A stretch of DNA of 60,871 bases, from the IMG/VR virus record IMGVR_UViG_3300020138_000001, positions 1 through 60,871 of that record; one strand, written 5' to 3'. Positions within the stretch are counted from its first letter, which is position 1. Each line of letters starts with the position of its first letter. This DNA comes from a virus. Made by a program: the position numbers and the translations under genes. The notes below the pieces were generated by a model that made no database searches, had not been told where the DNA came from, and was given only the letters and a program-made list of their open reading frames with translations. This document shows positions 1 through 60,871 of the stretch, in pieces.

Positions 1-127
1 GGGAGAGTGTCCGCGCCTGGGCGACGCTTCCAGACGACACGCTTGTAGTCCGTTTCTGGCGTCCCCATCCCCGGTGGGGGTGGAAAGCAACGTCACGCGC
101 TGCGTACGCACTCAGCGCGATGAAAGA
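1..127. repeat. Terminal direct repeat copy A, identical to 60745..60871 (circular closure overlap)
   Basis: The first 127 nt (gggagagtgtccgcgcc...gcgatgaaaga) recur exactly at the end of the window. Confidence 0.95.
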
Positions 128-1010
128 GCTGGATCTCATCAATCGCCGGATCATAGCGGAGACCATCTCGCGCATGGCTGCAAACGGTGTGATCCTGTAT
201 GACAGAGGGAAACTGAGCTTCCCGGACCTACCTACGCCGGTCAGTGCTGAGTCGGTCGACCCGTTCGCACAGATTCTCGTTGATGTCGGATCAAAGGGCA
301 TTGCGGACCCCACGAGCGCACAAGCAGCGATCAAGATTCCGATCGGAGCTGATCTCGGAGACTCCGACATTCGGGTGTCCGACCTCATCGAAGTGATCGA
401 CTTCTCTAACCCGTTCTCTGAGCGAATGCTCGATCAACGTGCAGCGGCCGTGACCCGCCTGGCAACGGCGCTCGACATTCCAGCCGAACAGCTAACCGGA
501 CTCGGTAACATGAATCACTGGGGCGCGGCGCAAATCGAAGAGTCGGGCATCAAAGTGCACATCACGCCCGACATGGAGATGATCTGTCACGCCTTCACAG
601 AGGGTTACCTATACCCAACGCTAGAAGCAGAAGGCAGAGCGATCGTCGGACCGCAGGGTGGCCGTCCGGTCATTTGGTACGACCCTTCTGAGATTGTCAT
701 GCGTCCTGACCGGTCGAATGAGGCGATCGAAGCTTACGACCGGGGCGAGTTGACCGGAGCTGCGTTGTTGCGTGAACTGGGCTTCTCGGCTTCCGACCAG
801 CCTGACGAAGATGAGCTAGAGCGCATCATTGATCTGAAGCGTCGACTCAGCATCGTGAACGAGACGATCACCACGGAAGAGGAGTCGGGCGCTGTCGACA
901 TCGATAATCCCGATCTGACCGAAACGCAAGAGACCGAGATCAGCGATCAGGCTCCGGAAGATGTGTCCGCTCAAGCGCAGCAACTTCTGAGGAGTTCTAG
1001 CTATGGCTGA
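1..1010 (+). CDS. Portal protein, C-terminal part (5' partial in this linearisation; codon phase starts at nt 3)
   Basis: Same frame as 60300..60871. The TGA at 1008 overlaps the next gene's start by 8 nt. The call rests on position and size. Confidence 0.8.
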   Translation, partial: ESVRAWATLPDDTLVVRFWRPHPRWGWKATSRAAYALSAMKELDLINRRIIAETISRMAANGVILYDRGKLSFPDLPTPVSAESVDPFAQILVDVGSKGIADPTSAQAAIKIPIGADLGDSDIRVSDLIEVIDFSNPFSERMLDQRAAAVTRLATALDIPAEQLTGLGNMNHWGAAQIEESGIKVHITPDMEMICHAFTEGYLYPTLEAEGRAIVGPQGGRPVIWYDPSEIVMRPDRSNEAIEAYDRGELTGAALLRELGFSASDQPDEDELERIIDLKRRLSIVNETITTEEESGAVDIDNPDLTETQETEISDQAPEDVSAQAQQLLRSSSYG

Positions 1011-3384
1011 GATAGAACCGCAGTCGCTGGAAGAGCTGGAGAATGCTGTCACAGCATTTGAAGCGTTGGTGTCGTCCTGCCTTGCTGAAGTGATTGCCCA
1101 GGTCATCGAAGAGAGCGGCATTGATGATGCTGATCTATCGTCGCTTACTCCGGCCGACGTTGACAGGATCACTGCTCTGTGGGAAGCCTACGTGGTCGGG
1201 ACGCTGCTGCCGTTCCTTGCGTTGTCTATGTCTGCTGCTTCTGAGGAGACTGCACAGGCGCTCATATCCGTGATCGGAGATCAGCCGTTTCTGAATGAAC
1301 CGTTGGATACTCAGCGGTACATGGCGCAAGCACAGAATCGTCTTGTCGGCATCGGAAACGAGCTGTGGTTTCATGCACGAGCAGCGATCGCTGAAGGTCT
1401 CGCCGCCGGAGAATCGATTCCGGACATAGCTACCAGGGTACGGGCCGCCGCCGGGGTCACAGAGCCACGAGCACGGGTCATTGCACGGACCGAGAGCCAC
1501 GGCGCGAGGAACACTGTGAACGCCGCGAGCGTACGCCGCGCCGCAAGCGCTTTCGGGCGCTCTAACGCGTTCTCGCGACGATGGCAGGCCGCGAATGACG
1601 AACGCACTCGGGAGACGCATCGTGACGCGGATGGGCAAGTAGTCGGACTGAACGAACCTTTCACGGTCGGACGTGCTTCGCTCGATTTCCCCGGTGACCC
1701 TTCGGGGCCTCCGGAAGAGGTGATCAACTGCCGATGTACCACAATCACGATCATTGACACCGAAGCGCTCGATTTCGGAGCTTCTGTAAGCACGCTGTCA
1801 CTGAACGCCGCCGCATATCAAGAGGAAGATGAAGCCATGCCCTGGAGCATTGTAGAGGGTGATTCGCGCTGCAACGTTGGTGAGTTCGCAGTGGTCAAAG
1901 ACGATGACAACGAGCTTGAAGGCTGTCACGAAACGCGCGAAGGCGCGGAATCGCAGGTAGCAGCACTGAACGCCGCCGAAGCTGACGGCGGAGAATCATC
2001 GAACGAGCTTCCCGAGACCATGCGCAACACGGTCCCGTGGTCCGGCGTCCTGGTCGTTGAAGGCACACCTACGGGCGATGGTCGGCAGTTTGCGAGCGGA
2101 GCGCTTACGTGGCCGTCTCTGGGAGATACCGCTTCGCTAGAAATTCCTCTCGGGTGGATGTACGAGCGGTCCCACGGAGGGATGTCGACGGACAAGGTTG
2201 TGAACGTCGGGCGTATCGACACGATTACTCGTAAAGGGAATGAGCTGCACGGAACCGGTGTGCTCAACCTGGATACGGAATGGGGCCGCCGCGCTGCTGA
2301 GCAAATGGGTACGCGGAATGACCCCGGGTTCCTGGCGGGGGTATCGATCGATGCCGACGATCCGGAGGACCCGCGCGGCCTAGAGGTTGAATATGTCTTC
2401 CCGGACGAATGCGCGTTGAGCGATGACGGATTGCCCGATCTCGACGCCGCCTATGAAGATGGTGCCGGGATGGATATCCAGTGCATGATGCCGGAGCTGG
2501 AAATCTATCACTCGGGCAGGATTCGCGCCGCAACGCTCGTTGACATCCCTGCGTATGTCGAAGCGCGGTTGTACTTGGATGAGCCTGTTCCGGAGGGAAC
2601 GCCCGTTGAAGCGGAATCCGTGGACATGCCTGTAGTTGCTTCGAGCTTCACAATGGAGATCCCGGACCTTCCGCCGGTCGAATGGTTCGATGAGCCGAAA
2701 GAGGAGCCCGACATCGGTGCGATCACCGTTACCGATGAGGGCCGGTTCTTCGGCTACCTCGCACCGAAACACGTAGCGCACCGAGGCATCCGGGACAAGC
2801 GCGTCACGGTGCCTATGGGAAACGTGGACTACGGAATTTGGATGAACCGAGTCACGCTGGCAGACGACGGTAAAGGCGGGTTCTCCAGAGTGGCAACGGG
2901 ACCGGTCACGATGGACTGCGGGCATGCGTCGGCATCTCCTCGCGTGGTCGGCGCGGCGCGTCGAGAACACTACGACAATTCATGCTCTGTCGTGGCGACT
3001 GTTCGCGTGGGCGAGAATGCCCGGGGCGTGTGGATCGCTGGCGCAGTGCTGCCTGACGTGACCCCCGATCAAATCCGCCGGATGATGGCATGTCAGTTGT
3101 CGGGTGATTGGGGTCCGCACCGAGAGCGTCCGGGGAAGCGTGAACTTGCCGGAGCACTGCTGGTTCCGGTCCCTGGATTCCCGAAGCGTTCCGGGTCGTT
3201 CATGTCGATGCGTCAAGGACAGATCACCGGTGTGCGGGTACCGCTTCGGTTCGGGCGCGTCGTAAAAGAGGCTCCAAGACGGGCGTTCGGCGCTGACGCC
3301 GCTGCCGAACGCATTGCTGCGTCTATTGGACGCGATCGAGCATCACGAGTACACAGCTTCGCGTCTCAGCGCGTGAAGTCATAG
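1003..3384 (+). CDS. MuF-like head morphogenesis domain fused to a probable capsid maturation protease
   Basis: 793 aa. The N-terminal half carries SPP1 gp7/MuF-type motifs (ARTESHGARN, DERTRETHRDADGQ, VINCRCT). The large C-terminal domain sits where the prohead protease is expected. Confidence 0.75.
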   Translation: MAEIEPQSLEELENAVTAFEALVSSCLAEVIAQVIEESGIDDADLSSLTPADVDRITALWEAYVVGTLLPFLALSMSAASEETAQALISVIGDQPFLNEPLDTQRYMAQAQNRLVGIGNELWFHARAAIAEGLAAGESIPDIATRVRAAAGVTEPRARVIARTESHGARNTVNAASVRRAASAFGRSNAFSRRWQAANDERTRETHRDADGQVVGLNEPFTVGRASLDFPGDPSGPPEEVINCRCTTITIIDTEALDFGASVSTLSLNAAAYQEEDEAMPWSIVEGDSRCNVGEFAVVKDDDNELEGCHETREGAESQVAALNAAEADGGESSNELPETMRNTVPWSGVLVVEGTPTGDGRQFASGALTWPSLGDTASLEIPLGWMYERSHGGMSTDKVVNVGRIDTITRKGNELHGTGVLNLDTEWGRRAAEQMGTRNDPGFLAGVSIDADDPEDPRGLEVEYVFPDECALSDDGLPDLDAAYEDGAGMDIQCMMPELEIYHSGRIRAATLVDIPAYVEARLYLDEPVPEGTPVEAESVDMPVVASSFTMEIPDLPPVEWFDEPKEEPDIGAITVTDEGRFFGYLAPKHVAHRGIRDKRVTVPMGNVDYGIWMNRVTLADDGKGGFSRVATGPVTMDCGHASASPRVVGAARREHYDNSCSVVATVRVGENARGVWIAGAVLPDVTPDQIRRMMACQLSGDWGPHRERPGKRELAGALLVPVPGFPKRSGSFMSMRQGQITGVRVPLRFGRVVKEAPRRAFGADAAAERIAASIGRDRASRVHSFASQRVKS

Positions 3385-3399
3385 GGAGAGGTGAAGCAC

Positions 3400-3558
3400 G
3401 TGGGATGCAACTGCGGTAGCAAGAAAAAAGGGACGATCAATCACTTTTCAACCGAACAGCAAGCAGCTATCGCACGTCAACGTGGCGGAGTCGTGACCAC
3501 GGCTCGATCCCGACAGACGCCCGTTGCGCCTGCGAAGGCCGAAACAAATCAAGATTAG
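3400..3558 (+). CDS. Small hypothetical protein (52 aa, basic)
   Basis: GTG start after gggagaggtgaag; it fills the gap between the MuF and capsid genes. The ORF is below the track's length cutoff. Confidence 0.35.
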   Translation: MGCNCGSKKKGTINHFSTEQQAAIARQRGGVVTTARSRQTPVAPAKAETNQD

Positions 3559-3643
3559 TCCATCGATCCGGAGGTTTTCTCGAAAGAAAGCCTTCGAATC
3601 GATGTATGATCCGAGTATCTACTCGAATACACAGAGGGATGAC

Positions 3644-5452
3644 ATGCCGAAAAACAGTGGAGGCGGGTTCGACCTGCCAGACGACCCCAAGGAATTGAAC
3701 GCTCGACTGGCGGAGATGAACGACGCTGAGCTGTCGGAGCTGTTGACGAAGTTGGGCGACGCCTTCGATGACAAGTACGGCGACGGCACCGGGCTGACGG
3801 ATGAGGCGCTGACCGAGCTGGAATCTCTCGGGAATCAGATCAAGACTGCTCAGGAGGTTGCGGAAACGCGCGAAACGGAGCGTCAGGAACGTGATCGTCG
3901 TGCTGCCGAACTGCGAAATTCCGTACGTCCATCGGCCGATGCAGACGCGCAGGCGGCCGACGAGAATGCCGGAGACGATGAGCAGTCGGAGGTGCCCGAA
4001 AACGATCGGGAGCCCGTAGCAGCGGCGTCAGACGCTCCGCTTGTGGCAGCGATGCACGCCATGTCGGAGACGGCACAGACCATGCAGGCATTTGCTGCGG
4101 ACTACCTGAAACCAGGCACCGACCTGAACAAGCGCCTCCGTCTGGGAGAGATCGCCAAATACGCTCCAGACGCGGGCGTGCACGAAGAGCGCTCGGAAGC
4201 CGTACTCATCGCTTCCGCTGACGTCCCCGGGTTCACGCAGGGGGGTCGAGTTGAGAACATTCATGCGCTGGCAAAGGCCATGCACAACCGCGCTCGGATG
4301 CTACCGGTCTCGAAGACTGGAGACCCGAATATCTACCCTGTTGCGAGCCTGCAACGAGAGTTCAACTTCACGCTGAACGAGAACTCAACTCCGGAGGAAA
4401 TGAACGCCGTTCTCACCGCTGCGACGGACGTAGAAATTCTCACGGCCGCAGGAGGCTGGTGCGCCCCTTCGGAGATCTCATACGATTTTTTCAATATCGT
4501 ATGTGAAGACGGCATGATTGACCTTCCTTCGGTTGGACTCAACCGGGGCGGCGTGCAGTACCCGACTTCCCCGAGCTTCGGCGATCTCGTGTCGATTCCG
4601 GATATCGTCTGGGAGTGGACGGAGCAGGACGACATCGATGCGGCCGACTCGGACTCGGTATTCAAGCCGTGTGTTCGACTTGAGTGCCCCGAGTTTGTAG
4701 ATCGTCGCGCCGACTGCCACGGATTCTGCGTTACCGCCGGTAACCTAGTGGACTACGCTTATCCGGAGCTAGTAGCCAATTGGCTACGACTGGTGTTCGC
4801 TATTCGTGCCAAAGCCACGAATGCCGGAATCATCGATGTACTGATCAATGGCGGAGGGTCAGGAGACCCGATCACGCCATCGATCGCAGTCGACCACACC
4901 GGACTGCTTGGAGCCACCACATCGGCACTGCTTCAGTCCATCGAATTGAGCATTGTCGACTACCGAGAAAAGTTCTCGATGTGTTCCGACGCCATCATGG
5001 AGGTTGTACTTCCACGCTGGGCAAACGCGGTTGTACGTGCGGACCTGGCAAACCGCGAAGGCATCGACGTATTCGGCGTTACCAACGGCATGATTGCCGA
5101 TTGGTTCAACCTGCGCGGCGCTCGCGTGCAGTTCGTCGGAGACTGGCAGGTTCGCGAGACAGGAGCAGCCGGAACCGCGACGCCAGGTGGCGCGACGCCG
5201 CTGACCACGTGGCCCAACACGATGGATTACCTCGTGTTCGCGCCGGGGACGTTTGTTCGCGGCAACGGCATGTCACTCGACCTCGGTGTCACTCGCGACT
5301 CGGTTCTCAACTCCACGAACGACCACACGGCCGCATGGGCAGAAGACTGCTTTGCGATCCTCAAGCCGGGACATGAGTCCCGCGTGGTATCCGTGGCTCT
5401 GTGCCCATCGGGAGAGATCGGACAGCGTTCGCTCACCTGCGCTGAGGCGTAG
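3644..5452 (+). CDS. Major capsid protein with an acidic, coiled-coil, scaffold-like N-terminal domain
   Basis: ATG (MPKNSGGG) after agaggga; the upstream TTG extension is rejected. 602 aa. The N-terminal ~170 aa are Glu/Asp/Ala-rich, followed by an HK97-type body (AAGGWCAPSE). Confidence 0.7.
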   Translation: MPKNSGGGFDLPDDPKELNARLAEMNDAELSELLTKLGDAFDDKYGDGTGLTDEALTELESLGNQIKTAQEVAETRETERQERDRRAAELRNSVRPSADADAQAADENAGDDEQSEVPENDREPVAAASDAPLVAAMHAMSETAQTMQAFAADYLKPGTDLNKRLRLGEIAKYAPDAGVHEERSEAVLIASADVPGFTQGGRVENIHALAKAMHNRARMLPVSKTGDPNIYPVASLQREFNFTLNENSTPEEMNAVLTAATDVEILTAAGGWCAPSEISYDFFNIVCEDGMIDLPSVGLNRGGVQYPTSPSFGDLVSIPDIVWEWTEQDDIDAADSDSVFKPCVRLECPEFVDRRADCHGFCVTAGNLVDYAYPELVANWLRLVFAIRAKATNAGIIDVLINGGGSGDPITPSIAVDHTGLLGATTSALLQSIELSIVDYREKFSMCSDAIMEVVLPRWANAVVRADLANREGIDVFGVTNGMIADWFNLRGARVQFVGDWQVRETGAAGTATPGGATPLTTWPNTMDYLVFAPGTFVRGNGMSLDLGVTRDSVLNSTNDHTAAWAEDCFAILKPGHESRVVSVALCPSGEIGQRSLTCAEA

Positions 5453-5494
5453 GACGTTGGCGGCCATGAGAGCAATCGGGGGAGGTGAACGGTA

Positions 5495-6400
5495 GTGGCA
5501 CGAGGGAGATTGTTGATCGACAGCGGAACGCTGCCGTTCACCGCTCCGCAGTACGGTCTGCTGTCCGTAGCGACGCCGCTGGAACTTCCCGCAGGTGCGC
5601 ACTGGCGGATGGGGATCACGTGGGAGCCGCTATGTCCTGAAGCATCGGGCACTTACGACCCGTGCATAGCGCTCGTTGAAAACGCGGGAGTAATCGAGAC
5701 GGCCCCGCCGCCGACACCAAAGAGCGCAACGACCGAATGGGCTGTTCGCAGCGCTACAGCGTTCACCGCCTACTCCCGTATCGACTGCTCACCGGTGGGC
5801 CAGTGGGATCAGTTGTCGAGCATGAATCAGCAGGCGTTGCTTCGGTCCGAATCTCGTTTCGTGGAAACAGCGTTTTGGTCCGGAGTAGTGGACGGCGAAG
5901 GGGTCGTTTTTCCGCATCTTGCTGCCGGTACGGTGGTTGAAGACGGTAATACGCTGCTTCAGCCTGAAGCGACGATCATCACGGAGGCACCGCAGAACAT
6001 CGCTGTCGGCGTCGGGATGCTCGAAGACGCCATGCGAGACTGCTACCCAGGAGTAGCAACGATCCACTTGCCGATTCGATTGGCAGCACTAGCCGCAGCC
6101 GAAGGAATCGTGACCACGCGCTCCGGTCTCATGTATACCGAATCGATCGGATCAAAAGTCGTCGTAGGAGACTACCCAGGGACCGCGCCCGACGGCTCTG
6201 AGCCGGACCCGGGGGTGACGTGGGTGTACGCCACCGGAGAAGTCTTCTTCATCCGGGATCGAGAGCCGCGCATCATCGATGGTGTAGAGGCATTCGATCG
6301 CAACGTGAACACGGTTGAGGTACTGGCCGAACGCACTTACGTCATCGGTTGGGATTGCTGCCTGTTCGCGATCCCGATTTCGAACGGAGAACAACTCTAA
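5495..6400 (+). CDS. Virion structural protein, function unresolved
   Basis: 301 aa with a GTG start after gggggagg. It lies between the capsid gene and the terminator at 7096 and is coupled to the next gene by a TAATG overlap. Confidence 0.55.
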   Translation: MARGRLLIDSGTLPFTAPQYGLLSVATPLELPAGAHWRMGITWEPLCPEASGTYDPCIALVENAGVIETAPPPTPKSATTEWAVRSATAFTAYSRIDCSPVGQWDQLSSMNQQALLRSESRFVETAFWSGVVDGEGVVFPHLAAGTVVEDGNTLLQPEATIITEAPQNIAVGVGMLEDAMRDCYPGVATIHLPIRLAALAAAEGIVTTRSGLMYTESIGSKVVVGDYPGTAPDGSEPDPGVTWVYATGEVFFIRDREPRIIDGVEAFDRNVNTVEVLAERTYVIGWDCCLFAIPISNGEQL

Positions 6401-7062
6401 TGCCAGTATGTGCAGCGCCTATCAAGGCGGAGGTGGCTCGGTTCACGCTACTCGATCCGTGTGGCGCACCGATCTACGGAGACGGGTCGGCACAGGTAAC
6501 CACCGATTCGTTCACAGAAATTCAGAACTCGCCAAACTACGAAGCTGGAAACCGTTTCTTGCAGCGTAAGGCGAATGGTGATCCATGCGTCAACGAACAA
6601 GATCCCGGCTTTCTGAACTGGATTGAACAGACTGTCAATCTCTGCACGCTCGACGTTGACTTGATTGCGATGGTCACCGGAGAAGACCCGATCTCGTCTG
6701 CGTCTGATTTCATCGGCGTGCAGTTTGGTGAAGGACTGCTCAACGCTCGTTTTTCGAAGGAAGTCTGGCAGCCTGTGTCGGGACAGGGTGCCTGCGACCC
6801 GGAGGGTAATCAGCAGTGGATTTACTGGGCGTTCCCACACGAATACGACGCTCAGATTCAACAGTTCACGTTCGCAAACGACGTCTTCACGTTCTCCTAC
6901 ATGTCGAAGACTCGGCAGGCGAATCCCGCCTGGGACATCGGCAATCCTTGGCTTGCTGATACCCCTGTTTCGGCATGGGGCCCTGGCAAACACTACGCCT
7001 TCGCGATTACGACAACGCCGCCGCCCGAAGCAGGGTGTGGTGCCGTAGAGATCGGAAGCTAG
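6400..7062 (+). CDS. Abundant virion protein, candidate major tail (tube) protein; C-terminus ITTTPPPEAG
   Basis: ATG overlaps the upstream TAA (taatg). 220 aa. A strong terminator follows. No other major-tail-sized gene lies before the chaperones. Confidence 0.45.
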   Translation: MPVCAAPIKAEVARFTLLDPCGAPIYGDGSAQVTTDSFTEIQNSPNYEAGNRFLQRKANGDPCVNEQDPGFLNWIEQTVNLCTLDVDLIAMVTGEDPISSASDFIGVQFGEGLLNARFSKEVWQPVSGQGACDPEGNQQWIYWAFPHEYDAQIQQFTFANDVFTFSYMSKTRQANPAWDIGNPWLADTPVSAWGPGKHYAFAITTTPPPEAGCGAVEIGS

Positions 7063-7095
7063 TGCGGTATCATACATACAACTGACCCATTGGAA

Positions 7096-7127
7096 GCGCC
7101 CGTGACAACCGGTCACGGGCGTTTTCG
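7096..7127 (+). terminator. Rho-independent terminator after the capsid-region operon
   Basis: gcgcccgtgac-aaccg-gtcacgggc stem followed by gttttcgt. Confidence 0.75.
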
Positions 7128-7146
7128 TCAATGTAGATGAGGCAGA

Positions 7147-7812
7147 GTGAGCAGACCCGCTATTCCGAAGATCATGCATAAAATTTGGATCGGCAACCCG
7201 ATGCCGTCCCACCTTCAGGCGAACTGTCTCCGATGGCAGGAAATGCATCCGGACTGGCAGTTCAAGCTGTGGACAGAGCCGCAGATTGACGGCATGCATC
7301 TCCAGAACCGCGCGCTTTACGATCAAGCTGAGAAACTGGTCCCGAGAGACGCCGTCGAACAGTTCCGGGCCGACATCGTTCGGTACGAAGTGTTGCTGGA
7401 GCACGGTGGCATGTATTCCGACGTGGACACGTACCCTCTCCGAAGAATCGATCCGGCCCTTGAGGGTCACGATGAGTTCGCGGCGTACGAAGATCAACGA
7501 TGGATCGGAAACACCTACATCGGCGTCGTTCCGAACCACCCCATCATGCGCACACTCGTTTCGGACTTGCCCGCAAACGTGACAAGGCAGCGCGGAAGTC
7601 GTCCGAACAAGTTGAGCGGACCGCAGTACCTCACTCCGGTGTGGCGAAGGTTCGGCGGATACGTAGCCCCGCAACGTTCGTGGTATCCGTACTCGTACAC
7701 GGACGTCAAGCGCGGCACCGTGCCAGAAGTTTTCGACACGGCAGTTTACGCAGTGCACTCATGGGATCACACGAAGAGAGTCATGGCGGCGCGAGCGGAC
7801 AGGGAGCACTAG
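7147..7812 (+). CDS. Glycosyltransferase with a DXD sugar-binding region (Gly_transf_sug/GT32-like)
   Basis: IPKIMHKIWIG...RADIVRYEVLLEHGGMYSDVDTYPL is the typical N-terminal and DXD signature. Confidence 0.75.
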   Translation: MSRPAIPKIMHKIWIGNPMPSHLQANCLRWQEMHPDWQFKLWTEPQIDGMHLQNRALYDQAEKLVPRDAVEQFRADIVRYEVLLEHGGMYSDVDTYPLRRIDPALEGHDEFAAYEDQRWIGNTYIGVVPNHPIMRTLVSDLPANVTRQRGSRPNKLSGPQYLTPVWRRFGGYVAPQRSWYPYSYTDVKRGTVPEVFDTAVYAVHSWDHTKRVMAARADREH

Positions 7813-9092
7813 TGCTGAGCTTCGATGATCTTTCTAGTCTGGACGGATTGATCTCCAGAGGCGTTGGAGAGCTGTTGCACAACTACGCGGCATGCGTTCC
7901 AGCAGATCAAGCTATCGTAGAGCTGGGATCGTACCGTGGCAAATCCACGTGCTACCTTGCTACCGGTTCGAGTATCGGGCACCGGGCACCAGTGTTCGCC
8001 GTGGATGCCTGGTCTGAGGCTGTGTCGACGTGGCGCAACCGCGTCATGGACCGCCTTCCGTCTCCGGAGTTTGAAGATTTTCAGGCTCAAGTGGCACTCG
8101 CCGGGATGACGGAGATGGTCACTCCGATACAGTCGGATACGGTGAAGGCGTCTGCACAATGGAGCACGGTTGGCGGAAACCGCACAATCGGCCTACTCTA
8201 CATCGACGGCGATCATCATCATGAAGCCGTCATGGCAGATTTCCGAGCGTGGCGGCCATTTCTCGCAGACGATGCACTGATCGTGTTTGACGACTACGAC
8301 ACTCCGACGAATCCCGGAGTCCTGACCGCCGTGCGGCTACTCGAACAGCGGGATGAGATCAGGAATCTAGAAAAACATGAGGGTCGACTAGGTCTATGCA
8401 ACCCGGGGAAGCGACCGCTACGTCTTTCAGCGTCGATCATGGCGCACCCGACTCGGCGAGAATCTGCGGAGGAACTTCAATCGCAGCTTGATCGACCGGC
8501 CCCCATCATCTACGACCAGGAAGCAATTCCATCTGCGGACCCCCGACAGCGCTGGAAGGTTGGTGCTGAGTGCTGGGCGACGCACGAGGATCGTGCTGAT
8601 TGGCACGTAGTGATTCAGGACGACGCGGTGCCTTGCGCGGACATGCTTGCTGGGCTTGAGATGGGATTGAACGTTCTCGGTTCCGAAGGCTTCGTGTCCG
8701 CGTTCGTAGGTCGTGGGAAGCCGTCGCATCATCACGTACGCAAGGCCATTCGGCACGCCCTTGCGAAGGATCATGCCTGGATGTCGCTTCGCTCGCTTGC
8801 GTGGGGTGTAGCCATCGCTGCGCCTACGAGCACCATTCCGGATATGCTGGAATGGTGTTCTCATCCCGAGCGCGAAGATATGAACTACGATAAACGAATT
8901 GGAATCTACTACCGAGATGTTCTCCGCTGGAGAACTTGGCACCCGATTCCAAGTCTCGTAGAGCATCGCGCACTGCCCTCACTCGTTGGGCATGACAGCT
9001 CGGAGAGAGATTCTTTCATGCACTACGAAGGTTCAGCGCTCGACATCGATTGGAACCGAACGCCGCCTTCGGGACTGGCGGTAGGCTTGTGA
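7812..9092 (+). CDS. Class I SAM-dependent methyltransferase (Methyltransf_24-like) fused to a GT-A-like glycosyltransferase domain
   Basis: GTG overlaps the upstream TAG (tagtg). N-terminal LGSYRGKST...LLYIDGDHHHEAV...IVFDDY. The C-terminal domain (about 8424..9092) is a clear paralogue of 9685..10491. Confidence 0.7.
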   Translation: MLSFDDLSSLDGLISRGVGELLHNYAACVPADQAIVELGSYRGKSTCYLATGSSIGHRAPVFAVDAWSEAVSTWRNRVMDRLPSPEFEDFQAQVALAGMTEMVTPIQSDTVKASAQWSTVGGNRTIGLLYIDGDHHHEAVMADFRAWRPFLADDALIVFDDYDTPTNPGVLTAVRLLEQRDEIRNLEKHEGRLGLCNPGKRPLRLSASIMAHPTRRESAEELQSQLDRPAPIIYDQEAIPSADPRQRWKVGAECWATHEDRADWHVVIQDDAVPCADMLAGLEMGLNVLGSEGFVSAFVGRGKPSHHHVRKAIRHALAKDHAWMSLRSLAWGVAIAAPTSTIPDMLEWCSHPEREDMNYDKRIGIYYRDVLRWRTWHPIPSLVEHRALPSLVGHDSSERDSFMHYEGSALDIDWNRTPPSGLAVGL

Positions 9093-9703
9093 CAGAAGAC
9101 CCGTTCACCCCGAAACACTACTGGGAACAACGATATCGTCTCGGACGTACATCCGGCGCGGGATCTGAAGGCGCTGAAGGCAGGTACAAGGCGGCGTACC
9201 TTTCTGAATTCATTGCCGAGAACGACGTGCAGACTGTTGTCGATTGGGGCTGCGGCGATGGGCAAGTTCTCGATCAGGTAGATCTGCACGGCGCGCAGTA
9301 CATCGGGGTCGACATCTCGCCTACGATCATCGCGAAGATGCGCGACAAGTTTGCGCAGCTCGGATCTCGCTACCTGTTCCACACGGTCGACGCCTTTGAG
9401 ACCGGAACGCAGACACAGTTCGATCTTGCGCTCAGCTTCGACGTGCTTTTTCATTTCCCGGACGATACCGACTATCGCCAGTACCTGACGAATTTGTTCA
9501 GCAGCGCTAGCAAGTTCGTCATGATCTACTCCACGAACTACGATCTCGGTCGAACAGCGAAACACGTCTATCGACGCACATTCACGACCGACGTAGCTCT
9601 GTGGTTTCCCGAATGGTCATTGACCACGATAGAGATGCCACTACGAGAAGGCGCAGCGTCGTTCTTCGTTTACGAGAAGGTATTATGGCTACACTCTCAG
9701 TGA
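9089..9703 (+). CDS. Class I SAM-dependent methyltransferase
   Basis: GTGA start/stop overlap. HYWEQRY...VVDWGCGDGQVL...DLALSFDVLFH are Rossmann methyltransferase motifs I and post-I. Confidence 0.7.
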   Translation: MTEDPFTPKHYWEQRYRLGRTSGAGSEGAEGRYKAAYLSEFIAENDVQTVVDWGCGDGQVLDQVDLHGAQYIGVDISPTIIAKMRDKFAQLGSRYLFHTVDAFETGTQTQFDLALSFDVLFHFPDDTDYRQYLTNLFSSASKFVMIYSTNYDLGRTAKHVYRRTFTTDVALWFPEWSLTTIEMPLREGAASFFVYEKVLWLHSQ

Positions 9704-10491
9704 AGGTCATGGCGCACCCCAAGCGCGAGCGCTTCATTCCCGACCTTGTGCGCCGCCTTGGAATAGCGAACGATGATGTCGTTTGGGATCAGAAAAATGA
9801 CCGTTGGGACACCGGCCGTCGCGCGTGGGAAGCAGTTGATCAGTCGGCGGATTGGGGCATGGTGATTCAGGATGACGCGATCCCATGTGCCGACCTGATT
9901 GAGGGACTGCAACGAGCGCTCGACCACGTGCCCCCGAACGTACTGGTGTCGCCGTACGTCGGCACGAGACGCCCGTCTCGGTCGCGCGTTGATCGGTCGG
10001 TACAGGACGCAGCAGCCGCAGGAGCCGCGTTCATCGTTATGCCGTCATTGAACTGGGGAGTAGCGATCATCGCGCCGACCGGCATCATTGACGGAATGCT
10101 CCCGTGGTGCGATACGCAGCGGTACCCTAACTATGACCGGCGCATTGGAAGGTACGCCATTGATGTGGTGCGCATGGAAACATGGTGCACGTTTCCAAGT
10201 CTCGTGGATCATCGAACGATTCCTTCGCTTGTCGGCCACGGCGACGGCCGGACCGCGCATCACTTCATCGGAGCCGACAACTCCGCACTGTCGGTAAACT
10301 GGTCGTCAGGAACCATCCGCATGAGCACTGCTCGAACGGTAGCCAGATCGATCGGAGGTCGACACCGACCCGGAGCGTACGGCACTCGTGGCTATCAGGC
10401 AGCTCGGAGGCTCCGAGTACCGCGACAAGAACGCATTGACGATGTAGTGCCGGAGCGACCGGAGGGGGCAGGAGAGCATGACAGCGCTTGA
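9685..10491 (+). CDS. GT-A-like glycosyltransferase (paralogue of the 8424..9092 domain)
   Basis: ATG after gagaagg (an alternative GTG lies at 9700). Shares MAHP..R, DW..VIQDDA.PCADL, WGVAI.APT, YD.RIG.Y and PSLV.HR..PSLVGH with the upstream domain. Confidence 0.65.
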   Translation: MATLSVKVMAHPKRERFIPDLVRRLGIANDDVVWDQKNDRWDTGRRAWEAVDQSADWGMVIQDDAIPCADLIEGLQRALDHVPPNVLVSPYVGTRRPSRSRVDRSVQDAAAAGAAFIVMPSLNWGVAIIAPTGIIDGMLPWCDTQRYPNYDRRIGRYAIDVVRMETWCTFPSLVDHRTIPSLVGHGDGRTAHHFIGADNSALSVNWSSGTIRMSTARTVARSIGGRHRPGAYGTRGYQAARRLRVPRQERIDDVVPERPEGAGEHDSA

Positions 10492-11287
10492 TACGGGACC
10501 GTGCGAGCCGTGGCCCACGCTCTGTACCTCCTACCCTGATGACGTCGATCCTGCGCTGATCGAGCAGGCGGAGATGATCGCTACGGAAGTACTTTGGGAG
10601 GGAACGAAACGGCAGTACGGGCTGTGTTCGATGACCCTGCGACCCTGCCGAGAGGATTGCTTTCCTGCGTGGCCTTGGATTCCCGCCACCGGGTGGTTTG
10701 ACGTCGGAGGGCTCTCATGGCCCTTCCCGGCCCCGGCGCTTGTCGGTGGCAAGTGGTTCAACATCGCGTGCGGATCGTGTTCCTCTGGATGCTCATGCTC
10801 TTCGGTCTCGGAGGTGGCGCTTCCGTACCCGGTCGCAAACGTGACGGAAGTGCGGGTGGATGGCGAAGTTCTCGACCCCGCAGCCTACCGAGTGGACGAC
10901 TGGCGTCTGCTCATTCGGCTGGATGGGCTGGACTGGCCGCGCTGCAATGACCTGAATCTCGAAGACACTGAAGAGGGTACCTGGTCGGTTACTGCGCAGT
11001 ACGGGAAGGCTGTTCCCCATCTAGGACAAATGGCAGCGGGACAGCTCGCAACCGAGATCGTGAAGCGGTGCGTGGGCGCGAGCGATTGTCTTTTGCTCGA
11101 AAGCACTGTGCAGCAGATCACTCGACAGGGCGTAACGAAAGTCTTCTTCGACGCCGCTGCCTTCTCCGCCGGTCGAACGGGTCTCTATTGGGCTGACCTT
11201 TTCCTGAACCGCAAGAATCCGTCGAACACGGGAATCGCCACAATCTTCGACATCGACGGCGAACAGGGGCGGCGGGTGAATACCTGA
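10478..11287 (+). CDS. Head-tail connector/adaptor-like structural protein (Cys-rich)
   Basis: 269 aa, called by position between the head and tail modules. The N-terminus CEPWPTLC...DPALIEQAEMIATEVLW resembles actinophage adaptors. Confidence 0.5.
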   Translation: MTALDTGPCEPWPTLCTSYPDDVDPALIEQAEMIATEVLWEGTKRQYGLCSMTLRPCREDCFPAWPWIPATGWFDVGGLSWPFPAPALVGGKWFNIACGSCSSGCSCSSVSEVALPYPVANVTEVRVDGEVLDPAAYRVDDWRLLIRLDGLDWPRCNDLNLEDTEEGTWSVTAQYGKAVPHLGQMAAGQLATEIVKRCVGASDCLLLESTVQQITRQGVTKVFFDAAAFSAGRTGLYWADLFLNRKNPSNTGIATIFDIDGEQGRRVNT

Positions 11288-11853
11288 TGGGTCAGAACAA
11301 CGCTAACCCTTTCGCAGCTTTCGATATCGCAGAGCACATAAAAGATTGTGTTCTTGAGTGGCTGGATATGACCACCAAGGGCGTGCCAGACCGCGCATGC
11401 GTCATCGCCGGAGAATCTGCCGACGACGAGTGCGAGTGCGGACAGCTCACCGTGGCGATGGACAGTAATTATGAGGCAAACGGAACTTCTGTTCCGCGCG
11501 CAGGGAGTGAACGTCCAGGACGGCGCGAGTGCGGACCTCCGTTGTTCGTCGTGAACTTCCTGATCACCATGATGCGATGCGCACCGACTGGCACAAACAC
11601 GAAACCACCGACATGTGATGACCTGGAGACGGCAGCGCGTATCGCTGCTGAAGACGCTTGGGCTGTCCGAGCCGGAGTCATTTGCTGCTTGAGCGATGCG
11701 GTGAAGAACCGACTACCAAACGGTACGAAGCTTTATCGAGACTTCGTCGTAGGCACGCAGACGTGGGTGGGTCCGAGAGGAGCTTGCATGGGCTCGACCC
11801 TGCCTGTGTCCGTAACGATCGATAATGGGTGCTATCCCTGCGAGATGAGCTGA
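11287..11853 (+). CDS. Structural protein (head-tail joining region), unresolved
   Basis: TGATG coupling to the upstream gene; 188 aa. Confidence 0.45.
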   Translation: MGQNNANPFAAFDIAEHIKDCVLEWLDMTTKGVPDRACVIAGESADDECECGQLTVAMDSNYEANGTSVPRAGSERPGRRECGPPLFVVNFLITMMRCAPTGTNTKPPTCDDLETAARIAAEDAWAVRAGVICCLSDAVKNRLPNGTKLYRDFVVGTQTWVGPRGACMGSTLPVSVTIDNGCYPCEMS

Positions 11854-11866
11854 GTGGAGGTGCGCC

Positions 11867-12199
11867 GTGGCACGCGTACGCACCACGCAAACGCTGAACG
11901 TAGGGTACATCCGAACTCGGATAGCTCAACCAGGCGGCCCGATCGATCGTGACCTACAAGCACGAGCACTCATCGTTCAAGCCAACGCCAAGCAACGTCT
12001 TCGGCAGGCACCGCAGCGCATCGATACGGGGAACCTGCTGAATTCGATTCAAATTCGAATCTTCTATCGAAACAACATGCCGGTAGCACGGATCGGCACC
12101 GACGTTGAGTACTCCATATACGTCCACGAAGGCACCGTGTACATGGAAGCGAATCCGTTTCTGCGAGATGCGCTCATTCGAGCGGCACGTCAATTCTAA
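11867..12199 (+). CDS. HK97 gp10-family head-tail joining protein
   Basis: 110 aa with a GTG start after ggagg. NLLNSIQ...IGTDVEYSIYVHEGT matches the gp10-like Y..YVE.GT signature. Confidence 0.6.
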   Translation: MARVRTTQTLNVGYIRTRIAQPGGPIDRDLQARALIVQANAKQRLRQAPQRIDTGNLLNSIQIRIFYRNNMPVARIGTDVEYSIYVHEGTVYMEANPFLRDALIRAARQF

Positions 12200-12220
12200 T
12201 AGTGGTGTTAGTATTCTCGT

Positions 12221-12556
12221 ATGCATTTTACTACGACACCACGCGTCACCACGTTCACGGTCGATGAAGAGGAGTATCAGACGAAGGCCGCGCTTCCGGC
12301 TGAAGTACTGTTCAAGCTGCAAAACGCCTTCCGAGGGATTGCAGCGAAGGACGGCGACCAAGAACGGGCCTTTGAAAAGATCAAATCACTGTACTCGCGC
12401 ATCCTGACCGCTGAATCCTTCGCGCTGTTCGAACCTCGCATCACCGGCGAGTGCGACGACGACGTGACGCCTATCGACGGCATGCTGCTAGTGGAGATCA
12501 CTAAGGCACTTATCTCGGAGATGGGAAAAGGGAGTTCGCCGCAGCCAGCTTCTTGA
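12221..12556 (+). CDS. Tail assembly chaperone (G-like)
   Basis: 111 aa, immediately upstream of the tape measure gene. It contains the slip site GGGAAAA near its 3' end. Confidence 0.75.
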   Translation: MHFTTTPRVTTFTVDEEEYQTKAALPAEVLFKLQNAFRGIAAKDGDQERAFEKIKSLYSRILTAESFALFEPRITGECDDDVTPIDGMLLVEITKALISEMGKGSSPQPAS

Positions 12557-12972
12557 TCGGTTGGGTAGCGCAAGATTCCGTCTGGCCGCTGTTCGACGGC
12601 TGGTGCGTAGAGCACAGCATAGATCCCGGAGAATTGCCCTTCTCTCGGGCATTGAACCTGATTTACCACTTCGCCGTTCGGAACGCCTCTCAGGAGAAGA
12701 AACGGGAGTTCGATGATGCGATGGCGCGTGCTGTGTCCACCTTCAAGATGCAAGAACTAGCCGCTGCCAGCGTAAACGCTCTGAGAAGCACTGAGAAGGC
12801 CAAAAACGAGGACAGGGTACCTGAAGTACCCGATTCAGATATGAGAAAACGTAAGTCTAAGCTCCCACCGCGCCCTGCCGGGTGGGGCGACGACCTTACC
12901 GTAACTAGACAGTCGCTAGCGGTAGCTCAGTCACTTAAAGTAGGTGGGAACGCACAGAAAAACCTGCGGTAG
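12221..12972 (+). CDS. Tail assembly chaperone G-T fusion produced by a -1 frameshift at 12523..12529
   Basis: The downstream ORF (12553..12972) is in the -1 frame and that frame is open back to the slip site. Confidence 0.65.
12523..12529 (+). promoter_or_regulatory. -1 programmed frameshift slippery heptamer G_GGA_AAA
   Basis: Zero-frame codons are atG GGA AAA ggg, and the -1 frame continues into ORF 12553..12972. Confidence 0.65.
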
Positions 12973-13002
12973 TCTATCGGTAACTAGTCACCGGGGGCGA
13001 TC

Positions 13003-15453
13003 ATGTCGGATGCACTCGACGTCGCATATGTCGAGATCGAGCCGGACTTTTCCACGTTCAACCGAAACGTGGAGTCCGGTGTGCGCGATGCCGCGCGTGA
13101 ACTTGACCGCACGCTCACCGGAACACTGAATGATCTTGAAGGCGAATTCCAGGACTTTGCCGACGCCGCACTATCCGAAGTACAAGATGCGCTCGACCGG
13201 ATAGCAGACGCTGGAGAAGATTCGGCGGACGAGATCGACTCCGCATATGGGGATCTCGAAAACGCTATTCGCGATGCATTCGAAGGTGCGCAGCGAAGTG
13301 CTGAATCAGCCTTTGACGATATCCGTCGTGACGCAGATGTCGCGTTCACGGACATTGAGACTGAAGCCGCCGCCGCCGCCGATGAGATGGAACGGAGCTT
13401 TCAGGAAACCGGCGACACCGTTGGCACCTCCGTTCGCGAAGGTGCCGACGAAGGCAGTGGCGGATTCCTTGACCTGGCAAATAGCGCATTCGATGCCGGT
13501 ACCGACATCCGAGGCGCGATGGTCGGCGCAGCAGGCGCAGCAGGTATCGGTGCGATCGTGGTCGCGGTCGGGGCGGCTATCGATGCCTTCATCGATATGG
13601 GTCGCGAGGCTCTTGACCTTGAAGGCGATATCATCCGGATATCGCAGGCCACAGATTCCGGATTCTCGACGGCTGCTGTCGACGAGTTCAGAGAGTCACT
13701 GCTAGGACTGCAATCCGAGTACGGCATTCTTACTGATGACCTCGTGCCAGCGTTGAACACTGCGATTGTCCAGGGTGTACCCGAGGACAATGTGATCTCG
13801 TTCTTGGAGACGGCAGCACAGTCGGCCGTCGTCACCGGGGAGGATTTGACCGACACTGTTAGCGTCATTAACGGGCTCATGGCGCAGTTCGAAGGCGAGT
13901 TTGCCAACGCAGGAGAAGCCGCCGACTTCCTCACAACCACCCTTGGCAATACCAACGCCGAAGTTACGGACATCGGAGACGTTTTCGGAGAAATCTCCGG
14001 TTTCGCTCGTGATGCTGGTGTTGGCGTTGATGAGGTAAGCGCTGCCTTCGCGGCTATGAGCATCACCGGCCGCGATGCCGGAACCTCCGGCGGGCAGCTT
14101 GCTGCACTCATCGAAGAACTTGGCGACTCGACTACTCCCGTCGCAGAGGCGTTCAATGAGCTGACAGGACAGAGCTTCCAGCAGTTCATAGCCGAAGGCG
14201 GCAACCTTCAGCAGGCAGCACAGATCATCGCAGACGGAGCGGCAGACGCGGGTCAATCCGTCGTAGAACTAGCAGGTTCCGCTGAAACGTCGTCGGCCAT
14301 CCTGGCATTGTCCACCGAGGCGGGAGCTGCACGATACGCTGAAGCACTTGCGGACGTCGACCAGGCCAACGGATTCACTGAACAGAGCTTCGGAGAGCTA
14401 GAGGAGTCCGGAGCACTGGCGTTCAGCCAGCTCGAAGGGTCTTTTGCAACGCTTCGAGATGAAGCAGGCGCTGCTGTCGCTCCGATCGTTGCCGAATTCG
14501 TTGAAGGCTTGATTCCGATCCTGGAAGAGCTTTCGCCTATCGTTCAAGCAGTGGGTGAGGTACTGCTCACTGCGTTCAGTGTTGCGATGGAGTTTCTTTC
14601 GCCGCTGGTTGATCTAGTTCTAGGTCTGTTTGAGGCAATTTCCCCCCTACTCGAAGCATTGACCCCGCTCTGGGAGATTTTGTCACTTATCGGCGAAATC
14701 GTCGGTGGTATCCTCGTACCAATTTTCGATGTCCTTTTTGCTATCCTTACGCCTATTTTCGAGCTAATCGGTCTGCTGCTCACCCCTGCGCTTGAGGTCA
14801 TTCGATTGGCCTTCGAAGGCATCGCGCACGTAATCGAGACGTGGGTCTCTCCAGCCATCGAGTGGCTAGCAGACCAGCTAGGTGAATGGCTCGCACCTCT
14901 GATTGAGTGGGTGTCCGAAAAGGTCGACATTGCGAAGATCGCTTTTCAGCTCATGATCAATTGGGTTCGGGATAACTGGGGCTCAATTACCAGCGTCATC
15001 GGCGACAGCGTGTCATCTATTGGTGACTTCTTCTCGGGACTTGTCGAAACTGCGAAGGGCGCTATCAACACCATCATCGGCGCTTGGAACGCCATCGACT
15101 TCGGATTCAGTATTTCAATCCCCGATTGGGTGCCCGAGATCGGTGGAAGCACATTCGGCATCGATGACATCGTGCCCGACATCCCGTACTTGCAGACCGG
15201 CGGATTCACCACGAATGAAGGGTTGGCCGTACTGCACCCGGATGAGATGGTTCTTCCGCTGACGAATTCAAACGGAATCAACGCTCTTGCTGCGGCGCTC
15301 CAAGAAGCCGGAGCAGGCGGGGGCGAAGATGGGCCCATCCAAGTTGTCGTTCAAATCGGCAATGAGACAATTACACGGATGGTCAACACGGAAGTTACGC
15401 GCAATAATAAGACATTGACACGTCGAGCGCGCACAGGAACGGGAAGGATCTGA
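13003..15453 (+). CDS. Tape measure protein
   Basis: 816 aa, Ala/Gly/Glu-rich with a hydrophobic central segment; it lies directly after the G/T chaperones. Confidence 0.85.
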   Translation: MSDALDVAYVEIEPDFSTFNRNVESGVRDAARELDRTLTGTLNDLEGEFQDFADAALSEVQDALDRIADAGEDSADEIDSAYGDLENAIRDAFEGAQRSAESAFDDIRRDADVAFTDIETEAAAAADEMERSFQETGDTVGTSVREGADEGSGGFLDLANSAFDAGTDIRGAMVGAAGAAGIGAIVVAVGAAIDAFIDMGREALDLEGDIIRISQATDSGFSTAAVDEFRESLLGLQSEYGILTDDLVPALNTAIVQGVPEDNVISFLETAAQSAVVTGEDLTDTVSVINGLMAQFEGEFANAGEAADFLTTTLGNTNAEVTDIGDVFGEISGFARDAGVGVDEVSAAFAAMSITGRDAGTSGGQLAALIEELGDSTTPVAEAFNELTGQSFQQFIAEGGNLQQAAQIIADGAADAGQSVVELAGSAETSSAILALSTEAGAARYAEALADVDQANGFTEQSFGELEESGALAFSQLEGSFATLRDEAGAAVAPIVAEFVEGLIPILEELSPIVQAVGEVLLTAFSVAMEFLSPLVDLVLGLFEAISPLLEALTPLWEILSLIGEIVGGILVPIFDVLFAILTPIFELIGLLLTPALEVIRLAFEGIAHVIETWVSPAIEWLADQLGEWLAPLIEWVSEKVDIAKIAFQLMINWVRDNWGSITSVIGDSVSSIGDFFSGLVETAKGAINTIIGAWNAIDFGFSISIPDWVPEIGGSTFGIDDIVPDIPYLQTGGFTTNEGLAVLHPDEMVLPLTNSNGINALAAALQEAGAGGGEDGPIQVVVQIGNETITRMVNTEVTRNNKTLTRRARTGTGRI

Positions 15454-15454
15454 C

Positions 15455-17590
15455 ATGGCATCCATTACTGCGACGTTCCTAGACGACAATCTCGGTCGAG
15501 TGCGTATCGAACTTGTCGACCCCATCCCGCAGGTCTCGTACCAAGTGCAGCGATCCACGGACGGCGGCGAGTCTTGGGAAGCTGTCCGTGGTGCGCAGAA
15601 CATGGGCACGCTATCGGTAACCATCGTTGATGACTACGAGTACATGCCAAATGCCGAGAATATTTATCGGCTGCTCGCGCCCTCCTTCTTTGATTCGTTC
15701 CAGCGGCTCTATCCGGTAGGCGCAGCTCTTGTCACGACGGGTGATCCGACAAGTTATGCGAGTACTCCGGACGCCCCATCGTTGCGGATCGTCGGAGACA
15801 TCACCTTGGAAGCCGACATCATTCCGGACGTCTGGCCTCCCTTGGAAGACGCCACGATCGTTGGGAAATATTCTGATTCGACCGATCAGCGTGCGTACCG
15901 CATGGACATCACGACCACAGGGCAACTTCGCATCACCTGGTCTTCAGACGGCGATAACAGTTTCACCATGCTGTCATCGATCCCTGTTCCAGCAGCGATC
16001 GGACAACGGATCGCTGTTCGAGCGACGCTCGACGTCGACAACGACGATGGCGGTAGGACAGCTCGGTTCTACGTGACAACTCGAATCACGAGCGTGTACT
16101 TCGAGCTGGGAACTCCGCAGACGCAATCGGGTACTACGTCGATCCATGACGGCGACGCTGCTCTCATGGTCGGCTCCCGAGACAGCGCTGCTCCGCGTGC
16201 TCCATTCGCGGGCAAGGTATTCGCGGTCCGCGTTCGTGACGGCATTGGAGTCGGAAGCACGGTCGTCGCTAATCCCGACTTCTACACGCAATCGCCCGGT
16301 ACAACGGCATTCAATGACGGCGTAGGGAACTCTTGGACCGTTGAACCCACGGCATCGATTGATGAGTTCGCTCCGGTGGACGGGTTCGATTGGGGCACGG
16401 CGGACACGGGTCAAGAGTGGTTCCTCGGATCGTCGTCGCCGGGATTCGCACTCTACGTTGAAAACGGCGTCGGCGTCATTGAGGACGATGTTCCTGATGG
16501 TCTTCTCGCTGAACAAATTTCGGACGTCATTCCCGGATCGACCGATTCGGAACTCACCTGGTCGGCAATCTACCCTGATAGTGCACTAGATCAGATCACT
16601 GAATTTAATGTCGGGCTCCGAGCCGATAGCTTCGATACGTTCTACGAGAGCCAATTGATATTCGAGTCGGACAACGGCGGAGGTATCGGAGGACCGAGAG
16701 ACGTTATTATCCGAATTTCGAAAACCATTGCCGGAACGTATACGCCGATCTCCCAAGACATCGTCGTCGGCAAGTGGTCTCCGGGGGTCTCCTGGCACGT
16801 CCGATTCCGCGTGCACGGCTCGACGCTGTCCATGCGGGCATGGCAGCAGGGGTCAGACGAACCGAACGGGTTCCAGGTATCCGTTACCGACACCGATATT
16901 CCTTTCGGCGAAGGTGTGTACGTCCGGGGGTACAAGGAATCCGGGAATCCGGTCGTCATGTGGTTCGGTCCGATGCGCGTCGACAACATCCCGCCCACGG
17001 TCGACGCAATCGTGAGCGTCACTCCGATGCAAGCTGGTGTCATGCTCAAGTCCATGACGTACCCCATGCTGAATCGAGTTCTTGAGTGCGTGGACTGGCA
17101 AGAACTTGAGCGAACGTCTCGAACGGCGTTCTTCGACATCAAAGGTCGACATGAGATTCTGGGCATCGCAGACGTAGGGTCGTCGGCCTCTTTCACGCTG
17201 ACGTTCATCACCTACTCGAAAGCGGAGAATCGTGCTCTCGTAGCGCTGCTCACCTATGGTGGTCTCATGCTGCTGCAACCGCCCGGAGACGACGAAGACA
17301 TAGAGTGTCACACTGCGTACTCAGGCATCCCTGACGGATACGTCATGGTGGGGGATTCGGTACAGTCCCGGACGGTATATGGTAAACCAATGTGGCTGTG
17401 GACCGTGCAGTTCACTCGGGTTGCCCCATCCGATGCTGACGGCATCCTGCCGACCACGATCACATGGGAACAGCTCTGGGACATGATCGGTTCCGATGGA
17501 ACTTGGGAGGATGTCTGGTCTTCCTGGGAAACGTGGCAAGAAATCTGGCTTACCAGTGGTAATCCGCTGTCTTTCGGGGGCATTGCATGA
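15455..17590 (+). CDS. Minor tail protein (distal-tail-like) with a LamG/concanavalin-like insertion
   Basis: 711 aa, first gene after the tape measure. The segment YRMDITTTGQLRITWSSDG...FAGKVFAVRVRDG resembles a LamG jelly-roll. Confidence 0.6.
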   Translation: MASITATFLDDNLGRVRIELVDPIPQVSYQVQRSTDGGESWEAVRGAQNMGTLSVTIVDDYEYMPNAENIYRLLAPSFFDSFQRLYPVGAALVTTGDPTSYASTPDAPSLRIVGDITLEADIIPDVWPPLEDATIVGKYSDSTDQRAYRMDITTTGQLRITWSSDGDNSFTMLSSIPVPAAIGQRIAVRATLDVDNDDGGRTARFYVTTRITSVYFELGTPQTQSGTTSIHDGDAALMVGSRDSAAPRAPFAGKVFAVRVRDGIGVGSTVVANPDFYTQSPGTTAFNDGVGNSWTVEPTASIDEFAPVDGFDWGTADTGQEWFLGSSSPGFALYVENGVGVIEDDVPDGLLAEQISDVIPGSTDSELTWSAIYPDSALDQITEFNVGLRADSFDTFYESQLIFESDNGGGIGGPRDVIIRISKTIAGTYTPISQDIVVGKWSPGVSWHVRFRVHGSTLSMRAWQQGSDEPNGFQVSVTDTDIPFGEGVYVRGYKESGNPVVMWFGPMRVDNIPPTVDAIVSVTPMQAGVMLKSMTYPMLNRVLECVDWQELERTSRTAFFDIKGRHEILGIADVGSSASFTLTFITYSKAENRALVALLTYGGLMLLQPPGDDEDIECHTAYSGIPDGYVMVGDSVQSRTVYGKPMWLWTVQFTRVAPSDADGILPTTITWEQLWDMIGSDGTWEDVWSSWETWQEIWLTSGNPLSFGGIA

Positions 17591-18489
17591 CGGACCGCAC
17601 TACGAGTGATCTCGCAGCACTGCTCACTCCCCCGCCTTCGGCGGGTGTGCAATTTTCACAGGCTCGTGTACTCACATGGAACAGTGAGCTACTGAGCAAC
17701 ACGCTTGAGTGGCGTGGAATCACGCTACGGGATGTGCCAATCGTTGAGGGCATCAACGCACTCGTGATTCAGCCTGGCGACATCGTTGGGCTACTCGGGT
17801 GGGCTCCGGAGAACTCCAAGGGAGTCGGATCGTGGTGGATTCTCGGGAAACTCTCGAATCCAGGGGAGTTCGTTGCGGACATCAACATCACGGCTCAGAT
17901 TTTCTACTTCAGAACCCCCGAAGGCAATCCCCTCGCATTCTTCGGCAGGGAGTCTGACGGAGACCCGTTGTGGATTCTTTACTACGGCGGATCAGACGGA
18001 CAAGCAGCCATCCGAACGGTTAACGGAGACTATGTTTCGATCAGGGATCGAAGCGGCTACGAGGTTTTCGGGACAGACGGCGCGTCCGGATACGGGTTGA
18101 GTCGCCCCTACTTGAATTACCTCATCCACCCAACAACGACGGCATCGCAGAGCGGTGCGACGTATCTTCCCGCAACCACCTCAAGCTCATTCACACCTAT
18201 TTGGAGCGGTGAGAACGCTATTTTCCACCCGCGCATCTCTTACGGCGTCATCGTGATTGCAACGGGTACGTCTGAGTGGCGTCTCCGTGCTAACGACGGA
18301 ACTGGCCTAGTAACGATCGCTTCCGGCTCCGGCGGAGGGGGAGGCACCGTGAACTACCCAGGATGGGGATCGACCACCTTCCCAGGGAATCTACGTCAGA
18401 TTGTGCTTGAAGCTCGGAACACAGGCGGGGGAACCACGCATATCGGCGTTGACCGACTGTACGGGACTCAGAGCTTATGGCTACGGTAG
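17587..18489 (+). CDS. Minor tail protein
   Basis: ATGA overlap with the upstream gene; 300 aa; Gly-rich C-terminus (SGSGGGGG). Confidence 0.6.
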   Translation: MTDRTTSDLAALLTPPPSAGVQFSQARVLTWNSELLSNTLEWRGITLRDVPIVEGINALVIQPGDIVGLLGWAPENSKGVGSWWILGKLSNPGEFVADINITAQIFYFRTPEGNPLAFFGRESDGDPLWILYYGGSDGQAAIRTVNGDYVSIRDRSGYEVFGTDGASGYGLSRPYLNYLIHPTTTASQSGATYLPATTSSSFTPIWSGENAIFHPRISYGVIVIATGTSEWRLRANDGTGLVTIASGSGGGGGTVNYPGWGSTTFPGNLRQIVLEARNTGGGTTHIGVDRLYGTQSLWLR

Positions 18490-19589
18490 CCGACTTCGCT
18501 CCGATCGTCTCGGGATCGCATACAGCACGATTCCTCGCAATTGCGGTCAATGGGTATCAAGATGGTCTTACGCCGACCGGCACCGAATTGAAGATCATTG
18601 ACGGAGAGGTGGAGCTAGACGCTACGGCTGACATCAGAGGTGCCGGGTCATTGACTGTGGCGGAGCGCTGGCCTACAGTCCGAAACCTCTCACTCGGCGT
18701 ATACGGCACCGAAGTCTACCTAGCTCGGGGCGTTGATCTCGGCGGTGGCGGCGTGCTCTGGGCACCGCTGGGCTACTTCCGAATCTCTGAGGTAGAGCAG
18801 GATGAGGCGGCTCGTGGTCCGCTGTCCTTGACGCTCGAAGATCGCATGTCGACCATCATCGATTCGCGTTTCATCACCCCACGCCAATGGATGCAAGGCA
18901 CGCCAGTTGGTGAAGTGGTCGACGAATTGATCTTGGAAATCTACCCGGATGCCACGATCGTATATGACGACGATTCGTACGATGCTCAGCTTGGGCGGTC
19001 GCTGATCTCCGAAGAGTCTCGATATGAAATGCTGCTCACCATTGCAACCGGGCTCGGTAAGATCGTGTATTGGGACGGCGAAGGTCGATTGGTCTTCGAG
19101 ACCATTCCGGATGAATCCGTGCCCGTCTGGCATGTGAACGCTGGACGCGGAGGCGTCATGGTGGAATCTGATCGATCGTTGTCCCGAGAACGCGTGTACA
19201 ACGCCGTTGTTGTCTCAGGGGAAGGGGCGGACGAACTCGCGCCAGTGCACGCCGTTGCCTACGACGCGCAGGAGTCGAGCCCGACGTTCTTCGGTGGTCC
19301 GTTTGGCCGTGTTCCACGATTCTATTCGTCTCCGTTCATCACGACGCCGCTGCAAGCTCGGAACGCCGCTGTAAACCTGCTGAAACAATCGCTAGGCGCT
19401 CCGTACGACGTCGGCCTCTCTGCCGTACCTAATCCGGCATTGCAGCCGTATCACGTCATCAGGGTGACCTACAATGACGGATCAAGAGAGCTGCACGTTG
19501 TCGAAAAGGTATCCATTCCGATGACTGTCGACAGCGCTATGAGCGTGTCCACTCGGCAATCAACGCTCGTGCATGTGGGAGTGATCTAA
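18477..19589 (+). CDS. Minor tail protein (baseplate/hub-like)
   Basis: 370 aa, translationally coupled within the tail operon. Confidence 0.55.
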   Translation: MATVADFAPIVSGSHTARFLAIAVNGYQDGLTPTGTELKIIDGEVELDATADIRGAGSLTVAERWPTVRNLSLGVYGTEVYLARGVDLGGGGVLWAPLGYFRISEVEQDEAARGPLSLTLEDRMSTIIDSRFITPRQWMQGTPVGEVVDELILEIYPDATIVYDDDSYDAQLGRSLISEESRYEMLLTIATGLGKIVYWDGEGRLVFETIPDESVPVWHVNAGRGGVMVESDRSLSRERVYNAVVVSGEGADELAPVHAVAYDAQESSPTFFGGPFGRVPRFYSSPFITTPLQARNAAVNLLKQSLGAPYDVGLSAVPNPALQPYHVIRVTYNDGSRELHVVEKVSIPMTVDSAMSVSTRQSTLVHVGVI

Positions 19590-20143
19590 TGCCTGAAACG
19601 CCGAACTATGGGTTCGAATACGAGACCCCGCAATCCAAACCCGGAATCACCCTAACCGGCGATGTAGATGGCTCTGCTCCGATCCTCGCTGAGCAGGTGG
19701 ACGCTGTAATCACCGGCATTGACACACGGCTGACGGCAGCGGAAGGCGCAGTGGCGTCTCTTCAGGAAATCGCTCCGAGCGATACCGGCTGGCAGAACGT
19801 CGCCGTATCTATGGGCGCAGGATTCAGCTTGAACTCTGTTCAAGGTCGGCAGTGGGGCCCCGTATTCTCACTCACCGTAGACGCCACTCGGACCGGATCG
19901 GACATCGTTGCGAACAGCGCTGGCAACGTCGTTGGTGACCCGCCCATTTGCACGATTACGCCAACGCTCGCACGTCCTGACCGCTTGCAGCGGGTGCTCG
20001 TTCAGTGCACTGTGACCTCCGGGGGAGGTTCCATCACTACGGCCGGAGTCGTACAGCTCACAGACTTGCACTCAAATTCGGTGCTACGGACCGATGACGG
20101 CGTTCGAGTCACGGCAACCTATTTCGTATCCTCGTTCAACTAA
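19589..20143 (+). CDS. Minor tail protein / receptor-binding candidate (paralogue A)
   Basis: The N-terminus MPETPNYGFEYETPQSKPGITLTG...APILAEQVD is shared with the next gene. Confidence 0.6.
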   Translation: MPETPNYGFEYETPQSKPGITLTGDVDGSAPILAEQVDAVITGIDTRLTAAEGAVASLQEIAPSDTGWQNVAVSMGAGFSLNSVQGRQWGPVFSLTVDATRTGSDIVANSAGNVVGDPPICTITPTLARPDRLQRVLVQCTVTSGGGSITTAGVVQLTDLHSNSVLRTDDGVRVTATYFVSSFN

Positions 20144-20152
20144 GGAGCAGCC

Positions 20153-20638
20153 GTGCCGAACACGTCGAACTACAACTTCGAGTACGAATCCCCTACGTCG
20201 ATCCCTGGCACGTCCATCACGGGGGGTCCGCAGGGTGGTTCTCCGATCCTCGCAGTTCAGGTAGATACTGCCCTTGCTTCCGTCGAAACGAAGGTGGACG
20301 TCAACGCGACGAACATCGGAGCTAACACTTCCGACATCACGGCGCTTCAAGAGGATTTGACCGACCTCGCGAGCTGGACTCGGAGCGGCACAGTACTGCT
20401 GAACTTCAGCAACTTGGACTCGTACACTGCTCCGGTTGTATTCGGATTCACCTTCCCCGGAACACCAGTGGTTACGACGAATATCAGCATCGGCGCTGCT
20501 TCGGCTGCTCGATGGGACTCTCGTGGCATCTCAGTGAACCCTACTGGCTTCACGATGTTCGTGTACTCCAACGCGAACGGAGATTCGTCTAGCTGGAGTG
20601 ATGTGCCCGTAAACTGGATTGCGCACTACGATGCTTAG
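20153..20638 (+). CDS. Minor tail protein / receptor-binding candidate (paralogue B)
   Basis: The N-terminus MPNTSNYNFEYESPTSIPGTSITG...SPILAVQVD matches the previous gene, while the C-terminus diverges. GTG start after aaggag. Confidence 0.6.
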   Translation: MPNTSNYNFEYESPTSIPGTSITGGPQGGSPILAVQVDTALASVETKVDVNATNIGANTSDITALQEDLTDLASWTRSGTVLLNFSNLDSYTAPVVFGFTFPGTPVVTTNISIGAASAARWDSRGISVNPTGFTMFVYSNANGDSSSWSDVPVNWIAHYDA

Positions 20639-21023
20639 AAACGCCTCGGGTTCTCCAAGTGACGCCGCAGTATAGGCACGTTTGCGTGTTCGTCTCCGAC
20701 ATGGCGGCGAGCAGTGTAGCTGAGCATATCGGGCACTTCGATCGCTTCCGGGCCCGAGTGATCTTTTTCCGTTGTTTAACCGTCATGCCTCCCCATGTCC
20801 CGTAGTGCTCCGGAGTGGTGATAGCGGTGATGAGGCACTTCCGACGTACAGGACAAGTGCCGCATACCGCCTCAGCTATCGGGTCTGGAGTCAGAGCATC
20901 ATCCTCTGAGTCCCAAGGGTTGTACTCGGAAGTAGCCTTATCCCTGCACGCAGCGTTATCTCTCCAATCACGAGAAAGCTCATGGCCGAAGCCATGAGCT
21001 TTCCCCTCACCCGGTTTATGCAA
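20589..21023 (-). CDS. whiB: WhiB-family Fe-S transcription factor with a C-terminal CxxC...CxxC extension
   Basis: C-X27-C-X2-C-X5-C (ACRD...AVCGTCPVRRKC) plus the GTWGG turn. TTG start after aggag. Carries an extra CPICS...CLYCG tail. Confidence 0.8.
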   Translation of the reverse strand: MHKPGEGKAHGFGHELSRDWRDNAACRDKATSEYNPWDSEDDALTPDPIAEAVCGTCPVRRKCLITAITTPEHYGTWGGMTVKQRKKITRARKRSKCPICSATLLAAMSETNTQTCLYCGVTWRTRGVSKHRSAQSSLRAHHSS

Positions 21024-21031
21024 ATTTTCTC

Positions 21032-21514
21032 CTAGAACTTACTAGCGCAAATGGGCCCGATGCCGTTGGCGATGCTCTCCTCGTTCGTCAGCAGACGACC
21101 GCAGTTGCAGCAGGTGCCGGTGATCTGCCCGTACTCCATCGCTTGTTCGAGCGTCATCCGATGTTCGGCGGTAATGAAGAGCAGCGGGCGCTTCCCCTTG
21201 TATTCGAACCTGCCTTCGATGAGCTGCTTTGTAACGAGCTGCGGCGCACGTTCCTCGCTGCCTCGCGTGAAATACACCTTGTAGATGTCTTCCCCGACCT
21301 GGTACATCCCTTCATCAAGCTCAGCCGCACGGTTAACAGTCGGCATCGCTTTGTACTCCGTGATTTTCGCCGAAGCATCTGCTTTCGACAGCTTGTGCGT
21401 GTCGAGCCACGCAAGAGCTTCGGCCGGGTCCTCAAGCTTTTCCGCAAGCAGGTTGCGGAGAAACTTGATCTGAGCGTCGGAGGCGGGGGAGGAAGTAGCA
21501 AGCACGGTGGTCAT
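21032..21514 (-). CDS. DUF6011-type protein (C-terminal zinc-ribbon motif)
   Basis: The C-terminus TGTCCNCGRLLTNEESIANGIGPICASKF fits the DUF6011 signature. The start was chosen at MTTVLATS after gaagggacgaaag. Confidence 0.6.
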   Translation of the reverse strand: MTTVLATSSPASDAQIKFLRNLLAEKLEDPAEALAWLDTHKLSKADASAKITEYKAMPTVNRAAELDEGMYQVGEDIYKVYFTRGSEERAPQLVTKQLIEGRFEYKGKRPLLFITAEHRMTLEQAMEYGQITGTCCNCGRLLTNEESIANGIGPICASKF

Positions 21515-21577
21515 CTTTCGTCCCTTCGTCGTTGATGTTTTTAGCATACACCATCGATTTCGGGTCCTGCACGGGGG

Positions 21578-21841
21578 TCAACATTTTTTGTTGATCTCGG
21601 AACGTAGATGTTCCCTACGGTCCGCTACCTCCATCATCGTTGCTTCATCCCCGCTCAATCCGGCATCAAGTCCTTCGCTCACCAGGGAGGCCAGATCTTC
21701 GCTCAGCGCTCCGCACTCGTTGCTGCCGTCCGAAGCGCTAGCGGCTCCGATCGCGATCCCGAGAATGAGCGATCCGACCGAAGCGGAAGCGGTGATCCAT
21801 CCCCACCGGCGCTTGGCGCGCTTGCCTCCGTATACCGTCAT
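21578..21841 (-). CDS. Small signal-anchored or secreted protein
   Basis: MTVYGGKRAKRRWGWITASASVGSLILGIAIGAASA has a basic N-terminus followed by a hydrophobic helix. ATG after ggaggctggt. Confidence 0.5.
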   Translation of the reverse strand: MTVYGGKRAKRRWGWITASASVGSLILGIAIGAASASDGSNECGALSEDLASLVSEGLDAGLSGDEATMMEVADRREHLRSEINKKC

Positions 21842-22083
21842 ACCAGCCTCCGTGCCCGTGGCGCGTTCGCGAATCGCTGAGCAATGCGCTCCGCTCCACG
21901 CCTGGAGCGGCACGAGCGCGAGTCGATCGGCTCGGTTCCCCAATCTGCGGATGCAGGTTGCACCCACAGGGAGACTTTCGCCCGTGGGGGAGCCACGAGG
22001 ATGAATCGGTACCGTGCCGTCTCAGCGCGGAACGTGTTCATACTGTCGGCGTGTTTGGTCCAGTGCAGCCTAGGGTGTTTCAT
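21838..22083 (-). CDS. Hypothetical basic protein (81 aa)
   Basis: ATGA overlaps at both ends (22080..22083 and 21838..21841) couple it to its neighbours. Confidence 0.45.
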   Translation of the reverse strand: MKHPRLHWTKHADSMNTFRAETARYRFILVAPPRAKVSLWVQPASADWGTEPIDSRSCRSRRGAERIAQRFANAPRARRLV

Positions 22084-23903
22084 TCATTTCCTTTCGTCCG
22101 ATTCTTCGCGTTTTCAAGTACTGTTCTCCGGTACCCGCGCGCCTTCTCTCCCGTTCCGATAGCAAAGGCGTTCGGCTCCGGAGCGACCCCAGATGCTCTC
22201 ATACGAGCATGCACTTCAGCGTCCGTGACGCCAAGAGCGTTGGATAGCCGCGCTGTCGATACGCCGTTGTAGCCTTCAGAGAGCTGCAACGCCACATCGA
22301 GCACGGACTGCTCTCGGGTCTGCGCGGCAATCTCGCGACGCCACGCCTTCCGCGCGGGAAGAGCTTTTACGTGTTCTTTTGTCATATACCATACCCGCAC
22401 GGGATTCGGAGTTCTATCCTCCCCCTGAACGCGCACGAGCGCCCATCCGCCTTTCTGCAAATCCTCCGCATGCCACCCTTTCAGGGTCGCATCCTCTCCG
22501 AGTACGTTCCGGGTTTCTACCGGCGACGGCACTGCAAGTGCGATCTGTGTCGTGAGCTGCATTGAGATAGCGGAGTCAAGTCCCCGGCCGCTACCCGTTA
22601 CTGTCGGTTTCTGCGTCGCCCAGTAGAGCACGATCTCGGCTGATCTTGCGCGTCGAGCGATGGAGCGGAGACCGGTGATGCAGTCCTCCACCTCCGAGAT
22701 GAGTTCAGCGCCCTCATCGATGGCGACGACGATTCTCGGGCGCTCTTCGGTGGGAACCCACTTATCGAGCGATTGCGCTCGCATGATTGATTCGCGCTCG
22801 CGCATCTCTTCGACCAGCTCAGCAACGAAGTGCTCAATGCCGTCAGGCTCAGACTCAACACGCGCAGTGTGCGACCACAACGCGCCTTCGACCTTCAAAT
22901 CGATGATGCCTAGTACCGTGTGCTTGCGCCGGAGCGCTTTCGCGAAAAGTACCCGGAGCGCTACCGACTTACCCGCGCCGGACATCCCCGCTACAAGCAC
23001 ACGATCCGTGTCGTCTACGTCGACCACTTCGCCCGTGTCGGCGTCGAGTCCGATTCCCCTCCGCTCGGGTGTCCAGGTGAGATCGAGTTCCCTCACTCTT
23101 GTGCGGATACGCAGCAACGCCCGGTCGGCCGTACCTCCGGGATTGATCTGGGTACGGACATCGTCTGGCACCGCGAGCAGCGCTCGCACCTGGTCAATCT
23201 GCATCCCGAGTTTCGCTGGCGTCCACTGCCCCCGGAATCCGATCGGAACGAGCAGCCCGGACTCATCGATCACCGGATGGTCCGTGATGATGTCCTGAAG
23301 CTTCCGTTCAGACGCGTAGTCTTCCCAAGAGGCAATGCGGTGAATGATCTCCGATTCCACGGCAGTGGGTTTCAATCCGCTCGCCTTCAGCCTCTTCGCA
23401 GGCAGCTTGATCTTTCGCTCATGATCAGGAGCGTCACCGCTCATTCGCTCACCACCCCGCTCATCGGAGCGTTGCACCCATCCATCCCACGCTAGGTAGA
23501 TGTAGGCAGCGGGCCAAACGCTCATCCATCCGGGGTCACCGCTCATGAGCGCTACTGGCGGATAGACGATGAGCGCGCATGGAGCGCTCACGACCGCGAT
23601 GGATCGGAGCGTTCGCACTCCGAGCGCTCGTGACTTCAGTTCGAGATCGGTCATGGGACGCTCGGGCGCTCTTGGCGGTCGCTGTGAGCGCTTCGGCCTG
23701 CGGGCACGAGCGCGCGCTTCCCGAGCGGTACGGACTTCGCGTGAGCGCTCTTCACGAGCGCGCATGAGTTCTTCGAGCCCTTCGGCACGCGCCCAATCGC
23801 GAGCGCTCATAGCGTGGCGGCGCGCGCCTCGCAGAAACAACTTCCACGAAGCGCGCGCCAAACGCGCCGGAGCGCGCATTTCCTTCTCGTTGTCGTCAGC
23901 CAC
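22080..23903 (-). CDS. FtsK/SpoIIIE/TraB-like DNA translocase with N-terminal transmembrane segments and a C-terminal HTH-like tail
   Basis: Walker A VLVAGMSGAGKSVAL and Walker B RIVVAIDEGAEL. Two N-terminal hydrophobic helices. C-terminus VSTARLSNALGVTDAEVHARMRASGV. Confidence 0.8.
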   Translation of the reverse strand: MADDNEKEMRAPARLARASWKLFLRGARRHAMSARDWARAEGLEELMRAREERSREVRTAREARARARRPKRSQRPPRAPERPMTDLELKSRALGVRTLRSIAVVSAPCALIVYPPVALMSGDPGWMSVWPAAYIYLAWDGWVQRSDERGGERMSGDAPDHERKIKLPAKRLKASGLKPTAVESEIIHRIASWEDYASERKLQDIITDHPVIDESGLLVPIGFRGQWTPAKLGMQIDQVRALLAVPDDVRTQINPGGTADRALLRIRTRVRELDLTWTPERRGIGLDADTGEVVDVDDTDRVLVAGMSGAGKSVALRVLFAKALRRKHTVLGIIDLKVEGALWSHTARVESEPDGIEHFVAELVEEMRERESIMRAQSLDKWVPTEERPRIVVAIDEGAELISEVEDCITGLRSIARRARSAEIVLYWATQKPTVTGSGRGLDSAISMQLTTQIALAVPSPVETRNVLGEDATLKGWHAEDLQKGGWALVRVQGEDRTPNPVRVWYMTKEHVKALPARKAWRREIAAQTREQSVLDVALQLSEGYNGVSTARLSNALGVTDAEVHARMRASGVAPEPNAFAIGTGEKARGYRRTVLENAKNRTKGNE

Positions 23904-24354
23904 CGAACAGCTCTCCCACCGATACCCAGACCCACAGCGTCAATCCGCCGTAGATGCCCTCTCGAACGAAGCCACCCACGAAGCCGCCCGCGCCGTGCGC
24001 AGCGATCGGGGCGATGATGAGGGCCCAAACGGCCGCAATGTTGTACGTGGCGTCAATGAGCAGGTCAGCAATGGTCCCGACCAGTGCCAGCAGGCAAATG
24101 ACGCCCATGACCGTTGACGCAGGCGCACCGATCCCGCTGAGGATGCCGCTGATACCGCCGGAGATGTTGGCGGACCAGGCGGAGGCATACCACATGAGCG
24201 ACCCCATGATGGCGATTGGCAAGACCACCCACGGTGACCAGTTGTTTCCTTCAAGTCTCCGGTTGAGGTACCACGCTGCAACGAAGAACAGCAGCGCGAT
24301 CCACTCGACTCCGGGGATTTGTACTACGTTGTCGTCGGTTATGTACCGGTCCAT
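23896..24354 (-). CDS. Polytopic membrane protein (about 4 TM)
   Basis: Start at MDRYITDD after gaaaggataggg. Long hydrophobic, Gly-rich helices. Confidence 0.6.
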   Translation of the reverse strand: MDRYITDDNVVQIPGVEWIALLFFVAAWYLNRRLEGNNWSPWVVLPIAIMGSLMWYASAWSANISGGISGILSGIGAPASTVMGVICLLALVGTIADLLIDATYNIAAVWALIIAPIAAHGAGGFVGGFVREGIYGGLTLWVWVSVGELFGG

Positions 24355-24380
24355 CCCTATCCTTTCGTCTACATCTCTAT

Positions 24381-24397
24381 CTATTTCATTATAGCTC
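24381..24397 (-). promoter_or_regulatory. Promoter-like box with a perfect TATAAT (minus strand: gagctataatgaaatag)
   Basis: An AT-rich island in GC-rich DNA, about 30-40 nt upstream of the 24354 start. Confidence 0.45.
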
Positions 24398-24401
24398 ACC
24401 T

Positions 24402-24588
24402 GGCACGGCACACCGGGACCGGCCCCTGGTAAACGCTGTGACCTGCGAAAACGCTGCTGACGATTCGATTCGGCACACCGTGCCAATCGTGCCAGTCGGG
24501 TGTTTTCGCAGGTCATCGTGGGTTCCGGGGTGTGCCGCGCTCAGTTCGGCCGTGCCAGAGCGGCACACCCACTGTTCCAGGTGTGCCG
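24402..24588. promoter_or_regulatory. Operator-like region: five CGGCACACC/GGTGTGCCG boxes plus a 13-bp inverted repeat
   Basis: Boxes at 24406, 24471 and 24561 (+) and at 24529 and 24580 (-). Inverted repeat gacctgcgaaaac (24440..24452) / gttttcgcaggtc (24502..24514). Confidence 0.5.
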
Positions 24589-24599
24589 CTCATGGCGTC

Positions 24600-25823
24600 C
24601 TAGGAGCGCAGCGCCTGACGGACCGGCGAGACCCACTTACGGCAGTACGACTCGGACTTGCTGAACGCTTCGGCAAGCTGCGCGCCGGTGGGGAGCGTGC
24701 CGTTCGTCCGCGCGTAGATCGTCGTCCACTCGCGCGCATCCTCCGGGCCCGCAAAGAACCGGGCGATGATCGATTCCATGTCGCTGTCGGTCGGAGCGCT
24801 CACGGTCGTGACAGAAGCGCTCGCTTCGATAGCGGGAGCGTCGTCGGCAGGAGCGATCTCTTCGTGAGCGCTCATCTCGACGGCGGGAGCGGGAGGAGCG
24901 CTCACAGGCCGAGCGACGTTCACACGAGCGCTTCGAGCGATCTTCGGAGCGCGCTCATCCCACGGGTTCATGTGAGCGACCGCTTCAGGGGCGAGCGCTC
25001 GCGCTCCAACATACCGAGCGGCAACGCGCGTCTGAATACGAGCGCGCACTTCGGGAGTCAGGATTCCGAGCGCGTCAGCAGCAGCCCAAGCGCGATCGAA
25101 AAGCCGCGAGCGGAGCGGCCGGAGCAGTCGAACACTCATGTTCGCGGCGTACCCGTGATTCACAATCCGGGTGATGAGCTGTTCAGTGAGCAGCGCATTG
25201 GCGTCCTGCGAGGTGGCCTTGCCGCGCTTCATGCGGTACCAGGTGAGCAGCGCAGAAGGCTTGTGCTCACGGCCGAAGGTGATGACCACGTGCCAGGCCA
25301 CGGCCGCCAGGAGCGGCCACAGCGCGAAGATGATGTTCTCTCCGCCCCACCAGGCAATGCAGCCCATGAGGGAGGCCATCGACCACACGCCGACCTCATA
25401 CCAGTTGAAGCCGGAGCCCTTCGTCATGTGCCACAGCGAGAGCGCTCCGAGAATCGCCAGGAACGCTTCGAAGACGACGACGACGCTAATCGCCGTATCG
25501 ATCGAGTGCAGTCCGACGCGGTTCATCGCCGCGATCGTGGCATGAGCGCTCAGGTTCGTGGCGGCGAGCGCTACGAGCGCTACAGCGCTCATGAGCGCGA
25601 ATCGAAGCCGAGCGTTGTAGCGCTCACCGGATTCGCGGCGCTCACGCTTGCGCTCGGCGCGCGCCTTCCACTCCGGAGCCTTGAGCGCTGCCCAAGCGGC
25701 GGCCTTCTCCTTGGCGCGCGCTCGCGCGCCGCGCGTGGTGGCTACAACGCTCACGATGAGCGCGAGCGCTCCAAGAGCGCTCATTGCGATGATCGCTCCA
25801 GCGGTGTTGGGTTCGAGTTCCAT
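24600..25823 (-). CDS. Polytopic membrane protein with a cytoplasmic C-terminal HTH-like region (possibly DUF2637-like)
   Basis: Start MELEPNTAG after gaggag. The upstream extension is rejected because it would overlap 25919..26266 and the terminator. Several TM helices, then an Ala/Pro-rich linker and ...GAQLAEAFSKSESYCRKWV. Confidence 0.55.
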   Translation of the reverse strand: MELEPNTAGAIIAMSALGALALIVSVVATTRGARARAKEKAAAWAALKAPEWKARAERKRERRESGERYNARLRFALMSAVALVALAATNLSAHATIAAMNRVGLHSIDTAISVVVVFEAFLAILGALSLWHMTKGSGFNWYEVGVWSMASLMGCIAWWGGENIIFALWPLLAAVAWHVVITFGREHKPSALLTWYRMKRGKATSQDANALLTEQLITRIVNHGYAANMSVRLLRPLRSRLFDRAWAAADALGILTPEVRARIQTRVAARYVGARALAPEAVAHMNPWDERAPKIARSARVNVARPVSAPPAPAVEMSAHEEIAPADDAPAIEASASVTTVSAPTDSDMESIIARFFAGPEDAREWTTIYARTNGTLPTGAQLAEAFSKSESYCRKWVSPVRQALRS

Positions 25824-25869
25824 CGGTAATCTCCTCATCTTGTCGTCGTGAGCGAATTCTATCAGACAA

Positions 25870-25906
25870 CGAAAAAGAGCGCTCATCCGGGGGGATGAGC
25901 GCTCTT
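25870..25906 (-). terminator. Rho-independent terminator (minus strand) built from two GAGCGCTCAT motif copies
   Basis: Minus strand: aagagcgctcatcc-cccc-ggatgagcgctctt followed by tttc, giving a 14-bp perfect stem. Confidence 0.7.
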
Positions 25907-25918
25907 CATGAGCGATCG

Positions 25919-26266
25919 CTACACCATGATCGATACCGTGAGAGCGATTATGATTGCGCAGGTTATGAAGTTCTTGAGCGCGTCCATCGGCTGGTACTTC
26001 TTGGGAGCATCGTGCATGTGCGGCAACCGCAGTACCCACCCTCCCCACATCACCGCAGGGATGCCGATCCACCCGACCACATCCCAGGCGCTCTCCGGGG
26101 CCCACGTGAGCGCTACGCACACTGTGATCGTCCCGTACAGGAACGCTCCCGTAGCGATCTCGTTTCGCCGGTTATCGCCTTTGGGCGTCTGTCCGATCAC
26201 TACGAATCCGTACGCCCCTGACAGGAGCATTAGGAAAATCAGTATCAATTGCCAGGCCAGCGCCAT
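25919..26266 (-). CDS. Membrane protein (about 4 TM)
   Basis: 115 aa, hydrophobic throughout. ATG after acgacgaaagga. It lies just downstream of the tRNA array. Confidence 0.6.
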   Translation of the reverse strand: MALAWQLILIFLMLLSGAYGFVVIGQTPKGDNRRNEIATGAFLYGTITVCVALTWAPESAWDVVGWIGIPAVMWGGWVLRLPHMHDAPKKYQPMDALKNFITCAIIIALTVSIMV

Positions 26267-26293
26267 TACTCATCCTTTCGTCGTAGGTCATAG

Positions 26294-26364
26294 AGGCGTG
26301 AACGGGAGTCGAACCCGTCTAACTGGATTTGCAGTCCAGTACCTAACCGCTCGGTCATCACGCC
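26294..26364 (-). tRNA. tRNA-Cys (GCA)
   Basis: Hand fold: acceptor ggcgtga/tcacgcc, T-loop ttcgact, anticodon loop ct-GCA-aa. No encoded CCA. Confidence 0.8.
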
Positions 26365-26483
26365 GTAACGCCGGTAGGCAGGGTTCCCGTGGTCTCGTCA
26401 ACGCCTGGCCGGGCTCTAAGATCGCGGGGCCTTGAGGCTCCGGCGGGCGGCCCCGGGGAGTCTAGAACTCCGGAGCCTTACCG

Positions 26484-26556
26484 TGGACCGTGTCGGATTC
26501 GAACCGACAACCCTCTGATTGCAAATCAGACGCTCTACCATTGGAGCTAACAGCCC
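26484..26556 (-). tRNA. tRNA-Ala (UGC)
   Basis: Acceptor gggctgt/acggtcc with G3:U70, T-loop ttcgaat, anticodon loop tt-TGC-aa. Confidence 0.8.
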
Positions 26557-26645
26557 GTGCGCCGCATGGGAGGACATGGGAGCGACATCCCCACGGGTCG
26601 GAACTTACCCCCGACCATACACACCGTGCACAGCGTGCGTATCCG

Positions 26646-26718
26646 TGCACCGAGAAGGACTCGAACCTTCGACCAACGGTGTGTAAAACCGCCGCTCTTG
26701 CCGCTGAGCTACCGGTGC
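26646..26718 (-). tRNA. tRNA-Val (UAC)
   Basis: Acceptor gcaccgg/tcggtgc, T-loop ttcgagt, anticodon loop tt-TAC-ac. Confidence 0.8.
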
Positions 26719-26719
26719 G

Positions 26720-26792
26720 TGCAGCATCCGGGAATCGAACCCGGGTCTATGAGCCTGAAGCTCATCGCATTGCCCATTCATGCTGATGCCGC
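26720..26792 (-). tRNA. tRNA with anticodon UCA (opal-suppressor-like or UGA-reading)
   Basis: 73 nt, class I. Acceptor gcggcat/atgctgc, D stem gcat/atgc, perfect anticodon stem atgag/ctcat, loop ct-TCA-gg, T arm ccggg-ttcgatt-cccgg, A73. Confidence 0.65.
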
Positions 26793-26793
26793 G

Positions 26794-26868
26794 TAGCGAG
26801 CCCGAGATTTGAACTCGGAACCACGATCGTATCAGGATCGCGCTCTAACCAAATTGAGCTAACTCGCC
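26794..26868 (-). tRNA. tRNA-Ile (GAU)
   Basis: Anticodon stem cgatc/gatcg, loop ct-GAT-ac, T-loop ttcaaat. Confidence 0.8.
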
Positions 26869-26869
26869 G

Positions 26870-26943
26870 TACCTCGCGCAGGATTCGAACCCGCGACCGC
26901 AGAGGGTAGAAGCCTCCGGCTCTGTCCACTGAGCTAGCGAGGT
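26870..26943 (-). tRNA. tRNA-Arg (UCU)
   Basis: Perfect acceptor acctcgc/gcgaggt, loop ct-TCT-ac, T-loop ttcgaat. Confidence 0.75.
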
Positions 26944-27012
26944 GTGCGGTCCGCCCGTCGCCTACGAAACGAACCGGGCGGACCTTCATTCCTGCAACTC
27001 CCGAAGGAGCTG

Positions 27013-33655: not shown

Positions 33656-35617
33656 CTATGCTCCGTCAATAGCGTTGTCCATAGCCACTTCGTACTTTGT
33701 CATCTCGGTGTCCAGGTCGATCAGGTCAGAGGATTCGATGCGCGCCGCTTCGGCGTCCAGGTGTGCCGTCGACTTGCCAGCCGCTTCGAGCTGTGCCCGG
33801 TCGCGAACGATCTCTTCGAGCCGCAGCATCTTGGCGTGAAGCTTTTCGAGCTGCATCTCTTCTACGGTCCCGGACGTCACGATGTCGATGATCGTCACGG
33901 TGTCGTGCTTCTCGGAGCCGATTCGGTGGACTCGATCTTCACCCTGCTGGTTATCGATGAGCGACCATGACCGTTGCAACCGAACAAGCGTGTCCGCTGC
34001 CGTCATGTTGAGGCCAACGCCGCCAGCTTTGTAGGTGAACAGCAGGTACGGAAGGTCACCCTTCTGAAACGCCTGCACGGTCGCATCCCGCTGCGCTCCG
34101 GTGACGCCGCCCGTAATCACCCCGTACGGCAGACCAGCCTTCGCCAGTCGGGCCGCTGCAAGGTCGATGAGCTGTCGATGCTCAGCAGCGATTGCCAGCG
34201 GCTTGCCGGGATTGTCTTCGATGATCGACATGAGTTCATCGACCTTCGATGACGGGTCAGTGAGCTTGACTTTCCACGTGGTGATGTCGTCGGGGGTCTC
34301 CCCCTTGTCGACGTCGCACATGGCAGACGACAACTGAAGCAGTCGCGTAGCTGCTGGGAGGTTCCCGTTCATGACCACCTTGTCGCCCGACTCCGTGGTC
34401 AGGACGTACGTGTCCTCCACTTCCTTGTACGCCTTGCGCTGCTTCGGCGTCATCTCCACGTGGCGGATGATGCGCGTTTTCTTCGGAAGCTGTTCGAGCA
34501 CGAGTGCCTTGATCATCCGGCGGAACCTAGCATCCAGCAGGCTCAAGAACTCATCCCGAGTCGCAGGGTTCAGTCCGGTGATCTTCATGCCACCGAACGC
34601 GTCGAATTCCTTGAGCGCGTACCGATCCAGGAACGCCGATTTACGAGGGAAGCCTTCCGGGTCGATCGTGTGCAGGATCGACCACACGTCGCCAGGGTTG
34701 TTCGCCACGGGCGTTCCAGTGAGCGCCCATCGGTACTGAACGGTGGGTCCGTGGAACACCTTCCAAATGGCACGAGATTGGAGCGCCCGAGGGTCTTTGA
34801 CCCTGTGCGCCTCATCAAGCACACACACCTTGAACGGAATCGCGTTCAGCTCTTTTTCGTGCGTCTCGCACTTCGCCGGGGTCAGAGACTCATCTCCTGC
34901 AACCGAGTCGCACTCACGGCACCTTTTCAGGCGGACCGAGCCGTACGCAGCGAGCCGTGAGTGCATGCGCACTGCCTCAATGTTCATGATGATGACGGCT
35001 CGGTCAACGTCCGCAGCTTCATTGATCTGCTTCCGACGCTTCGCAGCCGACCCTTCGACTACCACCGGAGTAGCCTCCGGTAGCCACGTCCGGATCTCGC
35101 GAGCCCAGCTCCGCTTCATTGAGTTGGGGCACACCACGAGCGCAGGATACGCGCTGTCTTCGGACGCCATGTCCGCGCAGCGCAGCGCGGCGAGCGTCTG
35201 CAACGTCTTACCCGAGCCCATCTCGTCGCCCAGCAGCGCGTACTGCGCTTTCACGAGGAAATCGCGGCCGGGGATCTGGAACGGGTACAGCGAGTCGTCA
35301 TGGTCGTTGACCGGCGTGTACGGCTGCTGCGGCTCACGCAGGTTTCGCAGCGCAAGCACTGCGTCTCGACGCTGCTTTTCCAGGCGAGACCAGGCTCCGA
35401 GACGCACCCCAACCTTGAGATCGCTGCCGAGAATCGCTCGCGCCTGCACGCATGCAGCCCAGGACAATGGAAGCGTCCAGCGCTTCACGGAGCTGTCCCA
35501 GACCTTCCCCGGAATCTGCGAAACGAGCGGCTTGTGCATCCACATCGTGTTGTGGATTTCGATGCGGTCCCCTGCTTCGTTCAGCTCTACTATCAGCGGA
35601 TTGCTGTCCATGCTCAT
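33656..35617 (-). CDS. SNF2-family (DEAD/H) helicase
   Basis: Motif I LLGDEMGSGKTLQ and motif II VLDEAHRVKD, with a C-terminal helicase domain. The start (MSMDSNP) overlaps the RuvC-like stop as ATGA. Confidence 0.8.
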   Translation of the reverse strand: MSMDSNPLIVELNEAGDRIEIHNTMWMHKPLVSQIPGKVWDSSVKRWTLPLSWAACVQARAILGSDLKVGVRLGAWSRLEKQRRDAVLALRNLREPQQPYTPVNDHDDSLYPFQIPGRDFLVKAQYALLGDEMGSGKTLQTLAALRCADMASEDSAYPALVVCPNSMKRSWAREIRTWLPEATPVVVEGSAAKRRKQINEAADVDRAVIIMNIEAVRMHSRLAAYGSVRLKRCRECDSVAGDESLTPAKCETHEKELNAIPFKVCVLDEAHRVKDPRALQSRAIWKVFHGPTVQYRWALTGTPVANNPGDVWSILHTIDPEGFPRKSAFLDRYALKEFDAFGGMKITGLNPATRDEFLSLLDARFRRMIKALVLEQLPKKTRIIRHVEMTPKQRKAYKEVEDTYVLTTESGDKVVMNGNLPAATRLLQLSSAMCDVDKGETPDDITTWKVKLTDPSSKVDELMSIIEDNPGKPLAIAAEHRQLIDLAAARLAKAGLPYGVITGGVTGAQRDATVQAFQKGDLPYLLFTYKAGGVGLNMTAADTLVRLQRSWSLIDNQQGEDRVHRIGSEKHDTVTIIDIVTSGTVEEMQLEKLHAKMLRLEEIVRDRAQLEAAGKSTAHLDAEAARIESSDLIDLDTEMTKYEVAMDNAIDGA

Positions 35618-36153
35618 CCTCTCTTCGTGTCGTCGATTTTCATCATAGCATCCATCTTCCTGTTGGGCACATCCAGCCACGCAGGATAGTCCACGTCTTT
35701 GAGCAGCGCATACGCTTGGCGAGCGGCATCCGTCGCGTGTCCCATCTTTGGTGAGTACCATCCGGCATGCTTCAGTGCGGCATCGTTCGCGAATTTGAGG
35801 TTCGCTTTCATGAACTGCCTGATCGCGTTGGAAGTGTGGAGCCGCGCGAAGGCTCGTACCATCCCGGTCACCTCCAGAGCATCAGGCTGCTGCGAGAGTT
35901 TCGCCGTGCGCGCATTGATGACGAAGCGCTCAACGGCAATGTGCACACCCCCATGCCCGTACCGCTCGGACAGATCGATGATCTCCTTGCACAGCACTTC
36001 CGGTGCCTGTTCGCGGTCAAATTCCTGCCAGGCTATGAACGGTTTTGCGCCGCCGGGGGAGAACCCGCCCTGTCGTCCTTCCGGCGCGTACACGAAAAAA
36101 CCCGTGGTTTTGCCGGGGTCGATTCCCACTACGACTATCGGCCTCTTAGACAT
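35614..36153 (-). CDS. RuvC-like Holliday junction resolvase
   Basis: MSKRPIVVVGIDPGKTTGF is a catalytic Asp motif; 179 aa. Confidence 0.7.
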   Translation of the reverse strand: MSKRPIVVVGIDPGKTTGFFVYAPEGRQGGFSPGGAKPFIAWQEFDREQAPEVLCKEIIDLSERYGHGGVHIAVERFVINARTAKLSQQPDALEVTGMVRAFARLHTSNAIRQFMKANLKFANDAALKHAGWYSPKMGHATDAARQAYALLKDVDYPAWLDVPNRKMDAMMKIDDTKRG

Positions 36154-37966
36154 CTTGCTTCTCCGCCCATCTTTTCCCTGTCGCTCCGCCTGACGTCAGC
36201 GGGATCGACAACAACTGATCATCGTTCATGATTTCGTTCATGGTCTCGATTGCATTGCTCACCTCATCGTCGGGCACATCGGCAATCGCTTCGTCATGGA
36301 CCGCGAGCACGAGGTAATCGCCCAGACCTGCGGCATCCAGTTCCAGCAGCTTCATCTTCATGATCTCCGCTGCGAGCCCTTGAATCTGGTAGTTGACCAG
36401 GGGATACAGCTTTTTCGGATCTTCGGCAATGTACCGGCGGCCCGTCATTGGAGATCGCACGTAGGCGACGCCTTCGGACCGGTACCGTCGAGCGGCTTCA
36501 TCCTGCACTGCCCGCTGATGCTTCGGCACTCCCGAGTACGTGCGCTTGAAGTCGGCTGCAAGCTGCTCGATCACTGCGAGCGGCTGATGCGTCGTCCGTG
36601 CGAGCCGTTCGTTCCCCGATCCGTAGTTGGAGGCGTAGACATACGCCTTCGTGTTGCTGCGCCGGGGATCTTTCTTGACGATCGTGGGATCGTCATAGAT
36701 CTTCTGCGTCATGTACGTGAAAAAGTCTCCTGGCTGTGCGAACGCTTCGAACAGTCCGGCATCCTGCGTCAAGTGGGCCATGATCCGCAACTCGATCTGA
36801 TCGAAGTCGAACATCACGAGCGTGGATTCCGGCGACGACACGACGCAGTTGCGAACGACCATCGACAGCGGATCGTCGTCTTCGACTCTCGGGAGCTGCT
36901 GCAAGTTCGGCTTCGACATGGACATGCGGCCGGTGACGACACCGAACGCACCCGTGTCCTGTTCCTTGAATCCGAGTGTGTTGATACTCGGGTGGAGTCG
37001 GCCGTCACGCTCGGAGTACTCAATGAACCGCCGCAGATACGTCGAATCGAGCTTTTCAATCCGCTTGTACTCGTGCAAGAGCTTCACGAGCGGGTGTCCG
37101 ATTCCTTCAAGCGCGAACTTGTCGAGCGACCACGCTCCGCCATCGGTGCGCTTCCACAGATCGACTTTGTCACGTAGCAGTACATCGATGATCTGATCAC
37201 TCGATCGCAGCGAGACGCCGAACTCATCCCGAGCGCGCTGCACGAGACCATCGCGCATTTGCTGGAACTCAACGCGTTTATCGGCGGCGTACGACGCATC
37301 GATGAGCACGCCACGTCGCTCCATGCGGTCGGCTATCCACCCCACTGCCAGTTCGATGTCATAGGCGTGCAGTGCCGTCTGCCGCACCGTGGGCCAGTGA
37401 TGCTCCCACAGGCGCACGGTCAGCACTGGGTCGAGCGCGGCATAGATCCAGTACACGGCGCAGGGACCGGTGGGTGTGATCGGGATCGTGGCCCACGTGT
37501 AGGAACCTGAGCGCATGACCTGCCCGAGCTGCGACTGCATTGCAGCGGCTTTCGCATCGATATGCATCGAACACTGCTGCTTCAACCCGACCGATACTGT
37601 CGGGTCCACAATGTGCGCGAGCACCATCGTGTCATCGATCAGATGCACTGGAATGTGGATGCCGTGATTGCGGAGCATGGCGACGTCGTATCGCGCATTG
37701 TGCGCGACGAACCGGCCGCCCCTGCTGGCCCATCGATCTACTATCGTCTCCGCGAGTCCGAGCCACCGATCAACGGGGATCGCCCACCCGTGCTGTGCGT
37801 CTCCGAACTGCACGAGACGTACGGTGTCGACCTCCGGACTCAGTCCCGTGGTCTCGGTGTCGAATCCCAGGCGCTTGCACGTGAGCCCTTCGAGCCACGT
37901 CATGCACTTCTGCACGTCTTCAAGCGTCTCGACCAGGTGTAGTTGCACACCCTGCATGTTCATCAT
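36146..37966 (-). CDS. Family A DNA polymerase (Pol I-like) with a 3'-5' exonuclease domain
   Basis: Motif A FDFDQIELR, motif B RSNTKAYVYASNYG, motif C LAVHDE, and N-terminal FDTETTGL. The start may instead be at 37957. Confidence 0.85.
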   Translation of the reverse strand: MMNMQGVQLHLVETLEDVQKCMTWLEGLTCKRLGFDTETTGLSPEVDTVRLVQFGDAQHGWAIPVDRWLGLAETIVDRWASRGGRFVAHNARYDVAMLRNHGIHIPVHLIDDTMVLAHIVDPTVSVGLKQQCSMHIDAKAAAMQSQLGQVMRSGSYTWATIPITPTGPCAVYWIYAALDPVLTVRLWEHHWPTVRQTALHAYDIELAVGWIADRMERRGVLIDASYAADKRVEFQQMRDGLVQRARDEFGVSLRSSDQIIDVLLRDKVDLWKRTDGGAWSLDKFALEGIGHPLVKLLHEYKRIEKLDSTYLRRFIEYSERDGRLHPSINTLGFKEQDTGAFGVVTGRMSMSKPNLQQLPRVEDDDPLSMVVRNCVVSSPESTLVMFDFDQIELRIMAHLTQDAGLFEAFAQPGDFFTYMTQKIYDDPTIVKKDPRRSNTKAYVYASNYGSGNERLARTTHQPLAVIEQLAADFKRTYSGVPKHQRAVQDEAARRYRSEGVAYVRSPMTGRRYIAEDPKKLYPLVNYQIQGLAAEIMKMKLLELDAAGLGDYLVLAVHDEAIADVPDDEVSNAIETMNEIMNDDQLLSIPLTSGGATGKRWAEKQDV

Positions 37967-37988
37967 CCTTTCGTCTTTTCACCACGAA

Positions 37989-38012
37989 GGCCGACGTCCG
38001 GAGACGTCGGCC
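37989..38012 (-). terminator. Hairpin ggccgacgtc-cgga-gacgtcggcc between 38026 and the polymerase gene
   Basis: 10-bp perfect stem with only a weak U tract. Confidence 0.35.
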
Positions 38013-38025
38013 CTGAGCATTACTG

Positions 38026-38418
38026 CTACTGCTGCGCGCTGCTCCGGTCGATCCACACGACGCGGTAGGCCACGTGGCCGTGACCGAATCGCAGTTCAGC
38101 GATGCGCTGAATCGAGTCCTGCTCGACGTCGTTGCGGGTGTACTGCACACCGCCTGCGGCAACGATGTTCGCCGCGATGCGCTCGAAGTCCCCGGCGGGG
38201 TCCGGGTCGGCGTCGTTGACGAAGTACTGGAGGTCGATCTCCGGCTTGAACGTCCGCACCGGGAACAGTCGCATGTTCGCGACGTCTCCCAACGCTCCGA
38301 GCGCCGTTCGGAGGTCGTCCAGCAGTTCCGCGTACTGGTCGAGGTACTGTGACTTGCCCTCACCGCTCAGCCGATCGAACCACGGTGCGTCGGACTCGTT
38401 GTAGTGCTCGTTCATCAT
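38026..38418 (-). CDS. Hypothetical protein (130 aa)
   Basis: The ORF has a gaggagaa RBS. No recognisable motif. Confidence 0.5.
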   Translation of the reverse strand: MMNEHYNESDAPWFDRLSGEGKSQYLDQYAELLDDLRTALGALGDVANMRLFPVRTFKPEIDLQYFVNDADPDPAGDFERIAANIVAAGGVQYTRNDVEQDSIQRIAELRFGHGHVAYRVVWIDRSSAQQ

Positions 38419-38521
38419 TTCTCCTCTGTCTCATCCTAGATCGTCTGTCGTCTGCAACGGTGTCCGTCCGACCGACCCCGCACCCCTCCCGAGATCGGCC
38501 GGACTGTCCGCGTAGCCTCCA

Positions 38522-39139
38522 TTATATCTGATAGAGACCCGCAAGCGGGTCTTCGGCCGGGCCGGATCGATCCAACTCAGGGATCACCGGCTCGTACTGG
38601 TCGAGCAGTCGACCGATTGCCGCATCGATGCACGCGGCGTCTCTGAAGGCGGCGGCGTTGTGGCGCGGAATCGAGACCTGTCCCTTGTCGCGCCGGAAAC
38701 CAGGCTTCGTGGGGACGAACAGGCTTCGCAGCACTACTTCGGGGTCATCGGTCCAAACGATCGTGTCGCGCTGCATCTCGCCGTCTACCTGCGACTTTCC
38801 CAACGACACGTACACGTACTGCCACTGAGCGATGGGGCGGAGTCCCGCGCCCGGCTCGTACTCCACCGGCTGTGCCCACAGAATCGCCGTATCCGTCCAG
38901 CGGCACCCCGAACAACGACCCTTCGGCGGCGTTCCGGGCGCATGGTTGTAGTGCGAATCCCGGTAGCTCGTTCCCCACCCCAGTACGCGCGCCTGGAACA
39001 GCTCGGCGGCGTTGTCGTCGGCGGTCAAGAGCTTCAACGGCAGTTCGTCGAGCGCGTCGACGTCCGACGCATACGGGTAGTCCGCCATGAGGTCCGAAAA
39101 CGCCTCAGAACGGATATCAACTGGTTTTGGATTGGTCAC
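38522..39139 (-). CDS. Hypothetical protein (205 aa)
   Basis: GTG start. It is the first gene of the leftward block, divergent from prim-pol. Confidence 0.5.
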   Translation of the reverse strand: MTNPKPVDIRSEAFSDLMADYPYASDVDALDELPLKLLTADDNAAELFQARVLGWGTSYRDSHYNHAPGTPPKGRCSGCRWTDTAILWAQPVEYEPGAGLRPIAQWQYVYVSLGKSQVDGEMQRDTIVWTDDPEVVLRSLFVPTKPGFRRDKGQVSIPRHNAAAFRDAACIDAAIGRLLDQYEPVIPELDRSGPAEDPLAGLYQI

Positions 39140-39252
39140 AATGCGTCATCCTCTCATCATCCTGTCGTCATTGCCTCTGCCGTGGTCGGCCGACTGAATC
39201 GTAGCACGATCGGTTACGATGGTCGGAGACGACAGACGAGAGGAGTTTAGAT

Positions 39253-40191
39253 ATGGCTACTGTGACCTATGAGAGTGTCCGCGCGGCGTCTCCAGGGGCC
39301 GTCGCTTACGCCTGCACCAGGCTCGGTTTCCGGGTGTTCCCGCTGCGGTCGGACACGCTGACGCCGAGCTTCACCGGGTGGCCCGAACGCGCCACCGCCG
39401 ACCTCAACCAGGTTCGAGCGTGGTGGACCGGTGAGTACGCCTCCAGCGGCGTCGGCATCGCCACCGGACCCGAATCGGGCACGTGGGTGCTCGACATCGA
39501 CGTCAAAGAGGTCGACGGCTTCGCGTCGCTCAGGGAGCTGTGCGCTCGCCATCACTGCGGTGTCGAGCCCTTCGTGAACACGATGGTGGTGCGCACGCCT
39601 AGCGGGGGCGCTCACGTGTATTTCCGGTGGAACGAAGCCGCTGGAACGGAAGGCGGCATTCGCAACTCGGCTAAAGCGCTCATGCCCGGTCTGGACGTGC
39701 GCGGCATCCGAGGATACACGCGCGCTCCAGGGCTCTTCGGCTACGCGCTCGTTGAGCGCTCGGGCGTTCGCAGTGTGGCGATGAGCGATGCTCCGGACTG
39801 GCTCACACCGCTGTGCAAGCGGCGGCGCTCCAGCGCTCGGGACGCCCCCACGAACGCCGATGTCCGCGCGCGGTTGAGTGGCGGAAGCGCCGACATGGCG
39901 CGCGCTCAAGCGGCGCACGCAGTGCGAATGCTCCGCAACTGCCCTCCGGGAACGCGCAATGACACGCTCAACCGAACCGCGTTCAAGCTCGGTACGCTGT
40001 CTGCGCTGCACGGATACCCATCGGAGGATGCGGCGCGAGAGTTCTGTTTGGCAGCGCTCAGCGCCGCCGGAGCGAATGACAGTCTGGACCAGCAAACGCG
40101 CACGTTCGCGTCAGGTTGGGAAGCGGGGTGGATAGCGGAATCCGGTACGAAGATGACCGCCGACCGCCACTCGTCCCGCACGGAAGGGTGA
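39253..40191 (+). CDS. Bifunctional primase-polymerase (prim-pol) domain protein
   Basis: GFRVFPLRSD...GW and the catalytic VLDIDVKE; 312 aa. Confidence 0.7.
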   Translation: MATVTYESVRAASPGAVAYACTRLGFRVFPLRSDTLTPSFTGWPERATADLNQVRAWWTGEYASSGVGIATGPESGTWVLDIDVKEVDGFASLRELCARHHCGVEPFVNTMVVRTPSGGAHVYFRWNEAAGTEGGIRNSAKALMPGLDVRGIRGYTRAPGLFGYALVERSGVRSVAMSDAPDWLTPLCKRRRSSARDAPTNADVRARLSGGSADMARAQAAHAVRMLRNCPPGTRNDTLNRTAFKLGTLSALHGYPSEDAAREFCLAALSAAGANDSLDQQTRTFASGWEAGWIAESGTKMTADRHSSRTEG

Positions 40192-40202
40192 GGTAGTAAG
40201 CG

Positions 40203-41828
40203 ATGATCGACGGCCAGCAGGAAAATAACCACAAAGAACCTACCACGCCCGAAATTGACGAATTTACGGCTTCTATCGTCGGCGGTATCGAGCACGTACG
40301 CGAACGGGAGACGCCCGAGCTGCCCGAGTCCACGGCCGTGATCGACATCGACGACGGCATGAAGTTCCTTCCCGAGACGATCGTCATCTCTGGCCCTGTG
40401 CCGAGCCCGAAAGAGCCTGACCAGGTGGCTCGGCTGCTCTTGCACTTGTTCGCCGAAGGTGGTCTCCACCTCAAGCACTGGCGGGACGAGTGGTACCTCT
40501 ACCGCGAAGGGTCGAACGGCGCGCACCTGCGGCTCGGCGGAGCGGACAACCGCTATGCCGTGGCCGATGCGGTGCGGAGTCTGCTTGCCGACGCCACGTA
40601 CCTCGCAGCGACGAAAGACGGGTTCGAGCCGCGTCCGTGGTCGCCCAACACGTCGAGCGTGCGGGAAGTGGTCGAAGCGATGGCGGCGCAGATGCGTCTG
40701 CCCGAAACAATGGGCTCCCCGTCGTGGCTGCGTCGCTCGGAGCTGTCGGCCACGCTTCCGGCCGATGAGGTGACGTGCGTCGCCAACGGGCTGCTGTGGT
40801 GCCCACGGGAGGGCGGCGTGGCAGCGAGGCAGATCGTGCCGCACACGCCGGAGTTCTTCACGGATACGGCGGTCGTGGTCGACTACGACCCCGACGCGCC
40901 TCGGGAGCGCTGGACGGCGTTCCTCAATGAGCTGTGGCCCGGTGATGAGGACTCGCAAGCGCTCTTGCAGGAGTGGTTCGGCTACGTGCTCGCGGGGTCG
41001 ACGGGACTGCACAAGATTCTGACGCTGATCGGGCCCCGGCGCTCGGGCAAGAGCACGATCGCGTGGGTGCTGGAGCAACTGCTAGGCGGCACCTCGCAGG
41101 TCGACCACCCCACTATGGGGCGGCTGGCCGAGCCGTTCGGCCTCGCGCCCATGCTGGGCAAGCGCCTGGCGATCGTGGGGGATGCGCGTATCGGCAAGTC
41201 CGATCCCAGCATCGTTGAAAAGCTGCTCATGATCTCCGGTGAGGACCCGGTGACCGTGAACCGGAAAAACCGGGACGAATTGAACATCAAGCTCGGCGCG
41301 AGGCTCATGATCGTCTCGAACGACATGCCGGACCTGCGGGATACCACCGGGGCGCTCGCCTCCAGGTTCCTTCCGCTGCGCATCCGCGTAGAAGGGTGGC
41401 TCGGGCGCGAGGATTTCACGTTGAAGCGGACGCTCGCCAGCGAGCTTCCCGGCATCCTGACGTGGGCGCTGGAGGGCGCGGACCGACTGTGGAGCCGGGA
41501 AGGGCGCTTCACCATCGGGGAAGCCGTGCAGCAGTCGATGGAGGACGCCGAGCGGCAGGCCAGCCCCATCAAGGCGTTCGCCTCAGACCATCTCGTCATC
41601 GGCTCCGGCAATGAGCCAGAGCCGCCGATGGCGACGAAAGATGAGGTCTACGAGATGTACGCGCTGTGGTGCGCCTCGGAGGGTTTCCTCGTGAAGGGCA
41701 AGAGCGTGTTTTTCCGGGATCTGCTCGCCGCGTATCCGGGTCTGCTGGAGACCGGACGCCACCGGGTGGACGGCAAGCAGCGGCAGATGCTCAGGGGCGC
41801 GCGACTGCGGTCCGGCTCCGAAATCTGA
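40203..41828 (+). CDS. D5/P4-family primase-helicase (SF3 NTPase)
   Basis: Walker A LIGPRRSGKST and Walker B-like LAIVGDAR; 541 aa. Confidence 0.75.
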   Translation: MIDGQQENNHKEPTTPEIDEFTASIVGGIEHVRERETPELPESTAVIDIDDGMKFLPETIVISGPVPSPKEPDQVARLLLHLFAEGGLHLKHWRDEWYLYREGSNGAHLRLGGADNRYAVADAVRSLLADATYLAATKDGFEPRPWSPNTSSVREVVEAMAAQMRLPETMGSPSWLRRSELSATLPADEVTCVANGLLWCPREGGVAARQIVPHTPEFFTDTAVVVDYDPDAPRERWTAFLNELWPGDEDSQALLQEWFGYVLAGSTGLHKILTLIGPRRSGKSTIAWVLEQLLGGTSQVDHPTMGRLAEPFGLAPMLGKRLAIVGDARIGKSDPSIVEKLLMISGEDPVTVNRKNRDELNIKLGARLMIVSNDMPDLRDTTGALASRFLPLRIRVEGWLGREDFTLKRTLASELPGILTWALEGADRLWSREGRFTIGEAVQQSMEDAERQASPIKAFASDHLVIGSGNEPEPPMATKDEVYEMYALWCASEGFLVKGKSVFFRDLLAAYPGLLETGRHRVDGKQRQMLRGARLRSGSEI

Positions 41829-41852
41829 TTACGGAGAGTAGTCAAAATCGGC

Positions 41853-42135
41853 TGTGCAGGGGTCGAGCGGACCCCTGCACAGAACCCCTGCACACGGCTA
41901 CAACGGGTTAAAGTCTAGTAACACAGTCGGGAATAGGGGCGAAAAGTGTGCAGGGATGTGTGCAGGGATGTGTGCAGGGGTCTTGCAGGGGTGGGTAAGG
42001 GCTCTGAGCTGGAGTGTGCAGGGATTGCAGGGGTAATCTCTTAGGTCTGTGTTACATGAGAAAAAATTAGAACATATGTACGTGTAAATAGAATGTGTAG
42101 CTGAAAATGCAACCGACCCCTGCACAGTCTGCACA
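41853..42135. repeat. Iteron array (TGTGCAGGG[G/A] and variants, both orientations) flanking an AT-rich segment; putative replication origin
   Basis: Copies at 41853(+), 41872(-), 41885(-), 41947, 41959, 41971, 41982, 42015, 42024(+), 42117(-) and 42128(-, partial). The AT-rich stretch is 42050..42110. Confidence 0.6.
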
Positions 42136-42192
42136 GCAGGCGCACAGCGGCTCGAAATCTGGCTACACAACGTGACATCCGGAGGAGATGGG

Positions 42193-42723
42193 ATGAGCGA
42201 CGAGACGGACGAAGGAGACGCGCCGCTGCGGCCGTTCTCGGGCGAGCTGAACGTGAGTCCGTGGGATGCGATCCTCAGCGAGGTTCGGCGGTCGGCGTAC
42301 CGGGCCGAGTGGATTGATGAGCGCATCGACATCGACGCGCGGCGGGAACGCCAGCTCATGGAGACGAACGGCGCTGGGTTTGAAGACATGCTCAAGTTCG
42401 AGACGGCCGTGCGGATACGAAGCGATGAGCTGCGCCAGTGGATCGAGCAGAGCCGCAAGGAGCGCGCCCACATGGTCAAAACGGCCGCTGACGCGGTCCG
42501 AGCGGGTCTCAGTGAGCGGTATATCGAGTCGGTGCGCGTTGAGGCTCGGATGATCGCGCAGGCGCTCACACGAGCGCTCGACGCCGCCGAGCTGAGCGAT
42601 GGGCAGCGCGCTCGCGCCAGCGAGGCGCTGCGGGAGGCGCTGAGCGACATGGGGCCGGTTCTGGCCGACCGCCAGGACTCCATGTCTCGCGTGGTCCAGG
42701 TCCGTCCGGAGATCGAGCGTTAA
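42193..42723 (+). CDS. Hypothetical alpha-helical protein (176 aa)
   Basis: ATG after ggaggag; Arg/Glu/Ala-rich helical sequence. Confidence 0.5.
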   Translation: MSDETDEGDAPLRPFSGELNVSPWDAILSEVRRSAYRAEWIDERIDIDARRERQLMETNGAGFEDMLKFETAVRIRSDELRQWIEQSRKERAHMVKTAADAVRAGLSERYIESVRVEARMIAQALTRALDAAELSDGQRARASEALREALSDMGPVLADRQDSMSRVVQVRPEIER

Positions 42724-42931
42724 GGGGTCTGAGAGCAACGCTGACGGACGAACACCCTGTTCCCTATACCCGAGTACCCCTGAAACGGCACAGAGGCTCT
42801 GAGGGGGTTTTGCAGTGGGGAGCGCGAGGCGGGTTGAGCGTGGTCGGCTCAAGTTCGGCCGGGAACGGGGAAAGCTTTCGAGAAGTGTGGTTCCCGCAAG
42901 TAATCTTTGGGCGTGTCTTCTCAGAGCACGC

Positions 42932-42962
42932 AAAAGGGGCGAACCCGTAGGTTCGCCCCTTG
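42932..42962. terminator. Bidirectional terminator between convergent genes
   Basis: aaaa-aggggcgaacc-cgta-ggttcgcccct-t; 11-bp stem. Confidence 0.7.
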
Positions 42963-43040
42963 TCTAACCGCTCATCCCCGCCTGCGGGCAGGGTGGCCGA
43001 TGCTGGCCCCCAGGGCAGCACGTGCTCATGCGATCACCTC

Positions 43041-43244
43041 CTATCCGAACATGCCGGTGTCGATCACGTCATCGCCACCGTGGTCACGTCGCTGATCGCG
43101 AGCGTGCCGCTTGCCCTTCTTGTTTGCGGCCTGGTACACAGCCTTGGCTTTGTCGCGGTCCCGCTTCTCGCGCTGGCTGGTGTAAGGATTCTTACCCTTC
43201 ACACCCTTCATGACCTTGTCGAAGTCATCATTCTTTTTGCCCAT
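43041..43244 (-). CDS. Small, highly basic protein (67 aa)
   Basis: Lys/Arg/Asp-rich; TAATG coupling to the upstream gene. Confidence 0.5.
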   Translation of the reverse strand: MGKKNDDFDKVMKGVKGKNPYTSQREKRDRDKAKAVYQAANKKGKRHARDQRRDHGGDDVIDTGMFG

Positions 43245-43411
43245 TACTTTCCTTTCATCACCTGATCGGCTGCTTTGATCACAGCATCGAGTCCTTTGAT
43301 CCTGCGCTTGTCCGAGCTGCTGAGCTTCTTACCCGCGTCGCGGTAGATCGCTGCGCGCTCGGCAATGGCACTGGCACGAGCCTTCTTGGCTTCGTTCTTA
43401 GTGATTTTCAT
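43244..43411 (-). CDS. Small basic protein (55 aa)
   Basis: Start MKITKNEAKK after gacgaaaggacgacgg. The longer upstream extension is rejected. Confidence 0.5.
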   Translation of the reverse strand: MKITKNEAKKARASAIAERAAIYRDAGKKLSSSDKRRIKGLDAVIKAADQVMKGK

Positions 43412-43435
43412 CCGTCGTCCTTTCGTCTGTGTGCA

Positions 43436-43454
43436 GCAACTATAACATAATGAT
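43436..43454 (-). promoter_or_regulatory. Promoter-like box (minus strand atcattatgttatagttgc)
   Basis: Shares ATTATGTTATA with the box at 58503..58519. Confidence 0.4.
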
Positions 43455-43584
43455 TCAGCGGCCCCGACAGGGGGTACCCCTAAACCGGTTTCGCAGCGAC
43501 CCCGGGGCGTCGGCGGGGGCACCCCCTTCCGGCCCGGGTCCGAAATTCCACCGCGATATGAAAGCGCTTTCCAAACATTGCCGA

Positions 43585-43605
43585 GAAAAGCCGCCTCTCG
43601 GCGGC
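43585..43605 (-). terminator. Rho-independent terminator (minus strand)
   Basis: Minus strand: gccgcc-gaga-ggcggc followed by ttttctcgg. Confidence 0.6.
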
Positions 43606-43610
43606 CTCCC

Positions 43611-43877
43611 CTACCTCCCGAGGTATTCGCGTCCAGCGTCGGTCAGCGCCCACACGATCAGCTCGACGCTGACCGTGTGCCCGCTGGGGTAGGTGTAGCT
43701 CATGGTGCGGGCGGTCTGCACGCTTTCGATGAGTCCTGCCTTCACAAGAACGCGGGCGGTGGTCGAGCGGATGTACAGCAGTTCGTCATCGGCGTGGCTC
43801 CAGTTGTTCGCAACCTTGCCAGGGTTGTCGGCGATGGTCTGGAGTGCGGTGGTCTGGGCCTTCGTGAGCTTCTTCAT
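43611..43877 (-). CDS. Small protein, possibly winged-helix (88 aa)
   Basis: Start at MKKLTKAQ (alternative at 43886) after gacgacagg. Confidence 0.5.
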   Translation of the reverse strand: MKKLTKAQTTALQTIADNPGKVANNWSHADDELLYIRSTTARVLVKAGLIESVQTARTMSYTYPSGHTVSVELIVWALTDAGREYLGR

Positions 43878-44005
43878 GATCGTCATCCTGTCGTCTCGTC
43901 GTCTGTTCCCCAAGCTTAGGGCCGTCGTCGACCGGCGTCAACCCCCTGAGCAGAATATTTTTTAGAATGTTCGGGAGATGCGGGAATCGCTTACCAATCA
44001 TTCCA

Positions 44006-44034
44006 AACAAAAACCCCAGCTCTGCGAGCCGGGG
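44006..44034 (-). terminator. Rho-independent terminator (minus strand)
   Basis: Minus strand: ccccggctc-gca-gagctgggg followed by tttttgtttgg. Confidence 0.7.
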
Positions 44035-44048
44035 TCTCCTGTCATCGA

Positions 44049-44279
44049 CTAGGCGCGTTCGCTGATGCAAACGGTCTGATTGCTGTTGTACACCCGCCAG
44101 CTAGGCGAGTAAGAGCCGCGAAGTGCGACCGTGACGGCGGTAGACTGTCCCTGCGTGTGCTGCGTAACTCTGAACACTTCCAGCACTTCACGTACCGAAT
44201 CCGCGTCATCATTCAGCCGCTCGTGAACCCGGTCCCCCGGCTTGAGCGACCAAGCTTGAATGTACTGCGTTCCGCGCAT
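44049..44279 (-). CDS. Small hypothetical protein (76 aa)
   Basis: Start MRGTQYIQ after gacgatagatgataggacgagaacg, the genome's typical leader. Confidence 0.5.
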   Translation of the reverse strand: MRGTQYIQAWSLKPGDRVHERLNDDADSVREVLEVFRVTQHTQGQSTAVTVALRGSYSPSWRVYNSNQTVCISERA

Positions 44280-44393
44280 CGTTCTCGTCCTATCATCTAT
44301 CGTCGTGGGCGCTTGCCCTGGTGGCGTCAACAGTACCGGCCCCTGCACGAGGGTGCAAGGGCCGGACCAAATATTTTTCAATTATCTTCCGAC

Positions 44394-44954
44394 CTAGCGT
44401 TTCCGCAGTTGAGCGGCCGTCATGCCGTGGCGATCGGGCAGCTTCGGCCCGATGGCGATCTCGTTTCCGGACCCGCTGCACCCGTTGCAGTCCTCGCGCA
44501 GCGCGAACTTATGCGCCCGAACGAACCCTTCCCCACCGCACGTGCGGCACCCGCGCACGCGACCTTGCAGCGATTGCCAGCGGAGCCCTTCCGACTCCGG
44601 TAGCTCGACGTAGTGCACTCGCTTCCATCCGCCGAACGTCTTCACGATTTTCTCGATCGTCTTCCACGTGCCGCAATGCCGCACACGTGGTTTGCCGCCC
44701 ATCGCTGACGGCGTATCGTTCGAGGTGAGCCAGTGCGCACGGGGGTTGTTGTCGGCCCTCCGACAGACCGTGCATCCCGAGAGGTACGCCCGGTACCCGT
44801 ACGGCTTCAGGTTGCCGTCTGCGTCGAGCGCGTCAAGCCAGTACCAACCGGCGAACGCTTCCGATCCCTCCCGATCCCATGCGCCTTCGTCGGTGTCCGG
44901 CCACGGCTCGAAGAGCACTTGCAGGGCCGGTGGCTTAGGTGTCTGTTTCGCCAT
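44394..44954 (-). CDS. Hypothetical protein with two DnaJ-type CxxCxGxG zinc-finger motifs
   Basis: CRTCGGEG and CNGCSGSG lie near the C-terminus; 186 aa. Confidence 0.55.
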   Translation of the reverse strand: MAKQTPKPPALQVLFEPWPDTDEGAWDREGSEAFAGWYWLDALDADGNLKPYGYRAYLSGCTVCRRADNNPRAHWLTSNDTPSAMGGKPRVRHCGTWKTIEKIVKTFGGWKRVHYVELPESEGLRWQSLQGRVRGCRTCGGEGFVRAHKFALREDCNGCSGSGNEIAIGPKLPDRHGMTAAQLRKR

Positions 44955-44972
44955 GTCGTCACTCCCTGTCGA

Positions 44973-45068
44973 TCACTTGCGGCGCAGGTCGAGCAGGACG
45001 ATTGCGGCCGCCAGCGCGAGGATGGCGATGATCAGTGCGAGATCGATGATCGTAACGGTGCCAGACAT
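44973..45068 (-). CDS. 31-aa single-pass membrane peptide
   Basis: MSGTVTIIDLALIIAILALAAAIVLLDLRRK, with ATG after acgacgacaggacaagtagaaagagg. The ORF is below the track's length cutoff. Confidence 0.4.
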   Translation of the reverse strand: MSGTVTIIDLALIIAILALAAAIVLLDLRRK

Positions 45069-45104
45069 GGGTACCTCTTTCTACTTGTCCTGTCGTCGTT
45101 GTCC

Positions 45105-45122
45105 GCAATAATTTATCACAGC
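45105..45122 (+). promoter_or_regulatory. Promoter-like AT-rich box (gcaataatttatcacagc) upstream of the ncRNA/Rsr locus
   Basis: An AT-rich island resembling the other boxes, at a point of divergent transcription. Confidence 0.35.
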
Positions 45123-45198
45123 ACTCCGCAGACGATGACGGGGGTACCCGCTTGCGGGGCGCTCCGGGGGTCGTGTATATTCGAATCATGCGCCGCTC

Positions 45199-45416
45199 GG
45201 AGTGACGCGTTTCGGTTACTTCAGGGTTCGACTCCCAACATCACGCATGGTGCCGTGATGCTCATCGAAAGGTGAGGGCAAGCGATCCGAGACCAACCGG
45301 ATTCGAGCGGCGGTAATACAGCGTTGAGCAGTCGTAACGGCGACACGCTCATCAGAAGGTTTCTGATTCGTACCGGGAATCTTCGATCACTGGGCTTCGG
45401 CCCGGTGATGCTGGGC
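45199..45416 (+). ncRNA. Structured non-coding region, first copy of the GGAGTGA-N-TTCGGTTACTTC motif (possible Y-RNA-like RNA or leader)
   Basis: No credible ORF. Motif at 45199..45222, a partial T-loop-like gggttcgactccc, and hairpin atcactgggc-ttcg-gcccggtgat at its end. Confidence 0.3.
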
Positions 45417-45605
45417 GGAGTGAAGATTTCGGTTACTTCAACGGAAACCGACGGTTGCGGGTTCGAATCCCGTCCCATGACAGTGTCATGCGGTAGCTCA
45501 AATGGCAGAGCTTCGGTAAAAATGCGCCGAGATCGATGTGATTCGCCCAGCACTAAAATTTCACACCCTCCGGTGTGACGCGTGGGGATACTTCACCTGT
45601 TTTTG
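45417..45605 (+). ncRNA. YrlA-type Y RNA candidate with a permuted tRNA-like module
   Basis: 5' ggagtgaag pairs with 3' cttcacc and is followed by a tgttttt run. T arm 45457..45473 (gcggg-ttcgaat-cccgt), acceptor-like hairpin 45476..45490, D arm 45496..45511 (gctc-aaatggca-gagc). Confidence 0.5.
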
Positions 45606-45656
45606 CAAACTGGTCCCAAACGCCCCGCGCAACGTGAATCGGAGGATGCACAAGCA

Positions 45657-45781
45657 GTGTGCGGAGTGACGAGTTCGGTTACTTCGCCTATTAAGCGAGA
45701 GGTTGCGGGTTCGAATCCCGCTCGCTGGCTTCGGTTGGCGGTAGCTCAATGGTAGAGCGCTACATTTCCGCACTCATTTTG
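45657..45781 (+). ncRNA. YrlA-type Y RNA candidate with a permuted tRNA-like module
   Basis: Terminal stem gtgcgga (45659) / tccgcac (45767) followed by tcatttt. T arm 45705..45721, acceptor-like stem closed by a UUCG loop at 45723..45740, D arm 45744..45758. Confidence 0.5.
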
Positions 45782-45813
45782 ATTCGCGCACTGCTTGTGA
45801 TGTCCTCCGGAAG

Positions 45814-47523
45814 ATGAGAGAAGAGGACACATTGACGAAGTTCAACAAGGCGCGACAGGGTACGACGCCTAGATCCCCCATCGCCAGCGCAACGCAAGCG
45901 CGGTTCCAGACTGCTGAAGGCGCGCAGGGATTCAAGCGCTCCGCTCAGGGAGAGTTGTTCGTACTGGGTTCGGGCCGATTCTTCGGAGAGGCATCGTTCT
46001 ACGAGTCGGCGCACGACGGGGCCGACCGATTCCGCACGCTCGTTCATGAAGTCGCGTTGAGTAATCCCGAGTGGCTTGTGCGGTTCCTGAAGTGGCTTCG
46101 AACGGAAGCCAACATCCGCACGGCCGCGATTGTTGGTGCTGTTGAGTACGTGCGCGCCATGCAGCGCCCGGAGGCTGCCGATGCCGTCGCCATCCGCGAC
46201 GGCGTGTGCCGAAGCGAGATCACGCCGCGCGCCGTGGTGCGTTCCGTCCTCCAGCGCGCCGATGAGCCCGGCGAGATGATCGCTTACTACCTCCAGCGTT
46301 ACGGCCGCTCGATTCCGCATGCGATGAAGCGAGGCATTGCCGACGCCATCACCGGAATCAGAACCGGCCGAGACCCGCTGTACTCCGAGTACAGCGTGCT
46401 GAAGTACGATACCCCTTCGCACGGAGTGCGTTTCGGGGACGTGGTGGAGCTGGTGTGCCCGGCAACAGTGCACCCATCGATTCGTGGAACGGATCAGGGA
46501 AATCTGATCAAGCACGTCATCGATCGTCGTCACGGCCGCGACGAGATTCCCGAAGTTTTCGACATGCTCACCGACAACGCGCAGATTCGCGCCCACGCGG
46601 CGCGGTACCCTGCGACCCTGCTCGATCCCGAACGTCTCAAGGCGGCCGGGCTCACGTGGGAAGACGCGCTATCGCTCGGCGGGTCGAAGCTCGACAAGCG
46701 CAAGCTGTGGGAATCGCTGATCGATGCCGATGCGCTCGGTTACATGGCACTGTTGCGCAACCTGCGGGCGTTCGATGAGGCGGGCGTCTCGGTCTACCAT
46801 GCGGCTAAGGTGGCATCGATCCTGAGAAACCCTCATCGCGTGCGGAAGGCGCGACAACTGCCGTTTCGGTTCTTCACCGCCGCCAAGGAAGCGACCGCTC
46901 CGCGATGGGCTCACGCGCTCGAACAGGCGTTGAACATTTCCACGGAGAACATTCCGGAGTTGCCGGGACGAACGCTGGTCCTGGTAGACACGTCGGGGTC
47001 GATGCAGTGGACGAACCTGTCAGCACGTTCGGGGGTCAGCTTGGTTGACACGGCGGCGCTGTTCGGCGTCGCGTTGTCGATGCACGCTGCTGATGTGGAC
47101 CTGTACGGGTTCGCAGACAGCGTGTTCAAGGCGCAGGTGTCGAAGGGCGGTTCAGTGCTTCGTCAGACGGAGAAGATGACGGCCCGCGTAGGTACGGCCG
47201 GGAACGGTACGCGGATTGCGGAGAGCTTGAAGCGGACGTTCCGAGGACATGACCGCGTCGTGATCTTCACGGACATGCAGACGATGCCGGACGACGGCAC
47301 AATGCCGTACTACGCGTACCACGTGGGGAACGTGAGCACGGCGGTACCGCCCAATGTGCCGATTTACGCATGGAACCTCGCAGGGTACGAAGCGTCGATG
47401 ATGCCCACCGGGTCGGACAACCGGCATGAGTTCGGCGGGTTCTCGGACTCGGCCTTCTCGACCATGCAGACGCTCGAAGCCGGTCGGGACGGGCGTTGGC
47501 CCTGGGAAGCATCGAAGGGGTAG
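45814..47523 (+). CDS. rsr: Ro60 orthologue (Rsr): TROVE domain plus a C-terminal vWA domain
   Basis: 569 aa. The N-terminus has TROVE-like FYESAHDG...WLVRFLKWLRTEANIR, and the C-terminus has the MIDAS motif LVLVDTSGSMQ. Confidence 0.8.
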   Translation: MREEDTLTKFNKARQGTTPRSPIASATQARFQTAEGAQGFKRSAQGELFVLGSGRFFGEASFYESAHDGADRFRTLVHEVALSNPEWLVRFLKWLRTEANIRTAAIVGAVEYVRAMQRPEAADAVAIRDGVCRSEITPRAVVRSVLQRADEPGEMIAYYLQRYGRSIPHAMKRGIADAITGIRTGRDPLYSEYSVLKYDTPSHGVRFGDVVELVCPATVHPSIRGTDQGNLIKHVIDRRHGRDEIPEVFDMLTDNAQIRAHAARYPATLLDPERLKAAGLTWEDALSLGGSKLDKRKLWESLIDADALGYMALLRNLRAFDEAGVSVYHAAKVASILRNPHRVRKARQLPFRFFTAAKEATAPRWAHALEQALNISTENIPELPGRTLVLVDTSGSMQWTNLSARSGVSLVDTAALFGVALSMHAADVDLYGFADSVFKAQVSKGGSVLRQTEKMTARVGTAGNGTRIAESLKRTFRGHDRVVIFTDMQTMPDDGTMPYYAYHVGNVSTAVPPNVPIYAWNLAGYEASMMPTGSDNRHEFGGFSDSAFSTMQTLEAGRDGRWPWEASKG

Positions 47524-47525
47524 AC

Positions 47526-47651
47526 ATGGGCTGGCTCATGAACGGTGATCCGACGAACGGACACAGTGGACGCGGTCCGGGACGGCCCGCAGGCAGCAAG
47601 GACAAGCCGAAAGAGGCCCCGAAGGGCAAGCCGAAGCCGAACAAGAAGTGA
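47526..47651 (+). CDS. 41-aa basic Lys/Pro/Gly-rich peptide
   Basis: ATG 3 nt after the rsr stop; a hairpin follows. The ORF is below the track's length cutoff. Confidence 0.35.
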   Translation: MGWLMNGDPTNGHSGRGPGRPAGSKDKPKEAPKGKPKPNKK

Positions 47652-47655
47652 TACA

Positions 47656-47681
47656 AGGGCCGATCCTCCGGGGTCGGCCCT
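47656..47681 (+). terminator. Hairpin terminator candidate (agggccgatcc-tccg-gggtcggccct)
   Basis: 11-bp stem with one G-U pair, and a weak U tract. Confidence 0.45.
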
Positions 47682-47684
47682 TCG

Positions 47685-47703
47685 TGCTACTCTGATGTAA
47701 ATC
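47685..47703 (+). promoter_or_regulatory. Promoter-like AT-rich box (tgctactctgatgtaaatc)
   Basis: It lies between the hairpin and the GACGA-rich leader of 47728. Confidence 0.4.
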
Positions 47704-47727
47704 GACAAACGACGACGAGAGGACATC

Positions 47728-48279
47728 ATGAAATTCACCGAATGGCGCGAGCAGGCGGCGTGCAAGGCGTACGCCGCGTACGGCGAGTCGCTGTCAATGC
47801 CGTGGGAATCGCTCACGGACGCCGACCGCGACAAGTGGCGCAAGGTTGCCAGCGCCGTTCTCGGCGAAGGCAGGATCGAGTTCCGGCCGTCGCCGGACTG
47901 CGCCGAAGAAGATACCCGCCGCGAGAACGAGATGCTGCGGAAGATGGCGCTCGACGCCACGGACGACGTCGGGAAGTACCGTGAAATCAGCATCGAAGTC
48001 GCACGCGAACGCGATGAGGCGCTGTCGCAGCTTGCCGGGACAAAACGTGCGTATGAGCACGCGCGCGAGCAGCGCGACAAGTACATGCGTCGCACGACGG
48101 AATGGCGCGAGGTCGCGCAGAACGCCCGGCTGCACAGCAACGTGCAATGGCTTGTTGATGAGGTCGGCCGCGAGCACTTCCGGCAGTGTCCCGTCGAGCA
48201 GTGCGACACCTGCTCAGGCATTATCAGTATCGATGAGAGCCTGAAGATGCTTGCCGACGACGAAGAGACGACACAGTGA
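47728..48279 (+). CDS. Hypothetical protein (183 aa)
   Basis: ATG after cgacgagagga; acidic and helical. Confidence 0.55.
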   Translation: MKFTEWREQAACKAYAAYGESLSMPWESLTDADRDKWRKVASAVLGEGRIEFRPSPDCAEEDTRRENEMLRKMALDATDDVGKYREISIEVARERDEALSQLAGTKRAYEHAREQRDKYMRRTTEWREVAQNARLHSNVQWLVDEVGREHFRQCPVEQCDTCSGIISIDESLKMLADDEETTQ

Positions 48280-48473
48280 TGCGGTACGGCAGCGGCTGGC
48301 ACTGGCAGCAGTACGGCCGCAATCACGCGGCGCTCGTACCGATGTCGACGGCGTACGAGTCCCCGTCGATCCGGTGGCAGCACACCGAAACATGCTCTGT
48401 CGACCGCATGACGGGGCTAGGATGCAACTGCGAGACGAAAGAGACGAAAGAGACGACCGATGCCGAAGATTAA
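48276..48473 (+). CDS. Hypothetical protein (65 aa)
   Basis: GTGATG overlap with the upstream stop. Confidence 0.45.
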   Translation: MMRYGSGWHWQQYGRNHAALVPMSTAYESPSIRWQHTETCSVDRMTGLGCNCETKETKETTDAED

Positions 48474-48861
48474 ACTCAGCGCCGTCGAAGGGCGCGCCGC
48501 TGGCGTGCACATGGCGATCGTTCCGCCTGAGAACGAATCGCCGTACAGCTCCGTTCACGAGTCACTGTGCGGGATCGGTAACAACTACTTCTTCGACAGC
48601 TATTGGCGGAAGACGACCGACACGGCCGACTGCTCCGAATGTGTCGGGAAGGCCGACGAGTTGTACGCCGAAGGTGCGGAACTGTTCGACCCTGCGTCGT
48701 ACAGTCCGGCCCGATGGCTCACCGGGCCGCCGGAAGTGTTCTATGAACTCTGCTCGACTGCGCCGCTTGACGGCATGATTCCGCTGCCCTCCGTCGACCC
48801 GGAAGGCTACGCCGCGTGGGAAGCGACGATGCGACAGGAGACGAACGGTGCCGAAGGTTAA
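48460..48861 (+). CDS. Hypothetical protein (133 aa)
   Basis: MPKIK... start after the tandem repeat gagacgaaagagacgaaagagacgaccg. Confidence 0.5.
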   Translation: MPKIKLSAVEGRAAGVHMAIVPPENESPYSSVHESLCGIGNNYFFDSYWRKTTDTADCSECVGKADELYAEGAELFDPASYSPARWLTGPPEVFYELCSTAPLDGMIPLPSVDPEGYAAWEATMRQETNGAEG

Positions 48862-49234
48862 GCCGAAGACGTACAAAGTCCCGTACAACAACAAAGGTGA
48901 CTTGCAGCACTACCCGTCGAATTGCTGGACCGCGAACCTCGCGACCGGCGAGCGCGAGATGCACACTCCGGAATGGCGTACGCCTGTTCCATTTCGCGCC
49001 GTGCTCATGTACGAAGGGTATGCCCGGGGCCGGAGCGCTGCTTACTTCCTGTGGCGTCACTACGTCACAGGTACGCGCTACCCCATGTTCATGACCGATT
49101 TCGATGAGATGATGCGGACGCGAACCATCCCGCTCCAGGGCGTGCACGCGACATGGATCGAATGTAAGCGCGGGCAGAACTACGGCATCAGAATTGCGAC
49201 GGAAGCTGAGATTGCAGTGTGCTCTGAGCCGTAG
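48848..49234 (+). CDS. Hypothetical protein (128 aa)
   Basis: GTG start (MPKVK...), overlapping the upstream gene's 3' end. Confidence 0.5.
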   Translation: MPKVKPKTYKVPYNNKGDLQHYPSNCWTANLATGEREMHTPEWRTPVPFRAVLMYEGYARGRSAAYFLWRHYVTGTRYPMFMTDFDEMMRTRTIPLQGVHATWIECKRGQNYGIRIATEAEIAVCSEP

Positions 49235-49258
49235 ACTACGGGTACGAGAGAGGACTGC

Positions 49259-49477
49259 ATGACGTACTACTACACCCGACCAGGTTGGAATGTCGAAACT
49301 ACCCACCCGATCGAGCCAGGAGAAGACGGGCCCGTATGCGAGGTATGCGCCTCGCTTGTAGCGCCTACGATGGCGTTTGCGGAAGCACAGGGTTCGACGG
49401 CGCATGGTCACATGGAGCCGGAAGGCGACGGCACGTCACACCTGATCGTTGTGCGACGACCCGTTAACGATGAGTGA
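49259..49477 (+). CDS. Hypothetical protein (72 aa)
   Basis: ATG after gagagagga; a strong terminator follows. Confidence 0.5.
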   Translation: MTYYYTRPGWNVETTHPIEPGEDGPVCEVCASLVAPTMAFAEAQGSTAHGHMEPEGDGTSHLIVVRRPVNDE

Positions 49478-49506
49478 AAGCCGGTCCCTCCGGGGACCGG
49501 CTTTTT
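49478..49506 (+). terminator. Rho-independent terminator
   Basis: aagccggtccc-tccg-gggaccggctt followed by ttt. Confidence 0.8.
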
Positions 49507-49540
49507 CGTCCCCATGCTGAGACCTTACAAAAACTTCGCA

Positions 49541-49559
49541 GATTATTTGTATAATAGTT
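49541..49559 (+). promoter_or_regulatory. Promoter-like box (gattatttgtataatagtt; TATAAT at 49550)
   Basis: An AT-rich island after the terminator and upstream of the 49626 leader. Confidence 0.45.
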
Positions 49560-49625
49560 CATGGACGGGCACCCCGAGTCGACATAGTCTTGAGGCACAC
49601 AACGACGAGACGATAGGACGAAACG

Positions 49626-50429
49626 ATGAACTTCACGATCAAGTACAATCGCACCAGCGTTCACATTCAGGGATGCGCAGCAGCTACGCAGGCGTCTGGC
49701 AACGGCGAAGACAACGGTTCCGGTGTCGTTGCTTACTACGCCGAAAGCGCCTGCGGATCGCTCACCCGCAACGGATTCCGCATGGCGGTTGGCGACTCGT
49801 TCGAGACGGCCGTCGAAGCACGGGACGCGGCGCAGCGCAAGGCGAAGGCACTCGGCCTGAAGTTCTGCAAGAACTGCGAGACGGCCGTGAAGTGGTCGAT
49901 CGCGAACGCTCCCTTCGACCCTGAGTCGGACGAGTTCAAGGCCAAAAAGAAGCGCATCAATAACGAGCTGATCGCCCGCAGCGAAGCCGCGAAAGCCAAG
50001 CGCGCCGCTCAGGAGACGAAGCCGGAAACCACGCCCACGATCGCGGACCAAGTGGCTCAAATCCGTGCCAACTGCGAGGCCGAAGAAGAGGCTCGCGCGG
50101 CCGCGCGCCGGGCGCGCAACCGCACCAACTACGCTCCGGCTCCCGAGACCACTGAACGCAAGACGCGAACCCTCACGTTCGAGTACAGCGCTACGCAGGG
50201 CGTGATTATCGCGGCGGCGCTGCGGCAGCAGGCCGCTGACGAAGAGGTACAGGCGAACATCCACGAGCAGAACGGCACCGGATACGAAGACCAGGCGCGA
50301 ACCGCTCGGAACCGGGCGAAGATGCTGCTGGAAGCCGCCGACGAGATGCACTCGACCGTGCAGAACGCGCTGCGCCAGGAAGATCCCATGCACAAGCGAC
50401 TTCAGGACGCGATCGGGCTCTACTGGTAG
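49626..50429 (+). CDS. Hypothetical protein (267 aa) with a Lys/Ala/Glu-rich central region
   Basis: ATG after gacgataggacgaaacg. Confidence 0.55.
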   Translation: MNFTIKYNRTSVHIQGCAAATQASGNGEDNGSGVVAYYAESACGSLTRNGFRMAVGDSFETAVEARDAAQRKAKALGLKFCKNCETAVKWSIANAPFDPESDEFKAKKKRINNELIARSEAAKAKRAAQETKPETTPTIADQVAQIRANCEAEEEARAAARRARNRTNYAPAPETTERKTRTLTFEYSATQGVIIAAALRQQAADEEVQANIHEQNGTGYEDQARTARNRAKMLLEAADEMHSTVQNALRQEDPMHKRLQDAIGLYW

Positions 50430-50436
50430 GAAGGGC

Positions 50437-50460
50437 CCCGGGGCCGAACCAGGCCCCGGG
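50437..50460 (+). terminator. GC hairpin (cccggggcc-N6-ggccccggg)
   Basis: 9-bp stem with no U tract. Confidence 0.35.
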
Positions 50461-50464
50461 CTCT

Positions 50465-50481
50465 GATAAAATTTATAGAAC
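50465..50481 (+). promoter_or_regulatory. Promoter-like box (gataaaatttatagaac)
   Basis: AT-rich island between the hairpin and the leader. Confidence 0.4.
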
Positions 50482-50505
50482 ACGACGAACGACGAAAGAC
50501 GAGAC

Positions 50506-50964
50506 ATGACGCAGACTACGCAGGGAACCAGCCTGGAGCTTGCCCGGGACATGGCGTTGACTGAAATGCGTAACCACGGGATCACCGGGTGGAATTTCAA
50601 GTTCGACAACGCCAAACGTCGGTGCGGAAGCACGCAGCACGGAAAGAAGACGATCACGCTCTCACGGCCGTACGTGTTGCTGAATTCCGAGAAGGAAGTG
50701 CTCGAAACGATCTTGCACGAGATTGCGCACGTCATCGCCGGTCCAGCGGCCGGACACGGGCCGCAGTGGCGGAAGGCGGCGCGAGCCGTGGGTGCGAGCC
50801 CTGTTCGATGCGCCGGGTCGGAGGTCAACTTCCCCAAGCCCAAGTGGCGGATTGTGTGCGCGAACAGCCACGTCATCGGCCACAGGCACCGCCGCAGCAA
50901 GTCGATGACCGAGTCATACAGGTGCCGGTGCGGCGGGGCCCTCAAGTATATTTTGAACGAATAG
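50506..50964 (+). CDS. SprT-like zinc metalloprotease domain protein
   Basis: HEIAHVIAG (HExxH) with a preceding SprT-like N-terminal region and a C-terminal Cys pair; 152 aa. Confidence 0.65.
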   Translation: MTQTTQGTSLELARDMALTEMRNHGITGWNFKFDNAKRRCGSTQHGKKTITLSRPYVLLNSEKEVLETILHEIAHVIAGPAAGHGPQWRKAARAVGASPVRCAGSEVNFPKPKWRIVCANSHVIGHRHRRSKSMTESYRCRCGGALKYILNE

Positions 50965-50996
50965 GCACCCCCGGTGTGCGACCCTCTGCGGGCCAT

Positions 50997-51014
50997 GCTA
51001 TTATATAAATCAGA
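50997..51014 (+). promoter_or_regulatory. Promoter-like box (tgctattatataaatcag)
   Basis: AT-rich island, followed by leader aacgacgacaacgacgaaagga. Confidence 0.45.
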
Positions 51015-51040
51015 ACGACGACAACGACGAAAGGATCGAT

Positions 51041-51256
51041 ATGCTTCCCGGACAGAAGAACGAGAAGATGAAGAGCGTCAAGGACGTCAACGGCAAGGAG
51101 ATCAAGGTGGGCGACAAGGTCCGCCACACCTCGTACGGTCGAGACGCGGTCGTTACCAGCACGCACATGGCTTCGATCGGCTCCGTTCGGTTCCCCGAAA
51201 TCTCGATCGATCAGCCGGGCGGTCCGTGGGCTCCCGACCTGGTTCGTAAGCTCTAA
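51041..51256 (+). CDS. Hypothetical protein (71 aa)
   Basis: ATG after gacgaaaggatcgat. Confidence 0.5.
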   Translation: MLPGQKNEKMKSVKDVNGKEIKVGDKVRHTSYGRDAVVTSTHMASIGSVRFPEISIDQPGGPWAPDLVRKL

Positions 51257-51268
51257 CGCTTGCCCGTG

Positions 51269-51299
51269 GGGATCACTGCACTACGGGGGCAGTGATCCC
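51269..51299 (+). terminator. Hairpin gggatcactgc-N9-gcagtgatccc
   Basis: 11-bp perfect stem with no clear U tract. Confidence 0.4.
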
Positions 51300-51337
51300 T
51301 CTCGGGGAACGTTAGATACACGATGAAAGGACGTCAA

Positions 51338-51541
51338 ATGGCTAAGAAGCGGACCGTGGTCTCTGTGACCCTGAAGTTCAGCGTCGACCCGGACACGTGG
51401 GGGAACGAATACGGGCTGGATGAGGAAGAGCAGATCCAAGATCTGAAGCACTACTTGCCCGAACTGGTGAAGAGCCACGTCGAAGGGATGCCGCACGTGA
51501 AGCTCGGAATCGTGGACCTGCTGCCTCGGAGCGGGCAGTGA
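51338..51541 (+). CDS. Hypothetical protein (67 aa)
   Basis: Start at MAKKRTV. The upstream ATG at 51323 lies inside the gaaagga RBS. Confidence 0.5.
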   Translation: MAKKRTVVSVTLKFSVDPDTWGNEYGLDEEEQIQDLKHYLPELVKSHVEGMPHVKLGIVDLLPRSGQ

Positions 51542-51633
51542 GCCTATGGCAGCATCTCGCGGTCGCGTGCATCGCGCTCGCTGGAATTTTCCTCATAGCT
51601 GCTGTGATCGGACTCGCGATCGGGGGACAGTGA
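51538..51633 (+). CDS. 31-aa membrane peptide (tentative)
   Basis: GTGA overlap upstream and TGATG overlap downstream. VSLWQHLAVACIALAGIFLIAAVIGLAIGGQ. Confidence 0.3.
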   Translation: MSLWQHLAVACIALAGIFLIAAVIGLAIGGQ

Positions 51634-51785
51634 TGGAATCCGAAACCGAACCGGAGACGGGCGCGGTGCGCATCCGAGACGGGAAGGTCGAAGTGTTCGA
51701 CGGCGAACACTGGGGTCCGTACAAGCCGCTCCCGACGCCGCCCGGCGTGCACATCAAGTGCAGATGCATCAAGCACGGAAAGTAG
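51633..51785 (+). CDS. Small protein (50 aa)
   Basis: Start at MESETEPETG. The longer ORF from 51546 would overlap the membrane peptide. Confidence 0.4.
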   Translation: MESETEPETGAVRIRDGKVEVFDGEHWGPYKPLPTPPGVHIKCRCIKHGK

Positions 51786-51866
51786 AACCTGCCTGCGATA
51801 CTCGGGATTCGTCCCGAGTGTCCAGGGGAGGCGCTACCTCCGATCATCCGACGAAAGGACATTGAC

Positions 51867-52466
51867 ATGGGAACACGAGGATTCATGGGTCTCGTGATCG
51901 ACGGACAGCCGAAGATCGGCTATGTGCACTGGGACTCGCACCCGACAGGGCTCGGCTATAACATGCTCGAAGCTCTGCGGGGGATGCTGCACGACGATGC
52001 CGCCATCGTCCGCACGGAGACGCTTGCGCGGCGGCTCACGGTTGTCCAGAGCGACACGAAGCCGACTGCGGAGCAGATCGAAGCACTGAAGGGGTACGCA
52101 GATACGAACGTGTCTACGAGGTCACTCGACGAGTGGTACGTGCTGCTGCGCCGGACGCACGGTAACCTGATCGACACGCTTCAGGCAGGGTACATCGAAG
52201 ACGCGAGCGACTTCCCGAACAACTCGCTGTTCTGCGAATACGGATACCTCATCGACTTCGACACGAAAGTGTTCGAAGCGTACGAAGGGTTCCAGACGGA
52301 GCCGCACAAGCAAGGGCGGTTCGCCTCCGAACAGGGGCCAGACTACATTCGAGAGCTGGGACATCGCTACTACCCGTGCGCCCGCGTGGGGATGTGGTCG
52401 CTCAACAAGCTGCCGAAGAACGAAGACTTCTTGCAGACGTTCCAGGGATGCGAGGAAGACGAGTGA
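51867..52466 (+). CDS. Hypothetical protein (199 aa)
   Basis: ATG after cgacgaaaggacattgac. Confidence 0.55.
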   Translation: MGTRGFMGLVIDGQPKIGYVHWDSHPTGLGYNMLEALRGMLHDDAAIVRTETLARRLTVVQSDTKPTAEQIEALKGYADTNVSTRSLDEWYVLLRRTHGNLIDTLQAGYIEDASDFPNNSLFCEYGYLIDFDTKVFEAYEGFQTEPHKQGRFASEQGPDYIRELGHRYYPCARVGMWSLNKLPKNEDFLQTFQGCEEDE

Positions 52467-52621
52467 ACACGGCTTACTGGCTCGGGATCATATGGGCGAT
52501 TCTCGCGCTCTTGGCGGTGATCTTCGTGGAAGGACGAAATCAGTTCCTAGTGGCGATGCTGCTAGGCGCATCGATCATCGCGAGCCTGGTGGGCGTCGCG
52601 TTGCAGTACAACCTGATTTAG
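52463..52621 (+). CDS. 52-aa two-TM membrane protein
   Basis: GTGA overlap. VNTAYWLGIIWAILALLAVIF...LLGASIIASLVGVAL. Confidence 0.45.
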   Translation: MNTAYWLGIIWAILALLAVIFVEGRNQFLVAMLLGASIIASLVGVALQYNLI

Positions 52622-52638
52622 AGGGTAGAGGACAGACC

Positions 52639-52755
52639 ATGACCGACGACGAAGAGTACGGAGCAGCTTGCGAGCGCTGCGGGTGTCCGGTGAGCAGCGC
52701 GGAAGCGCTGGAGGACCATCAAAGGCGCTGCGAGCGAAGGAAGAGGCGCAGGTGA
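52639..52755 (+). CDS. 38-aa zinc-ribbon-like peptide
   Basis: MTDDEEYGAACERCGCPVSS...HQRRCE, with ATG after gagggtagagga. Confidence 0.4.
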   Translation: MTDDEEYGAACERCGCPVSSAEALEDHQRRCERRKRRR

Positions 52756-52973
52756 GAAGGCACCGGAAAACAGATCAGAACTCGCTGAAACAGCGCGGGA
52801 TCACCCCGGGCAAGGTCACGAAGGGCAACCGCCACGGGCAGGCGTCCGGAGGATGGACGCCGTTCGGTACGAGCAGCGTTGAGACGAAGCGGATGACACC
52901 GGTCGATGACGTTGAGTATGACGCCTACGACAGGGCGCGGGGCCGCTGGTTCACGAATCGTAGAAGGGGCTGA
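52752..52973 (+). CDS. Small basic protein (73 aa)
   Basis: GTGA overlap with the upstream stop. Confidence 0.4.
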   Translation: MRRHRKTDQNSLKQRGITPGKVTKGNRHGQASGGWTPFGTSSVETKRMTPVDDVEYDAYDRARGRWFTNRRRG

Positions 52974-52974
52974 A

Positions 52975-53190
52975 ATGAGCAGGAATCGCACATTCGTCGT
53001 CTGCTATCAGATCGGTATCGACCGAGGGTACTCGATCCGAAACACAGACGTGACCTTCTCGGGACCGCTCACCACAACACGAGTGAACGAGATTGGCGAC
53101 ATACTCGCAGCCAAGAACGGTACGAGCAGAAGCAACCTCGTAATCATGAACATGTTCGAGATGGAAGAGCTCGACGACCAGGAAACATAG
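52975..53190 (+). CDS. Hypothetical protein (71 aa)
   Basis: ATG 1 nt after the upstream stop. MSRNRTFVVCYQIG... Confidence 0.45.
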   Translation: MSRNRTFVVCYQIGIDRGYSIRNTDVTFSGPLTTTRVNEIGDILAAKNGTSRSNLVIMNMFEMEELDDQET

Positions 53191-53197
53191 AAGCAGG

Positions 53198-53224
53198 CAC
53201 CCCGACCCCGGTAGGGTCGGGGTG
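53198..53224 (+). terminator. Hairpin caccccgaccc-cggta-gggtcggggtg
   Basis: 11-bp perfect stem with a weak U tract. Confidence 0.45.
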
Positions 53225-53227
53225 TCG

Positions 53228-53243
53228 TGCTATTATTTTAATC
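53228..53243 (+). promoter_or_regulatory. Promoter-like box (tgctattattttaatc)
   Basis: AT-rich island immediately after the hairpin. Confidence 0.45.
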
Positions 53244-53273
53244 AACGGAAGACGGACGACAGGACGAATAGAA

Positions 53274-53570
53274 ATGTATGAAGTGTTGTACCAAGCGATC
53301 CCGTGGGCGCTGTCGGCCAACACGATTGCGCTGAACTGGCTTGCAGGAAACCAGCGAAATCTAGGATGGCTGCTGGGAGTCATAGGACAAGTCGTGTGGT
53401 TCATCTTCATTTTCACGTGGCAGGTTTGGGGATTCCTCCCGATGGCTATCGGCCTGTCGATCGTGTACGCGCGCAACCTGATCAAGTGGCGCAATGAACG
53501 GTCGCAGGCGGTCGCTGAAGCGAAAACCGCTGCGTTACACTCCAGAACGAGACGAAAGGACAAGCGATGA
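53274..53570 (+). CDS. Membrane protein (3 TM, Trp-rich; 98 aa)
   Basis: Hydrophobic N-terminal 75 aa and a basic tail. ATG after gacgacaggacgaatagaa. Confidence 0.55.
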   Translation: MYEVLYQAIPWALSANTIALNWLAGNQRNLGWLLGVIGQVVWFIFIFTWQVWGFLPMAIGLSIVYARNLIKWRNERSQAVAEAKTAALHSRTRRKDKR

Positions 53571-54082
53571 AACTGAACTGGGTAACCGACCCGTCGCAGC
53601 AGCACATTCGACGCGCTACGACCGCTGCATACCAATACACGCTGTTCCACCTGACGGACGGGCGAGCACGCGTCGAGATCAAGCATCGAGGAGACCGAGC
53701 CAGCGCGACTCCGATCAAGCGATTCGATTACAAAACGGTCACAGGCGCGGAAGCCGCCGCATCGCGGTTCGAGCAAAAGCATGGTTACCGCGACCCTGCA
53801 CACCACGCTCCGGCGGAGGTGGCACCGTTTCTCAAGCCGCTGCCGTCAGCCGTGCGGACGCTGGTAGACGAATCGCGGAGGAAGACTCGTGCCGCGTCAT
53901 TGGCATTCCGCGTCTCGAAGTCCGAGGCTACGAAGCAGCGGTACGAGCAGTACGACCGAGAATACGTCGAGCTGTGCGCTGCGCTGCTGTGCTGCACAGA
54001 GCACGTCTGTTTCAACCGGACCGAGGTTGGCACCGACCAGTGCGCGGCTCATGGAAACACCAACGAGAACGAGGAGAACTGA
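53567..54082 (+). CDS. Hypothetical protein (171 aa)
   Basis: ATGA overlap with the upstream gene. Confidence 0.5.
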   Translation: MKLNWVTDPSQQHIRRATTAAYQYTLFHLTDGRARVEIKHRGDRASATPIKRFDYKTVTGAEAAASRFEQKHGYRDPAHHAPAEVAPFLKPLPSAVRTLVDESRRKTRAASLAFRVSKSEATKQRYEQYDREYVELCAALLCCTEHVCFNRTEVGTDQCAAHGNTNENEEN

Positions 54083-54083
54083 C

Positions 54084-54218
54084 ATGGGGAAATCACGGAG
54101 CATTGGGTCGCGCCCGACGCCGAAGGACCCGGAGACCGAACGCGTACGCCACACCCTACAGAACCCGTTCGGGAAGAAGTACGGTCCGAACTCGGGGAAG
54201 GACGGCGGAAAGAAGTGA
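54084..54218 (+). CDS. 44-aa basic peptide
   Basis: ATG after gaggag. The ORF is below the track's length cutoff in this frame. Confidence 0.35.
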   Translation: MGKSRSIGSRPTPKDPETERVRHTLQNPFGKKYGPNSGKDGGKK

Positions 54219-54751
54219 TCATCCCTGATCATCACATCCGCAAGGCTCAAGCTGACCTGAACATCATCGAACCGTTTGTTTCTGAGCACGTGCAGCCTGC
54301 GAGCGTTGACCTGACGCTCAGCGCGGATGTGCAGCGCTTCGGACAGCCGGATCAGGTTCAGGAGATTGGTCCTCCGCTCCGACAGCCTCAAGTGGGAACG
54401 GTCGGTCAGGGAGTCATCTTGCCGGGTCAGTTCCTCCTAGGAAGTACGCGTGAGAAGATCACGATGCCTGCGGATATGGTGGGTCAGATCAACGGGCGAT
54501 CCTCGTGGGCACGGCTCGGACTGATAGTCGAGAACGCCGGGTTCATCGACCCCGGCTTTTCCGGAACGATCACTCTGGAGCTGAAGAACGTTGGGCACCA
54601 GCCGATCAAGCTTCGCGCCGGTGACCGGATCTGTCAGCTTGTGCTGAGCGTTATGACCGGGCGAGCTGAGCGCCCCTACGGGTCTCCAGGGCTCGGCAGC
54701 TCCTACCAAGGACAGGAAGGGCCCACGCTCAGCACGATCGACAGCGCATAG
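54215..54751 (+). CDS. dcd: dCTP deaminase (dUTPase-superfamily)
   Basis: GRSSWARLGLIVENAGFIDPGFSGTITLEL is the typical dCTP deaminase core. GTGA overlap start. Confidence 0.8.
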   Translation: MIIPDHHIRKAQADLNIIEPFVSEHVQPASVDLTLSADVQRFGQPDQVQEIGPPLRQPQVGTVGQGVILPGQFLLGSTREKITMPADMVGQINGRSSWARLGLIVENAGFIDPGFSGTITLELKNVGHQPIKLRAGDRICQLVLSVMTGRAERPYGSPGLGSSYQGQEGPTLSTIDSA

Positions 54752-54786
54752 CCGTTTAGCTGGGAAAACACTGAATAAAGCAATTA

Positions 54787-54811
54787 GGAGGGGCCCCCTT
54801 GCGGGGCCCCT
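54787..54811 (+). terminator. Hairpin gaggggcccc-cttgc-ggggcccctc
   Basis: 10-bp perfect stem with no U tract. Confidence 0.45.
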
Positions 54812-54818
54812 CTGGCGT

Positions 54819-54836
54819 GTGCTAAATTTATTTCAT
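54819..54836 (+). promoter_or_regulatory. Promoter-like box (tgctaaatttatttcatc)
   Basis: AT-rich island after the hairpin and before leader gacgacgacagacgataggacgaacg. Confidence 0.45.
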
Positions 54837-54867
54837 CGCAAGACGACGACAGACGATAGGACGAACG

Positions 54868-55584
54868 ATGATTGACTTTTCCGCTCTTGACCGCAACGAA
54901 ATCCGCTACGAACTCTCCTCCATCATCGGGGACGCCGAACTCTCGGAGGAAGCACGCGAGCAGCTTGTGACGCTCGTGGAGCACCGAAGCGACATCACGG
55001 AGGACGAGTTCTGGAAGATGGTGGAGCAGGCCACCACCTCCGAAGAGACCGACAGCATGGCGGAAGAGCTTTCCGGGATGACCGTGAAAGAGCTGCGCAG
55101 CATCGCCAAGGAAATCGCGAAGGCGAACAACGGGGTCGAAATCCGTGGTTACACGACCATGCGGAAGGCCGAGCTGGTTTCGCTGCTGACTAGGACGATC
55201 GACGACGTGCGGTACTTCACCAGCCTGGAGCTGGAGAGGATCGAGCGCAACGCCGAAGAGGCGGAGCTGACCGAGATCAAGGCGGAGATCGAAGCCGAAG
55301 CCGCGTACATCGAAGAGGGCGTGGAGCGCGACGAGTCGGCCACCGACCCGGAACTCACGGCCGTGATCATCAACCGCACAGGCGGGAAGAGCGCGCACGG
55401 CACCCTCTACGACGGCACGCGCGAGCGGTACGGATCGATCAAGCGTGAGGGCCGGTTCTGGGTTCTCCGTGACCTGACGGATGGAAAGCTCACTCAGGTC
55501 AAGGCCACCACGCTCATCAAGCTCGCGAAGCAGTGGGCGTGCAGCGTCGACGTTTGGGCGGAAGACATCCAGGTGTACCGCTGA
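54868..55584 (+). CDS. Hypothetical acidic protein with a Rho_N/SAP-like helix-extended-helix motif
   Basis: MTVKELRSIAKEIAKANNGVEIRGYTTMRKAELVSLL; 238 aa. Confidence 0.5.
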   Translation: MIDFSALDRNEIRYELSSIIGDAELSEEAREQLVTLVEHRSDITEDEFWKMVEQATTSEETDSMAEELSGMTVKELRSIAKEIAKANNGVEIRGYTTMRKAELVSLLTRTIDDVRYFTSLELERIERNAEEAELTEIKAEIEAEAAYIEEGVERDESATDPELTAVIINRTGGKSAHGTLYDGTRERYGSIKREGRFWVLRDLTDGKLTQVKATTLIKLAKQWACSVDVWAEDIQVYR

Positions 55585-55590
55585 GGTTCA

Positions 55591-55616
55591 GGGGGCAGAG
55601 TTAGGGCTCTGCCCCC
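55591..55616 (+). terminator. Hairpin gggggcagag-N6-ctctgccccc
   Basis: 10-bp perfect stem with no U tract. Confidence 0.4.
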
Positions 55617-55640
55617 ACCTGAGAGAATGGAAGAGAATAC

Positions 55641-55826
55641 ATGGTCGAACCGATGGCCGCAGTGATAGCAGCGGCGATAGCATCGACAGGGATGGCTCCG
55701 CTTGCTGCGGTATATATCGGCAGCAACATGCACGAGCCTCCGCAGACCGGGGGCCCGGCCCCGGAGTGCATCGATGATGACGACGACACGACAACCCTCA
55801 TCCGCATCACTGACAACGAACACTAG
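55641..55826 (+). CDS. Small membrane-anchored acidic protein (61 aa)
   Basis: N-terminal hydrophobic helix MVEPMAAVIAAAIASTGMAPLAAVYIG and a DDDDD tail. Confidence 0.45.
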   Translation: MVEPMAAVIAAAIASTGMAPLAAVYIGSNMHEPPQTGGPAPECIDDDDDTTTLIRITDNEH

Positions 55827-55846
55827 AACAGACGAAAGGATACGAA

Positions 55847-56152
55847 ATGCCTAGGCTCATCCCCGTTTACGAGGTTAACGACCTGCTCACTGCTGACCAG
55901 GCCGCTGACCACTTCGGGTACTCTCGAGACTACTTCCGGTCCATGCTCCAGATCAACGACAAGGCAGCGGATGCGAAGCTCATCCGACTCAAGATCGATA
56001 CGGACGAGACGTGGAGGAAAGCCAATCGGAGCCGAGCGAAGTACGTCTTCAACTTCGGAGACCTGTGCGACTGGTACAGAAAGCGGCAGCGACGGCCAGA
56101 AGTGCAGGTCAAGAAGTGGGCACGACGGCACACGCCGAGCCCTCTCGTCTAG
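55847..56152 (+). CDS. HTH DNA-binding protein; candidate small terminase by position
   Basis: 101 aa, directly upstream of the large terminase. N-terminal excisionase/MerR-like helix (LLTADQAADHFGYSRDYF). Confidence 0.4.
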   Translation: MPRLIPVYEVNDLLTADQAADHFGYSRDYFRSMLQINDKAADAKLIRLKIDTDETWRKANRSRAKYVFNFGDLCDWYRKRQRRPEVQVKKWARRHTPSPLV

Positions 56153-56161
56153 GGCGTAGTG

Positions 56162-56188
56162 AACGGCCGCCTTCGGGCGGCCGTTTTC
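56162..56188 (+). terminator. Rho-independent terminator
   Basis: aacggccgcc-ttcg-ggcggccgtt followed by ttcg. Confidence 0.75.
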
Positions 56189-56189
56189 G

Positions 56190-56195
56190 TATACT
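56190..56195 (+). promoter_or_regulatory. -10-like TATACT placed 6 nt before the terminase ATG (leaderless candidate)
   Basis: tatact-gatcac-ATG, with no SD-like element in between. Confidence 0.4.
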
Positions 56196-56201
56196 GATCA
56201 C

Positions 56202-57749
56202 ATGTCCACGACTCCGAACCTTGCCGACGAGATCATAGCGGCGCTCGAAGATGCTGAGCGTTCGAAGATCGATTACGCGGCCGACCCGGTTCGGTGGGCC
56301 ACAGAGGAAGCGGATGTTCACCTGTGGTCGAAACAGCGTGAGGTCATTGAAAGCGTCCGAGACAACAGCCGAACCGCAGTGCACTCGTGCCACAACGTCG
56401 GAAAAACGTTCACCGCAGCGGTAACAGCGGCCTGGTGGATTGCTGCGCACAAGCCAGGAGAGGCGTTCGTGCTCTCCACGGCACCGACAGCGCCCCAGGT
56501 GAAAGCTCTCCTGTGGAGAGAAATCGGACGGCTGCACGGACGTGCAGGGCTCTTCGGTCGAGTGAACTTGACAGAGTGGTACATCCCCAATGAGGCGGGC
56601 GGGGAAGAGCTTGTGGCTTTCGGCCGGACCACGTCGAAGGACAATGAGGCGGCGTTCCAGGGTGTGCACTCGAAGTACGTGCTTGTGATCCTTGATGAGG
56701 CTTCTGGCGTCGATACAAAAATCTGGGAAGCCGCCGAATCGATCGCATCGAACCGGCTTTCGCGTATCCTCGCGATCGGGAACCCTGACCTTCCGCACTC
56801 ACCTCTTGCGACGGCGTGCAAGGTCGACAGTCCGTACAACGTCATCCACATTGGCATTGAGCACGCTCCGGCAGTGACCGGTGAGTCGGTGCCTGATGAG
56901 CTGTTGGATTATCTGATCTCGCCCGAGTGGGCAGAGGATCGTCGTACGGAGTGGGGCGAAGAATCGGCGCTCTATCAGGCGAAAGTCTTGGGGCAGTTTC
57001 CAACCGGCGCAGCGGACCCGTGGCGAGTGATCTCGGAGGTACACGCTGCTGCTTGCCGGTACATTGAGCCCGCCTACGATGCCGACGCCGTTCGCGTTGG
57101 AGGACTTGACGTCGGTGCCGGAGGTGACCGAACGGTACTGGTCGAGCGTGTGAATGACGCCGTAGGACGAATCGAAACGTTCACTGAGCGTGATCCGGAA
57201 GCAGCATCTGAACAGCTCTCTCAGGTGATTCGCCGATGGGGACTGACTCGCGTCAACGTCGACACGATCGGTGTCGGTTGGGGTCTCGCCGGACTGCTGC
57301 GTAAGACGCTCAAATCAGACGGCGTTGCGGTCGAAGGCGTGAACTTCGCACGGAAGTCGAACTTCCCGAAACGCTTCGTGAACATTCGAGCGGAAGCGTG
57401 GTGGCATGGCCGCGAGTTGTCGCGGGACCGCGCATGGTCGCTCGCGAAGCTGGATGACGACGCTATTGCAGAGTTGACGATGCCGCGCTACATCGAGAAA
57501 AATGGACGCATCTTGGTTGAACCGAAAGACGACGTCAAAGAGCGGCTAGGACGATCGCCCGACATTGCTGACGCCGTGCTGCTCGCGTTTTTCGATGGGA
57601 TCTGGGTTCCCCCGGTCACGGACTCGCGAGACGCGTTCAACGCTGCCGACCTCACTGGCGGCTCTCGACTCGGCGCGGATTCGATCTTCCCGAATTCGTT
57701 CATCCCCGGAATGCCTTCAGGCGTTCCCACGAAGCTCATACGGACATGA
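56202..57749 (+). CDS. Terminase large subunit
   Basis: 515 aa. Walker A-like CHNVGKT, ATPase plus nuclease architecture, and a position upstream of the lysis and portal genes. Confidence 0.8.
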   Translation: MSTTPNLADEIIAALEDAERSKIDYAADPVRWATEEADVHLWSKQREVIESVRDNSRTAVHSCHNVGKTFTAAVTAAWWIAAHKPGEAFVLSTAPTAPQVKALLWREIGRLHGRAGLFGRVNLTEWYIPNEAGGEELVAFGRTTSKDNEAAFQGVHSKYVLVILDEASGVDTKIWEAAESIASNRLSRILAIGNPDLPHSPLATACKVDSPYNVIHIGIEHAPAVTGESVPDELLDYLISPEWAEDRRTEWGEESALYQAKVLGQFPTGAADPWRVISEVHAAACRYIEPAYDADAVRVGGLDVGAGGDRTVLVERVNDAVGRIETFTERDPEAASEQLSQVIRRWGLTRVNVDTIGVGWGLAGLLRKTLKSDGVAVEGVNFARKSNFPKRFVNIRAEAWWHGRELSRDRAWSLAKLDDDAIAELTMPRYIEKNGRILVEPKDDVKERLGRSPDIADAVLLAFFDGIWVPPVTDSRDAFNAADLTGGSRLGADSIFPNSFIPGMPSGVPTKLIRT

Positions 57750-57780
57750 GCCCGGCCCCCTTCGGGGTCCGGGCTCATGC
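57745..57780. terminator. Bidirectional terminator between the terminase gene and convergent gene 57790..57981
   Basis: catgagcccggccccc-ttcg-ggggtccgggctcatg, pairing 15/16. Confidence 0.65.
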
Positions 57781-57789
57781 CTAGTACCG

Positions 57790-57981
57790 CTAGTACAGCG
57801 AAATGAAGATCTCAGGAACGAGAACGCCGGGCCGGTCGGACAGCTCGACGAGTCGCGTGTTCAGGCGCTCAGCGAGGTACCGCGCCTGACGCTCCCACCA
57901 AGCCGCGAGCTTCGAGTCGGAGTGTCGGGCGATGTTCCGGCGAGTGGTGGCGATGTGGAGGTCGTTGATAAGAGCAGTCAT
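57790..57981 (-). CDS. Hypothetical protein (63 aa)
   Basis: ATG after acgacgacagacgaaggatagatc. Confidence 0.5.
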   Translation of the reverse strand: MTALINDLHIATTRRNIARHSDSKLAAWWERQARYLAERLNTRLVELSDRPGVLVPEIFISLY

Positions 57982-58107
57982 GATCTATCCTTCGTCTGTC
58001 GTCGTGCTTTCTGGGCTCAATACTAGTAGAGTTCCAGGTCATGAGCCATACCGAATTATACAATAACGCGGTAAATATTTTGTACGAAGATGACAAGGAT
58101 GATCAGG

Positions 58108-58440
58108 ATGCCGAAGGATAGGCTTGAGAGCATGACGAAGGGACGAGAGATGATCCGATGGACAGCCAAGGTCTACACCAACAACATCACCGGTGCGCAG
58201 CGTCGAACCTGGCGGAAGACGATCGAAACAGACGACGGGAGCAGGGTGCACTGCGAGGTGTACGAGCTGGGCGGCGTTTACTACTGGTCCGCTAACTGCT
58301 TGATCTTCGGCCGACCCGACGTTTCCCGGCTGGCGTGGGGGACCTTCGCGGTTACCCCTAGCAGTCTCGGATACGCTAAAGCACGAGCGACGACCATCGC
58401 CCATCAAGCGCTCAAATCTCCCAAGCCGGTCAATCACTGA
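58108..58440 (+). CDS. Hypothetical protein (110 aa)
   Basis: Start chosen at MPKDRLE. The two upstream in-frame ATGs (58090, 58099) lie within the aaggatgatcagg leader. Confidence 0.5.
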   Translation: MPKDRLESMTKGREMIRWTAKVYTNNITGAQRRTWRKTIETDDGSRVHCEVYELGGVYYWSANCLIFGRPDVSRLAWGTFAVTPSSLGYAKARATTIAHQALKSPKPVNH

Positions 58441-58454
58441 GCAGCACCCGCCGG

Positions 58455-58489
58455 AACCACGATCACTCCGTGATCGTGGTTTCGTGTTT
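58455..58489 (+). terminator. Rho-independent terminator
   Basis: aaccacgatcac-tcc-gtgatcgtggtt followed by tcgtgttt. Confidence 0.75.
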
Positions 58490-58502
58490 GAACGCGGGTT
58501 CT

Positions 58503-58519
58503 AATTATTATGTTATATT
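58503..58519 (+). promoter_or_regulatory. Promoter-like box (taattattatgttatatt), with TATATT 6 nt before the ATG (leaderless candidate)
   Basis: tatatt-cgttga-ATG has the same geometry as the terminase start. Confidence 0.45.
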
Positions 58520-58525
58520 CGTTGA

Positions 58526-58759
58526 ATGAACGAAGAGATTGCGCACCGGTTCGCTTACCATCCGCCGAAGAACGAAGCGATGATCAAAGCACACGAGAGC
58601 GTGCGGGCCCTCCTAGGAGACGTCGCACAGGCGCTGGATGAGCTGCTACCCGACGACCGCCCCAGGGAGAAGGCACGGGTTCAGACGAACTTGGAAGACG
58701 CGATGATGAACGCGAACGCGGCAATCGCTCGAAGCCGGGAAGGGATCGACCATGTCTAG
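58526..58759 (+). CDS. Hypothetical protein (77 aa), first gene of the lysis-region operon
   Basis: HRFAYHPP...NANAAIA helical protein. No function assigned. Confidence 0.5.
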   Translation: MNEEIAHRFAYHPPKNEAMIKAHESVRALLGDVAQALDELLPDDRPREKARVQTNLEDAMMNANAAIARSREGIDHV

Positions 58760-59453
58760 CTGGAGACTGGCGAAGAGCATCCAACGCCTGAAAGACGAGA
58801 TCGAATCGAAACATCGAGGCACTACATTTTGGACGATCGGAGACGAAGCACACCAATCTACCTGGTCGGACCACAATCCGAGTGAGTGCTGTGACGTAGT
58901 GTGCGCGGGCGACGTCAAGGGCAATGGTGGCCTGAACCTATCAAACTTCGTGAATCACCTGATTACGAAACCACATCCGAACTTGCGGTATGTCATCTAC
59001 AACCGCAAGATCTATCAGCGTAAGAACGGATGGCGGGCAGAGAACTACAACGGGCGGAACGCACACGCTGACCACGTCCATGTGTCCGTGGGCAACGGTC
59101 CGGACGGCCGGAGCACCAGCAACTACGACAGCACTGCGTCGTGGGGGATCGCAGACATCAGCTCGAACCCGCCTCCCAAGCCATCAGTACCCGCATCGAA
59201 CTGGACTCAGGAAGTGATCATGGCGCTACCAACACTGCGCGAAGGCGCGAAGGGTGCGGACGTCGGACGTCTGCAAGGACTGCTCGTTGCGAACGGCTAT
59301 AAGGATTCAGCGATCGATCATATTTTCGGATCGAAAACCGACAAGGCACTACGTCGATTCCAGAAGGACAAAAAAGTACGCAACTCTGTAACGAAGGGAA
59401 ACGGCGACGGAATCGCCGGTCGCTATAGCTGGACGGCGTTGCTAGGCGAATAG
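58752..59453 (+). CDS. Endolysin: M15-type zinc peptidase domain plus a PG_binding_1 domain
   Basis: HQSTWSDH...AHADHVHVS (H..D/HxH zinc ligands) and C-terminal LREGAKGADVGRLQGLLVANGY...KTDKALRRFQ. Confidence 0.75.
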   Translation: MSSWRLAKSIQRLKDEIESKHRGTTFWTIGDEAHQSTWSDHNPSECCDVVCAGDVKGNGGLNLSNFVNHLITKPHPNLRYVIYNRKIYQRKNGWRAENYNGRNAHADHVHVSVGNGPDGRSTSNYDSTASWGIADISSNPPPKPSVPASNWTQEVIMALPTLREGAKGADVGRLQGLLVANGYKDSAIDHIFGSKTDKALRRFQKDKKVRNSVTKGNGDGIAGRYSWTALLGE

Positions 59454-59456
59454 CCC

Positions 59457-59735
59457 ATGCCTGAGATCAGTCCGGAGTGGTGGACGGCCATAGGAATCCT
59501 CGTGACGCTGTTGTTCAGCGGTATCGTGGGGAAAGTCTGGAAACCGATGCGGAAAACCGTCAACGCCGTGGACGTACTCACCGGTCGGCCACCTCGTTAT
59601 CCCGGAGACCCTGAAGAGCGGCCGGGACTCGTTGAACGGTTGGATCGAATCGATACGAGCATCGCAGAGCTGAGAAACGGGCTCAATGAGGTGCGAACAG
59701 AAGTGTCTAAGCTCGAAGGAGGGTGTGGAGAATGA
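59457..59735 (+). CDS. Membrane-anchored coiled-coil protein (lysis accessory or holin-like)
   Basis: One N-terminal TM (WWTAIGILVTLLFSGIVG) and a C-terminal coiled coil. Confidence 0.5.
   Translation: MPEISPEWWTAIGILVTLLFSGIVGKVWKPMRKTVNAVDVLTGRPPRYPGDPEERPGLVERLDRIDTSIAELRNGLNEVRTEVSKLEGGCGE

Positions 59736-60871: not shown

Follow-up and report, generated by a model that had tools for sequence, protein, structure and literature searches.

Freeman et al. are said to have noted in 2023 that virion glycosylation was thought to be largely limited to some mycobacteriophages, with little evidence beyond them. In a secondary source, Che8 gp110 and Corndog gp38 are described as essential glycosyltransferases (GTs) for capsid glycosylation (PMC12363180). 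An O-methyltransferase and three GTs of Corndog are reported to modify the capsid and the tail tube (PMC11600133), and glycans have been located at the C-termini of capsid and tail-tube proteins (PMC12619734). The Corndog (Cluster O) cassette, gp35–gp38, lies in the structural operon between portal and protease (PMC4351075); gp35 is a methyltransferase of the Methyltransf_24/TylF type, gp36 and gp37 are GT2-like or without a family, and gp38 is the single gp110-type GT. In Che8 (Cluster F1), gp108–gp110 are found at the right genome end, outside the structural operon, and gp108 is itself a fusion in which a GT2 domain precedes a Methyltransf_24 domain.

Among cultured phages, the best match to the locus described here is Pas33–Pas35 of Actinoplanes phage phiAsp2. 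Pas33 is GT2-like, and Pas34 is a 596-aa fusion with a methyltransferase in its middle. The Pas34 product is labelled 'DNA methyltransferase', whereas the depositor's own note reads 'putative O-methyltransferase'. The Mycobacterium abscessus prophage prophiGD91-2 carries a further cassette, genes 73–80, whose annotation comprises four GTs together with a pair of class I SAM methyltransferases.

The stretch of DNA analysed here (the window; 60,871 nucleotides) comes from an uncultivated phage with an actinobacterial host. Its structural genes and the enzyme cassette between them are as follows.

3641..5452, + strand: major capsid protein, 603 aa (phrog_777 major head protein, 1e-125)
5495..6400, + strand: conserved protein with no function assigned, between the capsid and tail-tube genes (phrog_779, 4e-40)
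6400..7062, + strand: major tail (tube) protein, 220 aa, C-terminus ...GCGAVEIGS (phrog_792 major tail protein, 8e-36)
7092..7127, + strand: GC-rich hairpin followed by UUUU (spacer folding)
7147..7812, + strand: g1, predicted GT32-like DXD glycosyltransferase, 221 aa (PF04488, 7e-11)
7812..8423, + strand: g2 (426 aa), N-terminal domain, predicted Methyltransf_24 (TylF/CalS11-like) SAM-dependent O-methyltransferase (PF13578, 1e-21)
8424..9092, + strand: g2, C-terminal domain, predicted gp110-family GT-A, subtype B (phrog_854, 4.5e-40)
9089..9703, + strand: g3, predicted class I SAM methyltransferase, NodS/UbiG-like, 204 aa (several methyltransferase Pfam families)
9685..10491, + strand: g4, predicted free-standing gp110-family GT-A, subtype A, 268 aa (phrog_854, 1e-34)
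10478..11287, + strand: head-tail adaptor, the downstream edge of the cassette (phrog_783 head-tail adaptor, 8e-60)
11287..11853, + strand: neck-region protein, 188 aa, C-terminus ...GCYPCEMS (phrog_810, 1e-22)

The first-pass annotation had described a four-gene cassette with overlaps of 1–19 nt, and we recovered the same open reading frames and overlaps on the + strand. The four translationally coupled genes (7147–10491) overlap by 1 nt (g1/g2, TAGTG), 4 nt (g2/g3, GTGA) and 19 nt (g3/g4), and g4 overlaps the next gene, which starts at 10478, by 14 nt. When genes were called independently on near-identical contigs, the same products of 221, 426, 204 and 268 aa resulted. These contigs are also the source of the 603-aa capsid call; the longest open reading frame at the window's capsid gene begins at 3524.

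The cassette is flanked on its 5' side by a strong hairpin that follows the major tail-tube gene and on its 3' side by the head-tail adaptor gene. In the GC core of the hairpin, 7097–7106 pair with 7112–7121. For the spacer of 84 nt the folding energy is -37.5 kcal/mol (z = -5.4), and none of 200 shuffled sequences was equally stable. A hairpin occurs at the equivalent place in all relatives, with a stem sequence that differs between subclades. A simple terminator scanner did not list the 7092..7127 hairpin, which has the appearance of an attenuator or intrinsic terminator separating the abundant structural genes from the enzyme genes. It had been proposed as a capsid-region terminator; the hairpin is confirmed, but the gene upstream encodes the tail tube, as indicated by the phrog_792 match and by synteny with Twister6 gp24 and phiAsp2 Pas16. 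The product of 5495..6400 is likewise syntenic with Twister6 gp22 and phiAsp2 Pas15.

The C-terminal domain of g2 and the product of g4 are assigned by sequence to the gp110/gp38 family of GT-A enzymes, of which the window carries two copies. The g2 domain matches Che8 gp110 (E 4e-10) and Corndog gp38 (1e-7) at 27–28% identity, and g4 matches gp110 at 27% identity (E 1e-10) and gp38 at 7e-7. The similarity to phiAsp2 Pas35 is higher (38–40% identity for g4 and the g2 domain). A search with g4 returned 476 homologous protein clusters. Neither g4 nor the g2 domain matched a Pfam family at E < 0.1, and thus no Pfam GT family was reached; a profile search of PDB sequences was also without a match. 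The AlphaFold2 model of g4 has a GT-A fold (mean pLDDT 84, core mostly >90) with a disordered C-terminal tail of ~50 aa. Its Foldseek matches in the PDB are GT-A enzymes (Mimivirus R655/R699, POMGnT1, GnT-I, ppGalNAc-T2 and COLGALT1), with GT25 and protein-O-glycan GTs as the remoter ones, and gp87 of Mycobacterium phage Ardmore is its second-best BFVD match (TM 0.64). Membership of g4 and the g2 domain in CAZy GT25 was considered and rejected, given the lack of a Glyco_transf_25 profile match and a GT25 likeness at fold level only (TM 0.40–0.48). Che8 gp110 and Corndog gp38 themselves match PF01755 above the cut-off. The most fitting description of both window domains is a GT-A family related to GT25.

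The two domains share 40% identity over 213 aa (E 3e-48), and the paralogy claimed earlier is therefore upheld. The associated idea of an internal duplication is not, because the closest relatives of the g2 domain are free-standing GTs of other phages (~225 aa, 57–61% identity), which argues for an old paralogue and against duplication in situ. The window contains exactly two copies of the word ATGGCGCACCC, one at 8439 and one at 9709, and the word codes for the conserved MAHP motif. Both domains had been said to start with this word, but in g4 the annotated start precedes it and the word is found at codon 9. The coding regions are 51% identical overall and 35% identical at third codon positions, so the shared word is explained by conservation of the residues and not by recent copying. 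The g2 domain retains all invariant residues of our alignment (A1). Five independent assemblies contain the methyltransferase–GT-A fusion in intact form, and it was seen only in the window's own near-identical lineage. Given that Che8 gp108 also joins a GT to a Methyltransf_24 domain, albeit in the opposite order, the joining of a GT to this type of methyltransferase recurs.

The remaining enzymes belong to different families. The g1 product contains a Gly_transf_sug domain (PF04488; 43 bits against a cut-off of 23, 7e-11) and a DVD motif at residues 92–94, and is thus GT32-like by Pfam profile and motif; it also matches PF12919 TcdA_TcdB (4e-6), and among PDB sequences it is matched best by an Och1-type alpha-1,6-mannosyltransferase (5.7e-5). 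The N-terminal domain of g2 matches CalS11, a TDP-rhamnose 3'-O-methyltransferase, in the PDB (8e-3). Its Pfam family, Methyltransf_24, also occurs in Che8 gp108, Corndog gp35 and phiAsp2 Pas34, with 33% identity to the methyltransferase domain of the last. The g3 product has a GCGDG motif and matches PF13649 (8e-13), PF13847, PF08242, PF08241, PF13489 and PF05401 NodS (7e-6) above the cut-off. Family matches of both methyltransferases are all to O-methyltransferases or small-molecule methyltransferases, and the two resemble CalS11, NodS and rhamnosyl O-methyltransferase. An identity as DNA methyltransferases, suggested by the name of phrog_2675 and by RefSeq homologues, was rejected after a regular-expression scan in which neither enzyme had a D/N/S-PP-Y/F/W or PCQ/ENV motif.

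Like Corndog, the window phage thus combines, within its virion structural operon, gp110-family enzymes with a further predicted GT and a predicted O-methyltransferase; the extra GT is GT32-like, not GT2-like. Corndog belongs to an unrelated phage group, its cassette occupies a different operon position, and it lacks both a fusion and a second, NodS/UbiG-like methyltransferase; Che8 has no GT32-like gene. Protein comparison found no counterpart of g1 or g3 in either phage, and the glycan would therefore have to differ from theirs. Partial counterparts exist in prophiGD91-2, where gp73 is GT32-like (31% identity to g1) and gp76 is a g3-like methyltransferase (27%). That phage is a temperate, Cluster-F-like prophage whose cassette lies 5' of the terminase gene and contains no methyltransferase–GT fusion. 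In phiAsp2 the structural module is arranged as in the window (capsid, Pas15, tail tube, adaptor and Pas20), but the cassette is 3' of the tail-fibre genes instead of separating the tail tube from the adaptor.

We consider it likely that, through this cassette, the phage glycosylates virion proteins of its own at a late stage of infection, with methylated sugars. By analogy, this would be a known kind of system, the virion O-glycosylation of Che8 and Corndog, as the first-pass annotation had suggested. That suggestion is supported by GT-A and Methyltransf_24 homology, operon coupling, the C-terminal Ser of the tail tube, and the lack of membrane segments and DNA-methylase motifs in the enzymes. 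The chemistry (donor sugars, linkages, methylation sites and acceptors) is throughout what we infer from these features.

The candidate acceptors are suggested by C-terminal residues. In four phages that each have a gp110-type GT (Che8, Che9d, Corndog and the Gordonia phage Fryberger), the proteins of capsid and tail tube all end in Ser (8/8; e.g. ...TGS and ...DGS in Che8, ...VGS and ...GDS in Corndog), compared with 3/41 neighbouring proteins in the same phages (Fisher p = 4e-7). The tail-tube C-termini of these reference phages are DGS, DES, GDS and PAS. The window tail tube ends in ...VEIGS, and its Ser is conserved in every cassette-bearing relative, although the position before it is variable (G, D, E or F). 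The terminal Ser is missing in the cassette-less relatives L042, L043, L046 and Twister6. Similarly, the neck-region protein (...CEMS) keeps its Ser in all cassette-bearing relatives of the clade and lacks it in cassette-less ones. The tail tube is thus the predicted main glycan acceptor, and the neck-region protein (11287..11853) a probable second one, each through its terminal Ser. The window capsid has no terminal Ser (...SLTCAEA; near-identical relatives likewise end in ...TCAEA), and the canonical capsid site is therefore missing here. It is present in 7 of the 10 distinct capsid C-termini of cassette-bearing phages (...CAGS, ...CGS and similar), which makes the capsid a candidate acceptor in most relatives. 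In phiAsp2, the tail tube, the adaptor and Pas20 (...PASS) end in Ser and the capsid does not, as in the window.

Another reading of these termini is that the enzymes act on something else, for instance a host protein, a phage protein outside the virion or a small molecule, and that the C-terminal Ser is an unrelated lineage trait. Terminal Ser is also kept by the protein in the tail-chaperone position (12221–12556) and is therefore not specific to virion proteins, the window capsid lacks it, and shared ancestry within the clade confounds part of the association between Ser and cassette. However, phages of four groups unrelated to one another show the association (Che8/Che9d, Corndog, Fryberger and phiAsp2/window), and the cassette is homologous to proteins that are reported as needed for virion glycosylation. 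We therefore regard another target as improbable.

The enzymes could also modify host envelope glycans (arabinogalactan, glycolipids or teichoic-like polymers) and thereby prevent superinfection or keep progeny from adsorbing to lysing cells, in the manner of serotype-converting phage GTs. This option had been raised in the first-pass annotation; bacterial GT32, GT25-like and sugar-methyltransferase families mainly target cell-surface glycans, and PHROGs places phrog_854 in the category 'moron, auxiliary metabolic gene and host takeover'. However, phage GTs that modify envelopes are typically membrane proteins, and the cassette enzymes have no transmembrane-like segment outside the folded core (g1 has no hydrophobic segment at all). 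The genes are coupled to the late structural operon and are not beside an integrase or immunity region. Among the ~30 larger open reading frames examined there is no integrase, and the phage has a polymerase, a primase and a helicase of its own together with about 25–29 tRNA genes, which suggests a lytic lifestyle. The closest characterised homologues target virion proteins (PMC12363180, PMC11600133). An envelope target thus seems unlikely.

Modification of the phage DNA to evade restriction (glucosylated hydroxymethylated bases plus methylation) is highly improbable: homologues carry the names 'glucosyltransferase' and 'DNA methyltransferase' in RefSeq and PHROGs, and hypermodification of DNA by virus GTs has precedents (Pyle et al. 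2024, cited in PMC12619734), but both methyltransferases lack DPPY/NPPY, PCQ and ENV motifs and come from O-methyltransferase or small-molecule families, the depositor's note on Pas34 agrees with this, and a partial survey of open reading frames and neighbour annotations revealed no hydroxymethylase or thymidylate-synthase-like gene.

The cassette is predicted to be transcribed with the structural operon, the hairpin probably lowering enzyme expression relative to the capsid and tail-tube genes, and it is translationally coupled to the adaptor gene. If the cassette does glycosylate the virion, one or both gp110-family GT-A domains would add the first sugar to the extreme C-terminal Ser of structural proteins, most clearly the tail tube. 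The GT32-like g1 could then extend the chain, and the two SAM methyltransferases might methylate hydroxyl or amino groups of the sugars. The fusion is specific to this lineage and would supply a second GT of the initiating type, one that diverged long ago. More tentatively, and with considerable doubt, the gp110-family GT-As could form a distinct class of protein O-glycosyltransferases that read a free C-terminal Ser, marking a set of virion proteins that would include the tail tube, the neck-region protein, in most relatives the capsid, and possibly more; the cassette would then be a glycan-diversification island in which tailoring enzymes are exchanged, and the second initiating GT would have another acceptor or sugar specificity. 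Most of the contigs are from environmental metagenomes, so the benefit of such Ser reading, if real, would be something other than evasion of mammalian antibodies.

With the adaptor gene (10478..11287) as an anchor, we found 36 related loci. The cassette occupies the equivalent site in ~40 metagenomic relatives, and wherever the locus of a relative covers this site, its position is unchanged, even at adaptor identities as low as 59%. The earlier proposal of an insertion into the middle of the operon is thus rejected as far as a recent event is concerned; the cassette is a fixed yet modular trait of a large, uncultivated clade of ~60 kb actinobacterial phages. A gp110-type enzyme family is therefore fixed in the structural operon of this clade (the window and ~40 contigs). 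The C-terminal Ser on tail-tube, neck and capsid proteins may serve as a simple signature for predicting glycosylated virion proteins. The accessory enzymes vary among relatives, with O- or N-methyltransferases and proteins resembling a sulfotransferase and a dehydrogenase among them, which suggests diversification of phage surface glycans. All this is of relevance to phage-therapy design, where a weaker neutralising-antibody response has been reported as an effect of the glycans. For these families, 'glucosyltransferase' and 'DNA methyltransferase' are probably wrong labels.

The window is predicted to encode a four-gene system, here called the cassette (7147-10491), that lies among the structural genes and is best explained as a machinery for O-glycosylation of virion proteins with methylated sugars. 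We consider this explanation, already put forward in the first-pass annotation, to be likely on the basis of homology to the Che8 and Corndog systems, operon position and protein properties. All four overlapping ORFs are present as originally described:

7147-7812, + strand: g1, ORF for a GT32-like DXD glycosyltransferase (GT)
7812-9092, + strand: g2, ORF for a Methyltransf_24::GT-A fusion
9089-9703, + strand: g3, ORF for a second SAM methyltransferase
9685-10491, + strand: g4, ORF for a free-standing GT-A protein

Neighboring ORFs share 1, 4 and 19 nt in turn, and a further 14 nt are common to g4 and the gene that follows. Their products (221, 426, 204 and 268 aa) are the same in gene calls of near-identical metagenomic contigs.

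The g1 protein has a DVD motif and a match to Pfam Gly_transf_sug (7e-11), with a weaker one to TcdA_TcdB. The N-terminal domain of g2 belongs to Methyltransf_24 (1e-21), a domain shared with Che8 gp108, Corndog gp35 and phiAsp2 Pas34 and similar to the sugar O-methyltransferase CalS11, and for g3 there are matches to several families of class I SAM methyltransferases, NodS among them. Both the C-terminal domain of g2 (4.5e-40) and g4 (1e-34) match phrog_854; g4 matches no Pfam family. The AlphaFold2 model of g4 (mean pLDDT 84, core mostly > 90) has a predicted GT-A fold, with PDB neighbors that include Mimivirus R655/R699, POMGnT1, GnT-I, ppGalNAc-T2 and COLGALT1. This fold search alone was informative: used as a profile, the GT-A alignment had no match among PDB sequences. 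Mycobacterium phage Ardmore gp87 is the second-best viral structural neighbor (TM 0.64), followed at greater distance by GT25 proteins from giant viruses. By BLASTP, Che8 gp110 (about 1e-10) and Corndog gp38 (about 1e-7), which themselves match Pfam GT25, match both GT-A domains of the window.

The operon, target, GT and C-terminus findings for Corndog and Che8 reportedly originate from Freeman et al. 2023. In Corndog, a methyltransferase and three GTs are located inside the structural operon (PMC4351075) and add modifications to both capsid and tail tube (PMC11600133). The GTs described as essential are Che8 gp110 and Corndog gp38 (PMC12363180), and capsid and tail-tube subunits bear the glycans at their C-termini (PMC12619734). 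The cassette is homologous in part to these systems; for example, Che8 gp108 is a GT2::MT fusion whose Methyltransf_24 domain is of the same family as the g2 N-terminal domain. Enzymes of these families could instead modify the host envelope or act on another target, both of which we regard as unlikely, and to a similar degree. Operon position, protein properties and homology all favor virion glycosylation over either, and no membrane segments were found in any of the four proteins. DNA modification, weaker on the same three counts, is very improbable, and neither methyltransferase has DNA-methylase motifs. The probable acceptor for virion glycosylation would be the C-terminal serine, both in the tail tube and in one or more neck-region proteins.

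The genes 5' of the cassette encode the capsid (phrog_777), a phrog_779 protein and the major tail protein (phrog_792, 6400-7062), followed by a hairpin; 3' of it are genes for a head-tail adaptor (phrog_783), a phrog_810 protein and a Neck1-like protein. This structural architecture is common to the window, Gordonia phage Twister6 and Actinoplanes phage phiAsp2, but in the latter two the adaptor gene almost directly follows the tail-tube gene, whereas in the window the cassette lies in between. The phrog_792 assignment and the shared gene order therefore identify the gene directly upstream as tail-tube rather than capsid, contrary to the first-pass annotation. The proposed terminator there was recovered as a 15-bp hairpin (7092-7126) with a U-run after it (-37.5 kcal/mol, z = -5.4), although it adjoins the tail-tube gene and not a capsid region. 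It was found by folding and was not among the hits of a simple terminator scanner. A GC-rich hairpin occurs 3' of the tail-tube gene in all related loci, with a stem sequence that differs between subclades.

Among related metagenomic loci, which were found through the adaptor gene, all those that cover this site have a cassette there, down to an adaptor identity of 59%. Given this fixed site and a GC content of 57.9% (genome, 59.4%), we reject a recent insertion; the description of the cassette as inserted holds solely by comparison with remote relatives, for example Twister6, L043 and L046.

The two GT-A domains are paralogs, as had been suggested (40% identity over 213 residues, E 3e-48), yet they are not products of a recent tandem duplication. 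At the nucleotide level they agree at 51% of positions overall and at 35% of third codon positions, and each has closer orthologs elsewhere (73% and 57–61% identity). Both regions contain ATGGCGCACCC, which occurs in the window at 8439 and 9709 only, because the MAHP motif is conserved. The nearest homologs of the g2 GT domain (57–61% identity) are free-standing GTs of about 225 aa in other phage cassettes, also beside GT32 genes, and the 426-aa fusion is restricted to the window's own lineage (L011, L047-L050). As judged from sequence, the g2 GT domain is an old paralog that would have been recruited by fusion, rather than a recent copy.

C-termini were compared in four phages with gp110-type GTs (relatives of Che8 gp110 and Corndog gp38).

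C-termini of capsid and tail-tube proteins
Che8: capsid ...TGS; tail tube ...DGS
Che9d: capsid ...DES; tail tube ...DES
Corndog: capsid ...VGS; tail tube ...GDS
Gordonia phage Fryberger: capsid ...AGS; tail tube ...PAS

A terminal serine is present in all eight of these proteins versus 3 of 41 neighboring proteins (p = 4e-7). The window's tail tube terminates in ...VEIGS and its phrog_810 protein (11287-11853) in ...CEMS. The tail-tube serine is invariant over 40-odd related loci, preceded by G, D, E or F, and that of the phrog_810 protein is invariant inside the clade. Seven of ten distinct capsid C-termini from cassette-bearing loci also end in serine, as do the capsid, phrog_779 homolog and tail tube alike of L055, a sister lineage. 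The cassette-less L042, L043, L046 and Twister6 lack it on tail tube, phrog_810 protein and capsid; phiAsp2 has it on tail tube, adaptor and Pas20 but not on the capsid. A literature search for 'C-terminal serine' returned no match.

The window capsid (3641-5452) ends ...TCAEA, as in near-identical relatives, so glycosylation at the canonical capsid site is not predicted for the window. Most relatives end ...TCAGS, ...CGS or ...CAS. The putative glycosylation serine was lost in the window's lineage and independently in L016 (...CAP) and L036 (...VCA). These two have an ordinary cassette, and a tie between this loss and the extra GT domain is thus unsupported.

A cysteine occurs 3–7 residues before the terminal serine in the capsid (TFTCAGS in relatives), tail tube (CGAVEIGS) and phrog_810 protein (GCYPCEMS), at window positions 5440-5452, 7040-7062 and 11830-11853 and homologous sites in relatives. 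This conserved Cys-x(n)-Ser-COOH pattern was not seen in Che8 or Corndog. A 111-aa protein in the tail-chaperone position (12221-12556) ends in serine (...PQPAS or ...PPQDS) in 9 of 11 distinct relatives, and homologs of the 17587-18489 product end ...GRQS/T, the window copy being four residues longer. Both may be further acceptors, or coincidence.

The usual form of the cassette comprises a GT32, a free Methyltransf_24 protein (about 208 aa), a second methyltransferase and a GT. L008, L009 and L010 lack the Methyltransf_24 gene and have, 5' of the GT32 gene, a 203-aa GxGRSGT P-loop protein (L008 8094-8705) that by its motif alone looks like a sulfotransferase, a hint that glycans of this subclade could be sulfated rather than methylated. 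In L055, a 235-aa Rossmann (GAGEVG) dehydrogenase-like gene (4815-5522) precedes the GT32 gene and a GT of the g2 C-domain type; its product may be a sugar-nucleotide tailoring enzyme. An extra 390–407-aa gene, with a product that starts ...QYTDKFWYP/FPNG..., lies between the GT (or tail-tube) gene and the adaptor gene in L045 (6723-7946), L040 (1729-2892) and L042 (6759-7937). This kind of system is already known and the cassette is a further member; of interest are its fixed operon position across a large clade of uncultivated phages, the modularity of its accessory enzymes, the presence of two initiating-type GTs and the C-terminal-serine signature.

The portal gene, 484 aa in relatives, is divided between the window ends (1-1010 and about 60300-60871), which makes the window a complete genome of about 61 kb in a circularly permuted assembly. 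A DNA polymerase, a primase and a helicase are all phage-encoded, and the ORFs examined did not include an integrase. With the cassette as megablast query, none of 50,697 phage records matched; there is no close cultured relative at the nucleotide level, and capsid identity to any cultured phage does not exceed 34%. A WhiB regulator gene (about 20589-21023, -) indicates an actinobacterial host (Actinomycetota). The sole return of a GTDB genome scan was a 2.5-kb contig (L056, JAFRJC010000148.1) in a goat-jejunum Eggerthellaceae MAG, too weak for naming a host. Its capsid gene is 97% identical to the window's, which suggests that the lineage occurs in ruminant gut samples, although MAG binning is weak host evidence.

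Other genes include a dCTP deaminase/dUTPase (about 54215-54751, +) and, mapped from L058, an Acb2/Tad1-hairpin-like small protein (about 58526-58759, +), a possible anti-CBASS/Thoeris sponge, which adjoins a PG_binding_1 endolysin. This 61-kb siphophage-like genome has 25–29 tRNA genes, with a dense array (25 by Rfam, 28 by ARAGORN) at 26294-29931 (-) that includes a UCA-anticodon tRNA, SeC according to ARAGORN; an ARAGORN 'tmRNA*' at 26022-26576, overlapping tRNA genes, is probably spurious. Just 5' of a TROVE/Ro60-like RNA-binding protein gene (45814-47523, +; phrog_850, with PF05731 on the relative L058) is a tRNA-like element (45657-45730, +) that only ARAGORN calls, as tRNA-Asn(att), and where the Rfam gathering scan gave no hits. 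This element might be a Y-RNA-like tRNA mimic.

Follow-up and report, generated by a model that had tools for sequence, protein, structure and literature searches.

The window analysed here, a stretch of 60,871 nucleotides, is a complete ~61-kb actinophage, and within its plasmid-like transfer module an array of palindromes is spelled through unusual codon choices in two membrane-protein genes. What constrains these sites, and what might read them? The first-pass annotation had listed 24 AGCGCT hexamers and estimated a roughly ten-fold local excess over a background of less than one per kb. All 24 start positions proved exact, and their density of 9.3 per kb (24 hexamers over 2.57 kb), compared with 0.8 per kb for the remaining 58.3 kb (47 hexamers), amounts to an enrichment of about 11.6-fold. 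The window as a whole holds 71 AGCGCT where dinucleotide shuffles predict 22.3 +/- 4.2, and 19 copies of GAGCGCTC where 3.0 +/- 1.9 are expected, 14 of these 19 lying within 23582-25904. The locus is made up of the following parts.

22080..23903, minus strand: DNA translocase of the TraB/Tra family (FtsK/SpoIIIE-like), with Arg/Ala-rich and TM segments in its N-terminal part and a wHTH at the C-terminus
23545..23880: swarm block 1, palindromes in codons ~8-120 of the TraB-like translocase gene
23896..24357, minus strand: g153, a small membrane protein of 153 aa (open reading frame with translation), whose gene overlaps the translocase start
24388..24393, minus strand: putative promoter of the g153 and translocase operon, a TATAAT -10 hexamer read from the sequence
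24402..24588, non-coding, directly upstream of the translocase operon: separate CGGCACACC / GGTGTGCCG repeat array with palindromes (GGCACGGTGTGCC)
24600..25823, minus strand: g407, a 407-aa membrane protein comprising TM helices, a basic helix and a disordered linker plus, at the C-terminus, a four-helix HTH-like domain (aa 346-406)
24792..25002: swarm block 2a, palindromes in codons ~274-343 of the g407 gene, with 6 AGCGCT
25440..25784: swarm block 2b, palindromes in codons ~15-128 of the g407 gene, with 9 AGCGCT
25856..25864, minus strand: putative g407 promoter, an extended -10-like TGaTAGAAT directly after the terminator, likewise read from the sequence
25874..25919, minus strand: non-coding spacer containing an intrinsic-terminator hairpin made of two motif copies and, upstream of it, a third, degenerate copy
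25919..26266, minus strand: g115, a 115-aa membrane protein and first gene of the conserved block, with one AGCGCT at 26109
28351..28401, minus strand: hairpin GTCCGTGAGCGC...GCGCTCACGGAC between tRNA-Asp and tRNA-Glu, outside the swarm

Relatives carry TGcTATAAT or a similar element at the position of the putative g407 promoter and gtgTATAAT at 24388..24393; promoter scanning (a simple sigma-70 scan for the former) called neither the 25856..25864 element nor the 24388..24393 TATAAT.

The sites are distributed unevenly across these genes. Block 1, with its AGCGCT hexamers at 23548-23807, encodes the Arg/Ala-rich N-terminal region of the translocase; block 2b spans TM1 and a basic Arg/Ala-rich helix of g407; and block 2a encodes the g407 linker, which is hypervariable and predicted to be disordered (pLDDT <50). 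The earlier description of sites over nearly the whole of 24600-25823 was thus too broad, as they are confined to codons ~15-128 and ~274-343: AGCGCT is absent from 25001-25440 and from the C-terminal domain of g407, and motif sites are absent from g407 TM3-4 and C-terminal parts and from g153, which has 0 AGCGCT and 0 GCGCTC in a conserved syntenic position. These gaps fit a placement of sites where the protein tolerates them, and they also fit a property of Arg/Ala-rich segments.

The enriched unit is broader than AGCGCT and is best written G[A/C]GCGC[G/T]C, with 27 of its 41 window copies at 23-26 kb (11 in kb 23-24) compared with 40-60 copies in relatives, and with a typical spacing inside each block of one site per 10-55 bp. 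On the minus (coding) strand the hexamer extends to AGCGCTC in 21 of 24 cases and is preceded by a 5' G in 17 of 24. Across the family the consensus is an 8-12-bp palindrome, (A)TGMGC·GCKCA(T), in which M is mostly A in the window, giving (A/G)TGAGCGCTCA(T/C). De novo k-mer ranking against shuffles returned (G)TGAGCGCTC(A) in the window and TGAGCGCGCA(T/C) or TGCGCGCGCA in relatives, which are two half-site variants of one palindrome. With up to 2 mismatches allowed, ATGAGCGCTCAT has 12 matches in the swarm region and 4 in the other 58 kb.

Selection on the swarm acts at the nucleotide level and not on a peptide repeat, as the first-pass annotation had argued from codon examples that are correct, because all three codon phases are used (10 / 3 / 9, with 2 further hexamers intergenic), inter-site distances are even modulo 3 (171/170/160), and two codon-shuffle nulls fail. 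Within-gene synonymous shuffling gives 1.9 +/- 1.2 AGCGCT for the 407-aa gene, in which 15 are observed (0 of 2000 shuffles reach 15), and 0.96 for the first 190 codons of the translocase, in which 6 are observed (0/2000). When codons are resampled according to genome-wide usage, 1.4 +/- 1.1 AGCGCT are expected against 21 observed and 0.4 copies of GAGCGCTC against 12, such that both nulls are exceeded 8- to 30-fold. Codon usage is skewed for the motif codons only: in the window's swarm region AGC stands at 43% versus 16% elsewhere and GCT at 34% versus 20%, while codon choice for Gly, Val, Thr and Pro does not differ and usage is normal in the remainder of the translocase gene.

The same gene block is kept in >35 metagenomic relatives (58-73% aa identity), and all of these >35 phages carry the swarm at the same place; it was present in 74 of 74 related loci fetched, several being overlapping fetches of the same contigs, and in the two window-lineage loci. 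The core in relatives is GCGCGC, found 45-73 times within 3.3 kb, whereas flanks of up to 18 kb contain about 0-20, and one of the relatives (L017) has 48 motif copies within 2.5 kb and 0 in its remaining 18.7 kb. Block 1 is present in every relative, many site columns of block 2b are common to at least 25 of 33, and in block 2a motif copies persist in two frames although linker sequence and length differ among relatives. Synonymous changes at homologous codons have moved the half-site of the window lineage from C to A, in block 2b from AGC GCG C to AGC GCT C (GCG to GCT) and from CGC to CGA. The A-type fraction is 0.67 in the window; two relatives stand at 0.34 and 0.42, and the others range over 0.12-0.28. 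This AGCGCT type comprises the window, L001 and L047 only. The shift extends to non-coding DNA: the 70-bp spacer that precedes the g407 promoter holds two to three motif copies in the window and three direct plus one inverted copy of TGAGCGCGCA in relatives, and since the relatives carry copies of their own type there, the terminator stem matches the motif type of each lineage.

Because all >35 related phages carry it, the swarm probably provides densely arrayed docking sites for a protein, and our leading reading, tentative and held at somewhat less than even confidence, is that it is a DNA-level array for a sequence-specific, probably dimeric, DNA-binding protein. From the sites, the selection on their nucleotides, their conservation and their lineage shift we infer binding, and with it a binder and a function. 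Sites placed in the g407 spacer and promoter region, in the tolerant parts of g407 (basic helix and linker) and in the translocase gene up to about codon 120 would load many copies of the binder, forming a large nucleoprotein patch on the transfer module. Such a patch could hold a segment of the phage genome at the membrane beside the translocase; alone or together with tethering, it could also keep two potentially toxic membrane genes tightly controlled or silenced, much as the kil-kor systems of Streptomyces plasmids tightly control potentially toxic genes. The operator array that the first-pass annotation had listed as an alternative is closer to this reading than its main proposal, in which the neighbouring translocase reads the swarm.

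The protein at the centre of that proposal is as described. The translocase matches Pfam FtsK_SpoIIIE and phrog_17958, is 38% identical to pIJ101 Tra over 369 aa (E 5e-61) and is by homology a genuine TraB/Tra relative, and the top Foldseek matches of its modelled HTH-like C-terminus, a wHTH at aa ~530-607, are all MarR, ArsR or Rex wHTH domains. A cis-acting array (clt/TRS-, KOPS- or SRS-like) that is read by this wHTH and loads or guides the pump would suit the 8-bp swarm core, its overlap with the 5' end of the translocase gene, and N584T, the one wHTH change peculiar to the window lineage, which falls in the wing GNGEKARGYRR, invariant apart from this site. The swarm motif, however, is a palindrome without polarity, unlike the polar KOPS and SRS. 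If the pump did read it, the window protein would be specific for GAGCGCTC and a relative's protein for GCGCGCGC, yet the wHTH is nearly invariant across lineages, its recognition helix is the same in GCGCGC-type and AGCGCT-type phages, and the 8 window-lineage changes in 226 near-invariant translocase columns show no enrichment in the wHTH. Known clt loci are repeated 7-9-bp units that adjoin or overlap tra genes, as here, but they are 50-200 bp long, largely non-coding and built of 3-9 direct repeats (PMC3583192, PMC4447253), whereas the swarm numbers 27-60 copies over 2.6 kb of coding sequence. Among relatives of the translocase, the canonical plasmid and AICE ones have no swarm. In the distant Streptomyces phage YDN12 the FtsK-like gene is preceded by six direct GGAACGG repeats, and an unbiased k-mer scan gave no palindrome swarm at that locus. 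The swarm is therefore probably not the recognition signal of the pump, and we regard this reading as unlikely.

A better candidate for such a signal is the separate array at 24402-24588, which ends with GTGCCGTGCC just upstream of the TATAAT. Five of the six exact CGGCACACC copies in the window fall within 183 bp of a 240-bp non-coding spacer, 8 of the 28 GGCACRSY matches in the window fall in a stretch of about 185 bp there, and the array is invariant in 17 of 17 family members compared. By analogy with the pJV1 clt repeats CCGCACA[C/G][C/G] and the pWTY27 repeat TGACACC (PMC3583192), it looks much more like known clt loci than the swarm does, and it is a clt-like or operator candidate for the translocase operon.

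It is also improbable that the motif acts in RNA or transient single-stranded DNA, with self-complementary GC-rich 8-12-mers leaving the mRNAs of both membrane genes highly structured and so throttling translation, stabilising transcripts or terminating transcription, even though hairpins are present. Two motif copies do form the terminator that had been noted earlier (25874-25907, 15 pairs, exact inverted arms of 14 nt each, then a T-run), the 28351-28401 hairpin likewise holds the reported half-site pair (GTGAGCGC / GCGCTCAC) in 12-bp arms, and several intragenic neighbours pair past the core, as do 25575-25590 and 25610-25625 over 16 nt at 94%. Relative to synonymous shuffles, the 5' 390 nt of the translocase mRNA show extra folding stability, with z about -4.2 for each of the three lineages tested, but the excess for the 407-aa gene is inconsistent (z -0.1 to -3.2), the motif-rich linker segment of one relative (L044) gives -0.14, the three direct spacer copies upstream of the terminator in relatives have no pairing partner, and no Rfam family is present. 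The extra folding does not discriminate, because any palindrome-rich DNA gives some.

That the array has no function, as a by-product of Arg/Ala-rich segments that arose from (GC)n tracts, stayed alike through slippage or short-patch conversion between copies and then drifted in the window lineage, is quite doubtful. Whatever the frame, (GC)n reads as (Ala-Arg)n, and some of the GCGCGC copies in relatives could therefore stem from the origin of the segments; the swarm region is 19-20% Ala and 11% Arg versus 9-11% and 6-7% elsewhere, and within-gene shuffles of relatives already yield about 20 GCGCGC of the 30-45 observed. However, the conserved TGA...TCA / CAT flanks depart from (GC)n, and the Arg codon CGC, at 90% in the L044 swarm region versus 31% elsewhere, keeps this excess in lineages separated by differences at 27-42% of residues. 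Also against this reading are the motif copies in non-coding DNA, an AGCGCT count in the window that exceeds both codon nulls 11- to 15-fold, and the coordination of the half-site change at many homologous positions.

A host protein, such as a segregation or nucleoid factor or a LacI-type regulator, is as an alternative binder similarly doubtful; the array would then be a tether or a decoy, and the half-site shift would reflect a different host. One contig of the AGCGCT-type lineage comes from a goat-jejunum MAG, and for this reason the habitat and host of that lineage may differ from those of relatives, although the binning of this 2.3-kb contig is unreliable. No phage protein compared co-varies cleanly with the motif, and GTGAGCGCTCAC, the centre of the symmetric lac operator, makes an ideal operator core for a LacI-type protein. 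Against a host protein, the sites are tightly linked to one module, which suggests a partner encoded by that module. Least probable is a densely modified patch of methyltransferase or restriction targets. The cores are known type II sites (AfeI/Eco47III AGCGCT, HaeII RGCGCY, BssHII GCGCGC, HhaI GCGC) and GCGC is common to both lineage variants, but the swarm is restricted to 2.6 kb, flanks past the hexamer are conserved, and outside the swarm the window shows no depletion of GCGCGC compared with relatives (about 0.4-1.2 per kb throughout). A scan of about 59 ORFs yielded no DNA methyltransferase; the single methyltransferase domain among them is a Methyltransf_24, joined to a glycosyltransferase within the structural module.

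For the favoured array of sites for a dimeric DNA-binding protein, the most economical binder would be the C-terminal HTH-like domain of g407 itself, held by a 70-residue flexible linker from its membrane anchor. A palindromic site within coding DNA has a precedent in SpdA2 of pIJ101, which binds a 12-bp palindrome inside its own coding sequence (PMC4170104). The g407 architecture is taken from an AlphaFold2 model, whose C-terminal domain has weak local Foldseek matches to LexA and PadR wHTH domains (E 3.9, probability 0.66). The protein has >141 homologues; it matched no Pfam or PHROG family and has no detectable homology to SpdB, HTH_SpdB_C or DUF2637 proteins. Variants of its C-terminal helix (SYCRKW, GNCRKW, GHVARW, GHAGKW) are roughly tracked by the A-type half-site fraction, an apparent link that is confounded with phylogeny and has essentially one clear switch behind it. 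As an operator centre, GTGAGCGCTCAC can be a good site for a dimeric HTH protein, and the g407 domain or any other binder of the array would be expected to be specific for GAGCGCTC or GAGCGCGC.

The AGCGCT-core palindromes at 23548-26114 form a dense and local swarm, and recounting recovered every one of the 24 start positions that had been tallied by hand, at a density of 9.3 per kb within 2.57 kb against 0.8 per kb elsewhere in the window. The hexamer occurs 71 times in the window where dinucleotide shuffles give 22.3 +/- 4.2, and GAGCGCTC, which is its own reverse complement and so defines a symmetric motif, occurs 19 times against 3.0 +/- 1.9 expected, with 14 of the 19 copies falling within 23582-25904. 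An unbiased scan of all 6- and 8-mers also places the top local clustering in this region, led by GAGCGC among the 6-mers and by AGCGCTCA and GAGCGCTC among the 8-mers. On the minus (coding) strand the sites read (A/G)TGAGCGCTC(A/G), with a 3' C at 21 and a 5' G at 17 of the 24 cores, and 12 sites in the region lie within two mismatches of the 12-bp consensus ATGAGCGCTCAT. The swarm is palindromic, extends over 2.6 kb of which about 90% is coding, and comprises 27 copies in the window; the spacing of the sites showed no helical or other periodicity. All three codon phases are used (10, 3 and 9 sites, with 2 more intergenic), as the first-pass annotation had stated, the terminator is indeed made of two motif copies, and the hairpin at 28351-28401 does carry half-site arms, GTGAGCGC and GCGCTCAC. 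The claim that sites cover nearly the whole 407-aa gene has to be narrowed to codons of about 15-128 and 274-343. The window itself is a complete, circularly permuted actinophage genome of about 61 kb, in which the swarm overlies a minus-strand block of membrane-protein genes and a translocase gene.

Features of the window, with the minus-strand block in gene order
26293-29931, minus strand: array of 28 tRNA genes, directly upstream of the block
25919-26266, minus strand: g115, a membrane protein
25874-25907: terminator, accompanied by a -10-like element
24600-25823, minus strand: g407, a membrane protein
24358-24599: 240-bp spacer
24402-24588: non-coding repeat array of CGGCACACC / GGTGTGCCG within the spacer, directly upstream of the g153-translocase operon
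23896-24357, minus strand: g153, a membrane protein
22080-23903, minus strand: translocase, followed by two small ORFs, a DUF6011 protein and WhiB
Structural and lysis proteins: portal, major head protein, tape measure, tail proteins, terminase, endolysin
Replication proteins: DNA polymerase A, SNF2 helicase, PD-(D/E)XK nuclease, Prim-Pol, D5-type helicase
Other proteins: WhiB, dCTP deaminase, TROVE/Ro60 protein

The constraint that maintains the swarm acts on nucleotides, because codon shuffling does not reproduce the density of sites. Within-gene synonymous shuffles of g407 yielded 1.9 +/- 1.2 AGCGCT copies against the 15 observed, and those of the first 190 translocase codons yielded 0.96 against 6, with none of 2000 shuffles reaching the observed count in either gene. 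When the proteins were held fixed and codons were resampled from twelve other genes of the window, 1.4 +/- 1.1 copies of AGCGCT were expected against 21 observed, and 0.4 copies of GAGCGCTC against 12. Codon use in the swarm region departs from that elsewhere in the window for Ser AGC (43% vs 16%), Ala GCT (34% vs 20%), Leu CTC (57% vs 31%) and Arg CGC (46% vs 29%); it is unchanged for Gly, Val, Thr, Pro, Glu and Asp, as it is in the rest of the translocase gene, and the distortion is restricted to motif codons. The DNA-level constraint proposed earlier is thus upheld, and the synonymous shuffles together with the genome-wide codon resampling rule out that a repeated peptide or biased codon use gave rise to the swarm.

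More than 141 metagenomic homologues of g407, of 58-73% identity, lie on contigs of about 60 kb. Comparison with relatives revealed that gene order is kept and that every relative examined carries the swarm in the same place with a GCGCGC core instead. Megablast returned no close GenBank phage relatives of the window, and tblastn with the g407 protein found no match in phages or plasmids. GCGCGC reaches 45-73 copies per swarm of about 3.3 kb against 0-21 in flanks of up to 18 kb, and GCGCGCGC is present in 13-31 copies within the swarm (17-31 where the region is full-length) against 0-5 outside it in most relatives, with L045 and L046 having 9 in their flanks. The wider unit G[AC]GCGC[GT]C occurs 48 times in 2.5 kb of the related locus L017 and is absent from its remaining 18.7 kb; copies of this unit form two blocks, one over g407 and one over the 5' end of the translocase gene, with a gap across g153 and the spacer. 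In another related locus, L044, GCGCGC was counted 59 times against 9.9 +/- 3.3 under a genome-codon null, and CGC accounts for 90% of Arg codons in the swarm region vs 31% elsewhere. A functional array had been expected to recur in related phages: the cluster itself does, and the AGCGCT type does not, being confined to the window and two loci at least 96% identical (L001 and L047). The k-mers ranking highest against synonymous shuffles, TGAGCGCGCA(T/C) and TGCGCGCGCA in the relatives and (G)TGAGCGCTC(A) in the window, are by sequence versions of a single palindrome, (A)TGMGC|GCKCA(T). When codons were aligned, the site fell at the same codon positions in window and relatives, with synonymous changes in the window of AGC GCG C to AGC GCT C, CGC GCG to CGC GCT, and GCG CGC GCG CTC to GCG CGA GCG CTC. 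In the hypervariable linker both peptide and length vary among relatives and motif copies persist in two frames, and the non-coding spacer ahead of g407 in relatives holds three direct copies and one inverted copy that completes the terminator, whose stem sequence matches the motif type of each lineage. The half-site shift between lineages is, at the sequence level, quantitative, with the A-type fraction standing at 0.67 for the window and at 0.12-0.28 for the relatives apart from two, whose values are 0.42 and 0.34. Genome-wide avoidance of GCGCGC or CGCG was considered as a cause of the motif switch and is not seen in the window lineage, where GCGCGC occurs 33 times outside the swarm and 18 times inside it against about 7-13 expected.

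These observations bear on several explanations other than a DNA-binding array. An action of the swarm at the level of RNA structure would account for the 5' 390 nt of the translocase gene, where stability exceeds that of synonymous shuffles in three lineages (z about -4.2), but is unlikely given that excess stability varies between g407 segments (z from -0.1 to -3.2) and is absent from the motif-rich L044 linker, the direct copies in the spacer lack a pairing partner, and no known RNA families were found in the swarm region. Neutral generation from (GC)n tracts, which encode Ala-Arg in every frame and may account for the origin of the segments, is improbable as a full explanation, leaving as it does the non-(GC)n flanks, the non-coding copies, the extreme and conserved codon choice and the coordinated half-site shift unaccounted for. 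Reading of the swarm by a host protein, to which we assign a similarly low probability, would fit a motif shift in a lineage of possibly different habitat, as represented by a contig from a goat-jejunum MAG. A restriction/modification target, an alternative raised in the first-pass annotation, is very improbable: the cores coincide with the AfeI, HaeII, BssHII and HhaI sites, but enrichment is local only, with no genome-wide avoidance, and no cognate DNA methyltransferase was found among the ORFs scanned.

The contig just mentioned, L047 (JAFRJC010000047.1), is 2.3 kb long, 96% identical to the window translocase and binned in an Eggerthellaceae MAG; it may hint at habitat and host, or else be a mis-binned phage fragment. 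It was the lone match when we sought to name the host through bacterial genomes, and is too weak for that purpose.

The translocase is placed by its sequence in the TraB/Tra family of Streptomyces conjugative plasmids, with a Pfam PF01580 domain and 38% identity over 369 aa (E 5e-61) to pIJ101 Tra; FtsK-like proteins from Streptomyces phages are less similar to it (about 35%), and its best plasmid matches are small Streptomyces plasmids. Distant homologues carry MarR_2 or HTH_IclR domains; such homologues are encoded on a GntR-TraB-SpdB plasmid contig and within an integrated AICE. The last 75 or so residues are predicted to form a winged helix-turn-helix (wHTH; AlphaFold2 pLDDT 85-93 over a helix/strand/wing fold), and the top Foldseek matches of the C-terminal model are all wHTH regulators (probability <=0.94, E >=0.07), in agreement with the HTH-like tail suggested earlier. 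This wHTH is nearly invariant in the family, and its recognition helix, (I/V)(T/S/A)DxEVHxRMR, is identical in AGCGCT-type and GCGCGC-type lineages. Co-variation of the wHTH with motif type was rejected, as N584T, a wing substitution, is the only change peculiar to the window lineage and, being one among 8 changes across 226 near-invariant columns, lies at chance level.

The spacer ahead of the g153-translocase operon contains a distinct repeat array that all family members compared share. A 183-bp stretch of it holds five of the six exact CGGCACACC copies in the window, CGGCACACC and its complement include GGCACGGTGTGCC palindromes, and one GTGCCGTGCC adjoins a TATAAT. Known clt loci span about 50-200 bp, are largely non-coding and carry 3-9 direct repeats of 7-9 bp beside tra (PMC3583192, PMC4447253), examples being the nine CCGCACA[C/G][C/G] repeats of pJV1 and the four TGACACC copies with inverted repeats in 175 bp next to traA of pWTY27 (PMC3583192). 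The phage block shares with the TraB-clt/TRS systems of pSVH1, pJV1, pWTY27 and pIJ101 a translocase of the same family with a wHTH and short repeats beside tra, and it is the CGGCACACC array, with its resemblance to the pJV1 and pWTY27 repeats, that fits this pattern well and has the short, largely non-coding, direct-repeat form of a clt locus; it may be a member of the clt/TRS class. The swarm, in contrast, is palindromic, lies mostly in coding sequence, is ten times as long and has many more copies, and it changes between lineages while the wHTH stays. The proposal that the swarm is the recognition array of the translocase is accordingly not borne out, either in locus form or in co-variation of motif and wHTH. 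The invariant wHTH and the invariant CGGCACACC array appear instead to be a natural translocase/clt (or operator) pair, and with the wHTH so paired the swarm would need another reader. A long inverted repeat (24424-24452 / 24502-24530, TGACCTGCGAAAAC ... GTTTTCGCAGGTCA), kept in relatives, encloses the central GGCAC palindrome of the spacer.

KOPS and SRS, which are read by the wHTH of FtsK and SpoIIIE respectively, are asymmetric 8-bp motifs that are strand-skewed and chromosome-wide. The analogy once drawn with them breaks down on a motif that is symmetric and local, with 14 of 19 GAGCGCTC copies in 2.3 kb, and by the tests run on these sequences the swarm lies outside both the clt/TRS and KOPS/SRS classes. 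Unbiased k-mer scans detected no palindrome swarm in the GntR-TraB-SpdB plasmid contig (L080), in a Streptomyces AICE (L081) or in Streptomyces phage YDN12, which encodes an FtsK-like protein with 36% identity to the window translocase. YDN12 has six direct GGAACGG repeats in 124 bp (19166-19289) immediately upstream of its FtsK-like gene, which is preceded by a gene for a 346-aa protein with TM segments and a C-terminal HTH-like tail. In the AICE, a non-coding stretch of 200 bp (12894-13094) between the replication and xis/int genes contains CTGCGTCA nine times, a short array typical of such elements.

Arrays of intragenic palindromes have precedents of other kinds. In the ParB-parS, Noc-NBS and KorB-OB systems many such sites can nucleate a large complex, which in the case of Noc anchors DNA at the membrane. 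The sites of these systems measure 13-16 bp and are spread over tens of kb or whole replicons, whereas the swarm has one site per 10-55 bp, and among about 59 ORFs scanned (Pfam/PHROGs) there were no ParB or ParA genes and only a sub-threshold ParB_C match in an unrelated protein. GTGAGCGCTCAC corresponds to the core of the symmetric (ideal) lac operator, its central 12 bp, and for this reason a swarm-type site would suit a dimeric HTH protein; GTGAGCGCTCAC sites occur in the window at, for example, 24864-24875, 24894-24905 and 28351-28401. This lac operator core was also the lone sequence match in the searched literature, where no description of the swarm was found. Cluster A mycobacteriophage stoperators are dozens of repressor sites in transcribed regions with a consensus that diverges by lineage, and are asymmetric 13-14-mers oriented with transcription, located genome-wide in short intergenic gaps of temperate phages with an identified repressor (PMC6550527). 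The swarm resembles them in the number of sites, their location in transcribed regions of an actinophage and the lineage-divergent consensus, but is palindromic, local and intragenic, in a genome with no integrase or repressor among the ORFs scanned.

The closest precedent by analogy is sps of pIJ101, which belongs to the same kind of module: a 12-bp palindrome inside spdA2, in the spread/transfer module, that is bound by the DNA-binding protein SpdA2, imposes a recurring peptide motif, is present in 1-3 copies and has been removed experimentally by synonymous changes (PMC4170104). Both systems place a palindrome of about 12 bp inside protein-coding sequence, within the spread module that accompanies a TraB-type translocase. 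The likeness ends at 27-60 candidate sites over two genes and a spacer against 1-3 for sps; no SpdA homologue was identified in the window, and neither this number of sites nor g407, with no Pfam family and no similarity to SpdB-type proteins, fits the pattern of an SpdA-type binder encoded by a gene carrying 1-3 sites. In its mode of action the swarm would come closest to arrays of palindromic operator or centromere sites, and is set apart from all known cases by its density, by being written into coding sequence in all frames, by the reshaped amino-acid composition and by the lineage-wide synonymous rewrite.

If the array is bound, g407, whose gene carries most of the sites, is a candidate reader, much as SpdA2 is the product of the gene that contains its sps palindromes (PMC4170104). 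Its structural model has a long helix at residues 7-65, comprising the first TM segment and then a basic helix, further helices including other TMs, a disordered linker at 274-344, and a confident four-helix C-terminal domain with weakly HTH-like structural matches. The last helices of this domain vary roughly in step with half-site usage, a trend confounded with phylogeny. Whole-chain Foldseek gave nothing significant, no Pfam family was assigned, and no similarity to SpdB, HTH_SpdB_C or DUF2637 proteins was detected (BLASTP E 1.8 against pIJ101 SpdB; hhalign probability <1% against one HTH_SpdB_C and one DUF2637 protein). SpdB2 is a 409-aa protein with four TM helices that adjoins TraB (PMC4447253), and g407 is like it in architecture only, namely in its size of 407 aa, its TM helices, a helical N-terminal region and its place beside the translocase. 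The case for the g407 C-terminal domain as the swarm reader is suggestive only. A more elaborate version, which we consider speculative and unlikely as a whole, would make the swarm a centromere-like pad, with the HTH-like domain on its long flexible linker capturing the phage genome at the 27-60 palindromes and g407 holding it at the membrane. The adjoining CGGCACACC array would then load the TraB-type pump, which would drive naked DNA of the phage into adjacent cells or hyphal compartments. A lytic-looking 61-kb phage would in this way spread in plasmid style, independently of virions. Binder and sites would co-evolve through codon rewriting in their own genes.

If the sites are bound, the swarm would rank among the densest known DNA-code overlays on protein-coding sequence. 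It reshapes the codon usage (Arg CGC 90% vs 31%) and amino-acid composition of two genes, is kept by more than 35 phages, and offers a natural experiment in the joint change of binding motif and coding sequence, with about 20 sites synonymously rewritten in one lineage. An old suggestion holds that phages use Spd/Tra functions for spreading DNA between cells (PMC4447253), and a widespread family of actinophages of about 60 kb, in which a conjugative translocase of the TraB type occurs together with membrane partners and an array of clt-like repeats, makes that idea directly testable. In practical terms, the region is liable to misreading by annotation pipelines and codon-based analyses, and fragments of it cloned in E. 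coli may be bound by LacI at the GTGAGCGCTCAC sites.

Several further features of the genome were recorded. The relatives have a similar tRNA array; within that of the window, a tRNA with anticodon TCA (26719-26792) is called tRNA-SeC by ARAGORN and is possibly opal-suppressor-like. ARAGORN also calls a permuted tmRNA at 26022-26576, overlapping g115 and a tRNA-Cys, which is probably a false positive since Rfam reports no tmRNA there. Just upstream of the TROVE/Ro60-family gene (45814-47523) lies an element (45657-45730) called as tRNA-Asn(att) by ARAGORN and below the Rfam tRNA threshold, which may represent the tRNA-like portion of a partner RNA of the Y-RNA type. In the structural module, a 530-aa protein (7500-9092) combines a Methyltransf_24 domain with a glycosyltransferase-like part and may point to glycosylation or methylation of the virion, not to DNA modification. 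Weak secondary clusters of the swarm motif occur at 39675-40058 (four AGCGCT in the Prim-Pol gene) and at 42460-42613 (three G[AC]GCGC[GT]C), neither of them seen in the sole relative fragment at hand. A separate and unrelated local cluster at 41855-44340 gathers 8 of the window's 9 copies of CCCCTGCA or its complement in 2.5 kb.

Follow-up and report, generated by a model that had tools for sequence, protein, structure and literature searches.

Phages that use the standard genetic code are already known to carry tRNAs whose anticodons match stop codons. The Agrobacterium jumbo phage Atu_ph07 encodes a UCA tRNA even as TGA ends many of its genes (PMC6102473), Klebsiella phage phiKp24 encodes a Sup-TTA tRNA (PMC8386662), and the tRNA arrays of cluster C mycobacteriophages have yielded ARAGORN calls of “selenocysteine and pyrrolysine” tRNAs (PMC5966550). 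To these can be added Mycobacterium phage Bxz1, in which the anticodon of a gene annotated as “tRNA-OTHER” was confirmed here to be CUA. Stop-anticodon tRNAs have a different setting in TGA-recoded (code 4) phages, which carry Sup-TCA tRNAs (Borges et al., 10.1101/2021.08.26.457843; Cook et al., PMC11210395). The psu suppressors of phage T4 go back to McClain 1970, as cited in PMC8386662, and a homing endonuclease of the SegB type has been proposed, in work cited in PMC6409571, to spread the tRNA regions of T4-like phages.

Here, we analyzed a UCA tRNA gene in the viral genome of IMG/VR record IMGVR_UViG_3300020138_000001, whose whole stretch of 60,871 nucleotides is referred to below as the window. 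The gene joins the loosely defined group of stop-anticodon tRNAs in standard-code phages. As in Atu_ph07, Bxz1, the cluster C phages, and phiKp24, it is a tRNA of normal size that lies amid many sense tRNAs, and its cognate stop codon is abundant as a terminator in the genome; as in Bxz1, HNH endonuclease genes sit in the array. Unlike the tRNAs of those phages, it is shown here to be a recent single-genome cassette missing in close relatives, and it combines an alanine acceptor set with a sequence that resembles theirs in the T arm only. The recent single-genome status and the alanine-type acceptor stem are what is new. With the Sup-TCA tRNAs of code 4 phages it shares the UCA anticodon, a phage-encoded origin, and the expectation of charging by a host synthetase, whereas the low G+C content, the near loss of TGA stops, and the in-frame TGA (Trp) codons in late genes that mark those phages were not found in this genome.

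Laboratory opal suppressors have been derived from sense tRNAs, examples being the glyT-derived UGA suppressors of E. coli, those from trpT, and the T4 psu suppressors. The UCA tRNA resembles them in its Gly/Arg-type body and acceptor stem and in the path from UCC or UCU to UCA by one change at position 36; it differs in being a natural gene of a wild phage and in carrying the extra changes A73, G3:U70, G37, and G38. The G3:U70 pair, when placed in other tRNA bodies, reportedly confers alanine acceptance, a result credited to Hou and Schimmel in 1988 and to McClain and Foss in 1988. Like such identity transplants, the UCA tRNA joins a non-Ala body and a suppressor anticodon to G3:U70 and A73; unlike them, it is natural, has C2:G71 instead of G2:C71, and has a predicted alanine charge. 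The SegB case in T4-like phages, as far as the citing source describes it, is similar in that endonuclease genes lie inside a tRNA cluster and tRNA cassettes are mosaic among relatives; the endonucleases here differ in being of the HNH type, with a presumed activity and a presumed role in the 74-nt insertion described below.

Genome and tRNA array

The window starts and ends with the same 127 bases, and the portal gene spans the junction between them, which indicates that the window is the closed genome, about 60.7 kb long, of a metagenomic phage. Two other assembled contigs, SRR7057127_3276 from Logan (60,774 bp) and k141_298684 from ENA ERZ27245341 (60,885 bp), are 100% identical to the window over >20 kb that include the UCA tRNA; the gene thus appears not to be an assembly artefact, given that the two assemblies, which may share the same reads, agree. 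No close GenBank phage was found for the window genome. Its capsid and DNA polymerase proteins had matches only in actinobacteriophages (31 to 35% identity), and a WhiB-family gene is among those in the precomputed annotation of its source contig, both of which point to a likely actinobacterial host with the standard code. The G+C content of the window is about 59% (56 to 63%). In gene order, a plus-strand block of portal, head, tail, and tape-measure genes comes first. The minus strand then carries an FtsK-like gene followed by the tRNA array and genes for a nuclease, an SNF2 helicase, and a DNA polymerase, after which comes a second plus-strand block with a primase-polymerase, a Ro60/TROVE gene, a putative terminase (weak AAA match only), and a peptidoglycan-binding lysis-type gene.

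The array comprises 28 tRNA genes on the minus strand, many of them abutting (positions 26293 to 29931; ARAGORN and Rfam), and is syntenic with the 16- to 29-gene arrays of relatives. G-U pairs are common in its acceptor stems. The first tRNA of the array is a tRNA-Trp(CCA) with G73 at 29860 to 29931 (minus strand), found by both ARAGORN and Rfam in agreement with the original prediction, which had noted a normal tRNA-Trp separate from the UCA gene. Abutting it on the same strand is an HNH endonuclease gene (29932 to 30363; PHROG 2255, E = 2.4e-32). Another HNH endonuclease gene lies between tRNA-Phe and tRNA-Lys (27149 to 27532, minus strand; PHROG 4234, E = 3.8e-34; its Pfam match, to Endonuclease_7, is weak), and its presence varies among relatives: the spacer at this site measures about 400 nt in the related arrays L009 and L262 versus 16 nt in L007. 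Downstream of the last tRNA, a terminator-like hairpin of 15 pairs with a T run was identified at 25874 to 25907 (minus strand). A consensus scan gave no other convincing terminator-like site on the minus strand within the array, and this lone downstream site fits transcription of the array as one unit. An ARAGORN “tmRNA*” call at 26022 to 26576 was set aside as a false positive that overlaps two tRNAs and lacks Rfam support, and the neighboring 407/506-aa protein had no sequence match in Pfam, PHROG, or the PDB.

The UCA tRNA gene

The UCA tRNA gene is a class I tRNA gene of 73 nt at 26720 to 26792, with an anticodon that reads UGA. It lies on the minus strand, which the original prediction had left unstated. 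ARAGORN called the anticodon tca at 26719 to 26792 (minus strand), and the Rfam covariance model RF00005 matched the gene over its full length (26720 to 26792, minus strand; model positions 1 to 71) with a score of 50.3 bits (gathering score, 29) and an E value of 7.7e-8 for a search of the whole window. This score ranks 22 of 25 and is comparable to those of several sense tRNAs in the same array. One concern had been that covariance models might shift the anticodon register; instead, the RF00005 alignment returned the register proposed from the letters alone, with high posterior probability. The canonical 73-nt cloverleaf with UCA in the anticodon, originally folded by hand, is therefore supported by ARAGORN and Rfam alike and was correct in every detail.

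The acceptor stem has 7 bp (GCGGCAU/AUGCUGC) and includes G3:U70, the sole G-U pair among four intact stems; the D stem has 4 bp (GCAU/AUGC), the anticodon stem 5 bp (AUGAG/CUCAU), and the T arm reads CCGGG-UUCGAUU-CCCGG. The variable loop is AGAC (4 nt) and the discriminator is A73. In the covariance-model alignment, the T loop (UUCRANY), G18G19, U33, and the purine at position 37 were canonical. A cloverleaf so well preserved is equally expected of a selected, functional gene.

Other positions were unusual. The 7-nt anticodon loop reads C32-U33-U34-C35-A36-G37-G38, and among the tRNAs compiled here C32 occurred together with G38 in 0.6% and G37 followed A36 in 10%; A37 is the rule after A36 in tRNAs that read U-starting codons. 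The near-universal U8/A14 tertiary pair, present in 1,268 of the 1,554 tRNAs compiled, is replaced by C8/G14, which was found in 14 (0.9%). Single-strand folding recovered the acceptor, D, and T arms (−30.4 kcal/mol, z = −2.86), and the minimum-energy fold also paired C32 with G38 and U33 with G37, closing the anticodon loop to 3 nt. From general knowledge of the anticodon loop, the atypical C32-G38 and G37 together with C8/G14 suggest that any suppression should be weak.

ARAGORN labeled the gene “SeC,” a label due to the anticodon alone. A tRNA-Sec has a 13-bp acceptor plus T domain and a length of about 90 to 100 nt. The gene here, with 73 nt, 7/5 acceptor/T stems, a 4-bp D stem, and a 4-nt variable loop, shows neither the 8/5 or 9/4 layout nor the 6-bp D stem and long extra arm, and no tRNA-Sec match at the gathering score was obtained in the Rfam scan; a selenocysteine tRNA, dismissed on length from the start, was rejected on all of these features.

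Distribution among relatives and the 74-nt insertion

The window genome has relatives in a large clade of about-60-kb phages with a syntenic array; the neighboring 407-aa protein has at least 141 homologues, many of them on contigs of 57 to 63 kb. The relatives found first, at the 93 to 95% level (L003 to L006, L224, and L243), do not cover the array, and closer arrays were reached through Logan and ENA contigs of the 90% cluster of the neighboring protein. The UCA tRNA was absent from eight distant IMG/VR arrays (L001, L007, L008, L009, L251, L257, L261, and L262), from eleven close-relative contigs from >10 samples (within L267 to L278) whose neighboring protein is 95 to 96% identical, and from L282 to L287, which represent two further lineages. 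In all related arrays examined (about 20), tRNA-Ile(GAU) directly abuts tRNA-Val(UAC), and none of these arrays has a tca, cta, or tta anticodon. Over 684 tRNAs from 71 family loci, tca was confined to the window's own source contigs. The UCA tRNA is thus a single-genome gene among the arrays sampled.

In the window, the gene is flanked on its 5′ side by tRNA-Ile(GAU) (26794 to 26868, minus strand), 97% identical to close relatives, and on its 3′ side by tRNA-Val(UAC) (26646 to 26718, minus strand), which is 77 to 91% identical to relatives' alleles. Alignment to the close relative L267 shows a clean insertion in the window that is exactly 74 nt long and consists of the UCA tRNA and the single C that follows its discriminator at 26719 (minus strand), with ACGC at both junctions. 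The same arrangement, N73-C followed directly by G1, recurs between abutting units of the array. The upstream Arg(UCU) and Ile tRNAs are 97% identical to those of L267, and Ala is 95 to 96% identical, whereas the adjacent Val reaches only about 85 to 89%; the divergence of Val against the 97% of Ile and Arg(UCU) suggests that the incoming recombination tract extended into Val.

Such patchiness is general. In an identity matrix of 26 shared tRNAs, identity to the same close relative ranged from 62 to 100% per tRNA, and some cassettes of the window were closest to distant relatives; the arrays are cassette mosaics. The UCA locus is most simply read as a cassette that arrived recently, when recombination with an unsampled array would also have replaced part of Val; it is the insertion pattern by itself that suggests a recent horizontal acquisition. 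Origin by duplication inside the array was rejected, as the best match in the window and in the first relatives' arrays was 52/73. Searches for a donor gave no match to exact anticodon-arm patterns in IMG/VR and matches to T arms only with blastn against GenBank phages, and the acceptor-stem pattern retrieved Gly, Arg, and His tRNAs, all at ≤75% identity.

TGA usage and the genetic code

A crude gene call based on codon usage gave 72 genes, 30 of them with TGA, and 70 genes once two antisense artefacts were dropped. The stops of these 70 are TAG in 30, TGA in 29 (41%), and TAA in 11, and the TGA-ended genes include the portal, adaptor, and tape measure genes, in keeping with the original description of TGA as an ordinary stop in this genome. 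Standard-code gene calls appear to tile the genome without unexplained gaps, and no translation-factor gene was seen among the proteins scanned. The ends of orthologous genes in relatives are TAA in 112 cases, TAG in 92, and TGA in 95 (32%), and all 15 comparable TGA stops of the window are TGA in the closest relatives too. With TGA at 41% here versus 32% in relatives that lack the UCA tRNA, TGA stops are evidently not avoided.

If the tRNA caused read-through of functional value, conserved in-frame extensions, for which the original prediction had proposed a search, might follow the TGA stops. None was conserved and none had coding potential: the median in-frame extension past the stop was 22 codons after TGA, much as after TAG (27) and TAA (21), and extensions past TGA scored as non-coding unless they ran into the next gene. 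In a code 4 scan, the window was translated with TGA as sense and searched by tblastn with every open frame from 48 related loci (615 kb); no TGA that fell within a genuine coding frame was aligned to a sense codon with conserved flanks. The candidates that were rejected were a fusion of 21578 to 21967 with 21032 to 21547 (the TGA is kept in the 93% relatives, and L007 has a further stop in the spacer), a TGA at 60581 on the minus strand (on the strand opposite the portal gene, itself continuous across the ends of the window), a TGA at 52894 that is TGG in L243 (outside the frame indicated by third-position substitutions), and TGAs at 32548 and 32497 (which flank a conserved promoter/RBS spacer). 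The code 4 scan, stop usage, and extension statistics thus all lack any sign of the TGA recoding whose absence had been proposed, and the genome uses the standard code, unadjusted to an opal suppressor.

Identity elements and ancestry

Alanyl-tRNA synthetase (AlaRS) recognizes G3:U70 as its major determinant, plus A73, and the anticodon is not involved. G3:U70 was observed in 43 of 45 Ala tRNAs versus 22 of 1,077 non-Ala tRNAs in a compilation of about 1,100 distinct tRNAs, and the only other tRNA of the array with both G3:U70 and A73 is tRNA-Ala(UGC) (26484 to 26556, minus strand). Because G3:U70 and A73 constitute the anticodon-independent alanine identity set, we infer that AlaRS is the most likely charging enzyme. 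The minor elements are mixed: those known in E. coli are G2:C71 and G20, and the UCA tRNA has G20 in the Rfam alignment but C:G rather than G:C at 2:71. The same acceptor stem with G3:U70 also occurs in three viral tRNA-Arg(UCU), two of them with A73, so that in phages the pair is no exclusive mark of Ala.

Elements of other isotypes were partly retained. From the glycine set, G1:C72, C2:G71, and C35 are present, whereas U73, G3:C70, and C36 are absent, their places being taken by A73, G3:U70, and A36; the phage's own tRNA-Gly has U73. From the tryptophan set, C35 and A36 are kept and G73 and C34 are replaced by A73 and U34; bacterial tryptophanyl-tRNA synthetase (TrpRS) prefers G73. The UCA tRNA and the array's tRNA-Trp are identical at 42 of 74 positions. 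Per-isotype profile HMMs with the anticodon masked singled out no isotype, the array family's Ala giving the lowest value (0.2 bits) and Trp, near the bottom as well, giving 5.6.

For ancestry, the acceptor-stem pattern GCGGCAT...ATGCYGC was scanned through public genomes and viral contigs. It had 219 matches, of which about 129 were Gly and about 65 Arg tRNAs. The nearest tRNAs were viral Gly(UCC/CCC) tRNAs whose D stem is identical and whose variable loop also has 4 nt (55/73 identity), a similarity that is inflated by the selection of matches on the acceptor stem. The anticodons UCC (Gly) and UCU (Arg) are each one change, at position 36, from UCA.

Proposed history and alternative explanations

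Our tentative preference, held at a little under even confidence, is that the UCA tRNA is a recently acquired passenger cassette that acts at most as a weak opal suppressor and probably inserts alanine. A ready-made 74-nt cassette would have entered between tRNA-Ile and tRNA-Val by recombination with the array of an unsampled related phage, an exchange perhaps promoted by the two HNH endonuclease genes, one inside the array and one next to it. The tRNA would be freed from the array transcript as its neighbors are, with RNase P cutting at the next G1 and leaving N73-C, after which CCA completion would follow. Once charged by AlaRS, it would compete with release factor 2 at UGA, staying on as a passenger that cassette shuffling brought in and that costs the phage little or nothing. 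The lack of in-frame TGA, of conserved extensions, and of TGA avoidance argues for a passenger rather than for recoding or programmed read-through. If U34 also reads UGG, alanine would be placed at tryptophan codons, which argues for poor activity or for another charge.

Poor activity taken to its end would make the gene an inert relic. It would once have been a sense tRNA, with Gly(UCC) or Arg(UCU) the likeliest, that mutated in the donor lineage and is transcribed with the array but poorly folded, uncharged, or unable to decode, leaving translation unaffected. We regard this, the strongest competitor of the passenger reading, as possible but on the unlikely side. The same-acceptor-stem tRNAs are mainly Gly (about 129/219) and Arg (about 65), the nearest being the Gly(UCC/CCC) tRNAs that share the D stem and a 4-nt variable loop (55/73), and three of six bacterial Gly identity elements would have been altered (A73, G3:U70, and A36). 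Rare states at C8/G14 (0.9%), C32 with G38 (0.6%), and G37 after A36 (10%), a minimum-energy fold that shuts the anticodon loop to 3 nt, an Rfam rank of 22 of 25, and singleton status all fit decay. Against it, the four stems are intact with one G-U pair, and the T loop, G18G19, U33, and purine 37 are canonical; the 50.3 bits lie far over the gathering score and are comparable to what several sense tRNAs in the array reach; a working alanine acceptor would be expected to combine G3:U70 with A73, as this tRNA does; and the Gly likeness owes part of its size to how the matches were selected. An active tRNA could instead carry tryptophan and decode UGA and UGG, as in code 4 phages, mycoplasmas, and organelles, TrpRS recognizing the C35 and A36 that UCA keeps. 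Tryptophan would also be the least harmful charge if U34 reads UGG too, and both the TGA-to-Trp change of recoded phages and tryptophanylated opal suppressors in E. coli have been reported (10.1101/2021.08.26.457843). This is quite improbable, since the discriminator is A73 and not the G73 of the phage's tRNA-Trp, the body shows no relation to the array family's Trp tRNAs (42/74; 5.6 bits), G3:U70 would attract AlaRS, and there is no in-frame TGA to decode.

The passenger reading also has to be set against selection. A selected suppressor would provide useful read-through, by yielding extended isoforms of phage proteins or by disturbing host termination during takeover. High-G+C Actinobacteria usually use TGA more often than the other stops. 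In favor of selection, the gene's structure is intact and its array apparently transcribed as one unit, 29 phage genes end in TGA, among them portal, adaptor, and tape measure, and other phages with the standard code retain unexplained UCA or CUA tRNAs (PMC6102473; PMC5966550; Bxz1). However, the gene is missing from every relative examined, including those at 95 to 96%, and is therefore dispensable for this phage type, the extensions after TGA lack coding potential and conservation, stop-codon use is unshifted, and the anticodon loop is atypical, so selection for read-through is improbable. The narrower form, a working alanine-inserting opal suppressor that was selected in the unsampled donor lineage and is now selected here, is more doubtful again; if true, a standard-code actinophage would gain extended isoforms or sabotage the termination of host genes. 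No genetic code variant is known to have a natural UGA-to-Ala decoder. The suggestion that an expressed suppressor would have read-through targets or reflect a recoded context was not supported, in view of the singleton distribution, the clean recent insertion, the absence of adaptation in TGA use or extensions, and the atypical loop. A stop-codon recoding system with TGA as sense in some genes, or a selenocysteine tRNA, has in its favor only the anticodon and the automatic “SeC” label of ARAGORN and is refuted by the sequence to the point of being scarcely credible: TGA ends 41% of genes, standard-code calls tile the genome, conserved in-frame TGA was not found, the proteins scanned include no translation factors, the G+C content of 59% is unlike that of recoded phages, and the tRNA layout is not that of tRNA-Sec.

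Implications

If active, the UCA tRNA would be a natural counterpart of the G3:U70 identity transplant, a non-alanine body that inserts alanine at UGA. Its activity would also mean that phage tRNA arrays can gain suppressor cassettes before genome recoding starts; suppressor-first is the order proposed for recoded phages, though those begin with low G+C content and few TGA stops. A “SeC” or “Sup” label from ARAGORN on a tRNA of a phage array is no sure sign of an altered code. For now, the main value of the locus is that it shows clearly how a phage tRNA array turns over one cassette at a time.

The tRNA array and its unusual members

Members of this phage clade have tRNA arrays built as mosaics of cassettes. 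When the array of the window (26293-29931, minus strand) was compared with those of its close relatives L267, L275, and L277, the distant IMG/VR arrays L009, L007, and L262, and others, tRNA-by-tRNA identity against one single relative ranged from 62 to 100%, arrays within the clade held from 16 to 29 genes, and the gain or loss of whole tRNA units fell precisely on N73-C|G1 junctions. The neighborhood of tRNA-Val and tRNA-Ala also varied: an 88-nt spacer separates the two in the window (26557-26644, minus strand), spacers of 79 to 129 nt occur in the distant arrays L001, L007, and L009, and most close relatives (e.g., L267, L277, and L278) have no such spacer, with Val abutting Ala.

The acceptor stem of the opal-reading UCA tRNA, G3:U70 included, was found in identical form in the viral tRNA-Arg(UCU) genes of three IMG/VR contigs (L214, L166, and L155), two of which also carry A73. 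Non-alanine anticodons are thus combined with the alanine determinant in other phages too.

Several other array members were unusual. The tRNA-like gene between tRNA-Trp and tRNA-Met (29678-29749, minus strand), called Val(cac) by ARAGORN and scoring only 33.3 bits with Rfam, has an aberrant anticodon arm and is a noncanonical tRNA. The gene is conserved in the window, in L007 (4217-4288), in the close relatives L274 to L278, and in L282 from a further lineage set, while its anticodon arm varies: ARAGORN called the relatives' copies "???" with 2- or 4-base anticodons, and predicted folding gives the arm of the L274 copy 6 bp of stem and a loop of 6 nt (UUCAUC). The two "Leu" tRNAs, with CAA and UAG anticodons (27884-27957 and 27958-28032, minus strand) are of class I size (73 to 74 nt) and lack a long variable arm, in which they differ from bacterial tRNA-Leu; the Leu(tag) gene of the close relative L267 measures 84 nt.

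A permuted "tmRNA*" called by ARAGORN at 26022-26576 (minus strand) is most likely a false positive, as it overlaps tRNA-Cys and tRNA-Ala, and no Rfam tmRNA match reached the gathering score in that interval. In contrast, Mycobacterium phage Bxz1 has a real tmRNA within its array.

Genes beside and beyond the array

A conserved protein of 407 amino acids (506 from the first start codon; 24600-26120, minus strand) always adjoins the tRNA array. At least 141 homologues were found, and in many cases the contig carrying the homologue is about 60 kb long. The protein had no sequence match in Pfam, PHROG, or PDB; "PopZ" is the name given to it in one JGI record. Because a terminator-like hairpin (25874-25907) falls within the long version of the open reading frame, the shorter start at 25823 is favored.

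Elsewhere, ahead of a Ro60/TROVE-domain gene (45814-47523, plus strand; Pfam PF05731, E = 3e-19) lie two subthreshold matches to YrlA (RF02553), a Y RNA-like family, at 45426-45536 (plus strand; 36 bits, E = 3e-6) and 45698-45761 (plus strand; 33.6 bits, E = 2e-5). The second overlaps a "tRNA-Asn(att)" called by ARAGORN at 45657-45730, which is probably the tRNA-like module of that match. Together, the gene and the matches look like a candidate phage-borne Rsr/Y-RNA module of the bacterial kind. Gp220 of Bxz1, annotated as "RNA-binding protein," may be the Ro-like counterpart.

Genome ends, stop codons, and host

Positions 1-127 and 60745-60871 are identical (127 nt), and the portal gene crosses the window ends (about 60297..60871 joined to 3..1010), so the window represents a genome of ~60.7 kb that is either closed or terminally redundant. 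Minus-strand open reading frames at 60306-60812 were rejected as antisense artifacts of this portal gene. Stop codon use was unusually even for a G+C content of 59%, both in the window (TAG, 30; TGA, 29; TAA, 11) and at orthologous positions in its relatives (TAA, 112; TAG, 92; TGA, 95). A WhiB-family gene (PF02467; 20589-21023, minus strand) with an adjoining DUF6011 gene, both from the precomputed annotation of the source contig, points to an actinobacterial host.

What the first reader, a model, noticed from the sequence alone, without database searches (positions are those of the whole stretch)
45190..45813. About 600-nt non-coding locus with four GGAGTGA..TTCGGTTACTTC-type motifs and two circularly permuted tRNA-like modules (Y-RNA candidates)
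There is no credible ORF in this region. The motif GGAGTGA(C/A)G-N-TTCGGTTACTTC occurs at 45199, 45417 and 45663, and a variant GGTGTGACGCGTGGGGATACTTC occurs at 45572. Two segments each contain a canonical T arm (gcggg-TTCGAAT-cccg[t/c] at 45457 and 45705). Each T arm is followed by an acceptor-like hairpin, one of them closed by a UUCG loop (45723..45740), and then a canonical D arm (gctc-aa(a)tgg(c/t)a-gagc at 45496 and 45744). The order is therefore T arm, acceptor, D arm, which is the reverse of a real tRNA. This is what would be expected if the 5' and 3' ends emerge from the anticodon side, as in YrlA-type bacterial Y RNAs. Both candidates close with a terminal helix (gtgaag/cttcac and gtgcgga/tccgcac) and a short T run. 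The locus lies immediately upstream of a Ro60 orthologue.
Basis: partly seen in the sequence, partly recalled or inferred. Interest (0 to 1): 0.7.

Follow-up and report, generated by a model that had tools for sequence, protein, structure and literature searches.

The report
Phage Y RNA array beside Ro60
The roughly 620 bases just upstream of this phage's Ro60 gene encode four tandem Y-RNA-like small RNAs, two of which carry a circularly permuted tRNA-like domain; this is a new example of an RNA type already described in bacteria and a few phages.

Summary
The motif GTGAMG-N5-6-GGWTACTTC occurs four times in the 60.9-kb window. All four copies lie at 45198-45686 on the + strand, and 100 shuffles gave none.

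Each copy is the 5' half of a separate module with the same architecture: outer stem, internal loop, inner stem, WUACUUC, variable central domain, then the two 3' strands. The modules are M1 45190-45313, M2 45408-45553, M4 45563-45649 and M3 45640-45809.

M2 and M3 contain a T arm, a closed 7-8 bp acceptor-like hairpin, a UA dinucleotide and a D arm. Rfam YrlA matches both, but below its gathering score (36 and 33.6 bits against 69).

Six related phage contigs and one actinobacterial chromosome have the same array upstream of Ro60. Covariation supports the shared stems, the T and acceptor stems, and the tRNA Levitt pair (19 of 19).

The proposed terminal helices are not conserved. The T run lies inside M4 and is not a terminator. 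There are four modules, not two.

Bacterial and phage Y RNAs next to Ro60 were reported in 2014 and 2025, so this is a new member of a known kind. No expression or binding data exist.

The parts
45152..45181 (+). Promoter-like element: TTGCGG (45152-57), an 18-nt spacer, then TATATT (45176-81). The predicted transcription start is about 45188-45190, at the first base of M1.
   Evidence: TGTATAT.. is invariant in all 7 aligned loci; coordinates checked. The tool's sigma-70 scan did not list it. Its function is inferred.
45190..45313 (+). Module M1, a Y-RNA-like module without a D arm. Outer stem 45190-45201 with 45302-45313. Motif 45198-45222. T-loop-like GGGTTCGACTCCC at 45224-36. Hairpins at 45239-60 and 45261-76. 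Inner-stem 3' strand at 45287-93.
   Evidence: MFE -55.5 kcal/mol, z -3.6. Stems are kept with compensatory changes in relatives. ACUUCAGGGUUCGACU matches 15 of 16 bases of the RNA targeted by the M. smegmatis YrlB probe, ACUUCAAGGUUCGACU.
45314..45407 (+). Hairpin-rich spacer that is not conserved. Relatives L002, L003, L005 and L007 carry a fifth module (Mx) in this position. L013 and L006 lack Mx; L013 has a short, different spacer.
   Evidence: Alignment A1, sequences, module table.
45408..45553 (+). Module M2, YrlA-type. Outer stem 45408-19 with 45542-53. Loop GTGAA. Inner stem 45425-32 with 45527-34. TTACTTC at 45433-39. T arm 45457-73. Closed acceptor-like hairpin 45474-93. UA at 45494-95. 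D arm 45496-511.
   Evidence: Rfam YrlA 36 bits, E=4.7e-6. MFE -58 kcal/mol, z -3.4. Covariation.
45563..45649 (+). Module M4, a short Y-RNA-like long hairpin. Outer stem 45565-74 with 45638-47. Loop GTGAC. Inner stem 45580-87 with 45623-30. ATACTTC at 45588-94. Small central hairpin CCUGUUU/AAACUGG, which contains the T run. There is also a conserved alternative local hairpin, 45561-67 with 45572-78.
   Evidence: MFE -35.3 kcal/mol, z -3.6, with exactly this architecture. The RNAalifold consensus of 7 loci gives both stems. Pair counts.
45640..45809 (+). Module M3, YrlA-type with a long basal stem. Basal extension 45640-53 with 45795-809. Outer stem 45654-65 with 45783-94. Loop GTGAC. Inner stem 45671-78 with 45768-75. 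TTACTTC at 45679-85. Anticodon-arm-like V hairpin at 45682-99 with loop CUAUUAA. T arm 45705-21. Acceptor-like hairpin 45722-41. UA at 45742-43. D arm 45744-58.
   Evidence: Rfam YrlA 33.6 bits, E=2.2e-5. MFE -83.6 kcal/mol, z -5.9. Covariation. ARAGORN's tRNA-Asn(att) at 45657-45730 covers only the 5' part of this module.
45832..47523 (+). Ro60 (Rsr) orthologue. The probable start is TTG 45832 (MTKFN...), preceded by the Shine-Dalgarno (SD) sequence GAGGAC at 45823-28. The mechanical ORF starts at ATG 45814.
   Evidence: TROVE and vWA domains, PHROG 850, PDB 9KOP/9L5Y E=3e-23. Relatives start at ATGACGAAGTTCAAC, which aligns with TTGACGAAGTTCAAC here.

Best explanation
The locus is a tandem array of four Y RNA genes of the bacterial YrlA/YrlB kind, encoded by a tailed phage directly upstream of, and on the same strand as, its own Ro60 gene.

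Shown here: all four modules share a covariation-supported two-part stem formed by their 5' and 3' ends. The 5' strand of that stem carries a conserved CG(G/A)(A/U)GUG motif. This sits at the position of the CGAA/GNCGAAN0-1G motif that earlier work linked to Ro60 binding. Two modules (M2, M3) present a circularly permuted tRNA-like domain with tRNA tertiary signatures. M1 presents a T-loop-like element and M4 a small hairpin.

Inferred from the published systems named below:
- The array is transcribed from the conserved promoter-like element at 45152-45181, probably as one precursor together with the Ro60 mRNA, and is then cut into individual RNAs.
- Each RNA binds the phage Ro60 ring through the conserved stem.
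- The variable distal domain recruits a host effector. Candidates are polynucleotide phosphorylase, as in the D. radiodurans and Thermus phage phiLo complexes, or a tRNA-binding enzyme that recognises the tRNA elbow.
- The outcome would be redirected host RNA decay or quality control during infection.
- Because the acceptor-like stems are 7-8 bp, as in M. smegmatis YrlA, cleavage by RNase P and CCA addition are plausible.
For: Motif: confined to this locus, 4 observed against 0 expected.

Family match: Rfam YrlA is the only family matching in 30000-60871, at exactly the two T-acceptor-D segments, with E=1.7e-4 and 8.1e-4. On the 851-nt region the E-values are 4.7e-6 and 2.2e-5.

Conservation: the same array lies upstream of Ro60 in six phage contigs whose Ro60 is 60-91% identical. 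It also occurs in Gordonia, Streptomyces and Arthrobacter phages and in the Planobispora rosea chromosome.

Shared stem, 28 modules: 89% of cells paired against 67% in shuffles and 28-41% when partners are slid; 17 of 22 pairs change on both sides.

tRNA-like core, 19 modules: T stem 100% paired; all 7 acceptor-like pairs covary; the Levitt 15:48 pair is kept 19 of 19 times (A:U 11, G:C 8); the UA linker is invariant.

Folding z-scores are -3.4 to -5.9.

Neighbouring gene: it is Ro60. The window is a tailed-phage genome with portal, major head, tape measure, terminase and DNA polymerase genes.

Literature: YrlA RNAs lie within 4 kb of Ro60 on the same strand in 254 bacterial species and 22 phages. 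M. smegmatis YrlA and YrlB lie upstream of rsr, come from one precursor and are bound by Rsr (PMC4201824). A YrlA crystal structure shows the tRNA fold (bioRxiv 10.1101/312249). Thermus phage phiLo Ro60 binds two Y-like RNAs encoded upstream of it, and these together with host PNPase form ternary complexes (PMC12135203).
Against: Both Rfam YrlA scores (36 and 33.6 bits) are well below the family's gathering score of 69.

The motif in this window reads CGGAGUG or CGGUGUG rather than the published CGAA. The canonical CGAAGUG is seen only in relatives.

There is no expression, processing or binding evidence for this phage.

The 3' partner segments used for the stem count were located partly by a complementarity search, which inflates the percentage paired. 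The modules are also paralogues and orthologues, so they are not independent events.

M1 and M4 have no tRNA-like domain. Calling them Y RNAs rests on the shared stem and, for M1, on a 16-nt resemblance to M. smegmatis YrlB.
Confidence: 0.87

Rival explanations
1. The structured region is mainly a cis-acting leader of the Ro60 mRNA, with Ro60-binding sites used for autoregulation, rather than a source of stable trans-acting RNAs. In the specific form proposed here, folding of M4 and the long M3 basal stem compete for the same GGAGGA segment, and that competition decides whether an anti-SD sequence is free to block the Ro60 ribosome-binding site.
For: M3's basal stem ends 14 nt before the SD sequence, and no terminator lies between the array and Ro60. 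Four mutually exclusive helices are present in all 7 loci (L007's GUCCUC/GAGGAC is offset in alignment A1, so one search does not score it there). In thermodynamic models of all 7 loci, forcing the M4 fold costs 0.2-4.7 kcal/mol and raises the pairing probability of the SD sequence from 0.14-0.68 to 0.91-1.00.
Against: The evidence is purely computational. Complementarity between SD-like and anti-SD-like sequences is partly automatic. More distant Ro60 phages (VanLee, GiJojo) have different leaders. In M. smegmatis the homologous RNAs accumulate as stable Rsr-bound species. The idea does not exclude the main explanation.
Confidence: 0.12
2. The tRNA-like segments are decayed or tandem tRNA genes. 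In that case the T arm of one tRNA would be followed by the D arm of the next, with no Y RNA function.
For: ARAGORN calls a tRNA-Asn(att) at 45657-45730. The phage carries 29 tRNAs elsewhere. One regex hit in phage Atuin (L018 4314) is exactly such a junction between two real tRNAs.
Against: The Rfam tRNA model gives only 21.2 bits against a gathering score of 29, with no D arm. The acceptor-like element is a closed 18-20 nt hairpin, which leaves no room for two tRNA ends. The stems that flank the domain covary, as does the closed hairpin. The arrangement is conserved next to Ro60 in phages and in a bacterium.
Confidence: 0.02
3. The region encodes small proteins, as annotated over the homologous region of Gordonia phage Neville.
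For: Stop-free stretches of up to 123 codons exist. Neville gp88-90 are annotated across its array.
Against: Such stretches occur in all six frames, as expected for GC-rich DNA. Similarity to relatives is limited to short patches in varying frames. Substitutions follow base-pairing, not codon structure.
Confidence: 0.01

Closest known systems
YrlA (Rfam RF02553; S. Typhimurium and M. smegmatis YrlA; Chen et al. 2014, PMC4201824; crystal structure 6CU1, bioRxiv 10.1101/312249)
   Same: The 5'/3' stem carries a CGAA-type motif on its 5' strand, followed by YUAY (here UUAC). A T arm, closed acceptor-like stem, UA and D arm follow in that order. The Levitt pair is maintained by covariation. The RNA lies next to Ro60 on the same strand. 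The acceptor stem is 7-8 bp, as in M. smegmatis.
   Different: Scores are about half of Rfam's gathering threshold. The motif is CGGAGUG rather than GNCGAA(N)G. There are two YrlA-type copies per locus. M3 has an anticodon-arm-like V hairpin with loop CU-NNN-AA and a 24-bp basal stem extension.
M. smegmatis YrlB, and the 'long hairpin with small loop' Y RNAs (D. radiodurans Yrn2, S. Typhimurium YrlB)
   Same: M1 shares ACUUCA(A/G)GGUUCGACU, including the T-arm-like element, with the YrlB probe target. M4 is a long bulged hairpin with a small central region. Both are encoded in the same precursor region upstream of Ro60.
Thermus phage phiLo Yrl1 and Yrl2 with phage Ro60 (PMC12135203; PDB 9KOP, 9L5Y)
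   Same: A phage-encoded Ro60 with Y-like RNAs encoded immediately upstream, recognised by a CGAA-type motif in a stem-bulge-stem. The Ro60 here matches 9KOP at E=3e-23.
   Different: Two RNAs there against four here. No tRNA-like domain is mentioned in the phiLo paper (0 occurrences of 'tRNA-like'). The Ro60 proteins are only about 26% identical.
Metazoan Y RNAs and D. radiodurans Yrn1
   Same: Modular design: the Ro60-binding stem is formed by the RNA ends and the effector-binding domain is distal. The 5' strand resembles GGUCCGA-type motifs. Several paralogous Y RNAs exist per genome.
   Different: The 3' strand is not conserved with metazoan Y RNAs. Metazoan Y RNAs have no tRNA-like module. 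Yrn1 has its T and D elements in a different orientation.
tRNA
   Same: T loop UUCGAAU, D loop with GG, U8-A9 equivalent, 15:48 pair, and a 7-bp acceptor-like stem.
   Different: The order is circularly permuted, the acceptor is closed by a loop, and there is no anticodon loop at the end of the stem. The tRNA covariance model falls below threshold.

Membership tests
YrlA (RF02553) | Score at or above Rfam's gathering threshold (69 bits) | tested here: not met
   36.0 bits at 45426-45536 and 33.6 bits at 45698-45761. All related phage and bacterial loci also score 30-48 bits.
YrlA (RF02553) | T arm, closed acceptor-like stem-loop and D arm in that order, joined by a UA dinucleotide | tested here: met
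   The T stem is 100% paired in 19 modules, all 7 acceptor-like pairs covary, the UA is invariant, and the D stem GCUC/GAGC is invariant.
YrlA (RF02553) | Levitt-type 15:48 pair maintained by compensatory change, with a pyrimidine at the last variable-loop position | tested here: met
   19 of 19 modules: A15:U48 in 11 and G15:C48 in 8. Both window copies are A:U.
YrlA (RF02553) | GNCGAAN0-1G motif near the 5' end, in the stem formed with the 3' end | tested here: inconclusive
   The window has GGCGGAG (M2), UGCGGAG (M3) and CUCGGAG (M1), that is CGGA instead of CGAA, still paired to UUCG through G-U. Relatives have CGAAGUG at the homologous position.
YrlA (RF02553) | Conserved YUAY after the 5' stem strand | tested here: met
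   UUAC or AUAC within the invariant UACUUC in all 28 modules.
YrlA (RF02553) | Encoded within 4 kb of Ro60 on the same strand | tested here: met
   The array ends at 45809 and Ro60 starts at 45832, both on the + strand.
Y RNA (general) | Long stem formed by pairing of the 5' and 3' ends | tested here: met
   Outer and inner stems: 89% of cells paired, 17 of 22 pairs changed on both sides, slid controls 28-41%. RNAalifold recovers them.
Y RNA (general) | Stable RNA bound by Ro60 in vivo | not testable with these tools
   Needs Northern blots or RNA-seq and Ro60 immunoprecipitation from infected cells.
M. smegmatis YrlB-type | Sequence similarity to YrlB, including its T-arm-like element | tested here: inconclusive
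   Only the 25-nt probe sequence was available. 15 of 16 nt are identical to M1 at 45218-45233.
tRNA (RF00005) | Cloverleaf with an anticodon arm and paired free acceptor ends, scoring above threshold | tested here: not met
   21.2 bits against 29, with no D arm aligned. The ARAGORN call at 45657-45730 covers the stem strand, V hairpin and T arm of M3.
Intrinsic terminator at the T run | GC-rich hairpin followed by a U run, conserved as a hairpin | tested here: not met
   The scan lists 45582-45606. However, 45580-87 pairs with 45623-30 in all relatives, and the U run pairs with AAACUGG.

The most novel reading that the evidence does not exclude
The array may be more than a set of Ro60 adaptors. 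Module M4 could act as a Ro60-sensing switch. When Ro60 binds and stabilises the M4 fold, the GGAGGA segment (45641-46) would be withheld from the M3 basal stem. That would free the anti-SD sequence GUCCUCC (45802-08) to pair with the Ro60 SD sequence (45823-28), so the protein would shut off its own translation. A second speculative reading is that the anticodon-arm-like V hairpin of M3 and the two tRNA-like domains serve as decoys or adaptors for host tRNA-targeting enzymes, in a phage that carries 29 tRNAs.
Probability: 0.12. Interest if true: 0.65.

Novelty: new member of a known kind. Interest (0 to 1): 0.33.

Why it matters
The locus adds a well-supported, four-module Y RNA array to the few phage Ro60 systems described.

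Every actinophage and actinobacterial copy examined here scores well below Rfam's YrlA threshold, so routine annotation misses these RNAs. In public records the homologous regions are annotated as 'tRNA-Arg' or as small hypothetical proteins.

The natural variation is useful. Seven loci each carry 4-5 paralogous modules, and the binding motif changes genome by genome: CGGAGUG, CGAAGUG, and CGAAGCG with a 3' bulge. This gives a ready comparative data set for mapping how Ro60 recognises its RNAs, and for building a better covariance model.

It does not change the current picture of what Y RNAs are.

Tried and rejected
Local hairpin GAAGUG/UACUUC within the motif: it is 92% paired, but no pair changes on both sides. 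The A-to-U and U-to-C changes on the 5' side are not compensated there, whereas they are compensated by the distal 3' strand. Rejected.

The T run as a terminator: rejected.

Megablast of the locus against GenBank phages: no match. Blastn found only short tRNA-like patches.

Only one of the 120 loci inspected, Planobispora rosea L082, turned out to be a Y RNA locus, and M. smegmatis was not recovered.

Scan of viral contigs with the 24-nt motif: 76 of 86 loci had a single motif copy and no Ro60 hit, and are probably chance matches. The clearest real arrays were contigs already in hand plus two further contigs: 3300049138_000182 with five motif copies and 3300037258_000161 with two.

Supplementary files of Chen et al. 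2014 and the 2020 Annual Review were not available.

Search for RNA repair or tRNA-processing genes near the locus: none found with Pfam.

Full report
**Context.** The window is a tailed-phage genome segment. It encodes a portal protein, major head protein, tape measure protein, large terminase, DNA polymerase, helicase and primase, plus 29 tRNA genes at 26.3-29.9 kb on the minus strand.

The ORF at 45814-47523 is a Ro60 orthologue. Support comes from a Pfam TROVE match at E=3e-19 with weak vWA matches, PHROG 850 'RNA-binding protein' at E=9e-47, and PDB 9KOP/9L5Y, the Thermus phage phiLo Ro60, at E=3e-23. It is also 37-40% identical to the 'Ro-like RNA binding protein' of Streptomyces, Gordonia and Arthrobacter phages. 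Alignment with relatives puts the likely start at TTG 45832 (MTKFN...), behind GAGGAC.

**Checking the observation.** The pattern GTGAMG-N5-6-GGWTACTTC occurs four times in the window. All four lie between 45202 and 45685 on the + strand, and 100 dinucleotide-preserving shuffles gave none.

Rfam's YrlA model is the only family that matches between 30000 and 60871. It matches at 45426-45536 (36 bits) and 45698-45761 (33.6 bits). These E-values are significant, at 4.7e-6 and 2.2e-5 on the 851-nt region. Both scores are nonetheless far below the curated gathering score of 69, so the default scan of the window reported nothing here.

**What the motif is.** Six related phage contigs, with Ro60 60-91% identical, were fetched. 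All have the same region upstream of Ro60. Six are aligned with the window; L004 is the same as L003 over this region.

The alignment and a module-by-module dissection show that each motif copy is the 5' half of a separate module. The common plan has these parts, in order:
- outer-stem 5' strand ending in CG(A/G)(A/U);
- five-base loop G(U/C)GNN;
- inner-stem 5' strand ending in CGG;
- (U/A/C)U(A/C)CUUC;
- a variable central domain;
- inner-stem 3' strand beginning with CCG;
- a loop ending in GA;
- outer-stem 3' strand beginning with (U/A)UCG.

The window has four such modules: M1 45190-45313, M2 45408-45553, M4 45563-45649 and M3 45640-45809. Four relatives have a fifth module between M1 and M2. 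At that position the window has a non-conserved, hairpin-rich spacer.

**Covariation in the shared stem.** I tested 28 fixed-register stem constructs. Of these cells, 89% form standard pairs, against 67% in column shuffles and 28-41% when the partners are slid. Seventeen of 22 pairs show changes on both sides.

One caveat applies. The 3' partners were located partly by complementarity, although they were anchored by the conserved GA-(U/A)UCG and CCG. The sequences are also related paralogues and orthologues, so the counts overstate the number of independent events.

The competing idea is that GAAGUG pairs locally with UACUUC. It shows no compensated change, and the changes that do occur are uncompensated there. 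It is rejected.

They drop to 3-4 of 7 pairs, or carry uncompensated changes, in the others. The stems proposed here hold at 7-12 pairs throughout wherever alignment A1 is in register (the low L007 and L005 counts are register shifts, and the proper partners are given).

Single-sequence folding gives the proposed architecture, with z-scores of -3.6 (M1), -3.4 (M2), -3.6 (M4) and -5.9 (M3). The T run at 45600-45604 lies inside M4, where it pairs with AAACUGG. The hairpin listed by the terminator scan is replaced in all relatives by the M4 inner stem.

**The tRNA-like domains.** M2 and M3 each contain a 5-bp T stem with a UUCGAAU loop, a closed 18-20 nt hairpin, UA, and a GCUC/GAGC D arm whose loop contains GG.

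Nineteen such cores were compared, drawn from the window, its relatives, three published actinophages and Planobispora rosea. The T stem is always paired. All seven acceptor-like pairs covary, with 90% of cells paired. The nucleotide before the T stem covaries with the second D-loop nucleotide as A:U (11) or G:C (8), with no exception. This is the tRNA Levitt 15:48 pair.

These are the features that define YrlA in Chen et al. 2014 and in the YrlA crystal structure paper. The UUAC within the motif corresponds to their conserved YUAY, and CG(A/G)A corresponds to their CGAA. The window itself has CGGA, paired to UUCG through a G-U pair; relatives have the canonical CGAAGUG.

M1 lacks a D arm. It does carry a T-loop-like GGGUUCGACUCCC, and it shares 15 of 16 bases with the RNA targeted by the published M. 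smegmatis YrlB probe. M4 is a bulged long hairpin with a small central region, like the second class of bacterial Y RNAs described in that paper.

**Distribution.**
- The Planobispora rosea chromosome has three tandem modules of the same plan upstream of its Ro60 gene.
- Gordonia phages VanLee and Neville, Streptomyces phage GiJojo and Arthrobacter phage Atuin have sub-threshold YrlA matches and several (U/A)UACUUC-containing modules around their Ro60 genes.
- The exact motif is rare in IMG/VR. Besides contigs already in hand, only two further contigs show arrays.

**How it most likely works.** The shared stem, the tRNA-like fold and the linkage to Ro60 are shown here. The rest is inferred by analogy with published systems:
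- In M. smegmatis, YrlA and YrlB lie upstream of rsr, are processed from one precursor and are bound by Rsr. YrlA, with its 7-bp acceptor stem, is cut by RNase P and receives CCA.
- In D. radiodurans, Y RNA tethers Ro60 to PNPase.
- In Thermus phage phiLo, Ro60 binds two Y-like RNAs encoded upstream of it, and these together with host PNPase form ternary complexes.

I therefore propose the following sequence. Transcription starts at the conserved TTGCGG-18-TATATT element (45152-45181; TGTATAT.. is invariant in seven loci). The precursor is processed, possibly at the 24-bp M3 basal stem. All four RNAs bind the phage Ro60 through the conserved stem. Different host factors are recruited through the four different distal domains.

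**Rivals.**
- A purely cis-regulatory role for the region cannot be excluded. It is developed below as a hypothesis.
- Decayed or tandem tRNAs are excluded by the closed acceptor hairpin, the covarying flanking stems and the sub-threshold tRNA score.
- Coding potential is not supported.

**A possible switch.** Four mutually exclusive helices are present in all seven loci:
- A: a local hairpin, 45561-67 with 45572-78, which shows two compensatory events;
- B: the M4 outer stem;
- C: the extension of the M3 basal stem, 45640-46 with 45803-09;
- D: anti-SD GUCCUC 45802-07 with SD GAGGAC 45823-28.

In thermodynamic models of all seven loci, the state with helix C is the minimum, and the SD sequence is then paired with probability 0.14-0.68. 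Forcing helix B costs only 0.2-4.7 kcal/mol and raises that probability to 0.91-1.00. Ro60 binding to M4 could therefore repress Ro60 translation.

This is computational only. It is partly an automatic consequence of SD-like sequences, and it is not seen in more distant phages.

**Verdict.** Y RNAs next to Ro60 in bacteria and phages are established, so this is a new member of a known kind. Its practical value is for annotation and for studying Ro60-RNA recognition.

Noticed in passing
window 45657-45730; L015 1213-1284 (Gordonia phage VanLee); L016 1284-1358 (Streptomyces phage GiJojo): ARAGORN calls a tRNA-Asn(att) here. It also reproduces the GenBank-annotated tRNA-Arg(tct) and tRNA-Arg(cct) of VanLee and GiJojo at exactly the annotated coordinates. 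These calls cover the stem strand, V hairpin and T arm of Y-RNA modules just upstream of Ro60, and the Rfam tRNA model does not support them. They are probably mis-annotated Y RNAs.
   Followed up: partly
L017 963-1373 (Gordonia phage Neville gp88-gp90): Small hypothetical CDSs are annotated across the region that holds four UUACUUC modules and a YrlA match at 1254-1370 (44 bits). They are likely spurious ORFs over a Y RNA array.
   Followed up: partly
L007 (= L011) 2389-2972: In this one relative, every module has GAAGCG instead of GAAGUG and an extra base in the 3' strand (GAUCUCG, or GAUCACG in M4, instead of GAUUCG or GAAUCG). The U-to-C change turns a U-G wobble into C-G. A concerted change across all paralogues suggests gene conversion or co-evolution with that phage's Ro60. 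In L007 the M2 position also lacks the tRNA-like domain.
   Followed up: partly
window 45561-45578, 45638-45647, 45802-45828: Mutually exclusive conserved helices link the M4 fold, the M3 basal stem and an anti-SD/SD pair in front of Ro60. Thermodynamic models of seven loci show a consistent two-state behaviour.
   Followed up: partly
window 45682-45699 and homologues: The V hairpin of M3-type modules has a 7-nt loop of the form C-U-NNN-A-A (CUAUUAA, CUUUUAA, CUGUUAA, CUUCUAA), like a tRNA anticodon loop. The stem changes in a compensatory way between relatives. In the window it competes with a 4-bp helix that would close the tRNA-like junction; this was not resolved.
   Followed up: partly
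window 26719-26792 (minus strand): ARAGORN labels one of the 29 phage tRNAs as tRNA-SeC with anticodon UCA. Rfam tRNA scores it at 50.3 bits. It could be an opal-suppressor-type tRNA.
   Followed up: no
window 26022-26576 (minus strand): ARAGORN reports a permuted 'tmRNA*' that overlaps two tRNA genes. Rfam found no tmRNA at gathering threshold, so this is probably a false call.
   Followed up: no
L082 (Planobispora rosea NZ_BMQP01000011.1), minus strand 7450-7960: A bacterial chromosome carries three tandem modules of the same plan directly upstream of its Ro60 gene: one with a T arm but no canonical D arm, one YrlB-like and one YrlA-type. The motif there reads CCCGGUGCG...(U/A)UACUUC.
   Followed up: partly
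L205/L155 (IMGVR_UViG_3300049138_000182) and L167 (IMGVR_UViG_3300037258_000161): Two further viral contigs, of 70 kb and 108 kb, with more distant Ro60 (about 43-46% identity), carry five and two copies of the motif next to Ro60.
   Followed up: no
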